A DNA stretch of 64,000 bases. Source: Oscillospiraceae bacterium. Its GTDB lineage: Bacteria; Bacillota; Clostridia; Oscillospirales; QAMX01. Position numbers and translations under genes: made by a program. This document shows positions 1-64,000 of this stretch, piece by piece. The notes under the pieces are model-generated. The model made no database searches. It worked only from the letters and a program-made list of their open reading frames with translations, and was not told the origin of the DNA. How positions within the stretch are numbered: position 1 is the stretch's first letter; every line of letters begins with the position of its first letter. The DNA is taken from positions 1,729-65,728 of the forward strand of contig SVLY01000007.1 in assembly GCA_015067715.1 (NCBI GenBank). The letters are read 5' to 3'.

Positions 1-25
1 AACCGTCCGCCGTACACTGCCCCTT

Positions 26-502
26 ATGGATCCGGCCTACGGAACGCTGGGTCCCGTTGCGGGAATTGCGGTTCTGCTTGGAGCGGTCATTCCGTCGGTG
101 ATGCTGGCGGTGCTTGCCCTTATTATCTGCCGGAAAATGGTCCGGCGGCATATCTGCTTTGACAATACCCCCCTCCGCCTCACCGGAGACCGGATCGAGC
201 TCTCTTACCGCTCCGGCGGAGCAACGGTGAAGAGTGAGGTCTTCTTTTCGGATATCGACAGCATCGAGTACTATCCGCGCTGGGGCTGTGTGCGTGTGAA
301 CGCCCCGGTTCGAATTACCAAGCACAAAAACGGTCAGATACTGGGTACGAAATTCGAACGTCTGACAGACCGGGCGTTTCAGGTGTATTTCCTCATATAT
401 ATGGACAACGACCTGTTTTTGCGCTCTGTTTCCGAACGCAGCGGAGTTGCCGTTGAGACTGTTGGAACGGCAAGACCCGACGTTGACGGAGCGAGATATT
501 AG
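26..502 (+). CDS. hypothetical membrane-anchored protein (frame open to window start, possibly 5'-truncated)
   Basis: 158-aa ORF with an N-terminal hydrophobic helix (GIAVLLGAVIPSVMLAVLALIIC) and GC3-rich codons. A hairpin terminator follows. Confidence 0.5.
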   Translation: MDPAYGTLGPVAGIAVLLGAVIPSVMLAVLALIICRKMVRRHICFDNTPLRLTGDRIELSYRSGGATVKSEVFFSDIDSIEYYPRWGCVRVNAPVRITKHKNGQILGTKFERLTDRAFQVYFLIYMDNDLFLRSVSERSGVAVETVGTARPDVDGARY

Positions 503-508
503 TGAAAT

Positions 509-545
509 AACGGCAGTCTATTTTGACTGCCGTTGTGTTTTTGTT
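509..545 (+). terminator. rho-independent terminator
   Basis: AACGGCAGTC-TATTTT-GACTGCCGTT hairpin followed by GTGTTTTTGTT. Confidence 0.8.
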
Positions 546-631
546 GGGAAAACAATGAAAAGTTTGTTTTGAGACAGTGGTGTCAAGCTGTCTGGCTTTA
601 CAAACCTGGGGCGCTCTGTAAAGTCAATGCC

Positions 632-660
632 TTGACAAGAAACGGAAAATAGTGTATAAT
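632..660 (+). promoter_or_regulatory. sigma-A type promoter upstream of the topoisomerase pair
   Basis: TTGACA (632-637), 17-nt spacer, TATAAT (655-660). Confidence 0.6.
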
Positions 661-729
661 AGGCCTTAAAGTGGAAAACTTTGTGATTTAGACATTAAAA
701 AATACGTTTGATACAAGGTGCAATGTACA

Positions 730-2724
730 ATGGCAAAAAAAACTGTGGCATATGGCGATAGCAGTATAGTCAGCCTTAAGGGTGCGGACAGAGTAAGAAA
801 GCGTCCGGGTGTTATCTTCGGCTCCGACGGTATCGGAGGCTGTGAGCACTCGTTTTTTGAGATACTCTCAAACGCCGTTGACGAAGCCCGCCAGGGTTAC
901 GGCAAGGTCATAAACGTCACCCGTTTTTCGGACCGCTCCATCGAGGTGGAGGACTTCGGCCGGGGCTGTCCCGTGGACTGGAACGAAAAAGAGGGGCGGT
1001 ATAACTGGGAGCTCGTCTACTGCGAGCTCTACGCCGGCGGTAAATATCAGAACAGCGAGGACGGAAACTACGAGTTTTCCCTTGGTCTCAACGGCCTTGG
1101 CGCCTGTGCAACACAGTATTCCTCCGAATATATGGACGTTACCTGTTGGTACGGGGGATATAAATACAGCCTCAATTTCAAAAAGGGCGAAAACGTCACC
1201 GACGCTCCCAACGGGCTTATTAAAGAGCCCTATTCCGGGCGGCGCACCGGAACTCTCTACCACTGGCGCCCCGATCTTGAGGTCTTCACGGACATTGCCA
1301 TTCCCGTTGAATATTACGTGGACACCATCAAAAAGCAGGCCGTCGTAAACGCCGGACTGAAATTTGTGTTTAAAGATCAGCAGGCGGACGGAAGCTTTGT
1401 CACCACCGAATTCTTCTACGAAAACGGCATTTCCGACTACGTCGAAGAGCTTGCGGGGCTGGAGGCCATCGTTCCCGTGCGCTTTGCCTCCGGCGAGCGA
1501 AAGGGACGGGACCGGGACGATAAGCCCGAATACAAGGTCCAGATGCAGGCCGCCTTCTCGGTTACGAAAAATTCCCCCTCTATAACCTATTTCCACAACG
1601 CCTCCTGGCTTGAGCACGGCGGCGCACCGGAAAAGGCCACCAGAAGCGCCTTTGTCTCTGCCATAGATTTTTACCTTAAAAAGAACGGAAAATACGGCAA
1701 GAGCCAGACGAAGATCGTTTTCCAGGACGTTGCGGACAGCCTTGTGCTGGTGACGAACTCCTTCTCAACGGTCACCTCCTACGAAAACCAGACCAAAAAG
1801 GCCATAACCAACCGCTTTATCCAGGAGGCCATGACGGACTTTTTAAAGTCCATGCTTGAGGTCTATTTCATTGAGAACCCTGCCGATGCGGAAAAGCTCA
1901 CCGCCCAGATACTGCGCAACAAGCAGATCCGCGAGAGCGCAGAGCAGGCGCGGCAGAACGCCCGCAAAAAGCTCTCCGGCACCATGGACATTTCCAGCCG
2001 TGTTGAAAAATTCGTTGACTGCCGCACGAAGGACACCTCCCGCAGAGAGCTCTACATCGTGGAGGGCGATTCCGCATTGGGAAGCGTCGTTCAGGGGCGT
2101 AACAGCGAATTCCAGGCCGTTATGCCCGTCCGCGGCAAGATCCTCAACTGCATGAAGGCAGAATATTCCCGCATTTTCAAAAGCGAGATCATAACCGACC
2201 TTCTCAAGGTCCTTGGCTGCGGAGTTGAGGTTAAGTCCGGCAGCAAGGAGCTCTCCAGCTTCGACATAAACCAGCTCCGCTGGAACAAAATAATAATCTG
2301 TACCGACGCCGACGTGGACGGCTTCCAGATCCGCGTGCTCATCCTTGCCATGCTCTACCGTCTTGTGCCAACGCTCATCACCGAGGGTTACGTTTACATT
2401 GCGGAAAGCCCCCTTTACGAGATCACCTGCAAGGACAAGACCTATTTTGCCTACGACGAAAAGGAAAAGAGCGATATTATAGCCTCGCTTGGCAACGCAA
2501 AATACCTTATCCAGCGCTCAAAGGGTCTTGGCGAAAACGAGCCCGAAATGATGAGCCTTACCACCATGTCCCCCGCAACACGCCGGCTTATTCTCGTCAC
2601 CCCGGACGATGCCCAGGCCACGGCGGATATGTTCGATCTTCTGCCCGGCGACAACCTTGCGGGAAGAAAAGAGTATATCGCCCAAAACGGCGCCGACTGG
2701 CTTGAGCTGGCCGACGTATTCTAA
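730..2724 (+). CDS. parE: type IIA DNA topoisomerase subunit B (topo IV ParE-like / GyrB family)
   Basis: GHKL ATPase N-terminus, Toprim motif YIVEGDSALGS, PVRGKILN. Directly followed by the A subunit. ATG 730 (AAGGTG SD) is preferred over the in-frame GTG 718 in the ORF track. Confidence 0.8.
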   Translation: MAKKTVAYGDSSIVSLKGADRVRKRPGVIFGSDGIGGCEHSFFEILSNAVDEARQGYGKVINVTRFSDRSIEVEDFGRGCPVDWNEKEGRYNWELVYCELYAGGKYQNSEDGNYEFSLGLNGLGACATQYSSEYMDVTCWYGGYKYSLNFKKGENVTDAPNGLIKEPYSGRRTGTLYHWRPDLEVFTDIAIPVEYYVDTIKKQAVVNAGLKFVFKDQQADGSFVTTEFFYENGISDYVEELAGLEAIVPVRFASGERKGRDRDDKPEYKVQMQAAFSVTKNSPSITYFHNASWLEHGGAPEKATRSAFVSAIDFYLKKNGKYGKSQTKIVFQDVADSLVLVTNSFSTVTSYENQTKKAITNRFIQEAMTDFLKSMLEVYFIENPADAEKLTAQILRNKQIRESAEQARQNARKKLSGTMDISSRVEKFVDCRTKDTSRRELYIVEGDSALGSVVQGRNSEFQAVMPVRGKILNCMKAEYSRIFKSEIITDLLKVLGCGVEVKSGSKELSSFDINQLRWNKIIICTDADVDGFQIRVLILAMLYRLVPTLITEGYVYIAESPLYEITCKDKTYFAYDEKEKSDIIASLGNAKYLIQRSKGLGENEPEMMSLTTMSPATRRLILVTPDDAQATADMFDLLPGDNLAGRKEYIAQNGADWLELADVF

Positions 2725-2742
2725 AGAAAGGGAGGAGCAAAA

Positions 2743-4965
2743 ATGGCAAAAAAGAAAACCCAAAAGCCCGAGATCGAGCTTCCCGCCCGTGAAGCCGAGC
2801 CCATGCTTATAACCCGGGTCATCGAGACCAACTATATGCCCTATACCATGAGCGTTATCGTGTCCCGCGCTCTCCCCGAGATAGACGGCTTCAAGCCCTC
2901 CCACAGAAAGCTTCTCTACACCATGTACAAGCAGGGGCTTCTCAAGGGACTCCGAATGAAGTCATCCGCCGTTGTGGGCGCCACCATGAAGCTGAACCCC
3001 CACGGCGACGGCGCGATCTACGAGACAATGGTGCGTCTCACCCGGGGCAACGGCGCGCTTTTGCACCCCTTTGTGGACTCAAAGGGCAACTTCGGCAAGG
3101 TCGGCTCCCGGGACATGGCCTACGCCGCATCCCGTTACACCGAGGTAAAGCTTGAGGCCATCTGCGCCGAGCTTTTCGACGGTATCGACGAAGAAATGGT
3201 GGACATGGTGGACAATTTCGACGGCACCATGAAGGAGCCCGTGCTCCTGCCCACCGGCTTTCCCAATATTCTGGTCTCTGCCAACATGGGCATCGCCGTC
3301 GGCATGGCCAGCCGTATCTGCGGCTTTAACCTCCGGGAGGTCTGCGAGACCACCATCGGACTGCTCCGCGACCCGGATCACAATATCTACGCCACTCTGA
3401 AAGCTCCGGATTTCCCCACCGGTGGCGAGCTGATCTACGACAGGGATGCTCTTGAGCAGATCTACGAGCAAGGTGTGGGCTCCTTCAAGGTGCGCTCCGT
3501 GTGGCATTACGACAAGGAGTCCAACTGCATCGAGGTCACCGAGATACCCTACACCGCCACGGTGGAGGCCATTATCGACAAGACCGCCGCCCTTGTGAAG
3601 GACGGAACGGTGAAAGAGATATCCGATATGCGAAACGAGACCGACCTTAACGGTCTTAAGATCGCCATCGACCTCAAGCGCGGCGTGGATCCGGAAAAGC
3701 TTATGGCCAAGCTCTCCCGGCTCACCCCCCTTACGGACAGCTTCCCCTGCAATTTCAACGTCATTATCGAGGGCACTCCCAAGGTCATGGGCGTCAGAGA
3801 GATACTCACCGAGTGGATCGCCTGGCGAATGATGTGCGTAGAGCGCCAGGGTCACTTCCGCCTGCGCAAGATGAAGGCAAGACTTCACCTTTTGGAGGGT
3901 CTTTCCAAAATACTTTTGGATATCGACAAGGCCATCGCCATTATCCGGGGCACCGAAGAGGATTCCGAGGTCATCCCCAACCTTATGATCGGCTTTGGCA
4001 TAGACGAGATCCAGGCAGAGTTTATCGCAGAGATCAAGCTCCGCAATATCAACAAGGAATACATTCTCAACCGCCTGTCCGAAACAGACCGCCTGAGAGA
4101 CGATATCGACGATCTTGAGGACACTCTCCGCAACAAGAAAAAGATCAAAAAGATCATTGCCGACCAGCTTGCGGACATCGCCAAAAAATACGGAAAGGAC
4201 CGTCAGACTAAGATCGTCTACGACGCCGTCGAGACCGAGGACGAGCCCGAAGCTCAGGTCGAGGACTACGCCGTTGTGTATTTTCTCACCGCAGAGGGCT
4301 ATTTCAAAAAGATCTCTCCCGCCGCCCTTCAGAGAAGCGGTGAGCACAAGCTCAAGGAGGGAGACAGCATCTTCTGCCGCGTAGACGGAAGCAATGCCGA
4401 CGATCTGCTGTTCTTTACCAACAAGTTCCAGGTCTACAAGGTCGCCTCCGACGATCTTTCCGAAAACAAGGTGGCAATGCTGGGTCTCTACCTGCCCCAG
4501 CACCTTGGCATGGAGTCCGGTGAAAACGTAGTGGCTATGGCCGTTGCCCCCAAGGGCGAGTACAGGGGAAGTCTGCTCTTCGTCTTCCAGGACGGAAAGT
4601 GCGCCAGAGTCAGCCTCTCCAGCTACGAGACCAAGACCAACCGCAAAAAGCTCACCGCCGCCTATTCGGACAAGTCGCCTCTTGCGGCGATGATCCAGCT
4701 TGACGGCGAGGAGGAGATACTCATCCGCACCAGCGCAGACAGAGGTCTGCTTCTGAATACCGCCGCCCTTGCGCCCAAGCCCACCAGAAGCACCGCCGGT
4801 GTCAAGGTGGTTACACTCAAGGCACGCCAGACGGTAACCGGCGCCGTGAGAGCAAGGGAGCTGAACCTCAAAAACCCCGCCCGTTTCCGCACACGCACCC
4901 TGCCCGCCGCAGGTGCACTGGTGCGAAGCGACGATCTGGGCGTTGAACAGACCACTCTGGAATAA
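2743..4965 (+). CDS. parC: type IIA DNA topoisomerase subunit A (topo IV ParC-like / GyrA family)
   Basis: KLNPHGDGAIYETMVRL and the catalytic-Tyr region AASRYTEVKL. At 740 aa it is shorter than typical GyrA. SD is GGGAGGAG. Confidence 0.8.
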   Translation: MAKKKTQKPEIELPAREAEPMLITRVIETNYMPYTMSVIVSRALPEIDGFKPSHRKLLYTMYKQGLLKGLRMKSSAVVGATMKLNPHGDGAIYETMVRLTRGNGALLHPFVDSKGNFGKVGSRDMAYAASRYTEVKLEAICAELFDGIDEEMVDMVDNFDGTMKEPVLLPTGFPNILVSANMGIAVGMASRICGFNLREVCETTIGLLRDPDHNIYATLKAPDFPTGGELIYDRDALEQIYEQGVGSFKVRSVWHYDKESNCIEVTEIPYTATVEAIIDKTAALVKDGTVKEISDMRNETDLNGLKIAIDLKRGVDPEKLMAKLSRLTPLTDSFPCNFNVIIEGTPKVMGVREILTEWIAWRMMCVERQGHFRLRKMKARLHLLEGLSKILLDIDKAIAIIRGTEEDSEVIPNLMIGFGIDEIQAEFIAEIKLRNINKEYILNRLSETDRLRDDIDDLEDTLRNKKKIKKIIADQLADIAKKYGKDRQTKIVYDAVETEDEPEAQVEDYAVVYFLTAEGYFKKISPAALQRSGEHKLKEGDSIFCRVDGSNADDLLFFTNKFQVYKVASDDLSENKVAMLGLYLPQHLGMESGENVVAMAVAPKGEYRGSLLFVFQDGKCARVSLSSYETKTNRKKLTAAYSDKSPLAAMIQLDGEEEILIRTSADRGLLLNTAALAPKPTRSTAGVKVVTLKARQTVTGAVRARELNLKNPARFRTRTLPAAGALVRSDDLGVEQTTLE

Positions 4966-4974
4966 AACCGACTT

Positions 4975-5010
4975 TTCTGCCGCGAAGCAAAAATGGCTTT
5001 CGCGGCAGAA
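4975..5010 (+). terminator. hairpin after parC-like gene (weak terminator, no clear T-run)
   Basis: TTCTGCCGCGAAGC-loop-GCTTTCGCGGCAGAA. Confidence 0.45.
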
Positions 5011-5051
5011 ATTGTGCCCGAAAAAATAAAAAGAAAGGTCGCAAAACAGAA

Positions 5052-6335
5052 ATGATCGATCTTGCCGCACTCTCCGCAGGGCTTGAAAACTGCTCCTGCG
5101 GAAAAGCTCACCGCTTTGATATCAAGGCTGTGGAGATATCCTCCGGCGCAACGGAAAAGCTGGGAAAAATCCTTTCAGACCTGGGGTTTCCAAAAAAGCT
5201 CAGCGTCACCGCAGACGAAAACACCCTTGCCGCCTCTCCGGGGGTTTTGGAAAACCTTGCTCAGTGGGGCTTTGAGATCACCCTTACAAAATTTACCGAC
5301 CTTCGCCTTTCCGACGAGGCCGCCGCAAACCGGGTGGCCGAAGACGTTGAAAAGGCCGGATGCAGAGCCCTGCTCTCCGTTGGTACCGGCTCGCTCAACG
5401 ATATCTGCCGCTGGAACGCCGCAAAGCTCGGCCTGCCCTTTGCAATATTTGCCACAGCCCCGTCCATGGACGGTTTTGCCTCCGGAGTTGCCCCCATCAC
5501 GGTAAACGGCTTTAAGCGCACCTATCCCGCAAAAGCCCCCGAGGCCATAATTGCAGATACGAAGATACTTGCAAAAAGCCCTGCGGAGCTGAAGGCCGCA
5601 GGACTTGGAGACTTGCTTGGAAAATACACCGCCCACGCGGACTGGGTGATAAGCTCGGCCCTCACCGGGGAATACTACTGCGAAAAGGTTGCATCCCTTA
5701 CAATGGGATCCGTCCAACGTGCGGCGGCTTTGGCACGGGGAGGAGATACCTGCTCAGAGGAGTTTTCCGGCGCTCTTATGGAGGCTCTTGTTATCTCCGG
5801 ACTTGCCATGCAGCTTTGCGGAAACTCCCGTCCCGCCTCCGGCGCGGAGCACCATCTGGCCCATTTCTGGGAGATGCAGTACGAGCTTCGGGGTCTTCCT
5901 CCCGTTTTCCACGGGAAAAAGGTTGGTGTTGCCGCAGGCATAGTTGCGGACATCTACCGGGGTATGGCAGAGCTGCCGGAGTATGCCGAGTATCGCCGTC
6001 CCTTTGATGAGGCCGCCGTGTCCGGAGCCTACGGTCCTCTCTGGGCAGAGGCCGTGAAGGAAAACGTCCCCAATCCCCTGGACGAAGTCCCCTGGGGAGC
6101 GATGGAAAAAAACGCCGACGCCCTCAGAGCGGCGCTGAGATCCGTTCCCGCCGGGGAGGAGATACGCGCTCTGCTTCGGGCCTGCGGCGGTGCGGACACC
6201 TGTGAGGCCTGCGGGATCAGTGAAGAGCTGAGGCTTGCGGCTGTGAAATTCGGAAAATACGTTCGCAGAAGGCTTACCGCAATGAAGCTCACCGACCTTC
6301 TGGTCATTGAGGGAGGCGTTGAAAAATGGCTGTGA
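5052..6335 (+). CDS. iron-containing alcohol dehydrogenase family protein, sn-glycerol-1-phosphate dehydrogenase (AraM/EgsA)-like
   Basis: GTGSLNDICRW nucleotide loop and HHLAHFWE metal-site motif. 427 aa. Confidence 0.6.
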   Translation: MIDLAALSAGLENCSCGKAHRFDIKAVEISSGATEKLGKILSDLGFPKKLSVTADENTLAASPGVLENLAQWGFEITLTKFTDLRLSDEAAANRVAEDVEKAGCRALLSVGTGSLNDICRWNAAKLGLPFAIFATAPSMDGFASGVAPITVNGFKRTYPAKAPEAIIADTKILAKSPAELKAAGLGDLLGKYTAHADWVISSALTGEYYCEKVASLTMGSVQRAAALARGGDTCSEEFSGALMEALVISGLAMQLCGNSRPASGAEHHLAHFWEMQYELRGLPPVFHGKKVGVAAGIVADIYRGMAELPEYAEYRRPFDEAAVSGAYGPLWAEAVKENVPNPLDEVPWGAMEKNADALRAALRSVPAGEEIRALLRACGGADTCEACGISEELRLAAVKFGKYVRRRLTAMKLTDLLVIEGGVEKWL

Positions 6336-7129
6336 AAAACATCTCTGAGATAAAAAACTGGCTTTTGGACATGGACGGAACGATCTATCTGGGAGAAGAG
6401 CTGATCCCCGGGGCGCTGGACTTTTTAAATGGCATCAAGCGCAGGGGAGGCAGAGCCATCTTCCTCACCAACAATTCCTCCCGGGCGCCGCGGGACTACG
6501 TTGAAAAGCTCCGCCGCCTTGGGATAGAGGCAGACCAGGAGGATATCTTCACCTCCGGCGATGCCGCGGCAAAGCTTTTGGAGGAGCGCTTCGGTCACGG
6601 CTCTTCCGGCTACGTTCTTGGCACACCCAGCCTTGAAAAGCTCATGGCGGACAGGGGCTTTGGGCTCTGCGCCGAGGGAGAAAAAGCAGATTTTGTGCTT
6701 TTGGGGTTTGACAAGACTCTTACTTATGATAAAATAAGAGTGGCTTGTGACTACATAAACGCCGGGGTGCCCTTTTTCGCTACCCACCCGGATTTTCTCT
6801 GTCCCACGGAGACGGGGTTCATCCCCGACACGGGCTCGATGATCAAAATGTTCGAGGCCGCAACGGGGGTTTCCCCCGAGGTTGCGGGCAAGCCCGAACG
6901 CGCCATGGCCAAGGCGGCATTTTTGCGCTACGGCATCGACCCGGCAGTCACCGCCATGGTGGGGGACAGGCTTATGACGGACATCGCCTTTGGAAACCGG
7001 GCGGACATAACCGCCGTGCTGGTGCTCTCCGGCGAGACGGGGCTTGAACAGTACAATGCCCAGAGCGAGGTTCACGCGGACTTTATTTTCAGCTCTGTGG
7101 GCGAAATGGAAAAGGAACTCTGCAAATAA
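6326..7129 (+). CDS. HAD-IIA family hydrolase (NagD/AraL-like sugar phosphatase)
   Basis: N-terminal LLDMDGTIY (DxDGT) motif and C-terminal MVGDRLMTDI. The start overlaps the upstream stop by 10 nt. Confidence 0.8.
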   Translation: MAVKNISEIKNWLLDMDGTIYLGEELIPGALDFLNGIKRRGGRAIFLTNNSSRAPRDYVEKLRRLGIEADQEDIFTSGDAAAKLLEERFGHGSSGYVLGTPSLEKLMADRGFGLCAEGEKADFVLLGFDKTLTYDKIRVACDYINAGVPFFATHPDFLCPTETGFIPDTGSMIKMFEAATGVSPEVAGKPERAMAKAAFLRYGIDPAVTAMVGDRLMTDIAFGNRADITAVLVLSGETGLEQYNAQSEVHADFIFSSVGEMEKELCK

Positions 7130-7157
7130 AAATATATCTTAACCGGAGGAACGGAGA

Positions 7158-8099
7158 ATGCTGCTTATCGGTGTTGACGGAGGCGGAACTCACAGCCGTC
7201 TTGCCGCCTGTGACGAAAAGGGAAATATAGTTGCCCACGCTGAGTGCGGAGGCATTAATTACAATGCGGTGGGAATGTACGCCGCAAGAGAGGCGCTTGC
7301 CGCCGGCGTGGACAGTATTCTGGACGCCGCCGGGGCAGACTGGTACGACTACCTTGCCGTGGGCATGAGCGCGCTGGACGGGGAAGCCACCGAGAGCGAG
7401 CTTTTGCAGTTCTGCGGCGACAGCTTTGAGTCCAGCCGCACCTATCTCCACTCCGACGCCCACATGACCCTTTTGGGCGCCACCGCCGGGGGAGCGGGTA
7501 TCGTTCTTATCAGCGGTACCGGCGCAATGGGCGCCGCCATCGACGAGGCCGGCAGAGAATACGCCGCCGGCGGCTGGGGATATCTGCTCAACGACGAGGG
7601 CAGTGGCTTTGACATCGGCTCCCGCGCCGTCCGCGCCGCCATACGGGCCTCCGAGGGCGGCGAGCAGACCCTGCTTCTGGATATGGTGACGGAGTGGTTC
7701 GGGGTTGAAAAGCTGAGAGACATTATCCCCGTGATCTATTCCGAAGGGTTCAAGCCCTCTCAGCTGGCGTCTGCGGCCCGTCTTGCGGATATGGCCGCAG
7801 AAAACGGGGACGGCGTTGCCCTTAAGATCCTGGACGAGGCCGCCGAGAGCATGGCGTTCGTGGCAAACTCTCTGCTCAGCCGCACCGGCGACCTGCCGAT
7901 CTACACCTACGGCGGAGTTTTCGAGCACTCTGCCACCTATAACCGCCGCTTTGCCGGGCATATCAGCAGGCTCCGCCCCGGAGTTTCCATTGCAAAGCCG
8001 AAGCTCCGTCCGGAATACGGCGCGCTTATCTCTGCCGCAAGTCTTATGGGTCTGGACACCCTTGAGTTTGAGGCAAATCTTGAAAAGACCGCAAAGTGA
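7158..8099 (+). CDS. BadF/BadG/BcrA/BcrD ATPase family protein (N-acetylglucosamine kinase-like)
   Basis: LIGVDGGGTHSRLA phosphate-1 motif, SGTGAMG, and GWGYLLNDEGSGF. Confidence 0.75.
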   Translation: MLLIGVDGGGTHSRLAACDEKGNIVAHAECGGINYNAVGMYAAREALAAGVDSILDAAGADWYDYLAVGMSALDGEATESELLQFCGDSFESSRTYLHSDAHMTLLGATAGGAGIVLISGTGAMGAAIDEAGREYAAGGWGYLLNDEGSGFDIGSRAVRAAIRASEGGEQTLLLDMVTEWFGVEKLRDIIPVIYSEGFKPSQLASAARLADMAAENGDGVALKILDEAAESMAFVANSLLSRTGDLPIYTYGGVFEHSATYNRRFAGHISRLRPGVSIAKPKLRPEYGALISAASLMGLDTLEFEANLEKTAK

Positions 8100-8134
8100 G
8101 CGGATATTCAGAAAAAAAGAGAGGTTGAGGCAAA

Positions 8135-8728
8135 ATGCAGCTTTGGGAAACCCTGACGGTGTTTCAGCGTGTGTTGCTGATAATGGCTTTGCCCTTTTCG
8201 GTGCTCATGGGCATTCATTTCATGCTCTCCCTTTTCGGACGGTCGAATTTCTTTGAATATTCGGATATCGTCCCCGATGCGGCCGACAACGGACAGAATC
8301 TTGACCGGGGCGTGAGAGCTCCGGGAAGGTTTACGGGACTTCTCCGGGCGGTGAGTGCTTTTTTTGCCGTGGGAAGCTGGACGGCTTTGGCGCTTACAAT
8401 GTACACAAAGTCCCTCTGGGCGGCGCTGGGCGGTATTGCCGCCGGCGGGCTGGCCGTGGGGGTCATGGTGCTTATGATCCGCCTTGCTGAAAAAATCAAG
8501 GTCTACGGAAAGATCTCACCGGAGCTTGCCCTTGGCCACAGCGCCGAGGTCACGATCCACGTTCCGCCCCGCCGCCTTGCGCCGGGTCAGGTCACCCTTG
8601 AGATAAACGGCCGAAGCTACGACGTTGACGCCGTCAGCGACGGAGATGTGTTTATCACCCTGGGCACTAAAGTAAAGATCGTGGGCGTCAGCGGAGAATG
8701 GGTGGTCGTTGAGCCCGAAAAAGAGTAA
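8135..8728 (+). CDS. NfeD family membrane protein
   Basis: Several TM helices, then a C-terminal OB-fold-like tail (GHSAEV...VKIVGVSGEWVVVE). Confidence 0.6.
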   Translation: MQLWETLTVFQRVLLIMALPFSVLMGIHFMLSLFGRSNFFEYSDIVPDAADNGQNLDRGVRAPGRFTGLLRAVSAFFAVGSWTALALTMYTKSLWAALGGIAAGGLAVGVMVLMIRLAEKIKVYGKISPELALGHSAEVTIHVPPRRLAPGQVTLEINGRSYDVDAVSDGDVFITLGTKVKIVGVSGEWVVVEPEKE

Positions 8729-8751
8729 ATCTGTTCATATGGGAAATAATA

Positions 8752-8789
8752 ATCACCGCAGGGAAAATGCTCCCTGCGGTGATATTTTT
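8752..8789 (+). terminator. rho-independent terminator
   Basis: ATCACCGCAGGGA-AAATGC-TCCCTGCGGTGAT followed by ATTTTTC. Confidence 0.8.
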
Positions 8790-8813
8790 CTATTTGGATA
8801 GGAGAAAAGACCT

Positions 8814-9131
8814 ATGAACAAGTTATACTGCGGAGTTTTAAACTGCATCAGCAACTGCGGCGACAGGTGCTGCCGGGGAGAGATCCGTGTGACGGGCGAG
8901 GATGCCCGCACCAAAAGCGACACCTGCTGCCAAAGCTTTTCCCAAAGCAGGGGAGGCTTTCAGAACAGTCTTTACGGAACTGCGGAGGTCGATACGAAAA
9001 TAAGCTGTTCTGCGGAAAGCTGCGCCTATAACCGGAACGGAAACTGCAGCGCAGAGAGCGTTACCATATGCGGAGGAGGCTCTTCGGATTGCCGCTGTAC
9101 CTCCTGCGGAACGTTCAGACGGGAAAAGTAA
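8814..9131 (+). CDS. DUF1540 domain-containing cysteine-rich protein
   Basis: Two Cys-rich repeats (C-x2-C...C-x-A-x-I-x-V pattern: CGVLNCISNCGDRCCRGEIRV and CSAESCAYNRNGNCSAESVTI). Confidence 0.7.
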   Translation: MNKLYCGVLNCISNCGDRCCRGEIRVTGEDARTKSDTCCQSFSQSRGGFQNSLYGTAEVDTKISCSAESCAYNRNGNCSAESVTICGGGSSDCRCTSCGTFRREK

Positions 9132-9140
9132 AACACAAAA

Positions 9141-9174
9141 CAGGGGACGTACCGTGAAAACGGTATATCCCCTG
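9141..9174. terminator. bidirectional hairpin between convergent genes
   Basis: CAGGGGA...TCCCCTG imperfect stem between 8814-9131(+) and 9209-9619(-). Confidence 0.5.
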
Positions 9175-9208
9175 CTTTGCATTTAGGAAGAATGAAATGA
9201 AAAAATTC

Positions 9209-9619
9209 TCAGATGAATTCTTTGACGATCTCGGGAAGGGTATCGACCTCGGCGCTGATGGTGATGACGAAATCAATGCCGGTGCGGTCAGAGAGGTACT
9301 TGAGATGCTCGAAGAAAGCGGCGGAGCGCTCAACATCCTCGTCCTCGGTGATCTTGTAGAGGCTGTCGATGAAGATAGTGGAGATATCGTAATTCTGGGA
9401 GTAAGCTCCGCAGAGGAATCCGTAAAAGCTGGCGAAGCTGGTGATCTTGTAATCGACGGTGTCGATAAGGCGGACCTTATGGCTGATATCGTAGGTGAGC
9501 TTGGGGCTCTTCTCAATGCAGAGAACGCTTCCGTGTTCCTTTTCAGCCGCTTCGTTTACCATAGCGATGAGCTGTTTTGTTTTTCCGAGGCCCTTCAGGC
9601 CGACAATGCACTTTATCAT
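9209..9619 (-). CDS. small P-loop NTPase-like protein, function unknown
   Basis: Walker A GLKGLGKT and Walker-B-like TIFIDSL, with strong GC3 bias on this strand. ATG 9619 is preceded by a GGGGGAG SD. The upstream in-frame ATG 9634 overlaps that SD. Confidence 0.6.
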   Translation of the reverse strand: MIKCIVGLKGLGKTKQLIAMVNEAAEKEHGSVLCIEKSPKLTYDISHKVRLIDTVDYKITSFASFYGFLCGAYSQNYDISTIFIDSLYKITEDEDVERSAAFFEHLKYLSDRTGIDFVITISAEVDTLPEIVKEFI

Positions 9620-9715
9620 GGTGGTCTCCCCCAAACTGAAGTAATTTCCGGGTACGTAAATATTATATCATATTTTCGCCCGGTAGGCAACTGTGTAAAT
9701 TAAAATAATTGTGAA

Positions 9716-10468
9716 TTAAAGGGCGGCAAGGCTTTCCAGGGACAGATCGCCCCCGTATATGTCCAAAGCGCTGCCAACGGTGAAATAAACCCTGCCCTCC
9801 GTACGGGCGATAAAGCTCTCCGCGTCTGCCATGGATGCGAGCCCTCCGGCGTAGGTCACGGGAAGACTGCCCGGAAGCGAGGCGTAGGCGGCTAAAATGT
9901 CCACAACGGCGCTGTCCGCTCCGGCGCGCTTACCCTCGCTGGATACGGCGTGGACCAGAAACTCACAGCAGTAAGGGCTGAGCTCCCAGAGAAGCTCCGG
10001 CGTGAGAGCGTCATTCGTAACCGTGCGCCAGCGGTCGCAGGCGATGCGGCACCCATCTTCTGCTGAAACACAGCTCAGATCCAAAATGAGCTTGTCCCTG
10101 CCAACGGCAGAGGAGAGCTCCCGGACCTTTTCAAAGGAGAGCCTGCTGTTTTCGAAGATGGCAGAGGTGACGATAACGGCATAGGCTCCGGCGTCCAGAA
10201 AGCGCTTTGCGTTGGAGGCGTTAATGCCTCCTCCAACGGACATTCCTCCGGGATAGGCCGAAAGGGCCTCGATTGCCGCGGCTTCGTTGCCGGGTCCCAG
10301 CATTATAACGTGGGCGCCGGAAAGCTGACGGTCGCGGAAGAGCCCGGCAAACCACCCGGGGCTCTTTTCTGCAACGAAGTTTTCCTTGAGTTCGCCGGTC
10401 TCCAGAGTTGAGCCGACGATCTGTTTTACCTTGCCGCTGTGAAGGTCAATGCAGGGACGGAAGAGCAT
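9716..10468 (-). CDS. hisA: ProFAR isomerase, eukaryotic His6-type HisA
   Basis: CIDLHSGKVKQIVGSTL, VGGGIN, DLSC and VYAGG blocks are colinear with yeast His6. Confidence 0.8.
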   Translation of the reverse strand: MLFRPCIDLHSGKVKQIVGSTLETGELKENFVAEKSPGWFAGLFRDRQLSGAHVIMLGPGNEAAAIEALSAYPGGMSVGGGINASNAKRFLDAGAYAVIVTSAIFENSRLSFEKVRELSSAVGRDKLILDLSCVSAEDGCRIACDRWRTVTNDALTPELLWELSPYCCEFLVHAVSSEGKRAGADSAVVDILAAYASLPGSLPVTYAGGLASMADAESFIARTEGRVYFTVGSALDIYGGDLSLESLAAL

Positions 10469-10470
10469 TT

Positions 10471-11409
10471 TTACTCCTCAATGTAGTCTGCAACCAGCTT
10501 TTCAAGACCGGCCATGTCTTTTCCGCAGACGGGAGCCACGTTGGGCGTGATGCTCCAGACCTCGGTGGCGGAGATGGTCTCGCCGGGGTCGACGGGGGCC
10601 AGCTTGGAAAGGCTTTCGATCTCGAGGAACTTGGGGTTGGTGTAGAGCTCGCCGTTGCAGCCGTCGTCCGGGTAGGCGGAGCCGGCGTAATAGGGGAAGC
10701 GCTTTACGAACAGGGCGTTGTGGCAGAGATATGCCAGCCAGCCGCGCTCGTTGGCGGTGCCCAGCTTAAAGGCGTGGTCAACGTTTTTGTCCTGCTGAAC
10801 GGAGATGAGCTCCTTGCCCCAGCAGACTCTGGGGTCGGACATATCGGCGTAGCTCCAGAGGGAGATGGTGCGGTTGTGGAGCAGGCCGTTGTCACGGGTG
10901 TTCTGGGGGACGATGCCAAGACCGCCCTCGCACATGACGGAGATCTGCCACAGGCCGAAGGTCTGGGGCTTGTCAGAGGTGTTGGTTGCGGTTGCGGTGA
11001 CCTGGGCAACACCGTCGTTCTCCTCGAGGGTGACGGTGAGAGTTTCAATGACCATATTCATGTCCTGTTCGGGGGGCATGAAGGTGGCGCTGTTGCCGTT
11101 GACGGTGTATTCAACGGGGTCATGGTCGGGGTAGTAGGTGTTGGGCTCGATCTCGGGAGTGAGCCAGATGCGGTGGCCGCCGTAGGTGCGCCAGTAGGAG
11201 CCGTCGCCGAAATACTCGTCGTAGGCGGGTCCCTTGTTTACGACCTCTGCGGTTTTATCCTCGAACATAAAGTTCTCCCCGCCCTTCTGGGCAAGGCGGA
11301 TAATGCGGGGACCGAAGTCCAGAGTTACGTAAAGCTCGATAAAGTCGTTTTCCATGGCCAGAACGCGGCCGAAAGGAGCATAATCCTTTTCGTATATAGA
11401 TACTGCCAT
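10471..11409 (-). CDS. hypothetical protein (beta-rich, possibly mutarotase-like / DUF4380-like)
   Basis: 312-aa ORF from MAVSIYEKDY. It ends 2 nt before the hisA-like start. The N-terminal extension in the ORF track lacks an SD. Confidence 0.5.
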   Translation of the reverse strand: MAVSIYEKDYAPFGRVLAMENDFIELYVTLDFGPRIIRLAQKGGENFMFEDKTAEVVNKGPAYDEYFGDGSYWRTYGGHRIWLTPEIEPNTYYPDHDPVEYTVNGNSATFMPPEQDMNMVIETLTVTLEENDGVAQVTATATNTSDKPQTFGLWQISVMCEGGLGIVPQNTRDNGLLHNRTISLWSYADMSDPRVCWGKELISVQQDKNVDHAFKLGTANERGWLAYLCHNALFVKRFPYYAGSAYPDDGCNGELYTNPKFLEIESLSKLAPVDPGETISATEVWSITPNVAPVCGKDMAGLEKLVADYIEE

Positions 11410-11582
11410 TGTGTTACCTCCGGTTTTACAGTTTAATCTTTTTATGATTATAACACAGGCGGAATGTTTTTTCAATAAGCCCCAAAAAAATATATGTTCA
11501 CGGGTCTTGTTTTCCGGAGAAAGATGATGTAAAATATAGGTAATAAATTTGATCTTGAAAAAAAGATCCGGAGGTTATCACT

Positions 11583-12395
11583 ATGGAAGGTTTTAAGGCA
11601 TTTCTCTCTCAGGCTTTGACGTTCTGTCTGAGCCTTGGCGGCAAGCTCCTCTGGGCGGGTCTCATCCTGCTGGCTGGCTTTGTCGGCATCCGTCTTATCG
11701 GCAAGTTCATGGAAAAGAGCAAGGGCTTCCAGAAGCTGGATAAGGCTATCCAGAGCTTCACCCGCAGCTTCGTTAAGATCGTTCTCTGGACCATCGTCCT
11801 TGTGGCGGTCGTATCCGTCCTGGGCGTTCCCGTCTCTTCCCTCATCGCCATCATCTCTGCTGCCGGTCTGGCCATCGGCCTTGCTCTTCAGGGCGCCCTG
11901 TCCAACTTCGCAGGCGGCATTATGATCCTCATCTTCAGACCCTTCGGCATCGGCGACTACGTTTCTGCCGCCGGCGCAGAGGGCTCTGTCAAGGAGATCA
12001 CCGTTTTCTACACCAAGATCATCACCGTTGACAACAAGCTCATCACCGTTCCCAACGGCGCTCTTATGAACGCCAACGTCACCAACTTCAGCTCCGAGCC
12101 CACCCGCCGTGTTGACATTCCTGTCACCGTGGCCTACGGCACCGACGCCGCCGTCGTCACCGACATCATGCTGGCCGCCGCCGCCGATCCCAGAGTGATC
12201 GCTGAGCCCGCTCCCGTCGTTGTCCAGACCAACTCCACCGACAACGGCAGAGAGATCACTCTCCGCGTCTGGGTCAACAACGCCGACTACTGGGATGTTC
12301 GCTTTGACGTTACCGAGCGTGTTTTCGCCGGTCTTGCCGAAAAGGGCATCAAGCCCGCAACCGCCAGAGTTTCCGTGGTTGCCGAGGGCAAGTAA
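11583..12395 (+). CDS. mechanosensitive ion channel family protein (MscS-type)
   Basis: Three TM helices, the pore helix GLALQGALSNFAGGIMILIFRPF, and a beta domain. Confidence 0.85.
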   Translation: MEGFKAFLSQALTFCLSLGGKLLWAGLILLAGFVGIRLIGKFMEKSKGFQKLDKAIQSFTRSFVKIVLWTIVLVAVVSVLGVPVSSLIAIISAAGLAIGLALQGALSNFAGGIMILIFRPFGIGDYVSAAGAEGSVKEITVFYTKIITVDNKLITVPNGALMNANVTNFSSEPTRRVDIPVTVAYGTDAAVVTDIMLAAAADPRVIAEPAPVVVQTNSTDNGREITLRVWVNNADYWDVRFDVTERVFAGLAEKGIKPATARVSVVAEGK

Positions 12396-12425
12396 GCGTT
12401 TATCGCTTCAAAGCCGGAAAGATCT

Positions 12426-12466
12426 GCTTCGCTTCCCCGCCTTTTGGGGGAGCGAAGCTTTTTTTC
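12426..12466 (+). terminator. rho-independent terminator
   Basis: GCTTCGCTTCCCC...GGGGAGCGAAGC followed by T8. Confidence 0.85.
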
Positions 12467-12571
12467 TTTCCGGGGTAAAAAAGTTTATTTCTTCAGGTTG
12501 ACTTTGACCGGAGATGAATATATAATAAATCTGTTCCCTGACAGTACAGACAAAGTCTTAAAAAAGGAGAT

Positions 12572-13456
12572 TTGACTCATATGGACTTTACCAAGCACAC
12601 CGATTGCTTCACCCTTTCCAACGGCGTGAAGATACCCTGTATAGGCTACGGCACCTGGAAGACCGAGGACGGCGCCCAGACCCGGGACAGTGTTTCCGCC
12701 GCCATTTCCTGCGGCTACCGCCACGTTGACACCGCTTTTGCCTACGGCAACGAGGTATCCGTGGGCGAGGGTATCCGCGCCTCCGGAGTTGCAAGAGAGG
12801 ATATTTTCCTCACCACAAAGCACTGGGTCACCTTCCGTGGCTACGAGGCCACCGTCGCCACCTTTGAGGACTCCCTGAAGAATCTGGGCACCGACTACGT
12901 TGACCTCTATCTTATCCACTGGCCGGCGGTTGAAAAGATAACGCCTGACTGGAAAGAGTTGAACGCCTCCACCTGGGCCGGCTTTGAAAAGCTCTATAAG
13001 GACGGAAAGATCCGCGCTATCGGCGTTTCCAACTTTGAGCAGAAGCATCTGGAAGCCCTGGGCGAATATGCCGAGATCATGCCCATGGTCAACCAGATAG
13101 AGTTCCACCCCGGCTATTCCCAGCTGGAGCTTGCAAAATACTGCCAGAATAAGGGCATTCTCGTTCAGGCGTGGAGTCCGCTTGGCTCCGGCGCGGTGCT
13201 CTCCGACGAGGGTCTTGCCGCCATGGCCGGAAAGTACGGTAAGAGCGTTGCCCAGCTCTGCATCCGCTACGCTCTCCAGCACGACGTTCTGCCCCTGCCC
13301 AAATCCCTCAAGCCCCAGCGCATTGCCGCCAACGCGGAGGTCTTTGATTTTGAGATCGACGAAGAGGATATCGCCGTTCTCGAGACCATGCCCGAGCTTG
13401 GCTTCAGCGGCTTCAAAGCCGAGGAAGCCCCCGCAGACGCACTTGTAAACGGCTGA
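12572..13456 (+). CDS. aldo/keto reductase (2,5-diketo-D-gluconate reductase-like)
   Basis: GYGTWK, GYRHVDTAFAYGNE, LIHWP and IGVSNF motifs. Confidence 0.9.
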   Translation: MTHMDFTKHTDCFTLSNGVKIPCIGYGTWKTEDGAQTRDSVSAAISCGYRHVDTAFAYGNEVSVGEGIRASGVAREDIFLTTKHWVTFRGYEATVATFEDSLKNLGTDYVDLYLIHWPAVEKITPDWKELNASTWAGFEKLYKDGKIRAIGVSNFEQKHLEALGEYAEIMPMVNQIEFHPGYSQLELAKYCQNKGILVQAWSPLGSGAVLSDEGLAAMAGKYGKSVAQLCIRYALQHDVLPLPKSLKPQRIAANAEVFDFEIDEEDIAVLETMPELGFSGFKAEEAPADALVNG

Positions 13457-13472
13457 GACAACAGTCTTTCCC

Positions 13473-13508
13473 GCGCCCTTTTCCTGACTTTGGAAAAGGG
13501 CGCTTTTT
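13473..13508 (+). terminator. rho-independent terminator
   Basis: GCGCCCTTTTCC-TGACTTT-GGAAAAGGGCGC followed by T5. Confidence 0.9.
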
Positions 13509-13544
13509 ATCTTGGGGAACAGGCGCGAACCGCGCGGAAAAGTA

Positions 13545-13573
13545 TTGCAAAATTCTTTGCTACATGGTATAAT
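13545..13573 (+). promoter_or_regulatory. sigma-A promoter with extended -10
   Basis: TTGCAA, 17 nt, TGgTATAAT. Confidence 0.7.
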
Positions 13574-13710
13574 TTACGGAGTATTTACAATGGTTTTACC
13601 TTTGAGTAACACCTGAGTCAAGTTTTATGGTGTATTATACTCAGGATGAAAACTTAACTGGGGCGCAAAGAACTTTGCGTTCCCTTTGAACAAAACGGGG
13701 GTATGAAGTT
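13574..13710 (+). promoter_or_regulatory. ~135-nt structured 5' leader of the ABC operon, class unknown
   Basis: Stems CCTGAGT...ACTCAGG and GCGCAAAG-AAC-TTTGCG(T). A 3-codon uORF (ATG AAG TTT TGA) overlaps the TTG start. Confidence 0.3.
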
Positions 13711-14736
13711 TTGATTGAGGTTAAGAATCTGACAAAGATCTACGGCGGCGGTGTCAAAGCTGTAGACAACATCAGCTTCAGGATCGAACCCGGAAAGATC
13801 TACGGTTTCCTTGGGCCCAACGGCGCCGGAAAGTCCACCACAATGAATATCATGACCGGTTACCTTGCCGCCACTTCCGGCACTGTTACCATCAACGGTT
13901 ACGATATTTACAGGGACGCCAAAAAGGCCAAGAGCTGCATCGGCTATCTGCCCGAGCAGCCTCCGCTCTATATGGAGCTCACTCCCAAGGAATATCTTGA
14001 GATCTGTGCCGGTCTTAAGAAGGTCCCGAAGGACAAGCGTGCCATGGAAGTTGCCGGCGTTATCAAGCGCACCGGACTTACCAAGGTTCAGGACAGGCTT
14101 ATCAGAAGCCTTTCCAAGGGCTATAAACAGCGTGTCGGCCTGGCTCAGGCTCTGCTGGGAAGCCCGGAGATCATCATTCTCGACGAGCCCACGGTCGGTC
14201 TTGACCCGATCCAGATCATCGAGATCCGCGATCTTATCAAATCTCTGAAAAAAGACCACACGGTCATTCTCTCCAGCCACATCCTCACCGAGGTGGACGA
14301 GATCTGCGACAGCATTATCATCATCAACAAGGGTAAGCTGGTCGCCGAGGACACCACCAAGAACCTTGGCTCTTCCGACGGCAAGGAGCTTCTCGTTCTC
14401 ACCGTCAGAGGCAAGAAAGAGGCTGTCCGCTCCGTTATCCTCAAGACCGTCGGCGAAAAGGTCGGCCTTGCATTCTCCAACTCTTCCGAGTCCGACTGCA
14501 TCGACGTCCGCATTGAATACACCGCCGGCCGGGATATCCGCGAGGATCTCTCCTATGCCTTTGCCGTTGAGCGCATTCCCGTTCTCGGCATGCGCAAGGA
14601 GACCGTAAGCCTTGAAGAGGTCTTTATCGAGTACACCGCAAACGACAAGTCCGGGGAAAAGCCTGCCGACATTTACGAGTATGAAAAGGCAGAAAATCCC
14701 GTTCTCAACGGCGGCGACGGGGAGGGTAAACAGTAA
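13711..14736 (+). CDS. ABC transporter ATP-binding protein (GldA-like)
   Basis: Walker A GPNGAGKST, signature LSKGYKQR, Walker B IIILDEP. TTG start with a GGGGG SD. Confidence 0.9.
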   Translation: MIEVKNLTKIYGGGVKAVDNISFRIEPGKIYGFLGPNGAGKSTTMNIMTGYLAATSGTVTINGYDIYRDAKKAKSCIGYLPEQPPLYMELTPKEYLEICAGLKKVPKDKRAMEVAGVIKRTGLTKVQDRLIRSLSKGYKQRVGLAQALLGSPEIIILDEPTVGLDPIQIIEIRDLIKSLKKDHTVILSSHILTEVDEICDSIIIINKGKLVAEDTTKNLGSSDGKELLVLTVRGKKEAVRSVILKTVGEKVGLAFSNSSESDCIDVRIEYTAGRDIREDLSYAFAVERIPVLGMRKETVSLEEVFIEYTANDKSGEKPADIYEYEKAENPVLNGGDGEGKQ

Positions 14737-14739
14737 AAC

Positions 14740-15612
14740 ATGGAAAGTATTTACAAAAAGGAAATGAAGGTCATGTTCTCGGGAATGATGGGCTTTATCT
14801 TCATTGCCGTTATGCTTGTGGTTGTGGGCATCTTCACAAAGGTTTACAACCTCGGCGGCGCAAGAGCCTTTTCCAACTTCGAGTACAGCCTTAACGGCGG
14901 CATCTGGGCATATCTGGTCATTGTCCCTGTGCTGACCATGCGCTCCATGGCCGAAGAGACCCGCAGCAAGACCGACCAGCTGCTGTTCACCTCTCCCGTT
15001 TCAATGAGCGATATTATTCTGGGCAAGTTCTTTGCCATGGCCACTGTCATCGGCATTCCCTGCCTTATCTTCTGCGTCTATCCCATCATCTTCTCCGCCT
15101 ACGGCGTTGTCAACTACCTCACCGCCTACGCCGGAATCCTTATCTTCTTCCTGCTGGGCGCAATGCTCATCAGCGTGGGTCTGTTCATCTCCACCCTCAC
15201 CGACAGCCAGATCATCGCCGCTGTCTGTTCCTTCGGCGTGGTGCTCATGACCCTTCTCATGTCCTCCATCATCAGCATGGTCGAGTCCTCCAGCATTGGC
15301 TCCATGGCGGTTTTCACCGTTGTCATCGCCCTTGTGACCCTGCTCGCCCAGGTCATGACGAAGGACTGGACCGTGGCTCTGATCGTTGGCATCGTTCTGG
15401 AATGCGGCGTTCTTGCCATGTTCTTTATCGATTCAACCATTCTCGAGACCGCGCTTTCCTCTGTGCTGAGCGCTCTTGCGGTTCTTGATATGGTGGATTC
15501 TATCCTGTTCGACGGACTTATCGACTGGACCGTTTACGTTTACTTTATCAGCGTGACCGTAATGTTCCTGTTCCTTTCCGTCCAGTCCCTTGAAAAGCGG
15601 AGGTGGAGCTGA
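14740..15612 (+). CDS. ABC-2 type permease (GldF-like)
   Basis: Six hydrophobic helices. It begins 4 nt after the ATPase gene. Confidence 0.8.
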   Translation: MESIYKKEMKVMFSGMMGFIFIAVMLVVVGIFTKVYNLGGARAFSNFEYSLNGGIWAYLVIVPVLTMRSMAEETRSKTDQLLFTSPVSMSDIILGKFFAMATVIGIPCLIFCVYPIIFSAYGVVNYLTAYAGILIFFLLGAMLISVGLFISTLTDSQIIAAVCSFGVVLMTLLMSSIISMVESSSIGSMAVFTVVIALVTLLAQVMTKDWTVALIVGIVLECGVLAMFFIDSTILETALSSVLSALAVLDMVDSILFDGLIDWTVYVYFISVTVMFLFLSVQSLEKRRWS

Positions 15613-17120
15613 TGAAAAAGAACCAACAGAAGAACAGGCTCACTGTCCGTGCCGGCGGATATTCCCTGATCCTTTGCGTTATCGTCGTTGCCATCGTCGT
15701 GGTGCTGAACGTTCTGCTGAGCCTGCTTCCCTCAAACATTGCCGCGCCCGACTTTTCCGCAATGCAGCTCTACGATTTCACCGAGCAGACCGAAGAGATG
15801 GTCAAAGAGCTTGACGACGATATCACCGTTTATTTCTGGACCGCAGACGACGGCGGAAACAGCATTATCATCCAGGAATTTTTGGACCGTGTTTCCGCGC
15901 TGAGCTCCAATTTAAAGGTGAAGACAGTCTATCCCGACAGAGATCCCGCCTTTATCTACAACTACGTTGAAGAGGGTGAAGAGCCCCCCACCAACAGCCT
16001 TGTTTTCGTAAGCGACAAGCGCTTTAAGATCGTCAACTACACCGACATGTTCACCTGGAGCGACAGCGCCTACCAGACCATGTACACCATGATCTATCAG
16101 TACGGCTACAGCGCCGAGGAAGTCATGGCCAGCATTCCCTACGACGTTTTCTCCGCTGAGAACGCCTTTGTCAACGCCATTGACTACGTCACCACCGAGA
16201 AGCTCCCCGTGGTTTACATGCTTCGCGGCCACGGCGAGACCGACCTTGACACCGTTGTCTCCAAGTACACCACCGATGCCAACTACAGCCTGGTAAAAAT
16301 GGAAGAGGGCAACAGCCTTCTCGCTCTGGAAGCGGTTCCCCAGGATGCCAACTGTGTTATCATCAATTCCCCCAGCTCCGACCTTACCGAGGACGAGTAC
16401 AACAAGCTCATGGCCTATTTCGAGAGAGGCGGCTCCATTATCCTCTTCACCGATATCCGCTTTGACGCTGCTGCCTGCCCCAATTTTGCCAAGCTCTGCG
16501 AGGCCTTTGGTCTTCAGGCTGTTCCCGGCGTCGTGCTGGAGACCGGCGCAAACTATATGCAGCTGCCCTTCAACATCATTGCCAACAAGGTCGCTCACGA
16601 GATCACCGATCCCCTCATCAGCGCCGGTTCCTACGTGTTCACCCCCATGGGTCACGGCATAACCAAGATCGACAGCTACCGTTCCTCCCTTGAGTTCTCC
16701 ACCCTGCTTGAGACCTCCAACGGAGCATATTCCAAGATCATCACCGAAGGCCAGAGCCTTGACAGCTACGACAAGGCCGAGGGCGACGTTGACGGTCCCT
16801 TTATGATGGGCGTTCTGGTTGAAGAGGCCGTCGGCGCCGACGCCACCGGCAGATTCTTCTGGTATTCCGCATCTCCCATGCTCACCGACACCTACGCTTC
16901 CGTTTCCGACGGCGCTCTGAACCTGTTCCTCAACACTCTTGCCTACGGCAGCGAGCGTGTGGACACCATCACCGTCAGAACCATCACCATGTCCAACAGC
17001 AGACTTGAGATCAGCTCCGCTGCCGCTCTTGCATGGACCGTGGTGCTCGTCATCCTCGTTCCCATCCTTCTCATCGTCGCCGGATTTGTTATCTGGTTTA
17101 TCAGGAGAATGCGTAAATGA
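15612..17120 (+). CDS. GldG-like ABC-associated auxiliary protein
   Basis: N- and C-terminal TM anchors flank a large extracytoplasmic domain. ATG 15612 overlaps the upstream TGA (TGATG) and has a GGAGGTGGAG SD. Confidence 0.7.
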   Translation: MKKNQQKNRLTVRAGGYSLILCVIVVAIVVVLNVLLSLLPSNIAAPDFSAMQLYDFTEQTEEMVKELDDDITVYFWTADDGGNSIIIQEFLDRVSALSSNLKVKTVYPDRDPAFIYNYVEEGEEPPTNSLVFVSDKRFKIVNYTDMFTWSDSAYQTMYTMIYQYGYSAEEVMASIPYDVFSAENAFVNAIDYVTTEKLPVVYMLRGHGETDLDTVVSKYTTDANYSLVKMEEGNSLLALEAVPQDANCVIINSPSSDLTEDEYNKLMAYFERGGSIILFTDIRFDAAACPNFAKLCEAFGLQAVPGVVLETGANYMQLPFNIIANKVAHEITDPLISAGSYVFTPMGHGITKIDSYRSSLEFSTLLETSNGAYSKIITEGQSLDSYDKAEGDVDGPFMMGVLVEEAVGADATGRFFWYSASPMLTDTYASVSDGALNLFLNTLAYGSERVDTITVRTITMSNSRLEISSAAALAWTVVLVILVPILLIVAGFVIWFIRRMRK

Positions 17121-18580
17121 AGCCCTGGGTAAAGATTCTCATTCTTGTGGCGGCTTTGGCCGTCTGCGTTGCCGGATGTTTCATTGTTGTGGACATTGTG
17201 AAGAACAACGATGATACTCCCGAGATCGACACCGATACCGTCATTGTTGGCGGCTTCGACAACGATATCCAGAGTATCACCTACACCTATCAGGGCAACA
17301 CCGCAGAGTTTAAGCTTGTGAACTACAGCTGGGTGAACCCCGCGGACGAAGAGATGCCTCTGAGACAGGAGGATCTGGACGATCTTGCAAAGCTCCTGCG
17401 TGACGGCGCAAAGTCCGTGCGCATGGTGGACGATACCGGAAGCCTTGTGAAAAGCGAAGGCTTCGGCCTGGATCAGCCCGCTCTTTCCATTCGCGCGTCC
17501 GACGGCACCGTTGCAAAGACCGTTTATATTGGTGACTTCAACAGCGCCTTTGACGCCTATTATGCAAATATCGAAGGCTCTGCCGAGGTTCACCTCATTG
17601 CCGCCGATATTCCCGAGGCTTTCATGAAGGACATTTTTGCCCTTGCGGTTGAAGCCGAGGCTTACCCCGAGATCTCCTATGAGGACGTTATCCGCATCAG
17701 CCTCTTCGACGGAGCTGACAGGCGCGAAATGGCCTACAGCGAGGGCGGCTCCGAGGAGCTCTATTCCGACTACTACACCTGGTTTGAGCAGGACGCTTCC
17801 GGAGAGTACAACGCCCTTCGCACAAGCGCCATGACCGTTCTCTGCGAAGAGCTTGTCTCCTTTGACGAGATCGCCTGCGTTGCCTACGCTTCCGACGGCG
17901 AAACTCTTGCCGCCTACGGGCTGGACAAGGACTTCCGCGGCTTTAAGATCGGCTATATCGGCGAGATCGACGTTGAAAACGACGTTGGCGTTGAGACCCA
18001 GGAAGCCGAGCTTGAGCTTGAGGTCAAGTTCAGCCGTGCGGACGGCGAGGGAAACTGCTACATGATCTGGGAAGGTAATCCCACGGTCTACAGAGTTTCT
18101 GCCGAAAAGGCCGATGCCGTTATGGGCGCTCTTACTGCGGATCTCACTCCCGACGAGGTCTGTGCCATCAGCCTTGATTCCGTTGAGTCCTTCAACGTGG
18201 TCTACAACGGCGCTGAGATCAACGTGGTCAGAACCCAGAGCACCATCGCCGGCACCAACGGCGCTGAGGCCACTGTGACCAATATCTTCACCGCCAACGG
18301 CATGGTGGTTGACGCGACCAGCGTCAACAATTTCTACGACGGTCTGCTGGCCCTCACCGTTGAAGGCCGCGCCGAGGCCGGCACCTGGGAAGACGGCGCC
18401 GAGCCCCATATGACCGTCACCTTCTCCCGCAATACCGAGAACTTCACGGAAATGACCCTTTACGTCTACGAGTACAACGTGAACTTCTACCGCATCTCCT
18501 TTAACGGTGTGGACGATATGCTCGTCAGCATCCGCGACATCGACAACATGGGCGATGCCATCCTCCGTACTCTGAAGTAA
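17117..18580 (+). CDS. DUF4340 domain-containing protein
   Basis: Signal-anchor helix. ATGA overlap with the gldG-like gene. This is the typical fourth gene of such operons. Confidence 0.65.
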   Translation: MKPWVKILILVAALAVCVAGCFIVVDIVKNNDDTPEIDTDTVIVGGFDNDIQSITYTYQGNTAEFKLVNYSWVNPADEEMPLRQEDLDDLAKLLRDGAKSVRMVDDTGSLVKSEGFGLDQPALSIRASDGTVAKTVYIGDFNSAFDAYYANIEGSAEVHLIAADIPEAFMKDIFALAVEAEAYPEISYEDVIRISLFDGADRREMAYSEGGSEELYSDYYTWFEQDASGEYNALRTSAMTVLCEELVSFDEIACVAYASDGETLAAYGLDKDFRGFKIGYIGEIDVENDVGVETQEAELELEVKFSRADGEGNCYMIWEGNPTVYRVSAEKADAVMGALTADLTPDEVCAISLDSVESFNVVYNGAEINVVRTQSTIAGTNGAEATVTNIFTANGMVVDATSVNNFYDGLLALTVEGRAEAGTWEDGAEPHMTVTFSRNTENFTEMTLYVYEYNVNFYRISFNGVDDMLVSIRDIDNMGDAILRTLK

Positions 18581-18582
18581 AA
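18559..18582 (+). repeat. 24-bp direct repeat, copy 1 (3' end of DUF4340 gene incl. stop)
   Basis: CATCCTCCGTACTCTGAAGTAAAA is identical to 19494-19517. Confidence 0.95.
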
Positions 18583-18593
18583 TAAACCAAAAA

Positions 18594-18622
18594 CGCCGCG
18601 GCTTGAGCCGCGGCGTTTTTTT
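18594..18622 (+). terminator. rho-independent terminator
   Basis: CGCCGCGGC-TTGA-GCCGCGGCG followed by T7. Confidence 0.9.
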
Positions 18623-18625
18623 GCG

Positions 18626-18655
18626 TTGACAACGGGTGGTCCTCTGTGGTAAAAT
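18626..18655 (+). promoter_or_regulatory. sigma-A promoter with extended -10 for HEAT-repeat gene
   Basis: TTGACA, 18 nt, TGgTAAAAT. Confidence 0.6.
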
Positions 18656-18807
18656 CAAAAAAGAAATGCTCTGCCGCGGAGCCTGGCGGATCGATATTGT
18701 AGCAGTCAGTCCCGGGTAGGTCAGATTTGCCCGACCGGAGTTTTTTTAGCGTAGGTCGATCACGGGAAAAGTGGCGGCTGATATTATGTAGCTTTCCGGA
18801 GAACACT

Positions 18808-19479
18808 ATGGAATACAGGACAGAAGCGGTTGATAAACTGATCGATTGCTATGACAGGGGAATATCGCCATTCTCGGTATATGACGGGAACGAAATTGAC
18901 CGTCTTGTCTCGGATCCTGATGGGCAGATCAGAGCGTGGCTTGCCAAAGCTCTGGTGAGTGATTTTGGTAACCCCGATTCACTGAAGTATCTGTGCAGAT
19001 TGGCATCGGATCCAGAGTCTGACGTCCGAGTGGAAGCAATTGACTCTCTGAGTGAATATATTTGTGAAGACAGCTTGAGGGTACTGACGGGGGCTTTGAA
19101 TGACCCTGACAGTCTGGTACGGGGGTATGCTGCATTCGGTGTATCAAACGTTGGAAAAGTAATTTCTCCGTCGGAATCAAGTGGGGCATTGTTGAGCCTT
19201 GAATGCAAAGAAAAGGATGAATTCGTTCTTGTCGGAATTTATGAAGGGCTCTATATGCTTGGTTCGGAGTCTTATTTGGATAGGCTTATCTCGCTGTTTT
19301 CTTCTGATGATTATCATATCCAGTGTGCCGTTATTCACTCATTGGAGAACGTGCTTTCAGAACGCAATGCGGAGCAGATAGGAAGTTTTCTTGATGAAAC
19401 AGATATTGCTGAGTATCCCGTAGCAGTATCTTGTGCAGTGGAGGAGCTGAGGAAAACGCTTACGGGTATCGGGCGGTAA
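18808..19479 (+). CDS. HEAT-repeat (PBS-lyase HEAT-like) protein
   Basis: Repeated D-P/E-x-VR units (DPDGQIRAWLAKAL, DPESDVRVEAIDSL, DPDSLVRGYAAFGV). GC and GC3 are visibly lower than in neighbours. ATG 18808 is preferred over the TTG-extended ORF. Confidence 0.7.
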   Translation: MEYRTEAVDKLIDCYDRGISPFSVYDGNEIDRLVSDPDGQIRAWLAKALVSDFGNPDSLKYLCRLASDPESDVRVEAIDSLSEYICEDSLRVLTGALNDPDSLVRGYAAFGVSNVGKVISPSESSGALLSLECKEKDEFVLVGIYEGLYMLGSESYLDRLISLFSSDDYHIQCAVIHSLENVLSERNAEQIGSFLDETDIAEYPVAVSCAVEELRKTLTGIGR

Positions 19480-19493
19480 CCTCGGGTGTTAGT

Positions 19494-19517
19494 CATCCTC
19501 CGTACTCTGAAGTAAAA
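19494..19517 (+). repeat. 24-bp direct repeat, copy 2
   Basis: CATCCTCCGTACTCTGAAGTAAAA lies 15 nt after the HEAT gene stop. Confidence 0.95.
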
Positions 19518-19536
19518 ATCGGCACCAACACATATT

Positions 19537-19576
19537 AAAATCCCCGCCGCAGGAATTTGCGGCGGGGATTTGTTTT
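19537..19576. terminator. bidirectional rho-independent terminator
   Basis: AAAATCCCCGCCGC-loop-GCGGCGGGGATTTGTTTT between the HEAT gene (+) and rex (-). Confidence 0.85.
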
Positions 19577-19590
19577 GTTTAGCTGTGATT

Positions 19591-20247
19591 TTAGTTGCCG
19601 TAGAGCTTGTTTTCAAACTCTGTGAGGCGGTAGGAAAGGGTCATGAGGGAGTCGGAGATGTGGAGGTTTTCCACGAGGATCCCGTTTGCCTCGGCAATGG
19701 GAAGCTCTTCCTTGGTGATGTTCCATATGGCCTTCACGCCGCAGGCGGTGAGGTAATCCGCACCCTTGCGTGCCTGGTCTGCGGGAACGGCAAGAACGCC
19801 GATGTCGGCCTTGGGATGGGAGGCGAAGAACTCGCCGATACTGTCCACGTGATAAACGGGAACTCCGGCCACCTCGCCGCACTTGGAGCGGTCGGTGTCG
19901 AAGGCGGCGACAAGCTCAAAGCCGCGTCTGTTGAATGAAAAATTCTCCATAAGGGTCTGACCCATTCTGCCCGCGCCCATGACGACAACACGGTAGTTTT
20001 CGTCAAGACCGAGGATCTTTGCGATGGAAGCGGTGAGCGATTCGATATCGTAGCCGCAACCCTGCTGACCGAAATCTCCGAAACAGTTAAAGTCCTGTCT
20101 CACCTGAGAAGCGGTCAGCTCCATGCAGTCTGCAAGCTCGCGGGATGAGATCATTTTGATCCCGGTGTCGTTCATCTCACGAAGGTAACGGTAGTATCTG
20201 GGGAGACGGCGTATGACTGCCATAGATATAAAGCTGTTTCTGCTCAT
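19591..20247 (-). CDS. rex: redox-sensing transcriptional repressor Rex
   Basis: N-terminal RRLPRYYRYL winged helix plus a Rossmann motif (VVVMGAGRMG). Confidence 0.9.
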   Translation of the reverse strand: MSRNSFISMAVIRRLPRYYRYLREMNDTGIKMISSRELADCMELTASQVRQDFNCFGDFGQQGCGYDIESLTASIAKILGLDENYRVVVMGAGRMGQTLMENFSFNRRGFELVAAFDTDRSKCGEVAGVPVYHVDSIGEFFASHPKADIGVLAVPADQARKGADYLTACGVKAIWNITKEELPIAEANGILVENLHISDSLMTLSYRLTEFENKLYGN

Positions 20248-20314
20248 AGTGAGACACTCCTTCTTTAAATGGTGCCCGGTTCCCGGGGGGAGGGCTGAGG
20301 TTGAGGGGTTGATG

Positions 20315-21460
20315 TTATCTGTTTACAAGGGACATAACGTAGTCTGCCAGGTCGGCGCCGGTGCTTCCGCCGGGGCGGCCTGTCATCTTAATGGGGCTGT
20401 CGGGGGCGGCAACGGCGTCAAGTGCGTCGGAAAGCTTGGCTGCCTTGTCGCTGTGGCCGATGTGCTCAAGCAGCAGCACACAGGCGCGAAGGATGGAGCT
20501 GGGGTCGGCGTAGTCTGCGCGGCCCTCTTCCACCATGCGGGGGGCGGAGCCGTGGATGGCTTCGAACATTGCCCAGCGCTTGCCGAAGTTGGCACTGCCG
20601 GCTGTGCCGACACCGCCCTGGATCTCGGCGGCCTCGTCGGTGAGAATGTCGCCGTAGAGGTTGGGCAGAACGATAACGCTGAAATCGCGGCGGCGCTTTT
20701 CGTCGATGAGCTTGGCGCTCATAATGTCAACGAACCAGCTGTCGTGAACGATGTCCGGATGCTTTTCGGCGATGGAGTTGAAAATGTTCAGGAACTTGCC
20801 GTCGGTGGCCTTGATGATGTTTGCCTTGGTGACGCAGTCGACCCGCTTTCTGCCGGTCTTAACGGCATAGTCGTAGGCCGCTTCGATGATGCGCTCGGTG
20901 CCCTGGGTGGTGGTGACGCAGAAGTCGATGGAAAGATCGTCGTCGTACTTCAGACCTTTGCTTCCCAGAACGTAGCCGCCCTCGGTGTTTTCTCTGAAGA
21001 AGACCCAGTCGATGCCAAGGTTCGGAACCTTGACGGGGCGGACGTTGGCAAAGAGGTCCAGCTCACGGCGCATTGCGACGTTGGCGCTTTCGATGTTGGG
21101 CCAGGGATCGCCGGCCTTGGGGGTGGTGGTGGGGCCCTTGAGGATAACGTGACAGCTCTTGAGCTGGGCAAGCACGTCGTCCGGGATGGCCTTGCCTGCG
21201 GCAACTCGGTTTTCGATGGTGAGACCGTCTATGTTGACAAATCTGACCTTGCCGGCGGCAACCTGGTCGGCAAGGAGATGGGAAAGCACTCTTTCACCCT
21301 GGGCGGTAATTGCCGGGCCGATACCGTCGCCGCCGCAAATGCCGATGACGAGCTCGGGCAGAGAAGCGTAGTCCACAAAGTCGCCTTCGGCCTTCATACG
21401 CTCGATTCTGGCAAGCTGTTCGGCTATGATTTTCTCAAAATGTTCGGATGCTACGGACAT
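20315..21460 (-). CDS. isocitrate/isopropylmalate dehydrogenase family protein (NAD-dependent isocitrate dehydrogenase-like)
   Basis: GDGIGPAI, VAMRRELDLFANVRP, NLYGDILTDEAA, and GSAPRM. Confidence 0.8.
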   Translation of the reverse strand: MSVASEHFEKIIAEQLARIERMKAEGDFVDYASLPELVIGICGGDGIGPAITAQGERVLSHLLADQVAAGKVRFVNIDGLTIENRVAAGKAIPDDVLAQLKSCHVILKGPTTTPKAGDPWPNIESANVAMRRELDLFANVRPVKVPNLGIDWVFFRENTEGGYVLGSKGLKYDDDLSIDFCVTTTQGTERIIEAAYDYAVKTGRKRVDCVTKANIIKATDGKFLNIFNSIAEKHPDIVHDSWFVDIMSAKLIDEKRRRDFSVIVLPNLYGDILTDEAAEIQGGVGTAGSANFGKRWAMFEAIHGSAPRMVEEGRADYADPSSILRACVLLLEHIGHSDKAAKLSDALDAVAAPDSPIKMTGRPGGSTGADLADYVMSLVNR

Positions 21461-21496
21461 GATACCTCCGAAAAATGTAAATAAATGGTCAATATT

Positions 21497-21525
21497 ATTT
21501 TACACTTATTTTTATTCATTGTCAA
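21497..21525 (-). promoter_or_regulatory. sigma-A promoter for the dehydrogenase gene
   Basis: Minus strand reads TTGACA, 17 nt, TAAAAT. Confidence 0.6.
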
Positions 21526-21558
21526 GTATTTAGTGATTCTACCGGGAGTATCCACTGT

Positions 21559-21589
21559 TTCCACAAAAACTTCCACAATGTGTGTGGAA
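21559..21589. promoter_or_regulatory. TTCCACA(A) repeat cluster (2 direct + 1 inverted), candidate regulator site
   Basis: TTCCACAA (21559), TTCCACAA (21571), and inverted TGTGGAA (21583). 21571-21589 is a 7-5-7 palindrome. Confidence 0.35.
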
Positions 21590-21666
21590 CGGAGGAAAAT
21601 GTCGTTTTCTGTCAGTATCCCGGTAAAGCTGAAAATACTGCCGGTAATAATTGGCGGTGCAGGGGG

Positions 21667-22686
21667 TTAAAATCTCTCCTCGGGGCTCATTGTGGCAAAT
21701 GCGTTCTGGGTAAGATCTCCTCTCGTACCGGCTAAATATGCATAATAACCGGCACAGCCGATCATCGCGGCGTTGTCTCCGCAGAGGGCGGGGGGAGGCA
21801 GGAAAAGCTCCGCTCCGGTCTCGGCGGCAAGCTCGGTAAAGCCTTCGCGGATGAAGGAGTTTGCCGCAACGCCCCCTGCAAGGGCAATTTTTTTATAGCC
21901 GAGAGTCTCGGCGGCAAGCCGTGTGCGGGAGATGAGAATATCCGTTACCGCCTCGCAGATGCTTCTGGCAAGAATTGCCCGGTCAAAATCCTCGCCCTTT
22001 TGGTTTGCGGTGTGGACGAGGTTGATAACCGCCGTCTTCAGCCCGGAGAAGGAGCATTCAAGGGGCGCCTCAGGAAAGCCGGGACGGGGAAGCTTGAGGG
22101 AGGGCTTTTGGGGGTCTGCGCTTCGGGCGAGCCTGTCCAGCTCCTTGCCCCCGGGATAGGGAAAGCCAAGAACTCTTGCAACCTTGTCAAAGGCCTCGCC
22201 TGCGGCGTCGTCCCTGGTTCCGCCGAGAATGTGAACGTCGTCGTAATCCCGGACGTCGCAGAAGAGTGTGTGTCCGCCGGAAACGACGGTGCAGAGGAAG
22301 GGGGGCTCAAGCCCGGGGAAAGCGATGTAGTTTGCGGCGATGTGGCCCTTAATGTGGTGTACGGGCACAAGGGGCACTCCCATGGAAAGTGCGGCGCCCT
22401 TTGCAAAGGAGAGTCCGGTCAAAAGCGCGCCGATAAGCCCCGGAGCGGCGGTCACGGCGACGGCGTCGATATCCCGGCGCTGTACCCCTGCCTGGGCAAG
22501 GGCGCTGTCTGTGACGGCACAGAGCTTTTCTATGTGCTTTCTGGATGCAAGCTCCGGAACAACGCCGCCGTATTCGGCGTGCATGGCGATCTGGGTATAT
22601 ACTGCGTTAGAGAGAACTTCTCTGCCGTCCCGTGTGACGGAGGCGGCAGTCTCGTCGCAGGAGGTCTCTATTGAAAGAATAAGCAT
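21667..22686 (-). CDS. tsaD: tRNA N6-adenosine threonylcarbamoyltransferase TsaD
   Basis: ILSIETSCDETA, HHIKGHI, and the SGGHT-type metal site (VSGGHTL). Confidence 0.95.
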   Translation of the reverse strand: MLILSIETSCDETAASVTRDGREVLSNAVYTQIAMHAEYGGVVPELASRKHIEKLCAVTDSALAQAGVQRRDIDAVAVTAAPGLIGALLTGLSFAKGAALSMGVPLVPVHHIKGHIAANYIAFPGLEPPFLCTVVSGGHTLFCDVRDYDDVHILGGTRDDAAGEAFDKVARVLGFPYPGGKELDRLARSADPQKPSLKLPRPGFPEAPLECSFSGLKTAVINLVHTANQKGEDFDRAILARSICEAVTDILISRTRLAAETLGYKKIALAGGVAANSFIREGFTELAAETGAELFLPPPALCGDNAAMIGCAGYYAYLAGTRGDLTQNAFATMSPEERF

Positions 22687-22716
22687 TTTCGGTTTCCTCT
22701 GTGTGTGGAGAGAGAT

Positions 22717-23160
22717 TTATTTTTTAAGCTCTGCGCTGAAAAGCACGGCGGCCTCTGTGGGCATGGTGTAGTAATTCGGGCGGCGGCCGACCTGCTCAAA
22801 GCCAAAGCTTCGGTAAAGCCCGATGGCGGGAGCGTTTGACTCGCGCACCTCTAAAAACATGGTCTCAAGCCCCAGCTCGCAGGCTTTTGCCAGCATGGCC
22901 TCCATAAGCTTTTTCCCCAGACCCGTTCTGCGGAAGCGGGGGAGAACGGCGATCCGGGTTATCTCACCCTCTCCGCTAAGTGCGAGAAATCCGCCGTAGC
23001 CTGCAAACTCACCGTCCACGGTGACGTAAAAATAGTTTGCAAAGGGGGAGTTCAGCTCTTCTCTGAGAGAGCCGGCGCTCCAGGGAACCGTGAAGCACTC
23101 TTTTTCCGTGGCGGCGGCGTCGGGAATGCGGAAGGGCGTAAGTTTGGATATTACTGTCAT
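22717..23160 (-). CDS. rimI: ribosomal-protein-alanine N-acetyltransferase RimI
   Basis: GNAT core RRTGLGKKLM. Adjacent to tsaD. Confidence 0.85.
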   Translation of the reverse strand: MTVISKLTPFRIPDAAATEKECFTVPWSAGSLREELNSPFANYFYVTVDGEFAGYGGFLALSGEGEITRIAVLPRFRRTGLGKKLMEAMLAKACELGLETMFLEVRESNAPAIGLYRSFGFEQVGRRPNYYTMPTEAAVLFSAELKK

Positions 23161-23181
23161 ATGGCAATTAACCTTTGAACC

Positions 23182-25746
23182 TTATTGTTTTGCGCTTGCC
23201 CAGCTTTTGCCGACGGCGGCATCTGCTTTGAGGGCAACGGAAAGGCTGGCAACTCCGCTCATCTCTTCCTCAAGAACGGCCTTGACCTTTTCTGCCTCAG
23301 CCTCGGGGCATTCAACGATGAGCTCGTCGTGGACCTGGAGGATGAGCTGTGCTTCCAGCCCCTCTGCGGCAAGGCGACGGGCAACGGCCACCATGGCAAA
23401 CTTGATAATGTCTGCGGCGGTGCCCTGGATGGGTGCGTTCAGCGCCATTCTTTCGGCGGCGGAGCGCACGTTGAAATTTGAGGCCTTTATGTCCGGCAGA
23501 GCTCTTCTCCGGCCAAACAGGGTGGAGACGAACCCGTCCTCCCGGGCGCGGGCGACGATGCTGCCCATGTATTGCTTAACGCCGGAGTAGTTTTCCAGGT
23601 ATTTGTCGATCATATCCCGGGCTTCCTTGCGGCTGATACCAAGGTCGTCTGCCAGAGCAAAGTCCGAAATACCGTAGACAATGCCAAAGTTGACCGCCTT
23701 GGAGAAGGTGCGCTGACGGGGAGTTACCTCTTCAACGGGAACGCCGAAGACCCTTGCGGCGGTGGTGCGGTGGATGTCCACTCCGCCGGAAAAGGCTTCG
23801 ATCATGTTTTTGTCACCGGATACGTGGGCGAGCACCCGAAGCTCGATCTGGGAATAGTCCGCGTCCACCAGAACGTGACCATCCGGGGCGATGAAAAACT
23901 CTCTCATGCGGCTTCCGGGCTCGCTTCGCACGGGAATGTTCTGGAGATTCGGCTCTGAGGAGCTGAGTCTGCCCGTGACCGCGCCAAGCTGGGAGAAGGT
24001 GCTGTGCACTCTTCCGTCGCTCTCAACGGCGCGCAAAAGCCCGTCCACGTAGGTGGACTTCAGCTTTGAATACGCCCGGTAGGCAAGAACCGCCTCCACG
24101 ATGGGGTGGAGCGCCAGCTTTTTCAAAACGTCCGCATTGGTGGACCAGCCCGTCTTCGTCTTTTTTCCGTGGGGAAGTCCAAGCTCTTCAAAGAGCACCG
24201 TGCCGAGCTGTTTGGGGGAGGCAATGTTAAAGGTGTGGCCGGCAATGCGGTAGACCTCGTTCTGGCTCATGTCGATGAGTGTGTCCAGCTCTTCCCCGAA
24301 GGCGCGTAGGGCGTTTTGGTCTATGAGAAAACCGACGTGCTCCATTTTTGCAAGCACGGCGCAAAGGGGGAGCTCGGTCTCGCGGTAGAGCTTTTCAAGT
24401 CCCTTTTCGGAGATGAGAGCCTCAAGGTGGGGCTTCAGGGCAAGTGCGGAGTCCGCGTTTAGGGGGAGGGCATCTCCGTTTTCCCCCTCGGAAAGCCCTA
24501 AAAACTTCTGCCGGAGAATTTCGGGCTCGGCCTTGAGCTCGCAGAGAAGTGCGGCAAGCTCGCAGTCAAAGTCGATCTTCGGCTGGGAGATCCCGTTTTC
24601 AAGGCAGAAGCGCATGAGGGGCTTGGAGCTGTGACAGCAGAAGCTGCAGCCTTGGACAAGGGCGGCTATTGCGCCGGTGAAGCTCTCGCCGTCAAAGGGG
24701 CCGGGAGCAAAGGTGAGCACCTCGCTGCCGAATGCAACGGCAAGGCGGTTTTCAACGGGGTCGAACTCAAAGCCCACGGAGCCGGAAAGGCTTTTCAGCT
24801 CATCCGGGGAGGATATTTCCCTCACGGTGCGCTTTGCGTAGTCAGGGGCGGAACACTCGTCGCATTTTTGCGGGGGAGTGAGGCCGAATTTTTTGATATA
24901 GCTGTTGATCTCGAGTTCGGACAGCAGAGCGTAAAGCTCGTCGTTTTTAATTTTGGGCCCGTCTATGGCAGAGAGGTCTGCCTCTAAAGGAGCGTTCCTG
25001 TCGATACGGGCAAGAGTTTGGCTGAGGTAGGCAGAATCGCGGCCTGCGGCAAGCTTTTCTCTTGCGGCGGGCTTTACCTCGGGGGAGCTCAGATTATCGT
25101 AGACCCCGTCGAGGGACTCAAACTTTGCAATAAGAGAAAGGGCGGTCTTTTCGCCGATGCCACGTACACCGGGGATATTGTCGGACTGGTCGCCCATGAG
25201 GGCTTTCACGTCTATGAACTGCTCGGGGGAGATCCCGTAGTCAAGCTGGATCTTAAAGCCGTCGTAGAGCACGGTCTCGGGATGCCCCTGTTTGGTGGTG
25301 ACGTATTTCAGAACTGTTCCGCCGCCCACAAGCTGAAAGCTGTCCCTGTCGCCGGTGACCAGCACACAGCTGTCCCCGGCTTCGTCGATACGCCGGGAGA
25401 GCGTGCCCAAAAGGTCGTCCGCCTCCCAGCCGGAAAGCTCAAAACGGGGGATGCCCATTGCATCAAGAAGCTCTTTCAAAAGAGGAAGCTGCATTGCCAG
25501 CTCTTCGGGCATGGGACGGCGCCCGGCCTTGTATCCGTCGTACATCTTGTGGCGGAAGGTGGGTGCCTTAAGGTCAAAGCAAACGCAGATCCCATCGGGC
25601 TTTTCTTCCTCGGAGAGCCGGGAGAGAATATTCAAAAAGCCCAGCAGAGCGTTTGTGTAAACGCCCCGGGAATTGGACAGCAGCCGAATGCCGTAAAATG
25701 CGCGGTTGATTATGCTGTTGCCGTCTATGACCATAAGCTTTCTCAT
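23182..25746 (-). CDS. polA: DNA polymerase I
   Basis: 5' nuclease N-terminus (MVIDGNSI...), with motif A DYSQIELRVLAH and motif B RQRTFSKAVNFGIVYG. ATG 25746 has a GGAG SD. The 28-codon extension in the track is unsupported. Confidence 0.95.
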   Translation of the reverse strand: MRKLMVIDGNSIINRAFYGIRLLSNSRGVYTNALLGFLNILSRLSEEEKPDGICVCFDLKAPTFRHKMYDGYKAGRRPMPEELAMQLPLLKELLDAMGIPRFELSGWEADDLLGTLSRRIDEAGDSCVLVTGDRDSFQLVGGGTVLKYVTTKQGHPETVLYDGFKIQLDYGISPEQFIDVKALMGDQSDNIPGVRGIGEKTALSLIAKFESLDGVYDNLSSPEVKPAAREKLAAGRDSAYLSQTLARIDRNAPLEADLSAIDGPKIKNDELYALLSELEINSYIKKFGLTPPQKCDECSAPDYAKRTVREISSPDELKSLSGSVGFEFDPVENRLAVAFGSEVLTFAPGPFDGESFTGAIAALVQGCSFCCHSSKPLMRFCLENGISQPKIDFDCELAALLCELKAEPEILRQKFLGLSEGENGDALPLNADSALALKPHLEALISEKGLEKLYRETELPLCAVLAKMEHVGFLIDQNALRAFGEELDTLIDMSQNEVYRIAGHTFNIASPKQLGTVLFEELGLPHGKKTKTGWSTNADVLKKLALHPIVEAVLAYRAYSKLKSTYVDGLLRAVESDGRVHSTFSQLGAVTGRLSSSEPNLQNIPVRSEPGSRMREFFIAPDGHVLVDADYSQIELRVLAHVSGDKNMIEAFSGGVDIHRTTAARVFGVPVEEVTPRQRTFSKAVNFGIVYGISDFALADDLGISRKEARDMIDKYLENYSGVKQYMGSIVARAREDGFVSTLFGRRRALPDIKASNFNVRSAAERMALNAPIQGTAADIIKFAMVAVARRLAAEGLEAQLILQVHDELIVECPEAEAEKVKAVLEEEMSGVASLSVALKADAAVGKSWASAKQ

Positions 25747-25844
25747 TTGAAAAAACTCCTTTTTGGGGGATAAAGATAGGGTGTCCCCCGGAGGAAAGGA
25801 GTAATATGAAGCCTTTCCTCCGGAGGACATTTGGTTAATGTCGG

Positions 25845-28800
25845 TTAATATTCAACGCGGACGGTCTTGATCTCGAAGGGACGGAAGGTGAGCTCGGTCT
25901 GGGCAGAGGCGCCAAGCTCGGCGGTGACCTCTTCCAGCATGTTGGCTTCGGAGACACGCTTGACGTCGATGCCAAGGTTCAGCTTGCCAACGGTGCGGGC
26001 GCCTTCGGCTTCGTAGATACGGAGGATGAATGCGCGGTCGGCATCCTCGCAGGGCTTGACGGTCTCGATGACAAGGTTGGACTTGTCCATGGAGGCAAGG
26101 CTGGGAAGATCTTTTCTGCCGCGGACGATAACGGGCTTGTAGTTGAGCTCGTATGCGGGACGGATGACGGTCTCGGCGTCGAAGCCGCCGTTGTGGGGCA
26201 GGAAGGAATACTCGCAGTAGTGCTTGCCCTGATCGCCGGTGGTGTCGGGACGGGTGCCGCCCTTGTGGAGGGAGAGGCGCAGCTGGCCGTTGTAGGCAGA
26301 GATGGCGTACTTGGAGTCGTTGAGAATCGCAACGCCGAAGTTGGGCTCGGAAAGGTCGGTGAACTTGTGGTTCAGAACCTCGAACTTGGCCTGGTCAACG
26401 GAGTTGTTGCGGGTGGTGGGACGCTTGAGATAGCCAAACTGGATCTCCTGACGGACGAAGTCGGAGAAGATGGAGGTATCGAAAGCGGTCTTCAGGAAGC
26501 GGTGCTTGTTGTTCCAATCCATAAGGGTCTCAAAACGGACCTCGGGAGAGTCGGCAAAGAAGACCATGTCCTGGGTGATGGTGCTCTCGGCGGAGATGCT
26601 GTAAACGGAGCGTATACGCAGCTCAACGGCGCCGTTGGAGACGATCTCACGGGAGAGAAGCTTGGCGCAGTCCACGAACTTGGGCTCGATATCGGCGTCG
26701 ATATCCCAGTTGTCCCAGGTTGCGGGGAGGTCTTCGGCCATGAGGAAGGTGTTGAGAGCGTAGCCCTCGCCGCAAAGCTCGCGGCCGGAGGCCTTGTCGA
26801 TGAAGGAGGAGATATAGCCTCTGTCGTCGAAGGTGACAAAAGCGAAGGGAGTTTCAAGCTTGTTGCCCTCAAGGCAGAATGCGCTCTCGCCGTTGAGCTC
26901 TCCGCGGCCGTAGCCAAAGCTCTTTGCGGAGTAGGGAGCCAGCTTTACGCCGGAGACGGCAAGACGGCGGCGGCCGTAAACGTCGCTGGTCCACTGCTGG
27001 GCCTTAACGCCTGCAAGGGGGGCGGCGGCGTCGGCATAGAAAACGCCGTTGCGCTGGTAGGACATGGGGTTGTAAACGGTAATGCCGCGGCCGGAGGCGG
27101 AGAGAGCCTTTTCGGTGAGCTTGCCGACCTCGGCGAGGAGCTCGGTCATCTCTTCCTTGCTCTGGGAGTTGGCACGGGTGATGCAGGTGCCGGGGAGGAT
27201 ATCGTGGAACTGGTTGACGAGAAGTCTGTTCTGCCAGAAGCGGAAGTCGTTGTCGCTGGCGACCTCGCCGGAGGTGGCGGCGTTTGCAACGGTGATGGCC
27301 TCAAGGTTGTGGAGAGCGATCTCGCCAAGGCGGTTGTTGCGCTTGATCTCGTGCTGGTTGGTGAGAGTGCCGCGGTGGAGCTCAAGGTAGAGCTCGCCGG
27401 AGAAGGTGGCGGGGTTGACGACCTCGTTTTCCAGCTTGTGCATAAAGTCGGAAACGGTGGTGTATTCGCTTACGCCGAAGCCCTCAAGGTCTTTCGTGCG
27501 GCGGGAGATCTCGATCTGGTCCCACTGGGGGCCGCCGCCGCCGTCGCCGTAGCCGTAGCTGACCAGCTTGGAGCGGGAAACGTTCTTCTGACGGACTGCG
27601 TCGGGGTTGGTCTTGTCGGCGAACATGGGAAGCAGCTCGTCGGGACGGGTGCCGATGTGGGTCTTGTTGAAGTGGGAGAAGACCTGGGTGCCGTCGATGC
27701 CACGCCAGTAGAAGGAGTCGTAGGGGAAGGCGTTGGTGTCGTTCCAGGCGATCTTGGTGGTGAGGAAGTAGTCAACGCCGCAGCCCTTCATGATCTGGGG
27801 AATGGCGGCAGAATAGCCGAAGGTGTCCGGCAGCCAGAAGCAGTCGGAGGTGTAGCCGTTAAAGTATTTTCTGGTGAAGCGCTGACCCCACAGGAACTGA
27901 CGGATCATGGATTCGCCGCCGGTGATGTTGCAGTCGCATTCAACCCAAACGCCGCCGTTGGGCTCGTAACGGCCCTCGGCAACCTTTTCAACGATGCGCT
28001 CGAACAGCTCGGGATAGTTCTCGCGGATCATTTCGCTGTGGTAGGAGGAGCTCTGGACGAACTTGTATTCGGGATACTGAGCCATGAGGTTCAGCTGGTT
28101 GGAATAGGTTCTGGCGCACTTTTTAATGGTCTCGGCAATGTGCCAGAGCCATGCGGTGTCCATGTGGGAGTGGCCGATAAGGCCGCAGTAGGGAACGGTA
28201 GTGCCGTTGTTCTTCTTTGCAAGGGCGGGAGCCATGATCTCTCTGGCCTTGACGAGGGAAGCCTCGAAGGTCTCGCGGTCGATATCCTCGGGGGAGTACC
28301 AGAGAACCTTGTGGAGCTCGTAGAAGGTGTTCAGAAGGTCGGCGCGGCGGTAGGACGCATCGTCGAGAGCCTTGTAAAGACCGATGAGAACGGAGAGGTC
28401 GAACATGGTCTGGGCAACAAGGTCGTTTCTGGTGCAGAGGTCGATGGAGTCGAATGCGAACTTGAAATCTCTGCGGGGACGGGTCTCGAGGGGCATTTCG
28501 CCGGGAACGTAATGGCCGGTGTAGAACTCAACGGCCAGGTCAAGGTTCTGGCCTTCCCTGGCGCAGGGCTCGACCATGTCGCAGTAGTGGTTGCCGTGGC
28601 CGGTGACGACGATCTTGGTGGCGAAGGTGCCCATGGGCTTGCCGTCCACAAAGAGCATTGCCTCGTAGCCGCCAACCTGGGGACGAAGGAACAGAGCCTT
28701 TCCGGCGAGCTCGGCGGGAACGGTGTAGTTGGAGCGGAACCAGCAGTAGCGGCTCTCTCCGCCCCAGATATCGCCCTTGTTGATGGGCTTGTAGGTCGCT

Positions 28801-28943
28801 TCGGGAATAGAATGATACTGCTTTTCGGTTTCAAAGGCGCTCACGGGAAGGGAGCAGACCTTTTCGAAGATGAGGCCGTCAAGCGTATCCAGGAAGCGCT
28901 CAAGCTTCAGAACACAACGGGACAGCTGTTTTTCGTTAAGCAT
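25845..28943 (-). CDS. alpha-mannosidase, glycoside hydrolase family 38
   Basis: GHSHMDTAWLW metal site and WLPDTFGY. Length 1032 aa. Confidence 0.9.
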   Translation of the reverse strand: MLNEKQLSRCVLKLERFLDTLDGLIFEKVCSLPVSAFETEKQYHSIPEATYKPINKGDIWGGESRYCWFRSNYTVPAELAGKALFLRPQVGGYEAMLFVDGKPMGTFATKIVVTGHGNHYCDMVEPCAREGQNLDLAVEFYTGHYVPGEMPLETRPRRDFKFAFDSIDLCTRNDLVAQTMFDLSVLIGLYKALDDASYRRADLLNTFYELHKVLWYSPEDIDRETFEASLVKAREIMAPALAKKNNGTTVPYCGLIGHSHMDTAWLWHIAETIKKCARTYSNQLNLMAQYPEYKFVQSSSYHSEMIRENYPELFERIVEKVAEGRYEPNGGVWVECDCNITGGESMIRQFLWGQRFTRKYFNGYTSDCFWLPDTFGYSAAIPQIMKGCGVDYFLTTKIAWNDTNAFPYDSFYWRGIDGTQVFSHFNKTHIGTRPDELLPMFADKTNPDAVRQKNVSRSKLVSYGYGDGGGGPQWDQIEISRRTKDLEGFGVSEYTTVSDFMHKLENEVVNPATFSGELYLELHRGTLTNQHEIKRNNRLGEIALHNLEAITVANAATSGEVASDNDFRFWQNRLLVNQFHDILPGTCITRANSQSKEEMTELLAEVGKLTEKALSASGRGITVYNPMSYQRNGVFYADAAAPLAGVKAQQWTSDVYGRRRLAVSGVKLAPYSAKSFGYGRGELNGESAFCLEGNKLETPFAFVTFDDRGYISSFIDKASGRELCGEGYALNTFLMAEDLPATWDNWDIDADIEPKFVDCAKLLSREIVSNGAVELRIRSVYSISAESTITQDMVFFADSPEVRFETLMDWNNKHRFLKTAFDTSIFSDFVRQEIQFGYLKRPTTRNNSVDQAKFEVLNHKFTDLSEPNFGVAILNDSKYAISAYNGQLRLSLHKGGTRPDTTGDQGKHYCEYSFLPHNGGFDAETVIRPAYELNYKPVIVRGRKDLPSLASMDKSNLVIETVKPCEDADRAFILRIYEAEGARTVGKLNLGIDVKRVSEANMLEEVTAELGASAQTELTFRPFEIKTVRVEY

Positions 28944-29161
28944 GTGGATTCCTCCGTAAGTGTTTTTTTTGGCTGTCTTTATTATACACGAATTCGAATG
29001 AAAATGGAAGGGGTAATCTGCTCTTTTAAGTGAGTTTTTGGGGCGGAATGGGGCTATAAGGGAAGGTTTTTTTGAGCCCCGGGGGGTAGGGACGGGTCAA
29101 AGAGACTCTACGGGGTCAGATCGGGCGGGAAATCCGGTTTTGAGGGGGGCGGTGAGGGGAT

Positions 29162-29190
29162 TTGACATTTCCGGTGAAATGAGTTACAAT
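29162..29190 (+). promoter_or_regulatory. sigma-A promoter for surface-protein gene
   Basis: TTGACA, 17 nt, TACAAT. The predicted TSS near 29197 excludes the TTG 29195 start. Confidence 0.65.
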
Positions 29191-29233
29191 TATCTTGACA
29201 AATTATGGTTTCGGAACGGACGGTATATTCGGG

Positions 29234-31783
29234 ATGAAAAAGATAAAATACTTGAATAAAATTGTTTCGGCGGCACTTGTTCTGGTGCTGGTTTTAGGTC
29301 TTGCCCTGCCTACCTTTGCAACGGGAGTGCTGATAAGCTCCGACCCCAGCGGCGGAAGCTGTACCGTGGGCGAAAGTGCGCCCACGCTGACGGTATCTGC
29401 CGCGCCTGCCTCCGGCGGCGTGCTGACCTATCAGTGGTACGACGCCTACGGCGCGCCCATTCCCGGGGCGACCGGGGCAAGCTTTGCTCCCCCCAGCAAC
29501 ACCGCAGGTGAGTTTGGCTATTACGTCGTCGTAACCGAGAGCGTTGAGGGCACTGTTGTCGCATCCGACACCAGCAACCTTGCAACCGTTAAGGTTACCA
29601 GGGACGCCGAAAAGCCCAAGATCACCGCAAACCCCTCCAGCGCCTCCTGCACCGTGGGCCAGACCGTCACCCTCTACGCCAACGCAGAGGTTGCAACGGG
29701 TACGCTTTCCTACCGCTGGTTCTGTTACACCTCCGAGAGCGCCGTGGGCGGCGCAACTGAGATCTACACCGCAAGCTCTCCCTCCTATTCTCCCCCCACG
29801 GACAAGGCGAGCTCCGTTTACTACTACTGCCGCATAACCAATACCGACCCCACCGCCAACGGCGAGACCAAGGTCAGCGTTAACACCTCCACCGCTCTGG
29901 TCACCGTCCGCAACAGCGGCGACGCGGAAGCCCCGGTGATCTATTCCCAGCCCGCGCCCCTTGACGCTACCATCGGGGACGAGGCTCAGATATCCGTAGG
30001 CGCCACCGTTTCCGACGGCGGCGACATAAGCTACCAGTGGTACAGCTGTCTGGACCAGGCGGGCTCCGAGGCCGTCCCCATCGAGGGCGAGACCACGGCC
30101 TATTTCCGCCCCTCCACCGACGAAGAGACCACCATGTACGTCTACTGTGAGCTCACAAATACCAACACCACCGTCACCGGAAGCCAGACCGCCACCGCAC
30201 TTTCCGACGTCGTTCTCTTCCGCGTCAGAAAGCCGGACATCGTGGGCGCCGTTTGGGACGGCGGCTCTTCCGGCAGATTTGCCGGGGGCAGAGGTACCGA
30301 GGGAGACCCCTTTGTGATCGAAACCGCAGGTCAGCTTGGCTATTTTTCGGAGTTCGTACAGGGTGAGGAAGGTCTTTCCGACAGATATTTTGCCCTGGGC
30401 GAGGATATCATATTAAACGACGGCCAGACCGAAAACCTCTGGATCCCCGTTGATTTTGAAGGCGTTTTCGACGGCCGAGGCCACAGCATCACCGGTCTTA
30501 AGGTTGAAAACGCAGACTGCGCCGGTCTTTTCGGCCACGTTAAGAATTCCCGTATTTATAACCTTTCCGTTTCCGGCGAGGTCAGCGGCAAGGCCGCAGG
30601 CGGCATTTGCGGAGCGGCGGAAAACAGCGTTATCGAAAACTCTCTGTTCACCGGAAGCGTTTCCGGCTCGGTCTGCTCCGGCGGCATCGTCGGAACGGTC
30701 TTTGGGGGCGCTGTGACCAACTGTCTCTCCCCCGGAATGAGCGCTGCCGGCGCCGAGGCAGGATATGCCCTTACGGATATGTCCTTTGACAGCGCGGAGG
30801 GCATGACTGTGCTCTCAAAACGGGCAAGGGCAAAGGCCGGGCTTGCTCTCTGGACGGTGGATGCCAATGGTGTTCCCGGGCTTACCGCCCAGCTCTCCGC
30901 CGGCGACGATGAGGACGTTTTCTGCGGCGACCTTTCCGCCCAGTCCGGCATCTCCGGCTCCAACGCCATTGCCCAGCTCTCTGCGCGGGGCACCCTCAGC
31001 GGAGATAACCTCAGCCTTTGGGTTGACCCGGCTGAGCTCTCCGTACTCATGGCAGAGGTCGGAAAGCTCAAGGCAGAAAACGGAAGCCTTTCCATTTACG
31101 TTTACATCGACTGCGGCGACGCCGTGCTTTGGGGTGGCGAGACCGGAGTTGAGCTGATACTCAGCGAAAAAGAGACCGAGCTTCTCTCCTGCGCCGGTTC
31201 GGTCTGGGAAAGCTCAATTGAGAACGGCGTTCCCACCTGGCGCCAGGCAGTTGCCGGTGAGGGAACCGCCCTTACCGCAGACCTTGGGGATATCAACGCA
31301 ACCTGGAGCGCCAAGTCCCTCTCCGAGGCCGTCGGCGCCGGTATAATCCACGCCGAGTTCACCTCTGCCGGCAAGAACGAGCTTGCGGCAGTTGACCTGG
31401 GCGGCTATACCAATGGCACCTGGCGCGTAAAGGCAGAGTCCTTTGGCACCCGCACCGAGCTTGCGGCGGTGATCATCACCTCCGGCGGCTTCTCCAGATA
31501 CACCGTTGCCGTGAACTCCGGCGGCTTTGCGGAGTTTACCGTTAAGGGTTTCAGCGGCGACTACCTCTTCTTTGACAGGGACGGTGTTCCCCAGGAATTC
31601 ATCGAGATCGAAGAGGAAGAGCCTCCCGCAGTTGAAGACCCCGAAGCTCCCGTCGATCCCACAAAGCCCGTGCCCAAAAAGGGCGCAACGGCCATGGTTG
31701 CCGTCTGTGCCGTGGCGGTCTCCGTTGGCGGAGCTCTGATCTACGGAATGGTGAGCGGCGGTCTTGGCAAAAAGAAAAAATAA
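29234..31783 (+). CDS. cell-surface protein with three Ig-like repeats, GLUG-type repeats and C-terminal TM anchor
   Basis: Signal peptide MKKIKYLNKIVSAALVLVLVLGLALPTFA. Three ~95-aa repeats (SCTVG...YQWY/YRWF...Y[YV]C). Also CAGLFG / GGICG / GGIVG repeats and a C-terminal helix ending in KKKK. Confidence 0.7.
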   Translation: MKKIKYLNKIVSAALVLVLVLGLALPTFATGVLISSDPSGGSCTVGESAPTLTVSAAPASGGVLTYQWYDAYGAPIPGATGASFAPPSNTAGEFGYYVVVTESVEGTVVASDTSNLATVKVTRDAEKPKITANPSSASCTVGQTVTLYANAEVATGTLSYRWFCYTSESAVGGATEIYTASSPSYSPPTDKASSVYYYCRITNTDPTANGETKVSVNTSTALVTVRNSGDAEAPVIYSQPAPLDATIGDEAQISVGATVSDGGDISYQWYSCLDQAGSEAVPIEGETTAYFRPSTDEETTMYVYCELTNTNTTVTGSQTATALSDVVLFRVRKPDIVGAVWDGGSSGRFAGGRGTEGDPFVIETAGQLGYFSEFVQGEEGLSDRYFALGEDIILNDGQTENLWIPVDFEGVFDGRGHSITGLKVENADCAGLFGHVKNSRIYNLSVSGEVSGKAAGGICGAAENSVIENSLFTGSVSGSVCSGGIVGTVFGGAVTNCLSPGMSAAGAEAGYALTDMSFDSAEGMTVLSKRARAKAGLALWTVDANGVPGLTAQLSAGDDEDVFCGDLSAQSGISGSNAIAQLSARGTLSGDNLSLWVDPAELSVLMAEVGKLKAENGSLSIYVYIDCGDAVLWGGETGVELILSEKETELLSCAGSVWESSIENGVPTWRQAVAGEGTALTADLGDINATWSAKSLSEAVGAGIIHAEFTSAGKNELAAVDLGGYTNGTWRVKAESFGTRTELAAVIITSGGFSRYTVAVNSGGFAEFTVKGFSGDYLFFDRDGVPQEFIEIEEEEPPAVEDPEAPVDPTKPVPKKGATAMVAVCAVAVSVGGALIYGMVSGGLGKKKK

Positions 31784-31839
31784 CCGCATATACTGATGCT
31801 TTGAGATAAGTTTGGATTTGTTGAAAGCGGAGGTTCGAT

Positions 31840-33519
31840 ATGGCAGTTAACAGGGTCAAGAGGTCAAAGTCTCTGGTGGCAGACTTCAACCGCAAAGCGG
31901 AGGAGTTCGTTGCCGGGCTTATGAAGGACTACCGCCCCGCAGACTACGGCGCGGGCAAGGTTATTCACGACTGTGTGTGGGGTACCGTCACGTTTTACCC
32001 CTGGGAGCTGAGGATTATCGACTCTCCGCTTTTGCAGCGCTTAAGGCGGATAAACCAGCTGGGGCTGGCGGAGATGACCTACCCCTCTGCCCAGCATTCC
32101 CGCTTTGAGCATACTCTGGGCGTTGCGGCGGTGCTGTCCAAGATGATATCCAGCATCAACCAGGACGAAAATCTCAGCGCAAGAGAAAACAAACGCCTTA
32201 TCCCGGACGCCAATATTTACAAGCTCCGCATGGCGGCTCTGCTCCACGACGTGGGTCATTGCTTTTTCTCCCACGTTTCAGAATCTGTTTACGGGCTTAT
32301 GCCCGAATTTGATGCATTGCGGGCTCAGAACGCCGTTCTGAGCAAGGCTCAGCCCCACGAGATACTTGGATATACCATAATAAACACGCCCTCCTTCGTG
32401 CATTTTATGGAAGAGAAAAGCGACTATCCCTTTTCTCCCGGCCAGACCGCAGGCGACCTGCTTTCGGACATCGGCCGCATGATAACCGGCGCCTATCTTG
32501 AGCCGGGAACGGACGGAAACACGGGGGAGCTGGTGTGCGACTATTACATGACTCAGCTCATAAACGGGCAGTTCGACGCGGACTCTCTGGACTATCTCCG
32601 CCGGGACAGCTACGCCACCGGTATCGCCCTTTCTTACCACATCGACCGTTTTCTCTACAAGCTCCGCATGGCGGAATACCGCTCCGGAGAAGTCACGGGG
32701 CTCTACCTTACCGTTGCAAGCTCCGGAATCTCCACCGTTGAGGAGATGGTCTTCAGCAAGCTCCAGCTCACTCGCCATATCTACCGCCACCAGAAGGTCA
32801 TGGCAACGGAGTCGCTTATCGCGGACGTTGTTGAGGGGCTTCAGAGCAACGGAAGACTGAAGTCTCCCTGCGATTTTCTCTACTGGTGCGACGGGGATAT
32901 TCTCGGTCTTGCCGGGGCAGAGGATCCGGGACGGAGAATGGCTTTGAGCGACGGGAGGATCCGCCCGGATTCGGAGCTGACCCTGTCGGACGTGGTGGGG
33001 GACATTATGGACCGCCGCCTGCCCAAAAAGGCTCTTGTTATCAACTACGGCAACGTATACAGCGTTGCGGGGAGGACCAAGCCCGAGCTGGTGATATCCC
33101 GCCTTGTGGATACGCTGAGAAGCATTCAGGACATACGGGGCGAGGTTCTGGCTGAGGCAAACCGGCTGCTGGACGTCCTTGGAAGAGACAGGATAGAGCT
33201 TTACCACGTCCACGCCGTTGTGCCAAGACTGAAAATGTCAAAGGATTTCACAGACTCTCTGGTTGCGACCAACGAGGGCCGGCTGGTGCCGCTGTCTGAG
33301 ATAGTTGACTTAAACGACTGGGCGGGAGCCTTTGCAAACCACAGCTGGAACGCCTACGTTTACGCCGGACGGGAACTTCCCGTGGTCAGCCTTGCGGCAA
33401 TACGGGTGTTTTCCCGCTACGGTATTGAGTTCGACCGGGATAAGCTCTTCGTCGCGCTGAAGGCCACCGACGAGATACTGAAGACCGAAGCCTGCCTTGA
33501 GGCTTTGGGAGAGCTCTGA
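31840..33519 (+). CDS. HD domain-containing protein, SAMHD1/COG1078-like putative dNTP triphosphohydrolase
   Basis: RFEHTLGV, LLHDVGHCFFSH, and DADSLDYLRRDS. Confidence 0.75.
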   Translation: MAVNRVKRSKSLVADFNRKAEEFVAGLMKDYRPADYGAGKVIHDCVWGTVTFYPWELRIIDSPLLQRLRRINQLGLAEMTYPSAQHSRFEHTLGVAAVLSKMISSINQDENLSARENKRLIPDANIYKLRMAALLHDVGHCFFSHVSESVYGLMPEFDALRAQNAVLSKAQPHEILGYTIINTPSFVHFMEEKSDYPFSPGQTAGDLLSDIGRMITGAYLEPGTDGNTGELVCDYYMTQLINGQFDADSLDYLRRDSYATGIALSYHIDRFLYKLRMAEYRSGEVTGLYLTVASSGISTVEEMVFSKLQLTRHIYRHQKVMATESLIADVVEGLQSNGRLKSPCDFLYWCDGDILGLAGAEDPGRRMALSDGRIRPDSELTLSDVVGDIMDRRLPKKALVINYGNVYSVAGRTKPELVISRLVDTLRSIQDIRGEVLAEANRLLDVLGRDRIELYHVHAVVPRLKMSKDFTDSLVATNEGRLVPLSEIVDLNDWAGAFANHSWNAYVYAGRELPVVSLAAIRVFSRYGIEFDRDKLFVALKATDEILKTEACLEALGEL

Positions 33520-33542
33520 GCCCTGAAAACACATAAAAAGAA

Positions 33543-33578
33543 CAGACCCGAAGAAATTTTCTTCGGGTCTGAATTTTT
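33543..33578. terminator. bidirectional rho-independent terminator
   Basis: CAGACCCGAAGAAA/TTTCTTCGGGTCTG flanked by A- and T-runs. Confidence 0.85.
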
Positions 33579-33597
33579 GCTTTTGGAGAATAAAGGC

Positions 33598-35664
33598 TTA
33601 GTCCTCGTCCTCGTCCTGCATACGGGTCTTGGCCTCTTCGATGATGGAAGCCTGAACCATGGGGGGAGCTTCTTCGTAGCGGATGAAGTCAAGAGTAAAG
33701 GCGCCCCAGCCACGGGTCATGGAACGGAGGTCGTTGGCGTAGGAGTGCATTTCGCTCATGGGGACTTCGGCGGTGATCATCTGCATACCGTCGTCGGTGG
33801 GATCCATGCCAATAACACGGCCGCGGCGCTTGTTCAGGTCGCCGTTGATATCGCCCATGTAGTCGGCGGGAACGATGACCTTAAGCTCGCCGTAAGGCTC
33901 GAGGATGACGGGGTTGGCTCTGGGGAGACCGTCCTTGAAGGCGAGGCGGGCAGCCAGCTTGAAGGAGAGTTCGTTGGAGTCAACGTCGTGGTAAGAACCG
34001 TCGTAAAGAACGGCCTTCAGGTTGACAACGGGGTAGGCAGCAAGAACGCCGCGCTCCATGCACTCACGGAGACCCTTTTCAACTGCCGGGAAGAAGTTCT
34101 TGGGAACGCTGCCGCCAAAGACTTCTTCGGCGAAGGTGAGTCCGTCTTCCTCGCAGGGCTCGAAGCGGATCTTAACGTGACCGAACTGGCCGTGGCCGCC
34201 GGACTGCTTCTTGTGACGGCCTTCGGCCTCGACAGTCTTGCGGATCTTTTCGCGGTAAGCAACTCTGGGAGCAACGAGCTCGATCTCAACACCGAACTTT
34301 GCCTTGAGCTTGGAAACGAGAACGTCCAGATGGGTGACGCCCATACCGGAGATGGTCTGCTGATGGGTCTCGGAGTTGAGGGCGTTTTCGAAAACGGGAT
34401 CCTCGTCGTGGAGACGGGCAAGACCGATGGCGATCTTTTCTTCGGCGGCCTTGTTCTTGGCGATGATGGCCTGGGTGTAGCAGGTGCGGGGGAATGCCAT
34501 GGGCTTGATGACAACATTGGCACCGCCGGCGCAGAGGGTGTCGTTGGTACGGGTGTCGGCAAGCTTTGCAACGGCGCCGAGGTCACCGGCGCAGATCTCG
34601 TTGACTTCGGTGTTCTTCTTGCCGCGGACCATGTAAATTCTGCCGAGCTTTTCGTTGGCGCCGGAAACGGTATTTACAACGGTCATGTCGGGAGTGACCT
34701 TGCCGGAGAGGACCTTGAAGTAGGAGAAGCGGCCGTACTGGTCGGCGACGGTCTTGTAAACGAAGAGAACGGCGTTGCCGTCTTCGGTGATGGCGTATTC
34801 AGCCTCTTCGCCGCCGGCGACGTTGGTCTCCTTGCGGCCCTTGTCGGGGCTGGGAAGGTACTTGACGATGGCGTTAAGCAGGGCCTCGGTGCCAAGACCG
34901 GTCATGGCAGAGCCGCAGAAAACGGGAGCGACCTTGCAGGTTGCAACACCGGCGCTAATGCCGTTGATAAACTCTTCTTCGGTGAACTCTTCGCCGTCGA
35001 AGAACTTCATCATAAGCTCGTCGTCAGTCTCGGCGATGGCTTCGGAAAGGGCGGCGCGCATCTCTTCGATGGTGTCTTCCATGGAAGCGGGAACGGGGAT
35101 CTCGGCGGTCTTGTGGTTGTTGCAGGTGTAGGCCTTTTTGGCGACGATATCAACAACGCCGTTGCCGTCGTCGGTGGGGATGACCACGGGAGCAACGCTG
35201 GAGCCGAAGAGGGCGCGGGCGTCTTCGTAGGTCTTGTAGAAGTCGGCATTGTCCTCGTCCAGCTTGCCGATGTAGAGAACGGCGGGGATACCCTCGGACT
35301 TAAGGGTGCGCCAGGTCTTCTGGGCGCCGACGGAAACGCCGCTCTTGGCGCTCATGACGATGATGCCGGCGTCGGAAACGCGCATTGCCTGAACGGTCTC
35401 ACCAACGAAATCAAAGAAGCCGGGAGCGTCCAGAACGTTTATCTTGCAACCGCCGAAGTCAACGGGGTTGACAGTGGTCTGAATGGAAATTTTGCGGCGG
35501 ATCTCTTCGGGATCGTAGTCGGAAACGGTGTTGCCGTCGGCGGATTTGCCGAGACGGTCGGTGGCCTTGGTCAGGTAAAGGATGCTTTCGGTGAGCGCGG
35601 TCTTACCGTCGCCGCCGTGACCAAGCATGCAGACATTGCGGATCTTAGAGATGGATGTTGCCAT
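33598..35664 (-). CDS. elongation factor G family GTPase (stand-alone paralog)
   Basis: G1 GHGGDGKT, G3 DAPGFFDF, G4 GKLD, and domains II-V. It is not in an rpsL-rpsG-fusA-tuf context. Confidence 0.85.
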   Translation of the reverse strand: MATSISKIRNVCMLGHGGDGKTALTESILYLTKATDRLGKSADGNTVSDYDPEEIRRKISIQTTVNPVDFGGCKINVLDAPGFFDFVGETVQAMRVSDAGIIVMSAKSGVSVGAQKTWRTLKSEGIPAVLYIGKLDEDNADFYKTYEDARALFGSSVAPVVIPTDDGNGVVDIVAKKAYTCNNHKTAEIPVPASMEDTIEEMRAALSEAIAETDDELMMKFFDGEEFTEEEFINGISAGVATCKVAPVFCGSAMTGLGTEALLNAIVKYLPSPDKGRKETNVAGGEEAEYAITEDGNAVLFVYKTVADQYGRFSYFKVLSGKVTPDMTVVNTVSGANEKLGRIYMVRGKKNTEVNEICAGDLGAVAKLADTRTNDTLCAGGANVVIKPMAFPRTCYTQAIIAKNKAAEEKIAIGLARLHDEDPVFENALNSETHQQTISGMGVTHLDVLVSKLKAKFGVEIELVAPRVAYREKIRKTVEAEGRHKKQSGGHGQFGHVKIRFEPCEEDGLTFAEEVFGGSVPKNFFPAVEKGLRECMERGVLAAYPVVNLKAVLYDGSYHDVDSNELSFKLAARLAFKDGLPRANPVILEPYGELKVIVPADYMGDINGDLNKRRGRVIGMDPTDDGMQMITAEVPMSEMHSYANDLRSMTRGWGAFTLDFIRYEEAPPMVQASIIEEAKTRMQDEDED

Positions 35665-35748
35665 TGGTTATTTTCTCTCCTTACGTTTTATGGCTTATCT
35701 TACCGGCCTTTTTGAACTGGGCCGAATTTGTACAGGCTATTACAATAC

Positions 35749-35777
35749 ATTATATAATAAACTCAGGAAAAACGCAA
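35749..35777 (-). promoter_or_regulatory. sigma-A promoter for EF-G paralog
   Basis: Minus strand reads TTGCGT, 17 nt, TATAAT. Confidence 0.6.
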
Positions 35778-35808
35778 CATGGTTTTTATGATTTTTTTAC
35801 AAAAATCC

Positions 35809-37521
35809 TTAGCGAAGGCCTTCCCAGAGCTTTTCAATGCAGTCTTCAACGGCAGAGGCGACGTTTTCGACGGGTACGTTGAGCTTAAAGGACTTGTCTC
35901 TGGCGGCGATCTCCACGGTTCCGTCCTTGGTGAGACCCTTTCCGACCACGATGCGAAGGGGAACGCCCAGAAGGTCGGCGTCGGCAAAGGACACGCCTGC
36001 GGCGGCGCCGCGGTCGTCAAAGATGACCTCGTACTTTTTGCCAAGCTCCTCGTAGAGCTTTTTGGCGGTCTCGTCGATGATGGGATCCTTTCTGCCGCCC
36101 AGGGCGCAGATGTGGATCTGCCAGGGGGCGACGGAGATGGGCCAGATGGGGCCGTAGTCGTCGTGGTGCTCTTCGCAGATGCCGGCAAGAAGTCTGCCCA
36201 CGCCGATGCCGTAGCAGCCCATGATGGGGGTGCGGGCCTTGCCGTCCGCATCGGTATAGGTGTAGCCCATGGAGGCGGAGTACTTGGTGCCAAGCTGGAA
36301 GATATTGCCCATTTCAATGCCGCGCTTGATGTCGGCGGCCTTTCCGCAGACGGGGCAGGCGTCGCCGGTGCGGGCCTTGGCAAGGTCGGAGAACTCGCCG
36401 GCCAGATCGGAGTTGAAGTCAACGCCGGTGAAGTGGTAGTTCTCTTCGTTTGCGCCGCAGATCATGTCGTTCTCGCCTTCGAGAGTGGAGTCGAAATAGA
36501 CGTCGGCGTCGGAGGTGAAGCCCACAGGGCCGATAAAGCCAAAGCAGATGTCGGTATCGCTGTAGTCGGTGAGGGGGAACACGTCGGCTCCCACCTTCTG
36601 GCGGAGCTTGGCCTCGTTGACCTCGTAGTCTCCGCGGATGAACACGACGATGGGCTTTCTGCGGCCTTCAACGGCGAAAACACAGGCCTTTGCGGTGCGG
36701 TCGGGGGTGGTGTTCAGCAGAGCGCAGAGCTCGTCGATGGTCTTGCAGTGGGGGGTGAGTACCTTTTCGGTGGGACGGGACTCGCGGGAGACGTGCTCGC
36801 ACTTGACGGGAGATGCCTCGACGTTGGCGGAGAAGCCGCAGTGGGGGCAGATGACCAGGCTGTCCTCGCCGGAGTCGGAGAGCAGCATGAACTCGTGGGC
36901 GATCTTGCCGCCCATCATGCCGGTGTCGGACTTGACGGAGACGATGCCGGGAAGGCCGGTTCTGGCAAAAATGCGCTCGTAGGCCTTGTGGCAGACGTCG
37001 TAGTAACGGGCGAGATCCTCCTGAGAGGTGTGGAAGGAATAGGCGTCCTTCATGGTGAACTCGCGAACGCGGATAAGGCCGCCGCGGGAGCGGGGCTCGT
37101 CACGGAACTTGGTCTGGATCTGGTAGATCATAAAGGGGAAACGGGTGTAGCTTGTGGCCTCGCTGCGTGCCATATGGACGGAGGCTTCTTCGTGGGTCAT
37201 GCCCAGGAGCATATCGTGACCGGTGCGGTCCTTCATACGGAGAAGCTCGCTGCCAACACTTTCGTATCTTCCGGATTCCTTCCAGAGCTCGGCGGGCATG
37301 ACCACGGGGAAGAGGACCTCCTGGCCGCCGATGGAGTCCATTTCGTCACGGATGATGGCCTCGATCTTGGTGGTTATGCGCTTTGCGGGGGGAAGAAGGC
37401 TGTATATGCCGGATGCCACCTGGCGCATATAACCTCCGCGGAGCATGAAAATATGGCTTGCCATTGAAGCCTCAACGGGTTTTTCGCGATAGCGTTCACC
37501 AATGAGCTGTGAGAGAAGCAT
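35809..37521 (-). CDS. proS: proline--tRNA ligase (bacterial type with editing INS domain)
   Basis: Class II motifs (FRDEPRSRGGLIRVREF, GCYGIGVGR) and 570 aa. Confidence 0.95.
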   Translation of the reverse strand: MLLSQLIGERYREKPVEASMASHIFMLRGGYMRQVASGIYSLLPPAKRITTKIEAIIRDEMDSIGGQEVLFPVVMPAELWKESGRYESVGSELLRMKDRTGHDMLLGMTHEEASVHMARSEATSYTRFPFMIYQIQTKFRDEPRSRGGLIRVREFTMKDAYSFHTSQEDLARYYDVCHKAYERIFARTGLPGIVSVKSDTGMMGGKIAHEFMLLSDSGEDSLVICPHCGFSANVEASPVKCEHVSRESRPTEKVLTPHCKTIDELCALLNTTPDRTAKACVFAVEGRRKPIVVFIRGDYEVNEAKLRQKVGADVFPLTDYSDTDICFGFIGPVGFTSDADVYFDSTLEGENDMICGANEENYHFTGVDFNSDLAGEFSDLAKARTGDACPVCGKAADIKRGIEMGNIFQLGTKYSASMGYTYTDADGKARTPIMGCYGIGVGRLLAGICEEHHDDYGPIWPISVAPWQIHICALGGRKDPIIDETAKKLYEELGKKYEVIFDDRGAAAGVSFADADLLGVPLRIVVGKGLTKDGTVEIAARDKSFKLNVPVENVASAVEDCIEKLWEGLR

Positions 37522-37569
37522 AATATCTCCTTTTATATATGTGTGTTAGAATTTTTTTGTTGTTTGGAT

Positions 37570-39816
37570 CTAAAAGCGGTTGACCCAGCCGGCGAAGACA
37601 ACCATGGGAACGGTCCAGATAAGGTAGTAGAGCAGCATGTTCACGGGAGTTGCCGCCTCGTACCAGCCGAAATACGCCATGACCGCGCCGAAGGCAAGGC
37701 CTATAAGGGAGGATATGAGAGAGAAGATCAGTCCCACGCGGGATGCGGAGCGGGCTCTGTGGCAACCCACAAGGGTCTGGGCAAGGGCGCTTCCCGTGGG
37801 GTTGAGGGTGACGATGGCCTTTGCATCCAGAGTGTTTGCAGAGTTGGACATGACCGCGCGGATATTAGCCTTGGGGTAGACGACCTCGGCAGAGGGTATG
37901 CCGAAACGGTCCTGTATCATTGCGGAGGTGATGTTTACGTCCCTTGTGGCAAGGATCGGGAAATAGCCGTTGTGGTCAAGAAGGCTTACGGTGTAGTCGT
38001 TGGAGGAGGTCACGTCGTAATGCATGGCGTAAACGGCGATAAGTCTGTCCTCAACGGCACAGCAGATAGCCGTGCGGAGCTTGACGTCCTCGGGGGTCTT
38101 GATGCCGCAGCACTGAATAAAGGAGCAGGTGCCAACCATGACCTTTTTACCCTCAACGGTGCCGGTGTAGCCGCCGTTGTCGCTGATGGTGACGTCGGTC
38201 ACGGGGACAAGGGGAATGCAGAGCTTTCTGGCCTTGTCAACAAAGGGGTCTGCCAGAACGGTCTGGGCGGCAGAGAGAAGGCTTGCGGTGAGGGAGAGGG
38301 GAGTGTTTTCGTCGTCGGTCACCCGGGTGGCCTTGATGGAGACGGACTGGGAGGGGAAGAGGTCACGGTCCCGGAGCATAACGAAGCTTCTCCGTGCAAG
38401 GCGGCCGCAGGCGGCAACGCCGCCGGTGTTAACACCGTCACGGGCAAGGCGCTTTGAGAGCTTTGCGTGGGGCAGAACGTAGGCCAGGAAAAATCCCAGT
38501 GCGGGGGTAAAGCTGATTATAACGGACCAGTTCCAGAAGAAGGGAGTGCTTCCGCTTCCGAAATAGCTCACATAGACCGCAAGCAGAAGGGAAACTGCGA
38601 TGAGCACCGGGGCAAACCAGCGCATCATGCGGGTGACGGTGTCGTTTTCGGCAAAGCTGTTGAAAAAGCCGGAAAGGTCACGGGACGCCGCAGAGGCGTA
38701 GACGGTGTCGCCGTCGAATTTGTCCCGGAGGGGAGCGACGGTGTAGGCCGAGGTGAGACGGTGGGTCTTGATGATGGAGCTTCTGTAGGTGCGGACGCGG
38801 ATCCTGTCGCCGATAAGGGAGAACAGCAGACCCAGCGCCGGGAGCACGCAAACGGGAGCCAGCACCGGGGCAGCCTCGTCGCCGTACATGGTGCTCTTGT
38901 CGATTATTGATACAACGCAGTGACCGATGGAGGCCAGGGACGATGCAAAGATCAGCGAATCCGCCGTGGCGCGGAGGGTGAGAAGGGCGTAACAGCCGCC
39001 AAAATAGATGTCGTAGGCGGTGATGATAACGGCGCCCAGCAGAGCCATGGAGATAAGGGTGAACACGACGGGGTTGGAGGCGTAGCTCATAAACTCCGGC
39101 AGGGGCAGGTGGAGATAGCTTGCGGCGGTCATGTAGACCAGGGGCAGGCAGAATACCGTGGCAAGCACTGTGCGGACGGTGAGGGAGCGAAGCTCTTTGT
39201 CCAGCTTGCGGAGCATCTGACGGGGCTCGACCTTGGCGTGGCGGATGACCTTTTTGCGCAGGCTTGCCGGGACGGGAATACGCTTTTTGTTGTTGAGCGT
39301 TGCGGGAATAACGGCTCCGATGCTGCGCTTTTTAAGCTTTTTGGAGTTCAGCTTTTTGATGGCCTTGGAATTGGCCTTAAGCTGACGGCGCATATTGCGT
39401 ATGCTGTGGGCGCGCTTGCGGTAAGCATCGTCGTAAGCGCCGATGTCGATAACGTTGTCCTCTTCCTCGGAGCCCTCGACCTTCAGTTCCTCTGCAGAGG
39501 GCACAGGACGGCTGTTTACCCGGGATTTTTTGATGTTCTCGAAAAGCTCGGGCTGAACCTCTTCGGACTTTTCTTCGGGTTCAGGCTTGGGCTCGGGCTT
39601 AGGCTCGGGCTTAGGCTCGGGTTTGGGCTCGGGCTTGGGCTCCGGCTTGGGCTCGGGCTTAGGCTCGGGCTTAGGCTCGGGTTTGGGCTCGGCTTTAGGA
39701 GCGGGGGGAGTTGGAGGAGGGGCTTCCTTTTTGGGAGCGGGAGGAGTTTTTCCGCCGAACTCGGCAATTATGGATTCAAGGGAAAACTCGTCGTTGAACT
39801 TGTTGTCGTTGGCCAC
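37570..39816 (-). CDS. polytopic membrane protein: N-terminal (KPEP)n-repeat region + degenerate P1B-type ATPase-like body lacking catalytic motifs
   Basis: GTG start. Colinear with heavy-metal P-type ATPases, but DKTGT is replaced by LRDRDLF, CPC by FTP, TGD by ATRD, GDGxND by LNPTGS, and the actuator (TGES) region is missing. Confidence 0.55.
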   Translation of the reverse strand: MANDNKFNDEFSLESIIAEFGGKTPPAPKKEAPPPTPPAPKAEPKPEPKPEPKPEPKPEPKPEPKPEPKPEPKPEPKPEPEEKSEEVQPELFENIKKSRVNSRPVPSAEELKVEGSEEEDNVIDIGAYDDAYRKRAHSIRNMRRQLKANSKAIKKLNSKKLKKRSIGAVIPATLNNKKRIPVPASLRKKVIRHAKVEPRQMLRKLDKELRSLTVRTVLATVFCLPLVYMTAASYLHLPLPEFMSYASNPVVFTLISMALLGAVIITAYDIYFGGCYALLTLRATADSLIFASSLASIGHCVVSIIDKSTMYGDEAAPVLAPVCVLPALGLLFSLIGDRIRVRTYRSSIIKTHRLTSAYTVAPLRDKFDGDTVYASAASRDLSGFFNSFAENDTVTRMMRWFAPVLIAVSLLLAVYVSYFGSGSTPFFWNWSVIISFTPALGFFLAYVLPHAKLSKRLARDGVNTGGVAACGRLARRSFVMLRDRDLFPSQSVSIKATRVTDDENTPLSLTASLLSAAQTVLADPFVDKARKLCIPLVPVTDVTISDNGGYTGTVEGKKVMVGTCSFIQCCGIKTPEDVKLRTAICCAVEDRLIAVYAMHYDVTSSNDYTVSLLDHNGYFPILATRDVNITSAMIQDRFGIPSAEVVYPKANIRAVMSNSANTLDAKAIVTLNPTGSALAQTLVGCHRARSASRVGLIFSLISSLIGLAFGAVMAYFGWYEAATPVNMLLYYLIWTVPMVVFAGWVNRF
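39577..39692 (-). repeat. in-frame tandem repeat, 12-nt period (KPEP), with 60-nt higher-order duplication
   Basis: GGCTCGGGCTT(A/G) units. The 47-nt stretch 39586-39632 is identical to 39646-39692. Confidence 0.9.
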
Positions 39817-39833
39817 GGAATTGTCAGCTCCTT

Positions 39834-40694
39834 TCAGATTTTTGTAATACGCTGACGGACTGCCTCAAAAAGCAGAACGGCGGCCGCGGCGGAAACGTTA
39901 AGGGAGTTGACCCTGCCCGCCATGGGAATGCTCACAAGACCGTCACAGCTTTCTGCGGTAAGCCTGGAAAGACCGTCGCCCTCGCTGCCCATGACAAGGG
40001 CTGTGGGAAGGGTGAGGTCGGCTTCGTAAATAAGACGGCTCTCTCCGCCCTCTGCGCCCCAGACCCAGATGCCGCGCTCCTTGAGCTCACGGATGGCGGC
40101 GTTGAGGTTTGAGCATTTTGCAATGGGCAGGTGAAGCGCCGCGCCGGCAGAGGCCTTGACCACGGTGCCGGTAACGGATGCGCCCCTTCTGCGGGGGATG
40201 ATAATGCCGTGGGCACCGCTGACTTCCGCGCTGCGGATTATGGCGCCCAGGTTTCTGGGGTCCTCAACGTGGTCGCAGACCACGATAAGGGGTGCCGTGC
40301 CGGAGGCAAGAGCCTTGTCGATGAGCTCGCCTACGGAAATGTATTCACAGGGGGATACGAAGGCGATAACGCCCTGGTGAGCCCCGGTGGGGGACATTGC
40401 GTCCAGCTTGCGACGGTCGCATTTTACGATGACCGTTCCGCTTTCACGGCAACGGGAGACGATGGGTGTAAGCGAGCCCTTGTCAAGACCCTCGGCAATA
40501 AAGAGCTTTTCAATGGAGCGGCCGGAGCGCACAGCCTCGGAAAGGGCGTTTCTGCCCTCGATAAGGTATTCGCTGTCGTCACCGACCTCGCTTTTATAGG
40601 CCGGACGCTGTGCGGGAGCCTGATCTTTGGAGGTGTCGCGGCGGTAGGTGGGGCCGCCGGAGCGGCGGTCACCGTGGAATTTTTTGTCTGCCAT
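39834..40694 (-). CDS. rlmB: 23S rRNA (guanosine-2'-O)-methyltransferase RlmB (SpoU/TrmH family)
   Basis: Basic N-terminal tail, a SpoU substrate-binding domain, and C-terminal NLGAIIRSA...SLNVSAAAAV motifs. Confidence 0.75.
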   Translation of the reverse strand: MADKKFHGDRRSGGPTYRRDTSKDQAPAQRPAYKSEVGDDSEYLIEGRNALSEAVRSGRSIEKLFIAEGLDKGSLTPIVSRCRESGTVIVKCDRRKLDAMSPTGAHQGVIAFVSPCEYISVGELIDKALASGTAPLIVVCDHVEDPRNLGAIIRSAEVSGAHGIIIPRRRGASVTGTVVKASAGAALHLPIAKCSNLNAAIRELKERGIWVWGAEGGESRLIYEADLTLPTALVMGSEGDGLSRLTAESCDGLVSIPMAGRVNSLNVSAAAAVLLFEAVRQRITKI

Positions 40695-41794
40695 CAGAGA
40701 TACTTCCTTACAATTTCGTTCATTTCATCAAAATGGCGTTCCATGTCCAGAGCCAGAGTCAGCTGAGTGCGGGCGCGCTCAAGGTTGTGCTCGGGGCGGT
40801 GGATGCGGAAATACTTATCGCCCTCGAGATAGTCCAGCAGGAAGCGGGAGCCGACCTCAAGAGTCATAAGCAGAGCGCCGTAGGGCAGGAGCTTTATCTC
40901 CTCGTCGCCGAGAAAACCGGCAATGGCGCTGACGAAGCCGGAGGTGAAGCATTCGTAAAGGTCAAGGTCAAGCTTTACCTTGGAAAGGTCGGTCTCGTCC
41001 TCGGCGGCGGTGTTGGCGGCAAATCGGATAGCGTCGCCAAAGTCGTAGGCCGCAAGGCCGGGCATGACGGTGTCAAGGTCGATAACGCAGAGAGCGTCGT
41101 TGGTGGCGTCGTCTATGAGAATGTTGTTATACTTGGTGTCGTTGTGGGTGACCCGCAGGGGCAGAATGCCGGCCTCCTGCTTTTCCAGCAAAAAGCCCGA
41201 GAGGTGGCGGAACTTTTTGAGGATCTCGATCTCGGGCAGGGCGTTTTTAACTCTGCCGCAAACGTCGGCCTCAACACCGGCGAAAAAGTCGTCAAAGCGC
41301 TTGCGGGTGTTGTGGAAATTGGGGATGGTATCGTGGAGCTTTTCAATGGGGAAATCGGCAAGCTGGGTCTGGAAACGGCCGAAAGCGTAGCCTGCGTTTT
41401 TCAGGTGGATGGGGTTTTCAACGGAGTCGTAGGTGGAGGCATTGTCGATGTAGGTGTAGAGTCTCCAGTATTCCTCTTCTTCGTCCATGTAAAAAGTCTT
41501 TCCGTCTGCGGTGGGCACCACGGAGAGAGTCTCACGGGTGGTATCGCCGCCGGCAAGAGCTATCTTGTTGCGGAGAAAATCGGTTACGGCGCAAATGTTT
41601 TCCATGACCAGCTCGGGCTGCTTGAAAACGTATTTGTTGATCTTCTGCAGAGTGTAGGCAGATTCGGTGCCGTTTTCATCGGCGCAGGTGACACGGTAGG
41701 TGGAGTTGATGTGGCCGGTGTTTATGGGATCGAATTTCACGGCAGAGCCGGAGGTGGAGAACTGTTCAACGATTTTTGTAAGCCTGGAATCCAT
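40694..41794 (-). CDS. phosphotransferase family protein, N-acetylhexosamine 1-kinase (NahK)-like
   Basis: GHINSTYRV, LRVTHNDTKYNNIL, IDLDTVMPG, DFGDAIRF, and FLLDYLEGDKYF are colinear with Bifidobacterium NahK. Its stop overlaps the rlmB start (ATGA). Confidence 0.7.
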   Translation of the reverse strand: MDSRLTKIVEQFSTSGSAVKFDPINTGHINSTYRVTCADENGTESAYTLQKINKYVFKQPELVMENICAVTDFLRNKIALAGGDTTRETLSVVPTADGKTFYMDEEEEYWRLYTYIDNASTYDSVENPIHLKNAGYAFGRFQTQLADFPIEKLHDTIPNFHNTRKRFDDFFAGVEADVCGRVKNALPEIEILKKFRHLSGFLLEKQEAGILPLRVTHNDTKYNNILIDDATNDALCVIDLDTVMPGLAAYDFGDAIRFAANTAAEDETDLSKVKLDLDLYECFTSGFVSAIAGFLGDEEIKLLPYGALLMTLEVGSRFLLDYLEGDKYFRIHRPEHNLERARTQLTLALDMERHFDEMNEIVRKYL

Positions 41795-41831
41795 AACAGA
41801 AACCTTCCTTATATATTATTCGTGGGCTTTT

Positions 41832-42947
41832 TCAGCCGAAGACTTTTCTGAATTTGTCGGTGTAGTAGAGAATATTGTCCCACTTTGCATCGGGAGCGAT
41901 GCGGTGGTCGGGGCAGGGAATGTAGCCGCCCATTTCAACCAGGGGGCGGAGCCTTTCGATCTCTGCGTCTATTGCGGCGTAGTCCATGGCGAAAACTCTC
42001 TTGTCCATACCGCCCACGCCCCGGAGGGTGGGACCGTATTTTTCACGCCACGGCGCGATAGAGGCGTTCCAGGTTCCGACCTCGATGGGGAACATGGTGT
42101 TGACGCCGTTTTTGTGCCAGGTGGGTATGAGCGCGTCTATGCACCCGTCGCAGTCCAGGGAACAGATGTCGCACCCGTGCTCTTTGAGCAGAGAGGTTAT
42201 GCGGGCGTAGCCCGGACCGCAGTATTTTTCGAAGACCTCGGGGTTTACAAGCGGACCGTTTTTAAAGCAGATATCCTCCCAGAAGTGACCGAAGTCCGGC
42301 TTGAATCCGGCGTCCAGAATTGCCTTGACACCGTCGTAGCACACGTCGGACAGCCGGGCGAGGATCTCACCGAAAAGCTCTTCGTCGTCGGCGTACATGT
42401 AACAGGTGCCGGTAAAGCCAGCCCAGTTGCGGAACATTCCGTAAAGACTTCCGCAGTTTATGCCCACGGGGTAGACGGAGCTGTTAAGGCTTTGAGCCTG
42501 TTCGGGTGTGATTTTCGGCCAGCGGTGGGGAGTGCTTTCAAGCCTGTGGGAAAAATCCTTTTCCCAGCTTTCCCTGTCGCAGAGGGTGTGGGATATCTCG
42601 GAGGGGATGGAGACCTTTCCGGGCTTTTCCAGAACGATAACCCCGTCCCCGTTTTGCACGTGGCGGCTGCCGTCGGGAAACTCCTTTACCACCTTGTGCT
42701 CAAAGCCCGGGAGAAGCCCGTTGTTAAAGCCAACGCAGGGACCCCAGCCAAAGTCGAAGCCTAAAAGCTCGAAGACCTCGGCCTCGCCAAGATGGCGGTC
42801 GGTACCGTCCTCGTTCTTTTCAATGGGGATATAGCCCTGTTCCTCGAACATGGCATAACACTCGTCCCAAAAGCCGAAATGGACAACGGGAATGCGGTCT
42901 GCCTCTTTTCCGTGGAGAATGGCCATTGCTCTTTCGCGGTGGGTCAT
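41832..42947 (-). CDS. uroporphyrinogen decarboxylase (URO-D) family protein
   Basis: N-terminal MTHRERAMAILHGKEADRIP and a URO-D-like TIM barrel length. An alternative start at 42974 is possible. Confidence 0.65.
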   Translation of the reverse strand: MTHRERAMAILHGKEADRIPVVHFGFWDECYAMFEEQGYIPIEKNEDGTDRHLGEAEVFELLGFDFGWGPCVGFNNGLLPGFEHKVVKEFPDGSRHVQNGDGVIVLEKPGKVSIPSEISHTLCDRESWEKDFSHRLESTPHRWPKITPEQAQSLNSSVYPVGINCGSLYGMFRNWAGFTGTCYMYADDEELFGEILARLSDVCYDGVKAILDAGFKPDFGHFWEDICFKNGPLVNPEVFEKYCGPGYARITSLLKEHGCDICSLDCDGCIDALIPTWHKNGVNTMFPIEVGTWNASIAPWREKYGPTLRGVGGMDKRVFAMDYAAIDAEIERLRPLVEMGGYIPCPDHRIAPDAKWDNILYYTDKFRKVFG

Positions 42948-43148
42948 AGAAATGATCAGCCCCCTTTTGTGCATAGATACCTATTCTTTTACAGTATAGT
43001 ATAAATGCGCTGTTTTGTCAAGTTATTTCTATATAGAAGGGTTTTTGACACGCCCCCGGAGGGGATTTTTTCTTACGGGGGTAACAAGCCCGGCCGAGGG
43101 GTGAATAGTATGGTGTGAGATCGGAGCGGTAAGGGGGAAAAGGGACGT

Positions 43149-43958
43149 ATGCAGGTCATGCTTTTCGGCGGAGATATGCGAACGGTCCGGCTGGCCGGAT
43201 GTTTTGAAAGGGACGGAAACGGAGTTTTTCTTTGGGGGCTTGACAAGGCGGGTCTTCCTTCGGCGGAGCTTGGGCGCGTCCGGGATGCGGATTTGCTGGT
43301 TCTGCCCTACCCCTGCTTCGACGGGGAGCTTATCCGCGCGCCCTTTGGGACAGAGCGCCTGAGCTTTGATGAGCTATGCGCTCTTGCCGGGGATAGGCCT
43401 GTTTTTGCCGGAGCGCCGGGTATTGCAGGAAAAAACGGAGTGAAGCTCTTTGACTACGCAACGGAGCGCCTTCTTGCCCAAAACGCCCGGCTCACCGCAG
43501 AGGGTGCGCTGGCAATTGCCGTGAACGAAATGCCCGTTTCCCTTTCCGGGGCGGAGATACTGGTCTCCGGCTGCGGAAGGATAGGCCGGGAGCTGGCGGT
43601 GATGCTGGGCGCTCTGGGGGCAAGGGTGAGCATTCTTGCCTGGCGGCAGGAGAGTATCGTCTGGGCTCAGCGCCACGGGTGCGGACTTTACCGTGGCGGC
43701 GGCCTTGGCAGCTTTGACTGTGTTTTCAACACCGTGCCACGGTGTGTGTTTGACTACGGGGAGCTTAGCTCTGCGGGGGAGGATTGTCTCTTCGTGGAGC
43801 TCGCCAGCTCCCCGGGAGGTATCGACAGAGCTTCGGCGCGGACTCTTGGCCTGCGGCTTATATGCGCCCCGGGACTTCCGGGAAAGACCGCCCCGGCCAC
43901 CGCCGCCGAAATTATATATAAAGAGATAATGACTCTTTGGGAAACGGAGGAGATATGA
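43149..43958 (+). CDS. spoVFA: dipicolinate synthase subunit A
   Basis: Rossmann motif SGCGRIGRELA. Followed by the flavoprotein B subunit. Confidence 0.8.
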   Translation: MQVMLFGGDMRTVRLAGCFERDGNGVFLWGLDKAGLPSAELGRVRDADLLVLPYPCFDGELIRAPFGTERLSFDELCALAGDRPVFAGAPGIAGKNGVKLFDYATERLLAQNARLTAEGALAIAVNEMPVSLSGAEILVSGCGRIGRELAVMLGALGARVSILAWRQESIVWAQRHGCGLYRGGGLGSFDCVFNTVPRCVFDYGELSSAGEDCLFVELASSPGGIDRASARTLGLRLICAPGLPGKTAPATAAEIIYKEIMTLWETEEI

Positions 43959-43959
43959 G

Positions 43960-44541
43960 TTGACCCAAAATAACGGGATCCGCATCGGCTTTGCCCTTTG
44001 CGGTTCATTCTGTACCTTCGGCCGGGTTATCGGCGTTATGAAAGATCTTGCCCAAAAGGGCTATTCCATTTTGCCTATAATGAGCACGGCGGCATCCACC
44101 ACGGACACGCGCTTTGGAAAAGCGGAGGACTTTATTTCCGAGATAAGGGATATCTGCGGCGCCGAACCCGTGCTGACCATAGACCGGGCAGAGCCCATAG
44201 GCCCCAAAAAGCTCATCGACGTGCTTGTTGTGGAGCCCGCAACGGGAAACACCCTTGCAAAGCTTGCCGCAGGCATTGCGGACGGACCGGTGACCCTTGC
44301 GGTGAAGTCACAGCTTCGCAACGGCCGACCTGTGGTTATCGCCGTTTCCACCAACGACGCTCTCGGGGTGAACGCAAAAAGCATCGGTGTGCTTGCCGCG
44401 AGAAAGAATATCTATTTCGTCCCCTTCGGCCAGGATGACCCGGGGGCAAAGCCCTGCTCCGCGGTTGCGGATTTTTCCCGCACCGAGGAGGCCGTGCTCG
44501 CCGCCCTTGCGTCAAAACAGCTTCAGCCCCACCTGATATAG
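43960..44541 (+). CDS. spoVFB: dipicolinate synthase subunit B
   Basis: GFALCGSFCTF flavoprotein motif. TTG start 6 nt after a GGAGGAG SD. Confidence 0.85.
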   Translation: MTQNNGIRIGFALCGSFCTFGRVIGVMKDLAQKGYSILPIMSTAASTTDTRFGKAEDFISEIRDICGAEPVLTIDRAEPIGPKKLIDVLVVEPATGNTLAKLAAGIADGPVTLAVKSQLRNGRPVVIAVSTNDALGVNAKSIGVLAARKNIYFVPFGQDDPGAKPCSAVADFSRTEEAVLAALASKQLQPHLI

Positions 44542-44547
44542 ATAATG

Positions 44548-44589
44548 AAGGGACCGTCCCTCTTTTTTTGAGCGGACGGTCCCTTCGTT
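44548..44589 (+). terminator. rho-independent terminator
   Basis: 13-bp stem GAAGGGACCGTCC / GGACGGTCCCTTC. Confidence 0.75.
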
Positions 44590-44655
44590 TGCGAATAAAT
44601 ATCTCCTTTGACGGGAAGAATAGAGTTAAAGGTACTTTTTTGGGGAGGTCTTAGG

Positions 44656-45345
44656 TTGAAAATGATTTCGGCTGTGAGAAAGAACGGCCGCGCCCTTCGG
44701 GTCACGGCGGTTTTGTTACTTATCGTTGCTCTTACTTTGTCGCTGTCCTTTGGAACGGGCGCCAGCTATCGCCGGGGGGACAGCGGCGAAATGGTCACCC
44801 AGATACAGACCAAGCTGAAAAACTGGGGCTATTACACCGGTGAGGTGGACGGCATCTTCGGCTCACAGACGGAGAGCGCCGTGAGGTATTTTCAAAAGCG
44901 CAACGGCCTTGCCGTGGACGGCATAGTTGGCAGGCAGACTCTGTCGGCGCTGGGGCTTAAGGACACGGCGTCCTCCGGAGCGGGGGCCTATTCCTCGGAG
45001 ATACAGCTTCTTGCCCGTACCATTGCCGCAGAGGGCAGGGGGGAGAGCTATCTTGGACAGGTGGCAATCGGCGCGGTGATCATGAACCGTGTGGAGCACT
45101 CTTCCTTTCCCAACACCATCTCCGGGGTGGTCTACCAGGCGGGAGCCTTTGAGGCCGTGCTCAACGGCCACATATGGGAAACCCCTGTGCCGCAGAGCTG
45201 TATGCGCGCGGCTGTGGAGGCATATAACGGCTACGACCCCACCTACGGCTGTCTTTATTACTATAACCCGGCAAAGACCAGCAATGCGTGGATGACCTCC
45301 CGGCCGGTGCACATGGTCATCGGCTCACACTATTTCTGCAAATAG
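44656..45345 (+). CDS. sleB: spore cortex-lytic enzyme SleB-like (PG-binding domain + hydrolase_2 domain)
   Basis: GDSGEMVTQIQTKLKNWGYY...DGIFG PG-binding repeat and IAAEGRGESYLGQVAIGAVIMNR. TTG 44656 lies 7 nt after GGAGG. ATG 44662 is an alternative start. Confidence 0.8.
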   Translation: MKMISAVRKNGRALRVTAVLLLIVALTLSLSFGTGASYRRGDSGEMVTQIQTKLKNWGYYTGEVDGIFGSQTESAVRYFQKRNGLAVDGIVGRQTLSALGLKDTASSGAGAYSSEIQLLARTIAAEGRGESYLGQVAIGAVIMNRVEHSSFPNTISGVVYQAGAFEAVLNGHIWETPVPQSCMRAAVEAYNGYDPTYGCLYYYNPAKTSNAWMTSRPVHMVIGSHYFCK

Positions 45346-45435
45346 GCCGGGAAGAATAAAAGAATTTGCTTGTTTTTTCCCTTCTGTGATGATATACTTT
45401 TAAGGCAGACATTACAGAAGGGAGCTTTTTTTATT

Positions 45436-46332
45436 ATGACACCCATGGTTTTTGCCGCGGCATCTCTTGGGGATAAACTGGACACCGTCTTTTACGGCTT
45501 TGACATGGCCGTGTTTGAGTTCTTCGGAAGCATTCAGTCCGGATTTATGACCCAGGCCGCAAAGTTTTTCACGTCCTTCGGAGACAGCGTTTTCGTGGCT
45601 CTGCTGGCGGTGCTTGCGGTGGTGCTCAGCCTTTTCAAGCGCACCAGAAAATACGGCTTTTCGATCCTGCTCTCCATCCTCATCGGCACCCTTATAACAA
45701 ATATCGTTCTCAAGCCCTGGGTGCTCCGCATCCGCCCCTATAACACTCTTCAGGGCGATCCCGACTACTGGAGCTGGTACGTGGGAGCGGGAATGCTGTC
45801 CGAATCGGACTATTCCTTCCCCTCGGGACACGTTACCGCCGCTTTTGAGATCGCAACGGCAATGTTCCTCTGCTTCTGGACGGAGGGAAAGAAAAAGCTT
45901 GCATGGGTCTTCCCGGCGCTGGGCTTTATCGTGCTGTGCACAAGGCTTTACCTCATGGTCCACTACGCCTCCGACGTTCTCTTTGGCGTTCTTGCCGGTG
46001 TTTTCGGCGGCGTTTGCGGCTATCTGCTTGGATATCTTTGCCGCCGGATCGCCCTTAAGGTCAAATTTCTGGACGCCATCGACCTTGAACGGCTGTTCAA
46101 AAAAGGCGTGAACACCAAAGCCGCAAAGATCGCCGTCTGGGCGTGCGTTGGACTAATCTTCTGCGCCAGCTACGTGCCGCTGCTCTTCGAAGGCGGTGAG
46201 GAAGCCCACAGATGCGCCTACGTGGGCGAATACGACTGTCAGAACGAAGCCCGTGTGGACGACGACGATTATCCCCCCATCGACGGAAAGTTCTACTGCA
46301 AGATCCACTGGAACCAGCTTAGCGGAAAGTAA
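45436..46332 (+). CDS. PAP2 family phosphatase (membrane) with Cys-rich C-terminal tail
   Basis: KPWVLRIRP, PSGH, and MVHYASD acid-phosphatase motifs. C-terminal CAYVGEYDCQNE...KFYCKIHW. Confidence 0.8.
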   Translation: MTPMVFAAASLGDKLDTVFYGFDMAVFEFFGSIQSGFMTQAAKFFTSFGDSVFVALLAVLAVVLSLFKRTRKYGFSILLSILIGTLITNIVLKPWVLRIRPYNTLQGDPDYWSWYVGAGMLSESDYSFPSGHVTAAFEIATAMFLCFWTEGKKKLAWVFPALGFIVLCTRLYLMVHYASDVLFGVLAGVFGGVCGYLLGYLCRRIALKVKFLDAIDLERLFKKGVNTKAAKIAVWACVGLIFCASYVPLLFEGGEEAHRCAYVGEYDCQNEARVDDDDYPPIDGKFYCKIHWNQLSGK

Positions 46333-46333
46333 A

Positions 46334-46496
46334 GAGTTATATTCGCCTTGCGGCGAGTTATATTTGCCTTGCGGCAAGTTATATTCGCCTTTGGCGAGTT
46401 AGCTTGAACTGAGGCCAAACTCGGCGCAGCCGAATATAACTTGGACGAAGTCCAAATATAACTGCGAAGCAATATAACTGCGAAGCAATATAACTC
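46334..46496. repeat. 163-bp MITE-like palindromic element with 10-bp perfect terminal inverted repeats and 3+4 subterminal GTTATAT heptamers
   Basis: GAGTTATATT (46334-43) pairs with AATATAACTC (46487-96). Forward GTTATAT sits at 46336, 46357 and 46378 (21-bp phase). Reverse ATATAAC sits at 46434, 46456, 46472 and 46488. Confidence 0.85.
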
Positions 46497-46500
46497 AAAC

Positions 46501-46532
46501 AAGGCACTTTTCCGGAATCGGAAAGGTGCCTT
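46501..46532. terminator. bidirectional terminator hairpin
   Basis: AAGGCACTTTTCCG-GAAT-CGGAAAGGTGCCTT between convergent genes. Confidence 0.7.
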
Positions 46533-46545
46533 GCTTGATATGTTT

Positions 46546-47832
46546 TTACTTATTCTTCTCAGCTTCGGCTTCGCGGAGCTTGCGGGTCTTTTCTTCGCGG
46601 AAGAGGCGGTATTTTTCCTTCATGCGGGCGTGGAACTCTTCGGGGATGTCGGGGTTGCCCTTGGAGTAGCTGGGAATGACCATATCGCCTGCGACTTCGG
46701 GATCAACACAGGTGGTGTCGTTTCTGAACTTCTCGCGGACCTCGGGGTCGCGCATATTGGGAACTTCCATGGGGATATTGCCGTTGAGAATGGAGCGGTA
46801 GGCAAACATTCCGGGCAGGTACATATCCATTGCCTCGTAAACGTCGATAATGTCGGCGTCGAGTCCCCGGAGCCTGTCGATGAAGTTGTGAACGGTGATA
46901 AAGTCGGCGCCGCTGTGGCCGGCCTTTTTCATCTGCTCTTCAAACTCGGAGTTTACGGGAATGTAGTTCTCGGGGTTGTCGTTTTCCATGCTCTCGGCCT
47001 CGTCGAAGGCGGTGAAGATACGGTCAACGTCGTTGTTCTGAGAGATCTTTCTGGCGGTCTCCATGGTGCCCTTGGAGCCGTACATTGCGTACCACAGGGA
47101 GTAGTGGGGCAGGTTGCCGTGGACGCTCTTGATGAGTGCGCCGTTTTCAAGGGTGACCATCTCAACGCCGGCAAGACCGCTTCTCATGGCAGTTGCGGCC
47201 ATCTTGGGGCGGTAGGGCATCTCAAAGCCGGTGACGGAGACGGGACGCAGACCGGTGGCGTGGATGATGGGGCCGAGGGAGTGGGTGCAGTAGAAGGTGC
47301 AGTACATGGTGTTGCGCCAGTGGTTGGCTTCACCGTAGGTGTGGATATGTGCATCGGGAGTGAGGTCGTGAATGTATTCGCAGTCGGCATACTCAAACTC
47401 ACCGATCTTGCCCTCGCGGAAGAGCTTTGTCATTTCGCTGGGACCCTTCATGAAACAGCAGTTTTCGGCGTAGGCGTAGATCTTTCCGCTGCGCTCAACT
47501 GCCTCAACAAGCTCAACGGCCTGCTTCATGGTCTGGCAGGGGAGAAGCTCGCTCATAACGTGAAGCCCGGCGTCCAGACAGCGCACGGCGTAGGGGGCGT
47601 GCTCGGTGGCGTAGTTTGCAAGAAGGACCGCGTCCATATCGTGCTTGATGAACTCGTCGAAAGAAGAGTAGAAGGTGATGTTCGAGGTGTCCACCTTGGC
47701 CTTAAGATCCTCAAAGGTGGCGGTGAACTTGTCGCAAACGGCAACAAGCTCGGCGTTGCCGTCGGCCTGGCACTGCTGTGCAAGAGAAATTCCCCGTCCG
47801 GCGCCAAAAAGGCCGATTCTGATTTTCTTCAT
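46546..47832 (-). CDS. Gfo/Idh/MocA family oxidoreductase
   Basis: MKKIRIGLFGAGRGISLAQ Rossmann N-terminus with a GGAGGA SD. The 78-codon upstream extension in the track is rejected. Confidence 0.85.
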   Translation of the reverse strand: MKKIRIGLFGAGRGISLAQQCQADGNAELVAVCDKFTATFEDLKAKVDTSNITFYSSFDEFIKHDMDAVLLANYATEHAPYAVRCLDAGLHVMSELLPCQTMKQAVELVEAVERSGKIYAYAENCCFMKGPSEMTKLFREGKIGEFEYADCEYIHDLTPDAHIHTYGEANHWRNTMYCTFYCTHSLGPIIHATGLRPVSVTGFEMPYRPKMAATAMRSGLAGVEMVTLENGALIKSVHGNLPHYSLWYAMYGSKGTMETARKISQNNDVDRIFTAFDEAESMENDNPENYIPVNSEFEEQMKKAGHSGADFITVHNFIDRLRGLDADIIDVYEAMDMYLPGMFAYRSILNGNIPMEVPNMRDPEVREKFRNDTTCVDPEVAGDMVIPSYSKGNPDIPEEFHARMKEKYRLFREEKTRKLREAEAEKNK

Positions 47833-47900
47833 GTTCGTTTCCTCCCGTACGTTCGGTTTTCTTAACTGAATTGTAACACAGGGACGGCTCTGCCGTCTAT

Positions 47901-47932
47901 GGCAATTTTCCATAAATGTATGGAAAATTGCC
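47901..47932. promoter_or_regulatory. perfect 14-bp-arm palindrome in divergent promoter region (candidate operator)
   Basis: GGCAATTTTCCATA-AATG-TATGGAAAATTGCC. Confidence 0.5.
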
Positions 47933-47940
47933 TTCTGCTG

Positions 47941-47970
47941 TTGACTTTTCCCAGCGGAACAAAGTATAAT
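47941..47970 (+). promoter_or_regulatory. candidate sigma-A promoter for AraC-family gene
   Basis: TTGACT, 18 nt, TATAAT. If used, the TSS falls after ATG 47972. Confidence 0.5.
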
Positions 47971-47971
47971 C

Positions 47972-48814
47972 ATGGAGCGGAAAAACGTGACCTGGGAGGG
48001 ATGCGCCGTGGGCGAGAGTATTTGCAGATTCATTCCCGTAAAAAGGGCGGACGAGGGCATTAACACCCTGAATTTTGTTTACGAGGCAGACAGCTCTGCC
48101 ATAAAGCGCCCCTTTCTGCGGAGCGCGTATATGCTCCACATAGTTACCTCGGGCAGCGCCGTGCTTGAAATGGGAAACGAAAAATACCCTTTGAAAAAGG
48201 GGGATATCTTTCTCGCCTTTGCCGCCGTGCCCTACGAGATAACCCGGGACGAGGATCTGAGCTATATGTACATCACGTTTATCGGAATGCGGGTGAGGTC
48301 GCTTTTCGAGGAGCTTGGCATAAGCCGAAGCCGTCCGGTGTATTCGGGGCTTGGGCATCTGCTTCCCTTTTGGGAAAACGCCCTTGCCATGCTCGTGCCT
48401 GCCAACGCAAATATCCTTGCGGAGAGCGTTTTGCTCTTCACCCTTTCCCACATGTGCTCTTCGCCCCGGGAAAAAAACCAGCCGGAGGAGAGCTTTTCTC
48501 CCGCCGGGGACATAAAGGCCTTTGTGGACAGCCACTATACCGACCCGGAGCTGAGCCTGAAGGTCCTGTCACAAAAATTCTCCTACAGCGAAAAATACAT
48601 CTCTGCCATGTTCAAAAAACACGTGGGCACGGCCTTTTCCGACTACCTCAGGGATCTTCGCATACAGCGTGCCTGCCAGCTCATGGACGAGGGCGTGACG
48701 GTCATGTCCGAGGTTGCCGCCATGAGCGGCTTTAAGGATCCCCTGTATTTTTCAAAGGTGTTCAAGGCAAAAATGGACCGCTCCCCAAGCGGGCATATGA
48801 AGCTGAGAAGATAG
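47972..48814 (+). CDS. AraC family transcriptional regulator
   Basis: Cupin-like N-domain plus a C-terminal double HTH (ISAMFKKHVGTAFSDYLRDLRIQRACQLM). ATG 47972 lacks an SD. In-frame GTG 48008, preceded by GGGAGGGA, is an alternative start. Confidence 0.85.
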   Translation: MERKNVTWEGCAVGESICRFIPVKRADEGINTLNFVYEADSSAIKRPFLRSAYMLHIVTSGSAVLEMGNEKYPLKKGDIFLAFAAVPYEITRDEDLSYMYITFIGMRVRSLFEELGISRSRPVYSGLGHLLPFWENALAMLVPANANILAESVLLFTLSHMCSSPREKNQPEESFSPAGDIKAFVDSHYTDPELSLKVLSQKFSYSEKYISAMFKKHVGTAFSDYLRDLRIQRACQLMDEGVTVMSEVAAMSGFKDPLYFSKVFKAKMDRSPSGHMKLRR

Positions 48815-48829
48815 CCATTGCGTCGGCAG

Positions 48830-48926
48830 GCCCCCACCGCCCCTGCGGGGCACCTCCCCCGATGGGGGGAGGTTTTTTGCGTATGCCTGTAAAGATAGGA
48901 TAGTGCTAAAAATAAAAGCACGTACC
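48830..48926 (+). repeat. repeat module A, copy 1
   Basis: A double GC hairpin, then TTTTTGCGTATGCCTGTAAAGATAGGATAGTGCTAAAAATAAAAGCACGTACC. The same module occurs at 51441-51531 and 54675-54763. Confidence 0.9.
48839..48878 (+). terminator. rho-independent terminator of AraC-family gene (part of repeat module A)
   Basis: GCCCC-TGC-GGGGC, then CCTCCCCC-GAT-GGGGGGAGG, followed by T6. Confidence 0.8.
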
Positions 48927-49001
48927 CAAGGCTCCCTCTCCGAGGGAGCTGGATCGGCCAAAGGCCGAGACTGAGGGAGTGAATGCACCGGCGTATCATC
49001 C
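48927..49001 (+). repeat. 75-nt repeat module B, copy 1
   Basis: CAAGGCTCCCTCTCCGAGGGAGCTGGATCGGCCAAAGGCCGAGACTGAGGGAGTGAATGCACCGGCGTATCATCC. Confidence 0.95.
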
Positions 49002-49045
49002 CATGTGCCTCTCCCGGCGACATTATGCCAAAGGCGACCTTTTCC

Positions 49046-49118
49046 GGACGCCCCGGGAGGGGCGTCCCTACGGGCGCAAAGACAACCCCTGCGCCGTAGG
49101 GGCGAACTGCGTTCGCCC
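49046..49118. repeat. REP-like head-to-head palindrome doublet 1
   Basis: GGACGCCCC-GGGA-GGGGCGTCC + CTAC, 24-nt linker GGGCGCAAAGACAACCCCTGCGCC, then GTAG + GGGCGAAC-TGC-GTTCGCCC. Confidence 0.85.
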
Positions 49119-49259
49119 GTTTCGCGTATCATCCCCGGGTTCAAATCCCGGCAACACCGTGCCGATGGCGACGTTTTCGGGCGATTTTCAAATCGTCCCG
49201 CGCAACCTACTGCCAAACGATCGTCACAATCGAGCCCGCCTGCAGATTACTGCAAATAA

Positions 49260-49649
49260 TTACCCTCCATTGATATCCCAAATGGAAAGTACATCGCCTT
49301 CCGAGGTAATGATAGTCCCTATGGTCTCACCTAAGCCCGGAATATATCCAAGCACAATCCACATATCAGACTCAGGGTCATATCCAACTCGATGCGGAAA
49401 ATACCGCAAGGTTTTCTCCAAACCAAATTCATCTATCCACAACCATAGCGTCTGCCAACGGACCTGGCGCGCATTATGTACTTCTCCAACCCGAATATCG
49501 CCATACAAAGGTTCATGAGTCGGAAGGAACTCTCTATTAACCGGAATCTCGTAGTAATTCGGATTTATCAACATCGTTGCCCATATCACCATTACAGCTA
49601 CCAGAAAATATACCACCGTTAACAGAACCGTTTTGCACACATTTTTCAT
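49260..49649 (-). CDS. hypothetical small membrane-anchored protein
   Basis: 129 aa from MKNVCKTVLLTVVYFLVAVMVIWATML (AGGTGAGG SD). AT-richer than the flanking chromosome. Bracketed by repeat blocks. Confidence 0.6.
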   Translation of the reverse strand: MKNVCKTVLLTVVYFLVAVMVIWATMLINPNYYEIPVNREFLPTHEPLYGDIRVGEVHNARQVRWQTLWLWIDEFGLEKTLRYFPHRVGYDPESDMWIVLGYIPGLGETIGTIITSEGDVLSIWDINGG

Positions 49650-49723
49650 GTTCCAATACCTCACCTAAGCGGATGATTCGGCTCATATACAATATCCTCG
49701 CATATAATTTCCCCATACGGATC

Positions 49724-49798
49724 CAAGGCTCCCTCTCCGAGGGAGCTGGATCGGCCAAAGGCCGAGACTGAGGGAGTGAATGCACCGACGTATCATCC
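49724..49798 (+). repeat. 75-nt repeat module B, copy 2
   Basis: Identical to copy 1 except for one G>A change. Confidence 0.95.
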
Positions 49799-49840
49799 CG
49801 CTTGCCTCTCCCGGCAACACCGTTCCGATGGCAAGTTTGC

Positions 49841-49912
49841 GGGCGTTCACAGAACATCCCTACCGGGCGCAAAGGTTAACCTGTTACACCTTAGGGGCGA
49901 ACTGCGTTCGCC
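49841..49912. repeat. REP-like doublet 2 (degenerate)
   Basis: GGGCGTTCACAGAACATCC + CTAC, 27-nt linker, then TTAG + GGGCGAACTGCGTTCGCC. Colinear with doublet 1. Confidence 0.7.
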
Positions 49913-49973
49913 TGTTTCGCGTATCATCCCCGTGTTCAATCCCCGGCAACACCGTGCCGATGGCGACGTTTTC

Positions 49974-49997
49974 GGGCGTTTTTCAAATCGCCCCTAC
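49974..49997 (-). repeat. single REP-like palindrome with GTAG head
   Basis: Plus strand reads GGGCGTTTTTCAAATCGCCC + CTAC. It ends 4 nt before the stop of the 50001-50324 gene. Confidence 0.7.
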
Positions 49998-50000
49998 TGC

Positions 50001-50324
50001 TCACAGTAAGTCAGCCAAAACAGAAATAATTCCAAAAGAAAAACAAAACAGGCTCCCAACCAAATAATGAATTCCGCCCCATCGTTTTGCCCGGCTATCA
50101 GACTTATCTTTGGAGAATGAACGGTATCTGAAAACGTACTTAAGGATCCTGTTCAGGAATTTCGGACGAACACTAAAACCAAAAAACCACTCATAAAAGA
50201 GCGACCCAAATACCATCGCAATAAGCCACACTCCAGCAGATCTATGTTCAAGCACCAGTGCAACAACAAAACATACAATATTTATTACGAGGTAAGCCTG
50301 AGTCAATCGTTTCTTCCATATCAT
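50001..50324 (-). CDS. hypothetical small integral membrane protein (about 3 TM helices)
   Basis: 107 aa from MIWKKRLTQAYLVINIVCFVVALVL. AT-rich. The longer ORF in the track reads into repeats. Confidence 0.55.
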   Translation of the reverse strand: MIWKKRLTQAYLVINIVCFVVALVLEHRSAGVWLIAMVFGSLFYEWFFGFSVRPKFLNRILKYVFRYRSFSKDKSDSRAKRWGGIHYLVGSLFCFSFGIISVLADLL

Positions 50325-50444
50325 CCGTCCCACCGTTCTTTCACGTAACCAAACAAGTCTATAACTATCTCGCAATCCGAAACTGCGACCGCCCAACGCC
50401 CCCACATACCATTCCGCTGCATCGCGCCAACCGGCAACGTTTGC

Positions 50445-50516
50445 GGGAGGCTGATAGCGTCCCCTACGGGCACGAAGACCAACCTCGTACCGTAGGGCGG
50501 GGGCTTGCTCCCGCCG
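50445..50516. repeat. REP-like head-to-head doublet 3
   Basis: GGGAGGCT-GAT-AGCGTCCC + CTAC, 24-nt linker GGGCACGAAGACCAACCTCGTACC, then GTAG + GGCGGG...CCCGCC. Confidence 0.85.
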
Positions 50517-50520
50517 AAAT

Positions 50521-50558
50521 CCTGTGAAGGCACACGGTTTACACACTGTGTGAGGACA
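50521..50558 (+). repeat. 38-nt repeat module F, copy 1
   Basis: CCTGTGAAGGCACACGGTTTACACACTGTGTGAGGACA. Copies also at 51283 and 51726. Confidence 0.9.
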
Positions 50559-50582
50559 AGTCTTCCCCTCGCAGGGGAAGAC

Positions 50583-50634
50583 TTATATATGGGTCGATTT
50601 TCAAATCGCCCTACCGCAATTATTCATTATTCAT
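50583..50634 (-). repeat. repeat module G (REP-like palindrome + AT tail), copy 1
   Basis: TTATATATGGGTCGATTTTCAAATCGCC + CTAC + CGCAATTATTCATTATTCAT. It contains the stop codon of the DUF5104-like ORF. Confidence 0.85.
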
Positions 50635-51210
50635 TCGCCCCCCCCCCCGTGTCATCCCGTTCGCCTTTCCCGGCGACACTATATTAATTCCCGGAATCCA
50701 TTTTCCGTCACCGCGATATACATAATTCTCTGTCCAATTATTTGATTCAATAATATAGATAGACATAATCCCAATATTATTATCATCAAATTCGTCCTTT
50801 ATACACTCTTTGATAGCGATATAATATGTGTTTTCGGTTGTGTTGATGCAAAATGCAGACTGTATTTCCTTTCTCTTTTTCCCGCTTTCAATTCTATAGT
50901 CAGTCCCTACTCCCGCTTCCGATGCAGAAGAAAACGCAACTATATCACCATGAATAAACTCAAAAAACTTCAATGCCGATTGTGATAGATTGTCTACGCT
51001 ATTGTCTTCGCTTTTGATGGAATTAGAGAACATATCTACTATTTTCGAATCATCCTGTAAACTAATAGCAGTAATAATTTCGTTGAAAGTCTTATCTGCA
51101 ATTTTTTCATCATTATCTTCAAAAACACCCATACCAGTTCCTCCGTTAGAACAAGATGTAAAAGCCAATGTTAATATAAGCAGCATTATCAATAGAATCA
51201 CTTTCCTCAT
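50620..51210 (-). CDS. DUF5104-like lipoprotein
   Basis: Lipobox LTLAFTSC. About 35% GC by eye. Pattern FNEIITAI...DMFS...FFEFIHGDIV...YYIAIKEC. The last ~23 codons are encoded by repeat modules. Confidence 0.65.
   Translation of the reverse strand: MRKVILLIMLLILTLAFTSCSNGGTGMGVFEDNDEKIADKTFNEIITAISLQDDSKIVDMFSNSIKSEDNSVDNLSQSALKFFEFIHGDIVAFSSASEAGVGTDYRIESGKKRKEIQSAFCINTTENTYYIAIKECIKDEFDDNNIGIMSIYIIESNNWTENYVYRGDGKWIPGINIVSPGKANGMTRGGGRMNNE
50638..50648 (-). repeat. homopolymer C11 (G11 on coding strand) inside 3' end of ORF
   Basis: Eleven consecutive C residues at 50638-50648. Confidence 0.9.
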
Positions 51211-51282
51211 ATTTATCTCCTATGCTTAAAACTGAAGAATGGCTAATTCCAAATAATCATAAAATGACCAACGAGCCGAAAC

Positions 51283-51320
51283 CCTGTGAAGGCACACGGT
51301 TTACAATCTGTGTGAGGACA
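51283..51320 (+). repeat. 38-nt repeat module F, copy 2
   Basis: CCTGTGAAGGCACACGGTTTACAATCTGTGTGAGGACA. Confidence 0.9.
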
Positions 51321-51440
51321 CGGCCTCCCCTCGCAGGGCACAGTGAAGCCCTTCGGTCTTCACCGCAGGCGAGACTGATGAGGTGGAGCTTGCCAATGCG
51401 CCGCTGTTCGACATTGTGCCAAAGGCAGCCTTCACCTCAT

Positions 51441-51531
51441 CCGCCCCTTCGGGGCACCTTCCCCTGAAAGGGGAAGGCTTTTTGCGTGTGCCTGTAAAGA
51501 TAGGATAGTGCTAAAAATAAAAGCACGTACC
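51441..51531 (+). repeat. repeat module A, copy 2
   Basis: GCCCC-TTC-GGGGC + CCTTCCCCT-GAAA-GGGGAAGG + T5, then the conserved AT-rich stem-loop segment. Confidence 0.9.
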
Positions 51532-51606
51532 CAAGGCTCCCTCTCCGAGGGAGCTGGATCGGCCAAAGGCCGAGACTGAGGGAGTGAATGCACCGGCGTA
51601 TCATCC
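51532..51606 (+). repeat. 75-nt repeat module B, copy 3
   Basis: Identical to copy 1. Confidence 0.95.
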
Positions 51607-51649
51607 TGGTTGCCCCTCCCGGCAACACCGTACCGACGGCGACGTTTGC

Positions 51650-51720
51650 GGGAGGCTGATAGCCTCCCCTACGGGAGCGAAGACCAACCTCGTACCGTAG
51701 GGCGGGGGCTTGCTCCCGCC
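51650..51720. repeat. REP-like head-to-head doublet 4
   Basis: GGGAGGCT-GAT-AGCCTCCC + CTAC, 24-nt linker GGGAGCGAAGACCAACCTCGTACC, then GTAG + GGCGGG...CCCGCC. Confidence 0.9.
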
Positions 51721-51725
51721 GAAAC

Positions 51726-51763
51726 CCTGTGAAGGCACAAGGTTTACAAACTGTGTGAGGACA
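51726..51763 (+). repeat. 38-nt repeat module F, copy 3
   Basis: CCTGTGAAGGCACAAGGTTTACAAACTGTGTGAGGACA. Confidence 0.9.
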
Positions 51764-51836
51764 AGGCTCCCTCTCCGAGGGAGCTGGATCGGCCAAAGGC
51801 CGAGACTGAGGGAGTGAATGCACCGGCGTATCATCC
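51762..51836 (+). repeat. 75-nt repeat module B, copy 4
   Basis: Identical to copy 1. Confidence 0.95.
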
Positions 51837-51879
51837 CGGTTGCCCCTTCCGGAAACACCGTGCCGACGGCAATGTTTTC

Positions 51880-51905
51880 GGACGCCCCGGGAGGGGCGTC
51901 CCTAC
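51880..51905 (-). repeat. single REP-like palindrome with GTAG head
   Basis: GGACGCCCC-GGGA-GGGGCGTCC + CTAC. Confidence 0.85.
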
Positions 51906-51928
51906 GTTTTATTTATTCATTCGTCCCC

Positions 51929-51978
51929 CGTGCCCCCACCGCCCCTGCGGGGCACCTCCCCCGATGGGGGGGAGGTTT
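51929..51978 (+). repeat. repeat module A, partial copy 4 (hairpins only)
   Basis: GTGCCCCCACCGCCCCTGCGGGGCACCTCCCCCGATGGGGGGGAGG. Confidence 0.85.
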
Positions 51979-52029
51979 ATATATGGGTCGATTCGTGAAT
52001 CGACCCTACCGCAATTATTCATTATTCAT
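51977..52029 (-). repeat. repeat module G, copy 2
   Basis: TTATATATGGGTCGATTCGTGAATCGACC + CTAC + CGCAATTATTCATTATTCAT. Confidence 0.85.
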
Positions 52030-52093
52030 CAGCGAAGCGGCTTCATTATTCAATATTCATTTGTTCCAACGCATCATCCCGGTATTTAAATAT

Positions 52094-52117
52094 GGGCGAT
52101 TTAAAATCGCCCATACC
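52094..52117 (-). repeat. REP-like palindrome with variant head (GTAT)
   Basis: GGGCGATTT-AA-AATCGCCC + ATAC. Confidence 0.6.
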
Positions 52118-52330
52118 TCAACTCTTCACTCTTCTCTGTGCTCTGTTCACTGTTCTCTATATCCAACCTACGGGCGCATTTTACGCTTTCGCCGCGGCAA
52201 AAAGCCCCCCTTGCCGGGTGAGGGGTAGGGGGGATTCCGTAAGTCTTCCCCGGCAATACCGTGCCGAAGGCGACGTTTGCTTCGCTTGCCCTGCGTGAGA
52301 GGGCTCCCGAAAACGTCTGAGAAGATAAAG

Positions 52331-52373
52331 CAAAAACAGCCGCGCCCCTTTGAAAAAAACGGGGCGCGGCTTT
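52331..52373 (-). terminator. rho-independent terminator after the lipoprotein gene pair
   Basis: AGCCGCGCCCC-loop-GGGGCGCGGCT. The minus strand continues GTTTTTG. Confidence 0.8.
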
Positions 52374-52383
52374 GTAGTTGGTT

Positions 52384-53346
52384 CTATTCTGTCAATACGG
52401 TAACGGAATAGGGAATGTTGATCATAGCCGGGTCTATCGTCATAAAGAATCCGTCGTGTTCTAACCGCAGTACTGTGCCAACGGAGATATCCTGGGGAAG
52501 CCATTCCGGCTGCAGCTGTACCCGTTGGTTCGGAGAGTCTTTCTCAAGGTTTTCTGCAATTACCAGATCGCTTCTTATTTCAACCACCTTTACCGTCAGT
52601 GTCACAGAGGGACAGGTCAGCACAACGGAGCCTCCAACGGCGTAGACAGCGGCAAACTTTCCGTTGGCGCTCCAAAGATATTCTTCCGTCTCCCCGTCGG
52701 CCCAGACCTGAGAGCTTTCCGGCTCTCCCCATTTTTCAAGGAATTCTTCAAGGGGAATGCCCTTATAGGCGTTGCTTATATCGTCCTGCAAACCAAGGGC
52801 AAAAAACTCCTCGAGGGTCGGCGGATGGTTTCGGGATTCAATGCTTGCGGAATAGACCCTTTGAAAAGCCTCTCCGGGGTTGGAGGACTGCTCTTTTGAG
52901 ACCTCAAGCTTTAATACCGAGCCCACGGTGAGAGGGCCGTTTGAAGGGTCTACTTGGCTGACCGGAAGGTACGTCGACCTGCCTGCATAGCTTTCCGGAG
53001 AGGTGAGATGAAGAGATACTCTGTCCTCGCCCATGCCGTGCACTTTGGCCAAAACGGTGACGGATACCGAAATCAAGGTTACGTTTCCGTTTTTGTATTT
53101 AACTCTCAGGTATTTATCATTAACTCTCCATACGTCAAGCTCTTCACTCTCTGACTCGTAGGGGGGACCCCAGGCATCGAGGAGCTCGGACTTGCTCCTG
53201 CCCACACAGCTATCCAGAACAGCCTTATCACCCGTGAGCAGTTCGTCTATTTGGGGTAATCCGGCTGAAGATTCATCGGGCAGGGCGCCCCCGCAGGCGG
53301 AAAAAGCAAGGCAGAGAAAAAGTACTGTTGCAATGAGTTTTTTCAT
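52384..53346 (-). CDS. lipoprotein with two internal repeat domains, function unknown
   Basis: MKKLIATVLFLCLAFSAC lipobox. Internal duplication (ELLDAWGPPY...VTLISVSVTVLAKV and EFLEKWGEPE...VVLTCPSVTLTVKV). ATG 53346 has a GGAGG SD. Confidence 0.7.
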   Translation of the reverse strand: MKKLIATVLFLCLAFSACGGALPDESSAGLPQIDELLTGDKAVLDSCVGRSKSELLDAWGPPYESESEELDVWRVNDKYLRVKYKNGNVTLISVSVTVLAKVHGMGEDRVSLHLTSPESYAGRSTYLPVSQVDPSNGPLTVGSVLKLEVSKEQSSNPGEAFQRVYSASIESRNHPPTLEEFFALGLQDDISNAYKGIPLEEFLEKWGEPESSQVWADGETEEYLWSANGKFAAVYAVGGSVVLTCPSVTLTVKVVEIRSDLVIAENLEKDSPNQRVQLQPEWLPQDISVGTVLRLEHDGFFMTIDPAMINIPYSVTVLTE

Positions 53347-53366
53347 TGGGATAACCTCCTGTTCTC
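53291..53366 (-). repeat. shared 5' module (SD + signal peptide), copy 1
   Basis: About 76 nt with about 5 mismatches relative to 54235-54310. Confidence 0.9.
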
Positions 53367-54290
53367 CTATGGGTGCAGCTTCGGCTCCGTGCCGTAGATG
53401 GCGACGAAGGCATCGTAATCTTCGCTGTCGGCTGAGATCCAATCAACAAAATAACAGAGGGCGTATTCGCCGTTTCTTCTCACGATAAGCCATAGCTCAT
53501 CTTCCATACCTCTCACGCGGTAAATTCCGTCACAGCCCGTCGACCCTGCAATACGCTTGCCAAGGTAGGGCTCCGGCCAAGGCGAATCAACGGTGAACAC
53601 AACGTCATACAGAGCCGCATATCCGTTTTCGTCCACTGCATAAACAGGTCTTAAAAACTGACCGTTTGAAGTGAGGATATCTGCAATATCCGTCCGCAAG
53701 ACAAAAAACTTCGGACTTTTGGGCCGCATCACGGTCTTTGAATGCTCAACGGAATATCTGAACACCTCAGCCCTCAGCGCCCGGGCATTGGCTTTCTCCG
53801 GCTTTAACCCTTCGGAAACCAGCTGATCTGCGAGAGCTTCATTTTCGGATAAGCCCCAGACCTCAGCCAGATATCCGCAGGAAAACTCCATACAAAGATC
53901 CGCAACGGCATAGTTATAGAAATACCCGGGGCCAAAGTCTTCGTCCGGGAGCACGTAAGAGGTAAAATACTCCTGCCTTGCATATTTCTCCGGAGCTATC
54001 CCCAAAGCCCTGGCCTTTTCACAGCACTCATAATACAGCTCCTTCTGCCTCGCGGCAAGAGCATCCTTTCCGGGAGTAAACCCAAGGGTCTTGCTCAGAA
54101 CGTACAGCCTGTTCTCGAAATCCGCCCACAGCTCTTCCTCCGTGTTTTCAGCGGAGGAGATATAGTACTTTGAAAGCATGGTCCGTTTGACAAGTCTGCT
54201 TTCTGACGTAAAACATGCAGCCTCCGCTGTATCACCGCAGGCAGACAAAGCAAGGCAGAGAAAAAGTACTGTTGCAATGAGTTTTTTCAC
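53367..54290 (-). CDS. lipoprotein, function unknown
   Basis: GTG start and MKKLIATVLFLCLALSAC lipobox. The mature part is unrelated to the downstream paralog. Confidence 0.7.
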   Translation of the reverse strand: MKKLIATVLFLCLALSACGDTAEAACFTSESRLVKRTMLSKYYISSAENTEEELWADFENRLYVLSKTLGFTPGKDALAARQKELYYECCEKARALGIAPEKYARQEYFTSYVLPDEDFGPGYFYNYAVADLCMEFSCGYLAEVWGLSENEALADQLVSEGLKPEKANARALRAEVFRYSVEHSKTVMRPKSPKFFVLRTDIADILTSNGQFLRPVYAVDENGYAALYDVVFTVDSPWPEPYLGKRIAGSTGCDGIYRVRGMEDELWLIVRRNGEYALCYFVDWISADSEDYDAFVAIYGTEPKLHP

Positions 54291-54310
54291 GGGGATAACC
54301 TCCTGTTCCT
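54235..54310 (-). repeat. shared 5' module (SD + signal peptide), copy 2
   Basis: See 53291-53366. Confidence 0.9.
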
Positions 54311-54490
54311 GTCAGTATGGAACACAGCCAAGCACATCGTAACTCCGTTTTGCCTTTGTTGCCACCCCATGTGTGTGTTTGGATCCAATAGGCATATATT
54401 GCAAACGGATCAAAAGTGACAGTTCAGCTATGCACGCAATAATGCAGATACACGCAGAATACCGCTCCACTTCTTTTGCAATAGCCTAAA

Positions 54491-54520
54491 ATATTATCGA
54501 ATCAGCCCATAATTTGTCAA
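54491..54520 (-). promoter_or_regulatory. candidate sigma-A promoter for lipoprotein pair
   Basis: Minus strand reads TTGACA (54515-54520), 18 nt, TAATAT. This implies a ~190-nt AT-rich leader. Confidence 0.35.
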
Positions 54521-54612
54521 AACGTCTCGCCACAATTTGTTTACGTAATCAGTATAACATTCACGTCCTGTTGCTGTCAAGGATAAAAAGTAATTGTGAC
54601 CATGTTTTCTCT

Positions 54613-54650
54613 GTATTGCACAAAATTAACTTGTCGTTTTTGTGCAATAC
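54613..54650. repeat. perfect 13-bp-arm hairpin
   Basis: GTATTGCACAAAA-loop(12)-TTTTGTGCAATAC. Confidence 0.85.
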
Positions 54651-54674
54651 AACCAAGGGTCGGGGATTCTCCCC

Positions 54675-54763
54675 GTGCCCCCACCGCCCCTGCGGGGCAC
54701 CTTCCCCTGCTTTTTGCGTATGCCTGTAAAGATAGGATAGTGCTAAAAATAAAAGCATGTACC
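54675..54763 (+). repeat. repeat module A, copy 3 (second hairpin truncated)
   Basis: CCCCCACCGCCCCTGCGGGGCACCTTCCCCTGCTTTTTGCGTATGCCTGTAAAGATAGGATAGTGCTAAAAATAAAAGCATGTACC. Confidence 0.9.
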
Positions 54764-54838
54764 CAAGGCTCCCTCTCCGAGGGAGCTGGATCGGCCAAAG
54801 GCCGAGACTGAGGGAGTGAATGCACCGGCGTATCATCC
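54764..54838 (+). repeat. 75-nt repeat module B, copy 5
   Basis: Identical to copy 1. Confidence 0.95.
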
Positions 54839-54880
54839 TGCTTGCCTCTCCCGGCAACACCGTGCCAAAGGCGAGTTTGC

Positions 54881-54950
54881 GGGAGGCTGATAGCCTCCCC
54901 TACAGGCGCAAAGACAACCCCTGCGCTGTAGGGGCAGATATCATCTGCCC
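54881..54950. repeat. REP-like head-to-head doublet 5
   Basis: GGGAGGCT-GAT-AGCCTCCC + CTAC, 24-nt linker AGGCGCAAAGACAACCCCTGCGCT, then GTAG + GGGCAGAT-ATC-ATCTGCCC. Confidence 0.9.
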
Positions 54951-55018
54951 GCCGGGGGAACCCGCGCATCATCCCGTTTGCCTCTCCCGGCAATACCGTG
55001 CCGACGGCAACGTTTTCC

Positions 55019-55092
55019 GGACGCCCCGGGAGGGGCGTCCCTACGGGCAAACAGATAAACCGCACACCGTAGGGCGGGGGCTTGCTCCCGCC
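55019..55092. repeat. REP-like head-to-head doublet 6
   Basis: GGACGCCCC-GGGA-GGGGCGTCC + CTAC, 24-nt linker GGGCAAACAGATAAACCGCACACC, then GTAG + GGCGGG...CCCGCC. Confidence 0.9.
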
Positions 55093-55125
55093 GTTCCACG
55101 GCGTTATCTCCCGTATACCTTTTTT

Positions 55126-55151
55126 GGACGCCCCGGGAGGGGCGTCCCTAC
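55126..55151 (-). repeat. single REP-like palindrome with GTAG head
   Basis: GGACGCCCC-GGGA-GGGGCGTCC + CTAC. Confidence 0.85.
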
Positions 55152-55164
55152 GTTTTTGTTCACT

Positions 55165-55194
55165 AAATCAAAAGCCCCCTTTACCAAAGGGGGC
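55165..55194 (-). terminator. rho-independent terminator of IMPase gene
   Basis: GCCCCCTTT-ACC-AAAGGGGGC. The minus strand continues TTTTGATTT. Confidence 0.75.
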
Positions 55195-55204
55195 AAAGGG
55201 GGCA

Positions 55205-55999
55205 TCACTCTTCGATAAGCTCTTTCAGCTCTGCGTATGCAACTGGGTTTCCGGCCATGACGCTGTCCGGGGCGGAGAGGTCAAGGGGATCGCCGGAGAA
55301 ATTGGTTATCTTTCCGCCGGCTTCGGTTATCAGCAGAGCTCCTGCGGCGTAGTCCCAGGGGGAGAGGCGGAGCTCGTAAAAGGCGCAGAGCCTGCCTGCG
55401 GCGACGTAGGCAAGGTGGAGCGCCGCCGTGCCCAGGTTTCTTACGTCGATGCACTTGGCATAGACCCTTGAAAGCAGGGCCATGTGCCTGTCTGCAACGG
55501 TGCGGTCGTAGGGGGTGGAGCCATAGCCTGCCAGGCCGTGTTCAAGGTCACGGGCGGAGACCTGCATGGGCTCGCCGTTAAGGTAAGCTCCGCCGCCCAG
55601 CGTTGCGGAAAAGAGCTCGTCGGTATAGGGGCAGTAGACGGCCGCGGCAAGGGTGCGGTTGGCCTTCACGTCGCAAAGGGCAATGCTGACCGCGGAAAGG
55701 CGGAGGCCCATCATGAAGTTTGAGGTGCCGTCTATGGGGTCGACGACGAAGGCAAGGTCGGAGATAAGCTTTCCCTTTTCGGTATCCTCCTCGCCGAAAA
55801 AGCCTATCTCCGGGGAAAAGACCGAAAGCTCCCGGGCGATGTATTTCTGAACCGCAACGTCGCACTCGGTAACGTAGTTTGCCGTACCGGGTTTTTGGGT
55901 TATGCCGACGTCGGCGGGGTTTGTGCCGTACATGATGCGCCCGGCGCTTTTGGCAGTGAGGCACATGACCCGGCAGATCTCGTTTATATCTCTCGTCAT
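55205..55999 (-). CDS. inositol monophosphatase family protein
   Basis: FFGEE, VVDPIDGTSNF, and WDYAAGALLITEAGG motifs. Confidence 0.9.
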   Translation of the reverse strand: MTRDINEICRVMCLTAKSAGRIMYGTNPADVGITQKPGTANYVTECDVAVQKYIARELSVFSPEIGFFGEEDTEKGKLISDLAFVVDPIDGTSNFMMGLRLSAVSIALCDVKANRTLAAAVYCPYTDELFSATLGGGAYLNGEPMQVSARDLEHGLAGYGSTPYDRTVADRHMALLSRVYAKCIDVRNLGTAALHLAYVAAGRLCAFYELRLSPWDYAAGALLITEAGGKITNFSGDPLDLSAPDSVMAGNPVAYAELKELIEE

Positions 56000-56139
56000 T
56001 TGTTATTCAGCTCCGTAATTGGTTTGTGGCTAAAATATTTTATCACAGGCAAAAGACTTTATCAAGTCCGAAAAGGCATAAGCGCCGGAAAGGGAGAATA
56101 CCATGTAACGAGAATAAGTTGACACCGGGAGGAAGATAA

Positions 56140-56742
56140 ATGTTTATCTATTCTGCAAAAATGGACAAAAAGAAGCTGCTCACACTCCTTGCCTGCGGAG
56201 GAATTGCCGTGCTGGTGCTGGTACTGGTGCTCTGCCGGGGGTGCGGGGGAGAAAGGTCTGCCTCATCCGTTGTGGGAACGGAGACCGTTGAAGTTGCCGC
56301 CGCCCCGAAGTCCGTGGCAAAGCTTATTAAAAAAGCCCGCATAAACACCCCCGAGGACGCCGCAGAGCTTTTGACTGAGCTTGGCTGGACGGTGGAGCCC
56401 TCTCCCGTTGAGACCGTGGACGTGGTGATCCCCGCAGTTTTTTCAGACGTCTACGAAAAGTACAACGAGCTTCAGCTCACCCAGGGCTTTGACCTCACGC
56501 GCCACGCCGGAAAGACCGCCACCCGCTGGACCATGAGCATAACCAACCACCCAAGCGGCGAGGAAGAGGTCTACGCCACGCTTCTGGTGATCAACAGCCG
56601 CATCGTGGGCGGAGACGTCTGCGCCGCAAGGCTGGATGGGTTCATGCACGGGCTCACCCCGGAAAGCTACGGGGGAGAGGTGAGTTCCTCGGCAGAAATT
56701 GAGCCATCCAGCCCGGAGACCTCTGTCCCCCAGGGGAAATAG
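56140..56742 (+). CDS. DUF4830 domain-containing membrane-anchored protein
   Basis: TM anchor, then ELLTELGWTVEPSPVE...VYEKYNELQLTQGFDL. Confidence 0.65.
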   Translation: MFIYSAKMDKKKLLTLLACGGIAVLVLVLVLCRGCGGERSASSVVGTETVEVAAAPKSVAKLIKKARINTPEDAAELLTELGWTVEPSPVETVDVVIPAVFSDVYEKYNELQLTQGFDLTRHAGKTATRWTMSITNHPSGEEEVYATLLVINSRIVGGDVCAARLDGFMHGLTPESYGGEVSSSAEIEPSSPETSVPQGK

Positions 56743-56746
56743 GCAA

Positions 56747-56788
56747 AAAACGGCTTCGTGCCCCGGGGTGTGGGGACGAAGCCGTTTT
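56747..56788. terminator. bidirectional rho-independent terminator
   Basis: AAAACGGCTTCGTGCCCC...GGGGACGAAGCCGTTTT between convergent genes. Confidence 0.85.
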
Positions 56789-56798
56789 GCAAACAGAC

Positions 56799-57248
56799 TT
56801 ACTGCAATACCAGCAGACAGCGCTTGAGAATGGATGCGCGTAGAACGTCCCGCTGGGACTTGTCTGCGGAGGCGAGGGCGTAGTCCGAGGTGGCGGCGGT
56901 GATAAGCCGGGCCTCACTTTCGGAGAGGATGTCGTTTGAGTTCATGTTGGATATAAATGCCGCGGCGCTGGCGCTGTCGATGCTGTTGCCCACGGTGTTT
57001 ATAACGTGCATAAGAAGCTGACCGCGGGTCATTTTTACCCGGGTTATGCGGATATAGCCTCCGCCGCCACGGCGGCTGTCAACACAGTAGCCGTGCTCCG
57101 GGGAAAAACGGGTGGAGAGAACGTAGTTTATCTGGCTTGGCACACAGCTGAACCTGTCTGCAAGCTCGCTCCGTGAAAGGTGAACGCTTCCGCTGGAGCG
57201 CTGGATCTCCTCTTCGATATATTGGGCGATAAGGTCGCTTATACGCAT
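56799..57248 (-). CDS. ctsR: transcriptional repressor CtsR
   Basis: MRISDLIAQYIEEEI..., SELADRFSCVPSQINYVLSTRF, and GGGGYIRI. ATG 57248 has a GGGGGAG SD. The promoter position excludes the longer ORF. Confidence 0.9.
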   Translation of the reverse strand: MRISDLIAQYIEEEIQRSSGSVHLSRSELADRFSCVPSQINYVLSTRFSPEHGYCVDSRRGGGGYIRITRVKMTRGQLLMHVINTVGNSIDSASAAAFISNMNSNDILSESEARLITAATSDYALASADKSQRDVLRASILKRCLLVLQ

Positions 57249-57270
57249 TTTGTATTCTCCCCCTTTTATG

Positions 57271-57289
57271 CTCTGACTGTTTCTGACCT
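57271..57289 (-). promoter_or_regulatory. CtsR operator (heptad direct repeat)
   Basis: Minus strand reads GGTCAGA-AAC-AGTCAGA, versus the consensus (A/G)GTCAAA-NAN-(A/G)GTCAAA. It starts 2 nt downstream of the -10. Confidence 0.6.
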
Positions 57290-57291
57290 TT

Positions 57292-57320
57292 ATTTTACTA
57301 CAAACTCCGGCTTTTTTCAA
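57292..57320 (-). promoter_or_regulatory. sigma-A promoter of ctsR
   Basis: Minus strand reads TTGAAA, 17 nt, TAAAAT. Confidence 0.6.
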
Positions 57321-57380
57321 GGGCTTTCGGCATAAGAAAAGTGAGGTGAAAATTTGGGCAGATTTTATTCGGCTAAATGG

Positions 57381-57611
<231 letters not shown>

Positions 57612-57632
57612 GGCTCTGTAACAAAATGGGAA

Positions 57633-57677
57633 ATTTCGGGGCTTGCGGTATGTCCGCTTGCCCCGAAATGATTTTTT
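57633..57677 (+). terminator. rho-independent terminator
   Basis: ATTTCGGGGCTTGCGG-loop-CCGCTTGCCCCGAAAT followed by GATTTTTT. Confidence 0.8.
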
Positions 57678-57686
57678 GGGGGAAAC

Positions 57687-58403
57687 GTGGACTCATTTGA
57701 GAAGATAACGGTCATTGCCCCGGGTGTGGCTTACCGGTGGAACGAAAATATTGCCCCTCCCTCGGCGGACAGTTTTATTCTGGCGGACTTTGCCCGGGAG
57801 CGTGTCCGGGGGCGTGTGTGCGATCTTTGCGGCGGAGGAGGGCTTATTTCCCTTTTGCTCCTGTCAAAGGGCTTTTCCGGGGAGATCGTCTGCGCCGATG
57901 CGGACGTGACCGCTTTGGAGCTTGCCCGGAAAAACTCCCTTGAGGAAGGGCTTTGCTTTGAGACCGTGAGGACGGACGTAAATCTGTGGAGAGAAAGCCT
58001 GTCTCCGGAGAGCTTTGATTCGGTTGTCTGTAACCCTCCCTATCATGAACAGGGGGGCAAAATATCTGCCAAAAGAAGCATGGCCAGAAGTGAGGCCGGG
58101 TGCTCTTTAGAGGCTGTGTGCCTTGCCGCCGGAGGCATTCTGAAAAACGGCGGACGTTTATTTGTGTGTATGAAGGCTTCGCGGACGGCGGAGCTTATTG
58201 TTGCAATGAAAAATTCCGGGACCGAGCCCAAAAGGCTTCGGTTTGTTGCCCACGCAGAGGGTCACGAGCCATATCTCGTGCTCTGCGAGGGAATAAAAGG
58301 GGCTTCTCCCTCGGTGAGTGTTGCTCCCGAGCTTCATATGTATTGCCCCAGCGGGCGGCCCTCGGAGGAGTCTCAAAGAATTTACTACGGGATCGGAGAT
58401 TGA
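57687..58403 (+). CDS. SAM-dependent methyltransferase, tRNA1(Val) (adenine37-N6)-methyltransferase-like
   Basis: DLCGGGG SAM motif and CNPPYH catalytic motif. GTG start. Confidence 0.7.
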   Translation: MDSFEKITVIAPGVAYRWNENIAPPSADSFILADFARERVRGRVCDLCGGGGLISLLLLSKGFSGEIVCADADVTALELARKNSLEEGLCFETVRTDVNLWRESLSPESFDSVVCNPPYHEQGGKISAKRSMARSEAGCSLEAVCLAAGGILKNGGRLFVCMKASRTAELIVAMKNSGTEPKRLRFVAHAEGHEPYLVLCEGIKGASPSVSVAPELHMYCPSGRPSEESQRIYYGIGD

Positions 58404-58410
58404 AAAGACT

Positions 58411-59232
58411 ATGTCAGAGCCATGGCTTGAAAAAAGACACCCTGAGATCGGCGCTTCCCACAGCGAGGCCGTGCGCATAAGAAAGCTTTTGGGAGAGGGT
58501 TCCTCCGGCGAGGAGGGGCTCTGCGTTCTGGACGGATACTGGGCCCTTGAAAAGGCCGCAAACGCGGGAATGAAGATACTGAGCTTCGTTTTCTGTCCCG
58601 AGCTTTTGGAAAGCGGACAGGCCGAAGAGCTGTTCCGCCGATACGTTTCCCTTGCGGACAACGTGTTTTCCGTCTCGAAAAAGACCTATGCCCGGCTCAC
58701 CGACAGGGACGACCTTGTGGGCATGACCGCCCTGGCGGAATTTCCGAAATGGAAGGCAGACGACCTGGCCTCTGCAAAGCTCATCGTTATTCTGGACGGC
58801 CTTGAAACTCCCGGAAACATCGGAACAGTTCTTCGCACCTGCGACGGCGCCGCCGTGGACGGGGTCATGGTTGTGAACCGCAAGGCAAAGTTCATCAGCC
58901 AGAAGGTCATAAAGGCCAGCATGGGCGCCGCCTTTACCGTGCCCATGGTGGAGTTTCCCTCGGTGGACGAGTGCCGGGAGTGGCTTGGCAAACACGGCTT
59001 TTCCGTCTATCTTGCGGACACCCGCGCCCTTCGGGATTACGATACCGAGCCCTACAGGTTCCCGGCCGCCCTTGTTGCCGGAAGCGAGCGCTACGGCATT
59101 TCAAAAAGCTGGTACGACGGCACGGAGAACATGATAAAGATCCCCATGCGCGGCATTTCCGACTCTCTTAACGTGGGCGTTGCCGCATCGATTTTCCTTT
59201 ATGAAATGAGCCAGAGACTTCACGCTGAGTGA
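58411..59232 (+). CDS. TrmH/SpoU family RNA 2'-O-methyltransferase
   Basis: GNIGTVLRTCDG and SLNVGVAASIFLYE. ATG 58411 is preferred over the upstream-extended ORF, which overlaps the previous gene. Confidence 0.8.
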   Translation: MSEPWLEKRHPEIGASHSEAVRIRKLLGEGSSGEEGLCVLDGYWALEKAANAGMKILSFVFCPELLESGQAEELFRRYVSLADNVFSVSKKTYARLTDRDDLVGMTALAEFPKWKADDLASAKLIVILDGLETPGNIGTVLRTCDGAAVDGVMVVNRKAKFISQKVIKASMGAAFTVPMVEFPSVDECREWLGKHGFSVYLADTRALRDYDTEPYRFPAALVAGSERYGISKSWYDGTENMIKIPMRGISDSLNVGVAASIFLYEMSQRLHAE

Positions 59233-59246
59233 GGAGATAGCAAAGA

Positions 59247-60611
59247 ATGAAAATTATCGTTGTAGGTTGCGGCAAGATCGGAACCACTATAATCGAAAGC
59301 CTCGTTTCCGAGGGGCACGACGTTGTTGCCGTGGACTCCAACAAGTCCGCGGTGGACGAGGTCGGCAATATTTACGACGTTATGTGCCTTTGCGGCAACG
59401 GCGTGGACTGGGAAACTCTCAGCGAGGCAGGGGTTGAAAAGGCAGAGCTTTTCGTCGCCGTCACCGGGTCGGACGAGTTCAATATGCTCAGCTGCTATAT
59501 CGCCCGGAGAATGGGCGCGAGGCATACCGTCGCCCGCATTCGCAATCCCGAATATAACGACAGAAGCCTTTCGTATATGCGGCAGATGCTGGACATCTCT
59601 CTGCCGCTGAACCCTGAGCTTTTCACCGCCCACGAGGCCTTTAACACCCTCAAGCTCCAGTCTGCCGTGAACATCGAGACCTTCTCCCAGCGAAATCTCG
59701 AGATGGTGGAGCTGATCATAAACGAAGGGTGCCGTTTGGATGGCTGTTCACTCATGGAGCTGAAAAAGCGCTACAGGGCGGACTACCTTATCTGCGCTGT
59801 GAAGAGGGGCAGTGAGGTGATCGTTCCCGGCGGTAATTTCGTGCTTCGCCGGGGAGACAAGATCGGCCTTGTCGCCGCGCCCAACGGCATATCGAAGATA
59901 ATCAAAATGCTGGGCTTTGCGGACAAGCAGGCCAAAAGCGTTATAATCCTTGGCGCCAGCATGACGGCGTTTTACCTTGCAAAGCTCCTTGTTGCCAGCG
60001 GAAACTCCGTTAAGATAATCGACAAGAGCGAAGAACGCTGCCGGACCTTTGCAGAGCGCATTCCCGAGGCCGTGGTCATCTGCGGTGACGGTGCTGAGCA
60101 GGAGGTTCTGCTTGAAGAGGGGCTGGACAAGGCCGACGCCTTCGTCACTCTTACGGGCATGGACGAGGAAAACATTCTCATCTCCTTCTTTGCTGCCTCC
60201 CGCGAGGTGCCAAAGATCATCACAAAGGTCAACAGAAGCGAGCTTGCGGAGATGGCGGAAAAGCTTGGCCTTAACTCCGTCGTGTCCCCAAGGAAGATCG
60301 TCTCCGACATTCTCATCCGCTACGCCAGAGCTTTGGAAAACTCCCTTGGCAGTAACGTTGAGACTCTTTACAAGCTCATGGATTCCGAGGTCGAGGCGCT
60401 GGAGTTCAACGTCAGCGAGGATTTCGAGGGCAGGGGAATTCCCCTTAAGGATATGAAGTTCAAGCCAAATCTTATTATCGCCGGTATCATCCGCAAGAGA
60501 AAGCCCTTTATCCCCACCGGCGACGACGTTATTCTCTCCGGGGACAAGGTCGTCGTTGTGGCCTCCGGTCAGAAGTTTATCGACCTTTCTGATATTCTGG
60601 GACAGCGGTAA
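59247..60611 (+). CDS. trkA: Trk system potassium uptake protein TrkA
   Basis: Two RCK/NAD modules (IIVVGCGKIG and VIILGASMTA). Confidence 0.9.
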   Translation: MKIIVVGCGKIGTTIIESLVSEGHDVVAVDSNKSAVDEVGNIYDVMCLCGNGVDWETLSEAGVEKAELFVAVTGSDEFNMLSCYIARRMGARHTVARIRNPEYNDRSLSYMRQMLDISLPLNPELFTAHEAFNTLKLQSAVNIETFSQRNLEMVELIINEGCRLDGCSLMELKKRYRADYLICAVKRGSEVIVPGGNFVLRRGDKIGLVAAPNGISKIIKMLGFADKQAKSVIILGASMTAFYLAKLLVASGNSVKIIDKSEERCRTFAERIPEAVVICGDGAEQEVLLEEGLDKADAFVTLTGMDEENILISFFAASREVPKIITKVNRSELAEMAEKLGLNSVVSPRKIVSDILIRYARALENSLGSNVETLYKLMDSEVEALEFNVSEDFEGRGIPLKDMKFKPNLIIAGIIRKRKPFIPTGDDVILSGDKVVVVASGQKFIDLSDILGQR

Positions 60612-60617
60612 AAAGCT

Positions 60618-62066
60618 ATGAACCATAAAAAAGTTTTTAACACGATCGGCCTTTTGCTGATAATCGAAGGGATCCTGTTGCTGTTGCCTGCGGCTGTGGG
60701 ATTGGTTTACCGTGAGCCAAGGGCAATGTCGGCATTTTTGCTCTCCGCGGGAGTGAGCGCCACAGTGGGGGGCGTGCTGGTCGCCTTTTTGCGGCCGAAA
60801 AACAACGTGATATATGCAAAGGACGGATTTGCCATCGTGTCTATTGCGTGGATCGCCATGTCTGCCTTCGGAGCTTTGCCCTTCGTGCTGAGCGGTGAGA
60901 TCCCAAACTATATAGATGCGTTTTTCGAGACGGTCTCCGGCTTTACCACCACAGGAGCCAGCGTTCTTTCCTCTGTGGAGGATAAGACCCATGCCGTGCT
61001 TTTCTGGCGCAGCTTTACCCACTGGATCGGCGGTATGGGCGTTATCGTGTTTATGATGGCAATTCTGTCGAGTATCTCCGACCGCTCGATCCACATTATG
61101 CGCGCGGAAATGCCCGGTCCCACCGTTGGCAAGCTTGTGCCCCGCACAAAGGATACCGCCAAGATACTGTACCTTATATACGTTGGGCTTACGGTCGTTC
61201 AGGTGATACTGCTGCTTTGCGGCGGAATGCCCTTTTTCGACAGCCTTCTCCACACCTTCGGCACGGCAGGTACCGGCGGTTTTGGCGTTAGGAACGACAG
61301 CATCGGGAGCTACAGCTCCTACCTTACAAACGTAATAACGGTTTTCATGCTGCTCTTTGGCATAAACTTCAACCTTTATTATCTGCTTTTGGTGGGCAAA
61401 TTCAAGGCTGTGCTCAAAAGCACAGAGCTCTGGTGCTATCTGGCTATCGCTGCGGTAGCTGCGGGGATCATTACTCTTAATATTCTTCCGGGCTACGAAT
61501 CTGCCGGCAAAGCCATTGAGGATGCGGCCTTTCAGGTGGCATCGGTCATGACCACAACGGGCTTTTCAACAACGGACTTTAACCTGTGGCCGTCTCTTTC
61601 AAAGGCGATACTGCTGATACTCATGTTTGTGGGCGCCTGTGCCGGTTCCACCGGCGGCGGTCTCAAGGTCTCCCGTGTGATGATCCTTTTCAAGCTGATC
61701 TTTCGGGAGCTCCGGCAGATGCTCCACCCCAGAAGCGTGAACTCCGTTAAGTTTGAGGGAAAACCCGTTGAAACGGCCACCCTCAACAGCGTTGCAACGT
61801 ATTTTGTGGTTTACGTGGTCTGCCTGGCCGGCGCCTTCCTTGCCCTTTGCTTTGAACCGGGGTTTGACTTTGAAACAAATTTCACCGCCACTGTGGCGTG
61901 CTTTAACAATATCGGCCCCGGCTTTGGGGGAGTGGGACCTGCGTCGAATTTTTCGGCGTATTCCGGCTTTTCAAAGCTTGTGCTCTCGGCGGCGATGCTG
62001 CTTGGCAGACTCGAGATATTCCCTCTGATTCTGGCGTGCTCTCCCTCTACGTGGAAGAGAAAATAG
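60618..62066 (+). CDS. trkH: Trk family potassium uptake protein TrkH
   Basis: Polytopic protein with repeated TTTG/TAGTGGF/GSTGGG selectivity-filter-like motifs. Confidence 0.9.
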   Translation: MNHKKVFNTIGLLLIIEGILLLLPAAVGLVYREPRAMSAFLLSAGVSATVGGVLVAFLRPKNNVIYAKDGFAIVSIAWIAMSAFGALPFVLSGEIPNYIDAFFETVSGFTTTGASVLSSVEDKTHAVLFWRSFTHWIGGMGVIVFMMAILSSISDRSIHIMRAEMPGPTVGKLVPRTKDTAKILYLIYVGLTVVQVILLLCGGMPFFDSLLHTFGTAGTGGFGVRNDSIGSYSSYLTNVITVFMLLFGINFNLYYLLLVGKFKAVLKSTELWCYLAIAAVAAGIITLNILPGYESAGKAIEDAAFQVASVMTTTGFSTTDFNLWPSLSKAILLILMFVGACAGSTGGGLKVSRVMILFKLIFRELRQMLHPRSVNSVKFEGKPVETATLNSVATYFVVYVVCLAGAFLALCFEPGFDFETNFTATVACFNNIGPGFGGVGPASNFSAYSGFSKLVLSAAMLLGRLEIFPLILACSPSTWKRK

Positions 62067-62128
62067 AGTGTAAACCGTAAATTTTGCAACAAAAAGCGCA
62101 AAATAAAGTTAATATACTTTACAAGAAG

Positions 62129-62171
62129 ACCCGGGCATGGAAAGCGAAAATACTTTCCATGCCCGGGTTTT
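62129..62171 (+). terminator. rho-independent terminator
   Basis: 16-bp stem ACCCGGGCATGGAAAG / CTTTCCATGCCCGGGT followed by TTTT. Confidence 0.9.
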
Positions 62172-62208
62172 GCGGTCTGTAAATTTGAAATTAAGGGAAT
62201 AACTCTTG

Positions 62209-62814
62209 TTAAATGCAGTATGACAGGTCGCTGAGTTTTCGTATAAATCTCTTGCCGGAGTCGGTCATCTGAAGATGGCTCACGCCGCCGGCGCTTCCGA
62301 AAAGCTCGAAGCTCTCAAGGCTTTCAACGGGCAGTCCCAGGAACATTGCGTTAAAAACGCTCAGAAGATCGCCGTGGGAAACGATGACGATACTGTCGTT
62401 TTCGCATTCTTCGATCATTTTGAAAAAGGGGAGGAGCCGCTCCCACTCGTCCCTGCGGCTTTCGGCATCGGGGAACATTTTTGAATCCACGTCCGTCTCA
62501 GTCGCCCCGAATTCCCGGAGGTAGGCAACCGGCTTTCCGCAGGCAGAGCCGAAATTCCTCTCCCGAAGGGCGGGAGTGAAGATCGGGAGCACGTCAAGCG
62601 CGGTCCAGATGGGCTCGGCAGTCTGTCTTGCACGGAGAAGGTCAGAGGAGTAGAGCACCGGTGTTTTGCCTCTGAGCTCCCACGCCAGCTTTTTGGCAAT
62701 TCTGGCGGCATCGGCCTTGCCCTTTTCGGTGAGTGGCCAGTTTGTCCATGAGCCCACCATTCCGTTGGTATGGTGAAGGGATTGGGTGTGCTGAACGGTT
62801 ATTATGTTTTTCAT
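62209..62814 (-). CDS. histidine phosphatase family protein
   Basis: ITVQHTQSLHH...PLTEKG N-terminal motif and SHGD. ATG 62814. Confidence 0.7.
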   Translation of the reverse strand: MKNIITVQHTQSLHHTNGMVGSWTNWPLTEKGKADAARIAKKLAWELRGKTPVLYSSDLLRARQTAEPIWTALDVLPIFTPALRERNFGSACGKPVAYLREFGATETDVDSKMFPDAESRRDEWERLLPFFKMIEECENDSIVIVSHGDLLSVFNAMFLGLPVESLESFELFGSAGGVSHLQMTDSGKRFIRKLSDLSYCI

Positions 62815-62830
62815 TCCGCACCGCCTTTTC

Positions 62831-63616
62831 TCAGGAGCCCGTGGACTGGTATTTGGACAGCCCGAGGTACCAAAGCCCGATGCAGGGCAGAAGGAAAACA
62901 ATGCACGATATCGGGCTCAGCGCCATGATCGGCCGGGTGTCCCTGCCGATAACGTAGAGCAGGGGATAATACTGGGCGGCGGCAAAGGGGAGCACAACGG
63001 TGAAAAAGGTGAGCATTGCTCTTCCGTAGACTCCCATGGGATATTTTCCCAGATCCGTGAGACCGTGGGTGAGCACGTTTACAAACTCCAGCCCGTCGAG
63101 GGTGAAAAAGCAGAGTGTGGCGTAGAGCAGGTATATCCCGGAGAAAAACGCCGCCGCACCCATCACCATGAAGGCCAGCACCGCAAGCCGCACGGGCTCC
63201 GACCACAGACCGGAGCGTGTCACGGCGTAGGCGAGCACTGCAAGGCTGGATATTGCGCTTCCAAGCCGCTCGAAGCGGAGGTTTGAGATCAGAACGTGGA
63301 AAACGGGGTTTAACGGGCGGATAAGGGTGGAGTCCAGACTTCCGCTTATAATAAGGCTCTGGAACTTGTCAAATCCGCCGAAGAAGCACCGGGCAAGGGA
63401 AAAGCCCAGAGTGCCAACGGAACAGCAGAGCATGGAATGCTCAAGGGTAAAGCTTCCGATGGAGCCAAAGCGGTTTAAAATGAAGCTCATGGTGAGCACG
63501 GAGGCCATGGCCACCAGAAGCTGTGAGGTCAGCGCCACGAAAAATGCCAGCTTGTATTCCATCTGAGTCTTCAGCTGGATGGCGGCGTAGGTGAAACAGA
63601 GCTTTAAGTATCTCAT
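62831..63616 (-). CDS. ABC-2 family transporter permease
   Basis: Six hydrophobic helices. ATG 63616 (MRYLKLCFTYAAIQL). Confidence 0.7.
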   Translation of the reverse strand: MRYLKLCFTYAAIQLKTQMEYKLAFFVALTSQLLVAMASVLTMSFILNRFGSIGSFTLEHSMLCCSVGTLGFSLARCFFGGFDKFQSLIISGSLDSTLIRPLNPVFHVLISNLRFERLGSAISSLAVLAYAVTRSGLWSEPVRLAVLAFMVMGAAAFFSGIYLLYATLCFFTLDGLEFVNVLTHGLTDLGKYPMGVYGRAMLTFFTVVLPFAAAQYYPLLYVIGRDTRPIMALSPISCIVFLLPCIGLWYLGLSKYQSTGS

Positions 63617-63621
63617 CCCCG

Positions 63622-64000
63622 TCAACCTCCCTGTGAAACCACCCGGCGCAGGGCGAGCCTGTTCCACACGTAGCCGACGGAGATGAGAGTCACCGCCCAG
63701 AAAAGCTGAAGGCAGATGGAAAAGACCGCCTCTTTTCCGGCGAGATCTCCGGTGTAAATGCGGAAGGGGGCGTTGCTCACCGATCCGAAGGGAAGGAGCG
63801 AGCAGAGCCTGTACAAAAACGGGGGATAGAAGTTGAGAGGAATGATCTGACCTCCGAAAAAGTCCATTATAACGTAGAGAAAGGTGGGTATGCCGATGGA
63901 GGTCAGAGTGTGAAAGGTGGTGTTGTAAACCAGCATGACTATGGACGCCATGACCAGCGTGCCAAGCACCAGCGAGATAAGAAACAGTCCAAAGGACGCC
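63622..64000 (-). CDS. ABC-2 family transporter permease (5'-partial, frame open to window end)
   Basis: Hydrophobic ORF with no stop between 63969 and 64000. Its stop lies 5 nt upstream of the next permease start. Confidence 0.6.
   Translation of the reverse strand, partial: ASFGLFLISLVLGTLVMASIVMLVYNTTFHTLTSIGIPTFLYVIMDFFGGQIIPLNFYPPFLYRLCSLLPFGSVSNAPFRIYTGDLAGKEAVFSICLQLFWAVTLISVGYVWNRLALRRVVSQGG

Follow-up and report, generated by a model that had tools for sequence, protein, structure and literature searches.

A mosaic repeat family resembling REP/BIME elements, interleaved with a native-looking operon and a probable polyimmunity-like islet in an uncultured Clostridia bacterium

GTAG REP and BIME repeats of Escherichia coli, Pseudomonas, Xanthomonas and Haemophilus combine a 5' GTAG with a GC-rich palindrome of 20 to 26 nt (PMC2817692, PMC3733652). 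They are extragenic, lie at the 3' ends of genes and come in several stem subtypes per genome; in BIMEs they are arranged as inverted hetero-dimers with the GTAG inside (Di Nocera's 'TT' dimers) and a conserved spacer of 20 to 100 nt (PMC3733652), and large clusters mixed with other motifs occur. In a 2013 survey, GTAG REPs were confined to Proteobacteria, Cyanobacteria, Chloroflexi and PVC (PMC3733652), and Clostridia were later reported to have Group 1 RAYTs without abundant REPs alongside (Bertels 2017, PMC5581495). The structural features of these repeats recur at the locus described here, but in a Clostridia host and with no RAYT found among the ORFs examined.

Heterogeneous polyimmunity loci (Zhang et al. 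2012, PMC3482391) and Bacteroidales rAID-1 clusters (Ross et al. 2019, bioRxiv 10.1101/471110) share several features with this locus: the small genes are co-directional and skewed to low GC, the sequence between them is repetitive, one or more of them is an orphan homolog of an immunity gene cognate to a toxin, the habitat is the gut, and content and position differ among conspecific strains. Here, however, there is no adjacent XerC/D-type recombinase, only one of three candidate genes has immunity evidence, the host is Gram-positive, the toxin is of the RHS type rather than T6SS, and the intergenic repeats belong to a family that is genome-wide, as extrapolated from fragments, rather than cluster-specific. 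Integron arrays resemble the locus in the alternation of gene and repeat in one orientation, with an imperfect palindrome right 3' of each small gene, but intI, attI, Pc and attC core sites are lacking here, the repeat blocks are mosaics of 0.3 to 1.1 kb, the genes move as a group and the boundaries are imprecise.

The interval considered (48815-55204) lies in a 64-kb window, the whole stretch of DNA analyzed, which also holds gyrB-gyrA. It contains five minus-strand genes with GC-rich mosaic repeats between them, belongs to an uncultured member of the Clostridia from metagenomes of gut type, and is strain-variable. Two unrelated components are interleaved, namely lineage-specific noncoding mosaic repeats and genes that comprise a native operon and three inserts. 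We assign a probability of about 0.6 to the reading that this is a dispersed REP/BIME-like repeat family interleaved with a native operon and a small polyimmunity-like islet, not an integron. A sequence-only reading had compared the interval to an integron cassette array and suggested a hotspot for small envelope proteins of a type not known to be described for Clostridia; its observations were partly confirmed and its interpretation is partly supported, and each half of the locus has a known counterpart, in REP/BIME repeats and in polyimmunity or rAID-1 loci.

Genes of the interval and their origin

The interval is bounded on the left by an AraC-family regulator (47972-48814, plus strand; Pfam HTH_18 and AraC_binding) and on the right by a gene of the inositol monophosphatase (IMPase) family (55205-55999, minus strand; Pfam Inositol_P, E=4e-51). 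The five minus-strand ORFs proposed between them, here g1 to g5 (49260-49649, 50001-50324, 50620-51210, 52384-53346 and 53367-54290), were re-found, as were the end of the AraC-family gene at 48814 and, in a terminator scan, an intrinsic terminator of the IMPase gene at 55174-55203 on the minus strand. The low GC content ascribed to all five genes held for g1 to g3 (44%, 42% and 33% in the segments that carry them) but not for g4 and g5 (51-52%), the window as a whole having 55.5%.

Lipoprotein genes g5 (307 aa) and g4 (320 aa, near-native GC) form an ordinary operon. It has its own promoter-like site on the minus strand at 54551-54580 (TTGACA, 18 nt, TATACT, with TG; sigma-70-like, 11 of 12 matches) and its own intrinsic terminator at 52330-52371, also on the minus strand, where the sequence shows a GC stem of 11 bp and, after it, a T-run. 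The 5' ends of the two genes have 74 nt in common that are 95% identical. In a conspecific metagenome-assembled genome (MAG), g4 is also found beside g5 and the IMPase gene. Both genes appear native, which removes two of the five cassettes originally proposed.

In contrast to g4 and g5, the remaining genes are probably horizontally acquired single-gene low-GC inserts. The insert at 49204-49716 carries g1, which encodes a 129-aa signal-anchored protein of an orphan family; a word-indexed search with g1 returned nothing beyond its own 90% cluster, and 14 remote relatives had E values of at least 7.5e-8. The insert at 49998-50400 carries g2, whose product (107 aa) had been described as having three transmembrane segments and which is 95% identical at the nucleotide level to a sequence in L045. 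Searches with g1 and g2 returned no informative relatives.

The third gene, g3, encodes a DUF5104 lipoprotein (Pfam E=3e-17) and lies in an insert at about 50677-51275. Its AlphaFold model is NTF2-like (pLDDT 80.8), with a Foldseek match to 4r1k (E=1e-6). The final 21 codons (50620-50682) overlap a repeat block (b3, below) and are themselves repeat sequence, and the C-terminal 18 aa are repeat-derived. Homologs of g3 occur on contigs of 35-49% GC that are free of these repeats; one of them (L051) has 85% nucleotide identity to g3, extending through 65 nt upstream. Directly ahead of the g3 homolog in L051, L052, L065, L069 and L075, an ORF with RHS_repeat and DUF4474 domains ends. Thus, g3 is foreign in origin and its homologs are toxin-adjacent. 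Imm-NTF2 and Imm-Barstar are among the listed immunity families (PMC3482391), and a second islet, built in the same way and located on L038, holds seven low-GC small genes within 6 kb, including one for Barstar. We read g3 as a putative orphan homolog of an immunity gene that accompanies RHS/DUF4474 toxins in gut Firmicutes of low GC. The suggestion that the interval holds orphan immunity genes therefore stands for g3, through its gene context in other organisms, and draws support from the L038 islet, but the evidence for an immunity role does not extend to g1 and g2.

Anatomy of the mosaic repeats

The basic unit of the repeats is GTAGGG followed by a GC-rich stem of 8-9 bp with a loop of 3-4 nt, in about eight stem types. 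Fifteen such hairpin units were found on both strands between 49046 and 55151, compared to a mean of 0.15 and a maximum of 1 in 200 dinucleotide shuffles; a covariation count of the units is circular because they had been picked as hairpins. Five inverted REP dimers are present, each with a fixed 24-nt spacer. The dimer at 49046-49118 reads GGACGCCCC-loop-GGGGCGTCC-CTAC, the 24-nt hairpin spacer, and GTAG-GGGCGAAC-loop-GTTCGCCC, and the same build recurs at 50445-50515, 51650-51720, 54881-54950 and 55019-55092. GTAG palindromes also form tandem units of roughly 134 nt. The published REP definition and examples, such as GTAGGGTGGGCTTCAGCCCACC, match this format (PMC2817692; PMC3733652; PMC6006769).

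The blocks here differ from GTAG REP/BIME clusters in holding long non-REP modules and in the single orientation of the modules at each locus. Several modules are not REP-like, among them a 60-nt core, GGCTCCCTCTCCGAGGGAGCTGGATCGGCCAAAGGCCGAGACTGAGGGAGTGAATGCACCG, located at 48927-48986 on the plus strand with further copies starting at 49724, 51532, 51762 and 54764. The five copies are identical across the 38 nt tested (5 observed versus 0 expected) and nearly identical outside it, and one variant of the core has a compensatory change in its first hairpin. The modules of any one locus share one orientation, which is atypical for freely transposing REPINs.

Block b1 (48816-49203, 62% GC) consists of an M1 double hairpin, an AT-rich spacer, the core, M4, a REP dimer, M4' and a degenerate T3 REP, and is predicted to fold into consecutive hairpins (z=-3.5 for RNA, -4.1 for DNA). 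Block b2 (49717-49997), with a T3 REP at its end (49974-49997), is a colinear paralog of b1, as had been noticed earlier; 48920-49199 and 49717-49994 have 84% identity across 283 nt. Block b3 (50401-50682) contains a degenerate M4, the dimer at 50445-50515, D6, a T3 REP at 50593-50614 and an M4 fragment. In b4 (51275-52308, 58% GC), which includes nonrepeat stretches too, there are two cores, the dimer at 51650-51720, a solitary REP (51880-51905) and a T3 REP (51986-52009). Block b5 (54671-55156, 62% GC) comprises M1, the spacer, the core, M4, the dimers at 54881-54950 and 55019-55092, and a solitary REP at 55126-55151, and about 380 nt of the interval in which it lies (54291-55204) is a nonrepeat promoter region. 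The sharing of modules among blocks was borne out, with all copies direct, and so was their confinement to the island within the window, where blastn of the blocks matched only 48816-55156. Contrary to the earlier description, the blocks are not ORF-free in the strict sense, since they contain spurious ORFs of up to 162 aa that certain public annotations list as genes.

Strong predicted folding, one strand common to all modules, the almost invariant core with its compensatory change, and plus-strand terminator-like hairpins with T-runs at 48852, 51457, 51880, 54692 and 55126 would also fit structured small or antisense RNA genes that lie opposite g1 to g5 and regulate or silence the adjacent acquired genes; the repeats would then be paralogous RNA genes rather than DNA elements of the REP type. 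We regard such RNA genes as very unlikely. The blocks matched no Rfam family, a scan for plus-strand sigma-70-like promoters inside the modules came up empty, blocks are also present in convergent and divergent spacers where an antisense target is absent, and GTAG heads on both strands suit an element acting at the DNA level.

Distribution of the modules and variation between assemblies

In approximately 170 kb of lineage sequence there are about 105 GTAG-hairpin units of about eight stem types, and copy number and genome-wide spread are extrapolated from these contig fragments. Eight or more further intergenic contexts of this lineage carry the same modules, some of them between housekeeping genes, so the modules are not cassette-specific sites, contrary to what had been supposed. 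On other contigs the blocks adjoin a pilin gene, rubredoxin/ferritin genes, a gene for a GH106 enzyme, and a LytTR regulator with an ABC transporter, and further blocks lie downstream of a glutamate symporter gene and of polC. The family is lineage-restricted, because a repeat-derived ORF used as a query matched just 25 proteins among 5.8 billion. Pneumococcal BOX, RUP and SPRITE and the bcr elements of Bacillus cereus are likewise modular, intergenic and lineage-restricted, with strong predicted hairpins. To our knowledge, BOX lacks GTAG-tagged palindromes and none of these elements has been reported as a scaffold of immunity-gene islets; no sequence kinship is expected.

The resemblance to integrons was not upheld. 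Core-site pairs of the attC type numbered 0, compared to 0.76 expected, and no integrase was found among the ORFs examined, and the integron reading was rejected. As had been stated, no recombinase or transposase domain was detected; the window ORFs covered by Pfam scans or visual reading, and the Pfam annotation of about 150 kb of lineage contigs, yielded no RAYT, integrase, XerD-like or Y1 gene. A broader version, a site-specific cassette system of the integron or rAID-1 kind in which each low-GC gene and its 3' REP palindrome form a mobile unit and a recombinase or HUH enzyme from elsewhere reads the folded palindrome as IntI reads attC, is distinctly improbable. It would account for the co-directional single-gene inserts with the same T3 REP type on each 3' side (3 nt past the stop codon of g2, 5 nt past that of g3 and about 46 nt, as a degenerate copy, past that of g1), for a stop codon on L038 that forms part of a GTAG head, for a gene-less relic in b4 (52004-52029) made of a 26-nt copy of the g3 3' end plus a REP head, and for the presence of the g3-g2-g1 set at a different locus in other strains; rAID-1 loci likewise have low GC, co-oriented genes and repetitive intergenic sequence (bioRxiv 10.1101/471110). 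However, attC-type R''/R' pairs are missing, g1 to g3 move jointly as one unit of about 3 kb, their upstream flanks are unlike each other (core, M4 and D6), and the modules lie between housekeeping genes with no cassette. Nor are the boundaries precise, since the edge of the g3 insert cuts into the 3' end of the coding sequence.

Conspecific assemblies differ in the interval, which had been expected to vary. In L042 (97.7% identical) the arrangement IMPase-b5-g5-g4 is retained, and homology to the window ends at 52204, inside a palindromic module; in L050, from the same MAG, a homolog of g3 is located downstream of polC. In L050 and L045, g3 or g3-g2-g1 follows polC at 95-98% identity, and the order polC-g3-g2-g1 was found in another sample. 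Another contig joins IMPase-b5 to rpmB-dapB-dapA, and L001 (99.2% identical) departs from the window at 54673, inside M1. Those divergence points that were looked at closely lie within repeat modules. Modules of b5 are swapped in the conspecific MAG, where one REP type is exchanged for another at the orthologous site, with both arms altered.

The comparison sequences, and probably the window, are short-read metagenome assemblies with breaks and possible mis-joins at repeats, and the apparent translocation of g3-g2-g1 could be partly an artefact. It is unlikely that a mis-join across near-identical repeats created the araC-to-IMPase arrangement or its alternatives, with g3-g2-g1 truly present only after polC. 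A single mis-join inside 51653-52204 would be enough, g3 or g3-g2-g1 follows polC in three independent assemblies, most related contigs terminate within repeat blocks, and L003, otherwise 99.5% identical, differs in the interior of b4. However, L002 has 100% identity to the window over b4(left)-g3-b3-g2, and the module content upstream of g3 in L002 and L003, which are of the window type, is unlike that of the polC-type contigs. Furthermore, L045-L049 reproduce the gene-repeat-gene-repeat array in any case, and a faulty join would leave the repeat family untouched.

Possible consequences of the repeats

On the reading of a dispersed REP/BIME-like family interleaved with an operon and an islet, the repeats may act as stacked DNA or RNA hairpins at gene ends, because several low-GC genes have a REP 0-10 nt past the stop codon and the M1 hairpin at 48852-48880 is the sole terminator-like hairpin of the AraC-family gene in the terminator scan. 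The repeats may spread via a HUH transposase of the RAYT type whose gene lies elsewhere in the genome. Many near-identical direct copies would provide the homology that recombination and gene conversion need, and these processes may move, delete or swap the intervening genes and repeat modules. Such homology-driven shuffling would allow small accessory genes of the immunity type to accumulate without a dedicated integrase.

Repeat blocks of the island

The island is bounded by an AraC-family gene, which ends at 48814, and an inositol monophosphatase (IMPase) gene, both assigned by Pfam, and the five minus-strand ORFs described in the sequence-only reading were recovered at the same positions within 48815-55204 (49260-49649, 50001-50324, 50620-51210, 52384-53346, and 53367-54290; designated g1 to g5). 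Approximately 39% of this interval consists of repeats, arranged in blocks that flank the genes (b1, beside the araC gene, to b5, beside the IMPase gene). The spacers are built from common modules, every one in direct orientation, and blastn with the spacers detected copies only at 48816-55156, so the confinement of the modules to the island within the window was borne out. The blocks at 48920-49199 and 49717-49994, previously singled out as colinear paralogs, are 84% identical over 283 nt, and 38 nt of the best-conserved module are present in five identical copies versus none expected. Matches between blocks are all direct; inverted matches are short local palindromes only.

The recurring unit in the blocks is GTAG with a GC-rich palindrome immediately after it. 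A scan for hairpins headed by GTAG or GTGG identified 15 units at 49046-55151, on both strands, each consisting of GTAGGG, an 8- to 9-bp stem, and a 3- to 4-nt loop, versus a mean of 0.15 units (maximum, 1) in 200 dinucleotide shuffles of the island; outside the island the same scan gave scattered imperfect matches only. All of the units lie between ORFs having protein evidence, with the repeat-derived tail of g3 as the sole overlap. Ten of the 15 form five inverted (-,+) pairs (palindrome-CTAC, 24 nt, GTAG-palindrome) in which the spacer is identical and the partners differ in stem sequence, and (-,+) dimers with a 24-nt spacer are also present in two other loci that carry the modules (L034 and L038). 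The pairs alternate with a module of ∼50 nt, M4, that recurs every 132 to 136 nt. Further modules are an AT-rich spacer, a 60-nt core, and a double hairpin, M1, which reads as an intrinsic terminator on the plus strand.

In published REP sequences, a 5' GT[AG]G lies at the foot of a GC-rich palindrome with a stem-loop length of ∼20 to 40 nt, and in BIMEs such units form inverted dimers with 20- to 100-nt spacers, hetero-dimers, and clusters (PMC2817692, PMC3733652, PMC6006769). The island units match this format of GT[AG]G-tagged, GC-rich stem-loops in regularly spaced inverted dimers and clusters; published REPs, among them GTAGGGTGGGCTTCAGCCCACC, closely resemble the units, and the island pairs correspond to 'TT' dimers in the nomenclature of Di Nocera (PMC3733652). 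Firmicutes are not among the groups in which the same survey found GTAG REPs (Proteobacteria, Cyanobacteria, Chloroflexi, and the PVC group; PMC3733652), and Bertels et al. recorded Group 1 RAYTs in Clostridia without abundant REPs (PMC5581495). No RAYT was found among the window ORFs scanned, in the Pfam lists for the lineage contigs, or when the window and lineage loci were searched crudely for RAYT motifs.

Whichever strand is taken, a 286-nt block forms consecutive local hairpins on folding (z = -3.5 as RNA, -4.1 as DNA). Rfam searches of the whole window (gathering threshold) and of the island (E ≤ 1) returned no credible family, only a spurious sR45 match. The blocks might instead encode small RNAs, an alternative that we consider very improbable. 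Several other readings were rejected. The T-arm-like GGGTTCAAATCCC of one module is a chance resemblance, with no tRNA detected by ARAGORN, and the hammerhead-like CTGATGAG of a core variant has no Rfam support. A riboswitch-like alternative pairing of the three GAGGGAG/CTCCCTC copies of the core was discarded, the variant core compensating the local hairpin only. A MITE of 100 to 400 nt with TIRs and a target site duplication was rejected, inverted copies and TIRs both being absent, and no unit bounded by a target site duplication was recognised in the island.

Genes of native GC content (for example, those for IMPase, g4, PolC, RpmB, rubredoxin, and a pilin) have their own intrinsic terminator, at 55174-55203 in the case of the IMPase gene, and the repeats start after it. 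In several low-GC genes, one REP type (GGGCGATTT-loop-AAATCGCCC) lies 0 to 10 nt past the stop codon (+3 for g2 and +5 for g3), and in a gene for a 135-amino-acid protein in L038, the TAG stop forms part of the GTAG. A 26-nt copy of the last codons of g3, its stop, and the head of the REP is present without a gene at 52004-52029. The araC gene has no terminator except module M1. Most likely, the repeats would function as hairpins where genes end.

Genes framed by the repeats

Low GC content, which had been attributed to all five genes, was found for the single-gene segments of g1 (49204-49716, 44%), g2 (49998-50400, 42%), and g3 (50683-51274, 33%) but not for g4 and g5 (51%); the baselines are 55.5% for the window and 57 to 62% for the repeats. 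The g5-g4 pair encodes lipoproteins and has a good promoter-like site at 54580-54551 and its own terminator at 52330-52371. The two genes have a 74-nt 5' end in common (53291-53364 and 54235-54308, 95% identical) that spans the ribosome-binding site and the lipoprotein signal peptide; the remaining protein sequences are unrelated.

Among the five genes, only g3 had a Pfam match (DUF5104, E = 3e-17). Its homologs grade from 97 to 45% identity, most of them lying on contigs 1 to 2 kb long, and the metagenome loci that carry them have 35 to 49% GC and no repeat modules. Nucleotide identity between g3 and locus L051 is 85% and reaches 65 nt upstream of the start codon. In five of these loci, the ORF ending just before the g3 homolog (L051, 3-827; L052, 1052-2212; L065, 3-788; L069, 1-555; L075, 3-617) encodes an RHS core-end motif and DUF4474, with Pfam matches to DUF4474 of 1e-13 to 9e-16 and an RHS_repeat match in L052, and the DUF5104 lipoprotein gene starts within a few bases of its end. 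This is the standard layout of a polymorphic toxin C terminus and its immunity gene, and the two ORFs look like a toxin-immunity pair. Neither DUF4474 nor DUF5104 was mentioned in the literature searched. Other neighbours of g3 homologs were transposase fragments or a DUF1963 protein.

The AlphaFold model of the g3 product (pLDDT, 80.8) is NTF2-like, with 4r1k as the best PDB match (E = 1e-6). Proteins of the NTF2 and Barstar types are among the catalogued immunity families, and strain-variable tandem 'polyimmunity loci' have been described (PMC3482391). Because of the RHS/DUF4474 context, the NTF2-like model, and these listed families, g3 is read as a horizontally acquired, putative orphan immunity gene, an assignment founded on gene context. 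Homology of g3 to other DUF5104 proteins ends at residue 178, and its last 18 codons and stop are repeat sequence; thus, the insertion boundary lies inside the gene. At 50638-50648 this repeat-derived tail contains 11 consecutive C (G in the coding strand), a run that is shorter in L045 and is a possible slippage site that would change only the last few residues.

Neither g1 nor g2 had informative relatives; for g1, an indexed search found none beyond its own cluster and an exhaustive search found only weak relatives, comparable to it in size. Searches against PADLOC and against PDB sequences with g1 to g5 and the small proteins of L038 gave no matches. The L038 locus contains a second islet (7443-14400) of seven same-strand small genes alternating with four repeat blocks, with ordinary metabolic genes on both sides. 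Six of the seven have 36 to 44% GC, and the first (7443-8000) has 57%, against a baseline of 54.5%. One encodes a Barstar protein (E = 7e-17) without a barnase, and the islet also gave a weak match to DUF2019.

The remaining products of the window include GyrB, GyrA, PolA, an EF-G-like protein, ProRS, dipicolinate synthase, and proteins of similar functions. The gyrB-gyrA genes (718-4965) suggest that a replication origin may be near, and the presence of sporulation-related genes (43149-45345; dipicolinate synthase A/B and a SleB-like cortex hydrolase) suggests that the host is probably a spore-former. Two short, roughly reverse-complementary tandem arrays, 46334-46401 (21 nt × 3.3) and 46455-46495 (16 nt × 2.6), lie in the spacer between PAP2 and GFO/IDH/MocA oxidoreductase genes and are unrelated to the island repeats. 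Two large ORFs, 37570-39816 (minus strand, 748 amino acids) and 29195-31783 (plus strand, 862 amino acids), had no Pfam match at E ≤ 1e-5; the former holds an in-frame tandem repeat (12 nt × 9) at 39584-39692.

Arrangement in related assemblies and spread of the repeats

The organism is an uncultured 'Clostridia bacterium'; its 66.5-kb contig with the window is in both NCBI and JGI. Among named assemblies, GCA_017466765.1 is the closest. This MAG (97.7% identity) retains the order TrkH...CtsR-DUF4830-IMPase-b5-g5-g4, its homology to the window breaks off at 52204 within a palindromic module, and repeats form the end of the contig; its copy of g3 (98% identical) is on a separate contig, 0.7 kb downstream of dxr-rseP-ispG-polC. 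In sample ERZ28018926 (∼95% identity), polC is followed by g3, g2, and g1, each preceded by repeats, and then by a b1-like block; the intergenic blocks of this series are made of different modules, and in this sample g5-g4, too, is followed by a b1-like block. A JGI contig, 99.2% identical over the IMPase gene, leaves the window within M1 at 54673 and continues to rpmB-dapB-dapA. All of the divergence points that were located are inside repeat modules. Because the related loci (L001, the JGI contig; L042/L043; L045; and L050) are arranged differently, the araC-IMPase interval is not invariant, with the serious caveat that the comparison assemblies are built from short reads, can be mis-joined at repeats, and mostly have contigs that end in repeats.

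The same caveat bears on the window, where one mis-join within 51653-52204 could produce the observed arrangement. A 100% identical locus (L002) confirms the order from the left part of b4, the block between g3 and g4, through g3 and b3 to g2, and we regard an assembly artefact as rather unlikely. In a 99.5% identical locus (L003), the interior of b4 differs; a simple 230-nt deletion between direct repeats was considered for it and rejected, the block instead being a different mosaic.

Exact scans with the 38-mer gave no matches in genome_contigs or metagenome_contigs, from both of which the lineage is evidently absent; the 38-mer is present in a JGI contig that was obtained by another route. 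An IMPase-based scan of genome_contigs found only relatives at ≤39% identity (Blautia, Lachnospiraceae), all without repeats. Lineage contigs were found via a protein database search in which the query was a spurious ORF running across the repeats, and its 25 matches in 5.8 billion proteins indicate that the repeat family is narrow.

The proposed tie between the modules and cassettes did not survive this comparison, as the same modules, 82 to 98% identical, occur in other settings on lineage contigs. At least 10 distinct loci on these contigs carry repeat blocks. Among them, a VWA/SpaA pilin gene is flanked by blocks of 1.8 and 1.0 kb, an unknown gene is separated from rubredoxin-ferritin genes by repeats, and further blocks adjoin a GH106 gene, occupy the spacer between the divergent genes for a LytTR regulator and an ABC transporter, follow a glutamate symporter gene, or belong to the second, 6-kb islet in L038. 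Inside every locus, all blocks have one orientation. In total, ∼105 GTAG units with ∼8 stem types were counted in ∼170 kb of repeat-bearing lineage sequence. The stem-pairing (covariation) statistics of these units look strong but are circular and provide no independent evidence because the units were chosen as hairpins. The swap of a palindrome with both arms changed at an orthologous site, GTAGGGGCAGATATCATCTGCCC in the window versus GTAGGGGCGAACTGCGTTCGCC in a 97%-identical strain, is better evidence.

Two of the loci have further features. In L041, a two-gene unit (an Rv2525c_GlyHyd-like protein and an unknown protein of 264 to 281 amino acids) is tandemly duplicated at 5150-9927, with repeat blocks between the units (7310-7576) and after the second (9925-10593); it may be another pair of a secreted enzyme and its partner. 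In L040, a Gut-1 RNA (10318-10391, minus strand; RF01706, with a score of 63 bits that exceeds the gathering cutoff) and a tRNA (10439-10511, minus strand; 65 bits; anticodon read as Thr-CGU) directly adjoin the repeat block between the LytTR regulator and the ABC transporter. To our knowledge, Gut-1 is known from gut metagenomes only, with no host or function assigned.

Relation to known systems and significance

The likeness to an integron cassette array raised by the sequence-only reading found no support. No attC-type RYYYAAC...GTTRRRY pairs at 40- to 130-nt spacing were detected versus 0.76 expected (a regular expression rather than an attC covariance model), no intI tyrosine recombinase was found in the ORFs examined, and the array here is flanked by the araC and IMPase genes. 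As that reading had stated, there was no recombinase or transposase among those of the window ORFs that were Pfam-scanned or read by eye. Thus, a true site-specific cassette system, which the gene-repeat alternation in one orientation might suggest, seems improbable.

Bacteroidales rAID-1 clusters are defined by a 5' XerD-like recombinase (bioRxiv 10.1101/471110). Skewed GC content, co-orientation, and repetitive intergenic sequence, and probably also orphan immunity genes, are common to rAID-1 clusters and the island, but a XerD-like recombinase was not found among the window ORFs examined. At least two co-directional low-GC genes, as in rAID-1 and polyimmunity loci, are present both in g1 to g3 and in the L038 islet.

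We consider it probable (∼0.6) that REP/BIME-like dispersed repeats of a Clostridia lineage frame an islet whose genes were acquired horizontally and include at least one of the immunity type, beside a native lipoprotein operon. The locus would join known kinds of element, REP/BIME repeats and a polyimmunity/rAID-1-like islet, in a new variation. Besides their action at gene ends, the repeats would most likely serve as portable homology for recombination and conversion. A bolder proposal, which we think has little chance of being correct, is that GTAG-REP clusters, rather than being passive repeats, are an integrase-free gene capture platform, in which the palindrome behind each acquired gene's stop codon would be the attC-like substrate of a single-strand-specific, RAYT-type HUH enzyme. 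Orphan immunity genes originating in other Firmicutes of the gut would be inserted at REP clusters, stacked there, and moved from one cluster to another on the chromosome.

If the REP/BIME reading is true, GTAG-tagged REP clusters, which surveys place elsewhere and mainly in Proteobacteria, reach an uncultured lineage of gut Clostridia. The island is a concrete case of dispersed palindromic repeats that lie at the divergence points of strain rearrangements and frame horizontally acquired genes. Because the repeats break short-read assemblies, MAG catalogues probably under-represent such accessory genes or assign them to the wrong place. The gene contexts provide testable functions for DUF4474 and DUF5104, both uncharacterised in Pfam: the former would be a toxin domain and the latter its immunity partner. 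The locus also suggests a route by which Gram-positive gut bacteria may gather orphan immunity genes against RHS-type toxins without the rAID-1 recombinase.

Follow-up and report, generated by a model that had tools for sequence, protein, structure and literature searches.

GTAG-tagged hairpins of the REP type arranged in BIME-like mosaics in an Oscillospiraceae genomic island

Introduction

REP elements and the mosaics built from them (BIMEs) are known mainly from Proteobacteria and Cyanobacteria. Pneumococcal BOX elements are also modular, mosaic intergenic repeats, made from a few reshuffled boxes, and to our knowledge they follow no GTAG-tagged hairpin logic and have no known Y1 enzyme. 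In Escherichia coli, cleavage of iREPs and linkers and the ensuing strand exchange have been shown in vitro (PMC3333891), and the IHF site of linker L gives an example of linker function. Among REP-associated tyrosine transposases (RAYTs), subclass 2.4 (Quentin et al. 2018, PMC6006769), which is Group 4 of Bertels et al. (2017, PMC5581495), has been described as common in Cyanobacteria and Bacteroidetes, with scattered occurrence in other groups, and in-frame REP sequences inside the gene are its published hallmark (PMC6006769). Insertion sequences of the IS200/IS605 family are recognised through subterminal hairpins with a neighbouring tetranucleotide (PMC6006769). Here we compare with these systems an island of tagged hairpins found in a 64-kb stretch of an Oscillospiraceae genome, hereafter the window.

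Results

Tagged palindromes in the island

Fifteen strict and four decayed GTAG-plus-hairpin units lie in the 6.4 kb between 48.8 and 55.2 kb (Table 1), which accounts for the approximately 19 GTAG palindromes counted in an earlier note on this DNA. When GTAG/CTAC-tagged hairpins with stems of 8 or more were scanned for with one mismatch tolerated, the remaining 57.6 kb of the window yielded three, and first-order Markov resamples of the window gave a mean of 2.9 tagged units per 64 kb (maximum 8) against the 15 of the island. A scan for perfect stems found 43 hairpins in the island; GTAG or CTAC stood at the foot of 11 of them, compared with two hairpins in the rest of the window.

Each palindrome has a GTAG tag at its 5′ foot, a G+C-rich, GGG-initiated stem of 8-10 bp and a loop of 2-4 nt. 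In this the units agree with REP elements of the GTAG superfamily, which are defined as G+C-rich imperfect palindromes of 20-40 nt bearing a conserved GTAG at the 5′ foot. The stems fall into at least seven families (E1, E2, E3a-c, F1, F2 and F3), and even though they differ in sequence, the GTAG-GGG foot and the pairing are kept in seven stems. Copy numbers agree with those first reported, GGACGCCCC...CTAC being present four times, GGGAGGCT...CTAC three times (plus one variant) and GTAG-GGCGGG three times. Within the window the units are confined to this one island. A search of Rfam gave no match at the gathering score and a single chance snoRNA match at E <= 1.

Table 1. Repeat units, doublets, companion modules and accessory genes of the island (positions in the window)
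Feature	Position	Strand	Basis
Non-GTAG modules A (terminator-like hairpins), B (AT-rich), C (72-nt double hairpin), D (two small hairpins)	48834..49045	+	
REP unit E1 (GTAGGGACGCCCC-TCCC-GGGGCGTCC on - strand)	49046..49071	-	hairpin scans
24-nt head-to-head linker type 1 (GGGCGCAAAGACAACCCCTGCGCC)	49072..49095	.	linker comparison
REP unit F1 (GTAG-GGGCGAAC-TGC-GTTCGCCC)	49096..49118	+	hairpin scans
Doublet formed by the three preceding features	49046-49118		
Decayed unit	49179-49199		
Accessory gene	49260-49664	-	
Modules C-D	49727-49832		
Decayed doublet: degenerate hairpin + CTAC (49841-49863), 27-nt linker, TTAG-tagged F1 (49891-49912)	49841..49912	.	
REP unit E3c (GTAGGGGCGATTTGAAAAACGCCC)	49974..49997	-	one-mismatch scan
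Accessory gene	50001-50324	-	
Doublet: E2 variant + 24-nt linker type 3 + F2	50445..50515	.	scan, linkers, folding
Module G	50521..50560	+	
REP unit E3a (GGGTCGATTTTCAAATCGCCCTAC on + strand)	50591..50614	-	hairpin scan
Accessory gene (DUF5104)	50620-51210	-	
Module G	51282-51320		
Modules A-B-C-D	51441-51647		
Doublet: E2 + 24-nt linker + F2	51650..51720	.	scan, linkers, folding
Module G	51725-51765		
Modules C-D	51765-51866		
Single REP unit E1	51880..51905	-	hairpin scans
REP unit E3b, 10-bp stem	51985..52009	-	hairpin scans
Decayed unit (with CATAC)	52091-52117		
Accessory gene	52384-53349	-	
Accessory gene	53367-54290	-	
Modules A-B-C-D	54681-54879		
Doublet: E2 + 24-nt linker type 2 + F3	54881..54950	.	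linkers, folding
Doublet: E1 + 24-nt linker type 6 (ends unpaired) + F2	55019..55092	.	linkers, folding
Single REP unit E1, adjoining the 3′ end of an inositol monophosphatase gene	55126..55151	-	

Head-to-head doublets and their linkers

Head-to-head junctions built on a family of 24-nt linkers connect many of the units, and lineage-specific hairpin modules that lack GTAG are interspersed among them. The six doublets sit where they had been placed before, five of them with a linker of exactly 24 nt, the second in order having 27 nt. When the doublets are folded as single-stranded DNA, three adjacent hairpins form in five of them (z-scores of -3 to -6.7) with a central stem that is mostly CTAC-G paired with C-GTAG, while the decayed doublet folds weakly.

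The earlier note had also proposed that the ends of the linkers co-vary to keep their pairing, and the variants it quoted are literally present in the window. However, over the 12 distinct 24-nt linkers of the window and sibling loci the covariation score does not rise above chance (63 of 500 shuffles reach it), the ends pair in only five, and the four inner pairs are formed in only 40-58%, so that the conserved linker structure by which BIMEs are also recognised is not seen here. The linker family has approximately 14 variants, and chimeric linkers, whose halves have recombined, also occur. The 24-nt linker is a family of homologous, recombining sequences and not a demonstrably conserved third hairpin. 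What the island does share with BIMEs is the alternating orientation of the REPs, a recurring linker family, and alleles that vary between strains.

Dispersal and variation between strains

The same modules, reshuffled and usually with 95-100% identity, recur in the same or sibling strains in at least 10 further, unrelated intergenic regions, where the neighbours include genes for pilin, ferritin/rubredoxin, ABC transporters and glycyl-radical enzymes. An independent assembly (L001) is 99% identical to this end of the window, the cluster at 54673-55160 included, and two others (L008 and L009) match 54709-55093 at 92%; the last doublet of the island is found in L001, L004, L005, L006, L008 and L009. 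At one orthologous locus, a cassette of linker plus E1, bounded by CTACGGT and AAACGTT, is swapped for linker plus E2, and a 30-nt indel starts directly after CTACGG. These allelic differences and the chimeric linkers fit the cleavage and strand-exchange chemistry of E. coli, although homologous modules could equally have produced the swap and the chimeras through ordinary gene conversion.

Gene conversion could also be extended to the island as a whole, which would then stem from serial segmental duplication of a composite A-B-C-D-E-linker-F with the GTAG tags as passengers and no dedicated enzyme. The modules indeed share their orientation and a recurring order, their copies are 92-100% identical, and the allelic differences are bounded by shared sequence. 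We nevertheless consider such a passive origin unlikely, since the units also occur singly and in other combinations at unrelated loci, since seven different stems would all have kept the GTAG-GGG foot together with their pairing, and since RayT-like genes of other lineages have the same or almost the same units within them and nearby, as described below.

Companion modules, accessory genes and transcription

The GTAG hairpins form part of a larger mosaic with non-GTAG modules, which all point the same way, and the repeat clusters separate five small accessory genes whose products, judging by their N-termini, look like secreted, lipoprotein or membrane proteins. The island holds 20 terminator-like sites against 7.8 ± 3.0 in shuffles, and the clusters mostly lie between convergent or co-directional genes. 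Both observations would suit units acting mainly as RNA elements (terminators, mRNA-stabilising 3′ hairpins or small RNAs) with a secondary likeness to REPs, and REPs elsewhere are known to have such roles (PMC3733652). Such a main role seems very unlikely to us: apart from the chance snoRNA nothing matched Rfam even at E <= 1, the terminator-like hairpins run mostly along the + strand whereas the island genes are on the - strand, and the conserved GTAG tag and the link with RayT genes would be left unexplained. An RNA function is, in any case, compatible with the REP/BIME explanation.

RayT-like genes in other Clostridia

No RAYT gene was found either in the window, as the earlier note had stated, or in approximately 100 kb of same-species loci. 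It had suggested looking for Y1 genes flanked by the units, and such genes were found in other Clostridia and metagenomes. A metagenome scan for the E2 palindrome returned at least 120 loci, from which about 0.8 Mb of sequence was fetched; among the matches listed, an E2 unit has a RayT-like gene no more than a few hundred bases away in four loci (L014, L089, L095 and L103) and elsewhere in the locus in two (L067 and L078), where we would expect about 0.3 by our own estimate, which assumes about one gene per 3 Mb. Two of these loci are organised as REPtrons. In L014, the gene (3353-3808) is preceded by REPs at 3218 (+) and 3303 (-) and followed by REPs at 3830 (+), 3940 (-), 3996 (+) and 4106 (-), and in L103 (gene 6961-7422) inverted E2-like units stand on either side, at 6814 and 7665.

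In L095 the RayT-like gene itself contains exact E2 and F3 palindromes, in frame, and thus both partners of the doublet at 54881..54950 recur in it unchanged. Likewise, the F1 unit at 49096..49118 has a counterpart identical at 22 of 23 nt (one loop base differs) in an inverted F1-type pair within the otherwise AT-rich RayT-like gene of L135. The association of the island palindromes, or close variants of them, with a RayT-like gene was seen at L014, L095, L103, L134 and L135. The cultured Fumia xinanensis, also of the Oscillospiraceae, has a RayT-like gene in the neighbourhood of ruvABC/ecf housekeeping genes; a single REP lies upstream of it and an inverted pair within it.

The encoded proteins match the NCBIfam model NF047646 ("REP-associated tyrosine transposase") with E = 5e-20 to 2e-18, at 67-72 bits against a curated cut-off of 80. 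Their best solved relative is E. coli TnpA-REP (PDB 4ER8), to which their HUH, WQ..F.DH.IR and YI..NP motifs align; HUH, the catalytic tyrosine of YxxNP and the GTAG-recognition segment WQ...(D/E)(H/R)..R are found in L095, L103, L078 and F. xinanensis. The family, already named RayT by the automatic annotation of IMG, has more than 4,000 homologues. No equivalent in Clostridia had been known to the earlier note, and the literature, as far as it is searchable, indeed contains no description of REPs there, but the enzyme family is very common in that group.

Two REP-like peptides are present together in 125 of 157 homologues. A perfect GTAG palindrome can encode them in 116 of these 125, compared with 0.6% of random peptides of the same form, and in 69 cases one stem could be shared by both sites (13.7 expected with shuffled pairing). 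In about 80% of members, the internal REPs form an inverted pair at two fixed in-frame sites, located on either side of HUH. We would place the family in subclass 2.4 (Group 4) by the features that it shares with this subclass, which are proteins lacking a C-terminal extension, in-frame REPs within the gene, REP stems that open with three G-C pairs, and double-foot palindromes.

An origin of the units as PATE/MITE miniatures of an autonomous IS200/IS605 element, moved by a classical TnpA-IS200 with no domesticated RAYT, is most improbable, despite weak matches to Pfam Y1_Tnp (two of three proteins just below the cut-off, the third passing with 25 against 23 bits) and a similar recognition logic of hairpin plus tetranucleotide, given that the proteins score 17 bits or less with the transpos_IS200 model against 67-72 with the RAYT model, where the ends of a PATE would derive from an autonomous IS that has tnpA(IS200), with or without tnpB, that a non-systematic inspection of L014, L095, L103 and L134 noticed no tnpB or LE/RE organisation, that the F. 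xinanensis copy sits among housekeeping genes, and that the units bear the REP-type GTAG tag.

Discussion

Near-identical hairpins in or beside RayT-type (Y1) genes of related Clostridia place a REP/BIME system in gut Oscillospiraceae. The reading of the island as REP/BIME, already put forward in the earlier note, is well supported by the exact E2 and F3 and the near-exact F1 inside RayT-like genes as well as by the two REPtrons. The palindromes quite probably belong to the GTAG superfamily of REP elements, arranged in BIME-like mosaics and served by a RAYT-type enzyme encoded elsewhere; we infer that a RayT-like gene is present in this genome and that its product acts on these units.

Under the REP/BIME explanation, a unit exposed in single-stranded DNA would fold into its hairpin, which together with the 5′ GTAG would be bound by a HUH/Y1 RayT (TnpA-REP) enzyme of about 160 aa encoded elsewhere in the genome. 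By analogy with E. coli TnpA-REP, cleavage would fall at C|T, both within the CTAC of inverted units and within linkers. The mosaic could then have been built because rejoining of the strands duplicates, deletes and swaps REP-plus-linker cassettes. Homologous recombination between near-identical modules would further lead to gain or loss of the accessory genes between clusters, and thus to a strain-variable island.

A broader proposal is more doubtful. A large Clostridial RAYT clade, with thousands of members, might keep an in-frame inverted pair of its own cognate REP at two fixed positions, such that a "master copy" of the repeats it serves, or a record of its specificity, would be stored in the gene. 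In this Oscillospiraceae lineage, several such REP families might be combined through head-to-head junctions of a fixed 24 nt into BIME-like mosaics acting as recombination joints of strain-variable accessory-gene islands. If this were true, REP-RAYT systems would organise genome plasticity in gut Firmicutes generally, a role not described so far, and their mosaics would also be a cause of fragmented MAG assemblies.

Comparison with described systems

One of the closest known systems is the REP/BIME system of E. coli with its TnpA-REP (RayT/YafM; PMC3333891, 4ER8). In both, G+C-rich hairpins carry GTAG at the 5′ foot, one genome has several REP types, REPs and inverted REPs are joined head to head or tail to tail via linker families, mosaic clusters vary among strains, and the associated protein has HUH, WQ...R and YxxNP motifs. 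However, stems in the island are not as long (8-10 bp), show almost no mismatches and open with GGG, a single 6-kb island holds at least seven families of them, the head-to-head linker is nearly fixed at 24 nt, and the clustering and single orientation of the modules differ from the even scatter of E. coli REPs. The additional non-GTAG modules (A, B, C, D, G and H) have no counterpart in described REP systems. The Clostridial enzyme, at about 160 aa, is also the shorter one and lacks a C-terminal extension, and there are REPs inside its own gene.

The resemblance to BOX elements raised in the earlier note holds for the modular, mosaic architecture, but we saw no sequence relationship. With the REPINs of Pseudomonas (Bertels & Rainey 2011, PMC3116915), the island shares a repeated unit of two inverted REPs and, probably, the tie to a single-copy RAYT. 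The arms of a REPIN are, however, two copies of one REP that form one long hairpin, while the partners of the island doublets differ in their stems and only their CCCTAC...GTAGGG feet are complementary.

On the enzyme side, subclass 2.4 is likewise close: it too has short proteins without a C-terminal extension, REP stems that begin with three G-C pairs, double-foot palindromes (here at L067 and L078) and REPs read in frame within tnpA-REP, in the stretch from HUH to Y. Neither of the two papers on the group (PMC6006769 and PMC5581495) describes the Clostridial clade, the REP families that go with it or its BIME-like mosaics, and in this clade the internal REP pair is fixed in position in about 80% of members, with one REP on each side of HUH.

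Tagged hairpins and modules of the island

The 48.8-55.2 kb island is a short-repeat mosaic set among five small minus-strand genes, and we regard it as a genuine system of the REP/BIME type, found here in an Oscillospiraceae genome. A perfect-stem hairpin scan found 43 hairpins there, 11 of which have GTAG directly 5′ or CTAC directly 3′, compared with two in the remaining 57.6 kb. When one mismatch was allowed, we counted 15 tagged units in the island and 3 elsewhere in the window, while first-order Markov resamples of the window gave a mean of 2.9 per 64 kb. GTAG adjacency is thus above chance, as an earlier note made from the sequence had supposed, and its figure of about 19 palindromes is reached when four decayed copies are added to the 15 units. 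The six head-to-head doublets that it had described (two facing palindromes joined by a linker) were also recovered, with linkers of 24, 27, 24, 24, 24 and 24 nt. All tagged units are built alike: GTAG is followed by an 8-10 bp stem that opens with GGG, the loop has 2-4 nt, and CCC closes the hairpin. At least seven different stem interiors occur.

These hairpins are only part of the mosaic, whose repeats can be divided into modules A-H plus the linker (see table). All module copies have the same orientation and, within the window, are confined to the island, where the order A-B-C-D-E-linker-F is present three times. All island genes are on the minus strand, and of the three module A hairpins only the first could serve a plus-strand gene (AraC). 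In four sloth-gut contigs (L017, L051, L079 and L117), a motif resembling module D, AAACGTC[AG]C.ATC...GCC, adjoins E2 units; it is inverted relative to the CTAC tag and includes CGTC, the tag of the second REP superfamily (Di Nocera et al.).

Modules and features of the island and of related loci (window positions unless a contig is named)
Feature	Positions	Description
Module A	48852-48878, 51457-51482, 51954-51976	terminator-like hairpins; these three, with T-runs, point along the plus strand
Module B		AT-rich
Module C		double hairpin, 72 nt; four of five copies 100% identical
Module D	e.g. 51610-51647	two small hairpins
Modules E1, E2, E3		hairpin + CTAC
Linker		24 nt
Modules F1, F2, F3		GTAG + hairpin
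Modules G, H		further short modules
Doublets	49046-49118, 49841-49912, 50445-50516, 51650-51720, 54881-54950, 55019-55092	head to head
Spurious ORFs	48643-55218	repeat-made, up to 179 aa, many frames
DUF5104 gene	50620-51210	minus strand; overlap with modules H and D at 50620-50700
Shared lipoprotein stretch	53291-53364, 54235-54308	74 nt, 95% identity
Inverted repeat	54612-54651	perfect, 14 nt, TGTATTGCACAAAA / TTTTGTGCAATACA
Promoter-like hexamers	54580-54551, 54520-54493	minus strand
Segment missing from L001	52272-54672	two lipoprotein genes (compare L001 1820-2100)
Cluster shared with L001	54673-55160	99% identity
Match to L008 and L009	54709-55093	92% identity
Second island	L008 8000-14500	sibling genome
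Palindrome group	L003 3418-3570	three different GTAG-tagged palindromes
RayT-like gene	L135 1923-2402	F1-type palindromes at 2034-2056 and 2205-2227

It had also been proposed that the linker ends co-vary to keep pairing and that each doublet folds into three adjacent hairpins. Folded as single-stranded DNA, five of the six doublets do so and one does not. Taken together, all CTAC...GTAG junctions of the window and of sibling loci yield about 14 variants of the linker, whose consensus is GGGC...AAG...AACC......CC. Most are 24 nt and a few 25 or 27 nt long, and several are obvious chimeras in which the 5′ half comes from one type and the 3′ half from a different one. When the 12 distinct 24-nt variants were aligned, the four inner pairs of the proposed stem formed in 40-58% of them and the covariation score was equalled by 63 of 500 shuffles, so that neither the co-variation nor a conserved third hairpin is upheld; the outer "stem" is the invariant CTAC-G/C-GTAG, complementary by construction. 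For the same reasons, the fixed length of the linker is best read as shared descent of one junction sequence.

The 3′ end of the DUF5104 gene runs into modules H and D, so that repeat sequence supplies its last ~20 codons and hence the C-terminal tail of the protein. A stretch spanning the ribosome-binding site and the signal peptide (MKKLIATVLFLCLA) is common to two adjacent lipoprotein genes, whose proteins differ elsewhere; it looks like a swapped or duplicated 5′ module. The inverted repeat upstream of a lipoprotein gene adjoins strong promoter-like sites and could be an operator.

Distribution of the repeats

Exact sequence matches place the window in an NCBI MAG; close relatives that share its protein clusters carry the labels "Clostridia bacterium" or "Oscillospiraceae bacterium". 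The companion modules are restricted to a narrow lineage: a spurious ORF running across modules C, G, F2, linker, E2, D, C, B and A gave only 25 matches among 5.8 billion proteins, each of these being a repeat-made ORF called as a gene in public metagenome annotations. On the contigs of these proteins, the modules recur in reshuffled form at unrelated intergenic sites, mostly between convergent or co-directional genes; the neighbours include a pilin/VWA gene, ferritin/rubredoxin, an ABC transporter, a glycyl-radical enzyme and a Barstar-containing small-ORF array. Individual palindromes are far more widespread. A metagenome scan found the E2-type palindrome GGGAGGCT-NNN-AGCCTCCCCTAC at 120 loci or more, those listed coming from human-gut, animal-gut and, judged by record names, other environmental assemblies with several distinct flanking families; the window's species is not represented among the 120 matches listed. 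The E1 unit is rare, occurring in two of 185,579 species genomes, neither of them the source species; one is an Oscillospiraceae MAG in which E1 forms a REPIN-like inverted pair.

In the second island, found in a sibling genome, repeat clusters alternate with a Barstar (PF01337) gene and small ORFs that have no Pfam match, which suggests that accessory or immunity-like genes stand in arrays punctuated by the mosaics. Three different tagged palindromes lie in one intergenic region of contig L003, labelled Acidaminococcus (Negativicutes); unless this reflects a contaminated MAG bin, the REP system may reach past Clostridia.

RayT-like genes and their internal REP pair

The 120 E2-type loci listed had been picked for the palindrome alone, and six of them contain RayT-like genes, where we would expect about 0.3 in the ~0.8 Mb fetched by our own estimate, which assumes roughly one gene per 3 Mb. 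Y1-type genes flanked by such units, for which the earlier note had proposed a search, were found in these loci of other lineages, and some genes contain the units themselves. Locus L014 has the classic form of a REPtron, GTAG units alternating on either side of the gene, and in L103 inverted E2-like units flank both sides. In the L095 gene, the E2 and F3 units of the window recur exactly and in frame, encoding VGEAISLP ahead of the HUH motif and GQMISAPT behind it. "Double-foot" palindromes occur in L067 and L078. The cultured Fumia xinanensis has a RayT-like gene between the ruvABC and ecf transporter genes, with one REP just upstream, an internal inverted pair and a further REP between ruvC and ruvA. 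In L135, the gene holds an internal F1-type pair identical to the window's F1 at 22 of 23 nt; the contig has 41% G+C and the gene is AT-rich except for these palindromes, a composition which suggests that selection may keep the hairpins and not merely the peptide. No RAYT gene was present in the same-species contigs reached through the spurious-ORF proteins. A RayT query carrying grafted E1-derived peptides found the F1-bearing protein P0221 and no E1-bearing RayT.

The RayT-like proteins, about 160 aa long, match NCBIfam NF047646 (REP-associated tyrosine transposase) at E = 5e-20 to 2e-18 (67-72 bits, below the cut-off of 80) and Pfam Y1_Tnp weakly. Among solved structures, E. coli TnpA-REP (4ER8, E = 1.7e-6) is the closest relative, and the HUH motif, the WQ..F.DH.IR segment that recognises GTAG and the tyrosine motif YI..NP all align to it. 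At E <= 1e-10 the family counts more than 6,000 members; its source names include the IMG "REP element-mobilizing transposase RayT" as well as "transposase" from Fumia xinanensis, from MAGs of Oscillospiraceae, Clostridia and Ruminococcaceae, and from Tepidanaerobacter. Among 157 homologues, the peptides VG.....P (preceding HUH) and G.....PT (following it) occur together in 125. Of each of the two peptides, 116 could be encoded by a perfect palindrome of GTAG, an 8-bp stem and a 3-nt loop, as could only 0.6% of random peptides of that form, and in 69 proteins one stem could be shared by both sites (13.7 expected when the pairing is shuffled, and at most 24 in 1,000 shuffles). Judged from these sequences, the internal REP pair is a family trait.

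Signs of continuing rearrangement at orthologous loci

Two strains compared at the ferritin/rubredoxin locus, where their flanking modules are about 97% identical, differ by a clean swap of linker type 6 plus E1 for linker type 3 plus E2, bounded by CTACGGT and AAACGTT, and by several indels, one of which (30 nt) starts directly after CTACGG. The 99%-identical strain L001 lacks two lipoprotein genes of the window, and on the far side of the repeats its sequence leads into rpmB-dapB-dapA instead of towards the AraC gene. The clusters thus coincide with a break in synteny and with a presence/absence polymorphism. Cleavage at iREP/linker sequences and strand exchange have been demonstrated for E. 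coli TnpA-REP (PMC3333891), and the patterns at these loci fit a process of this type, although ordinary recombination between near-identical modules would fit them equally well. An assembly artefact is ruled out, since the clusters are reproduced in independent assemblies: L001, a JGI contig, matches the end of the window including its last cluster, and the ENA contigs L008 and L009 match much the same stretch. A CRISPR array (regular spacers are absent), integron attC cassettes (there is no integrase and there are no GTTRRRY cores) and a retron or other known RNA (Rfam was empty) were rejected.

Relation to known REP systems

We found no description of REPs in Clostridia in the searchable REP and RAYT literature, in keeping with the lack of a precedent remarked on in the earlier note. 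Clostridia are unmentioned in Di Nocera 2013, Nunvar 2010 and Ton-Hoang 2012, and are mentioned only for other Y1 groups in Bertels 2017 (PMC5581495) and Quentin 2018 (PMC6006769). REP-RAYT work has so far dealt almost only with Proteobacteria, and computationally with Cyanobacteria and Bacteroidetes; the full REP/BIME architecture is now seen in Oscillospiraceae from the gut and rumen, with ties to an abundant clade of small RayT proteins. Since the RayT-like gene carries its predicted substrate, it offers an easy entry point for biochemistry. The repeats are markers of strain-variable islands that could serve strain typing; they probably break metagenome assemblies, and they yield spurious "hypothetical proteins".

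Most likely, the system belongs to a subclass-2.4-like RayT clade common in Clostridia, the link to the enzyme being known from other loci. In-frame REPs inside the gene have been described as unique to RAYT subclass 2.4 (Quentin et al. 2018), which is Group 4 of Bertels. The Clostridial clade resembles this subclass in its short proteins, in stems opening with three G-C pairs, in double-foot REPs and in the in-frame REPs, and on these shared features it would be assigned there. Because the underlying principle is already known, our findings extend a known system and do not add a new mechanism.
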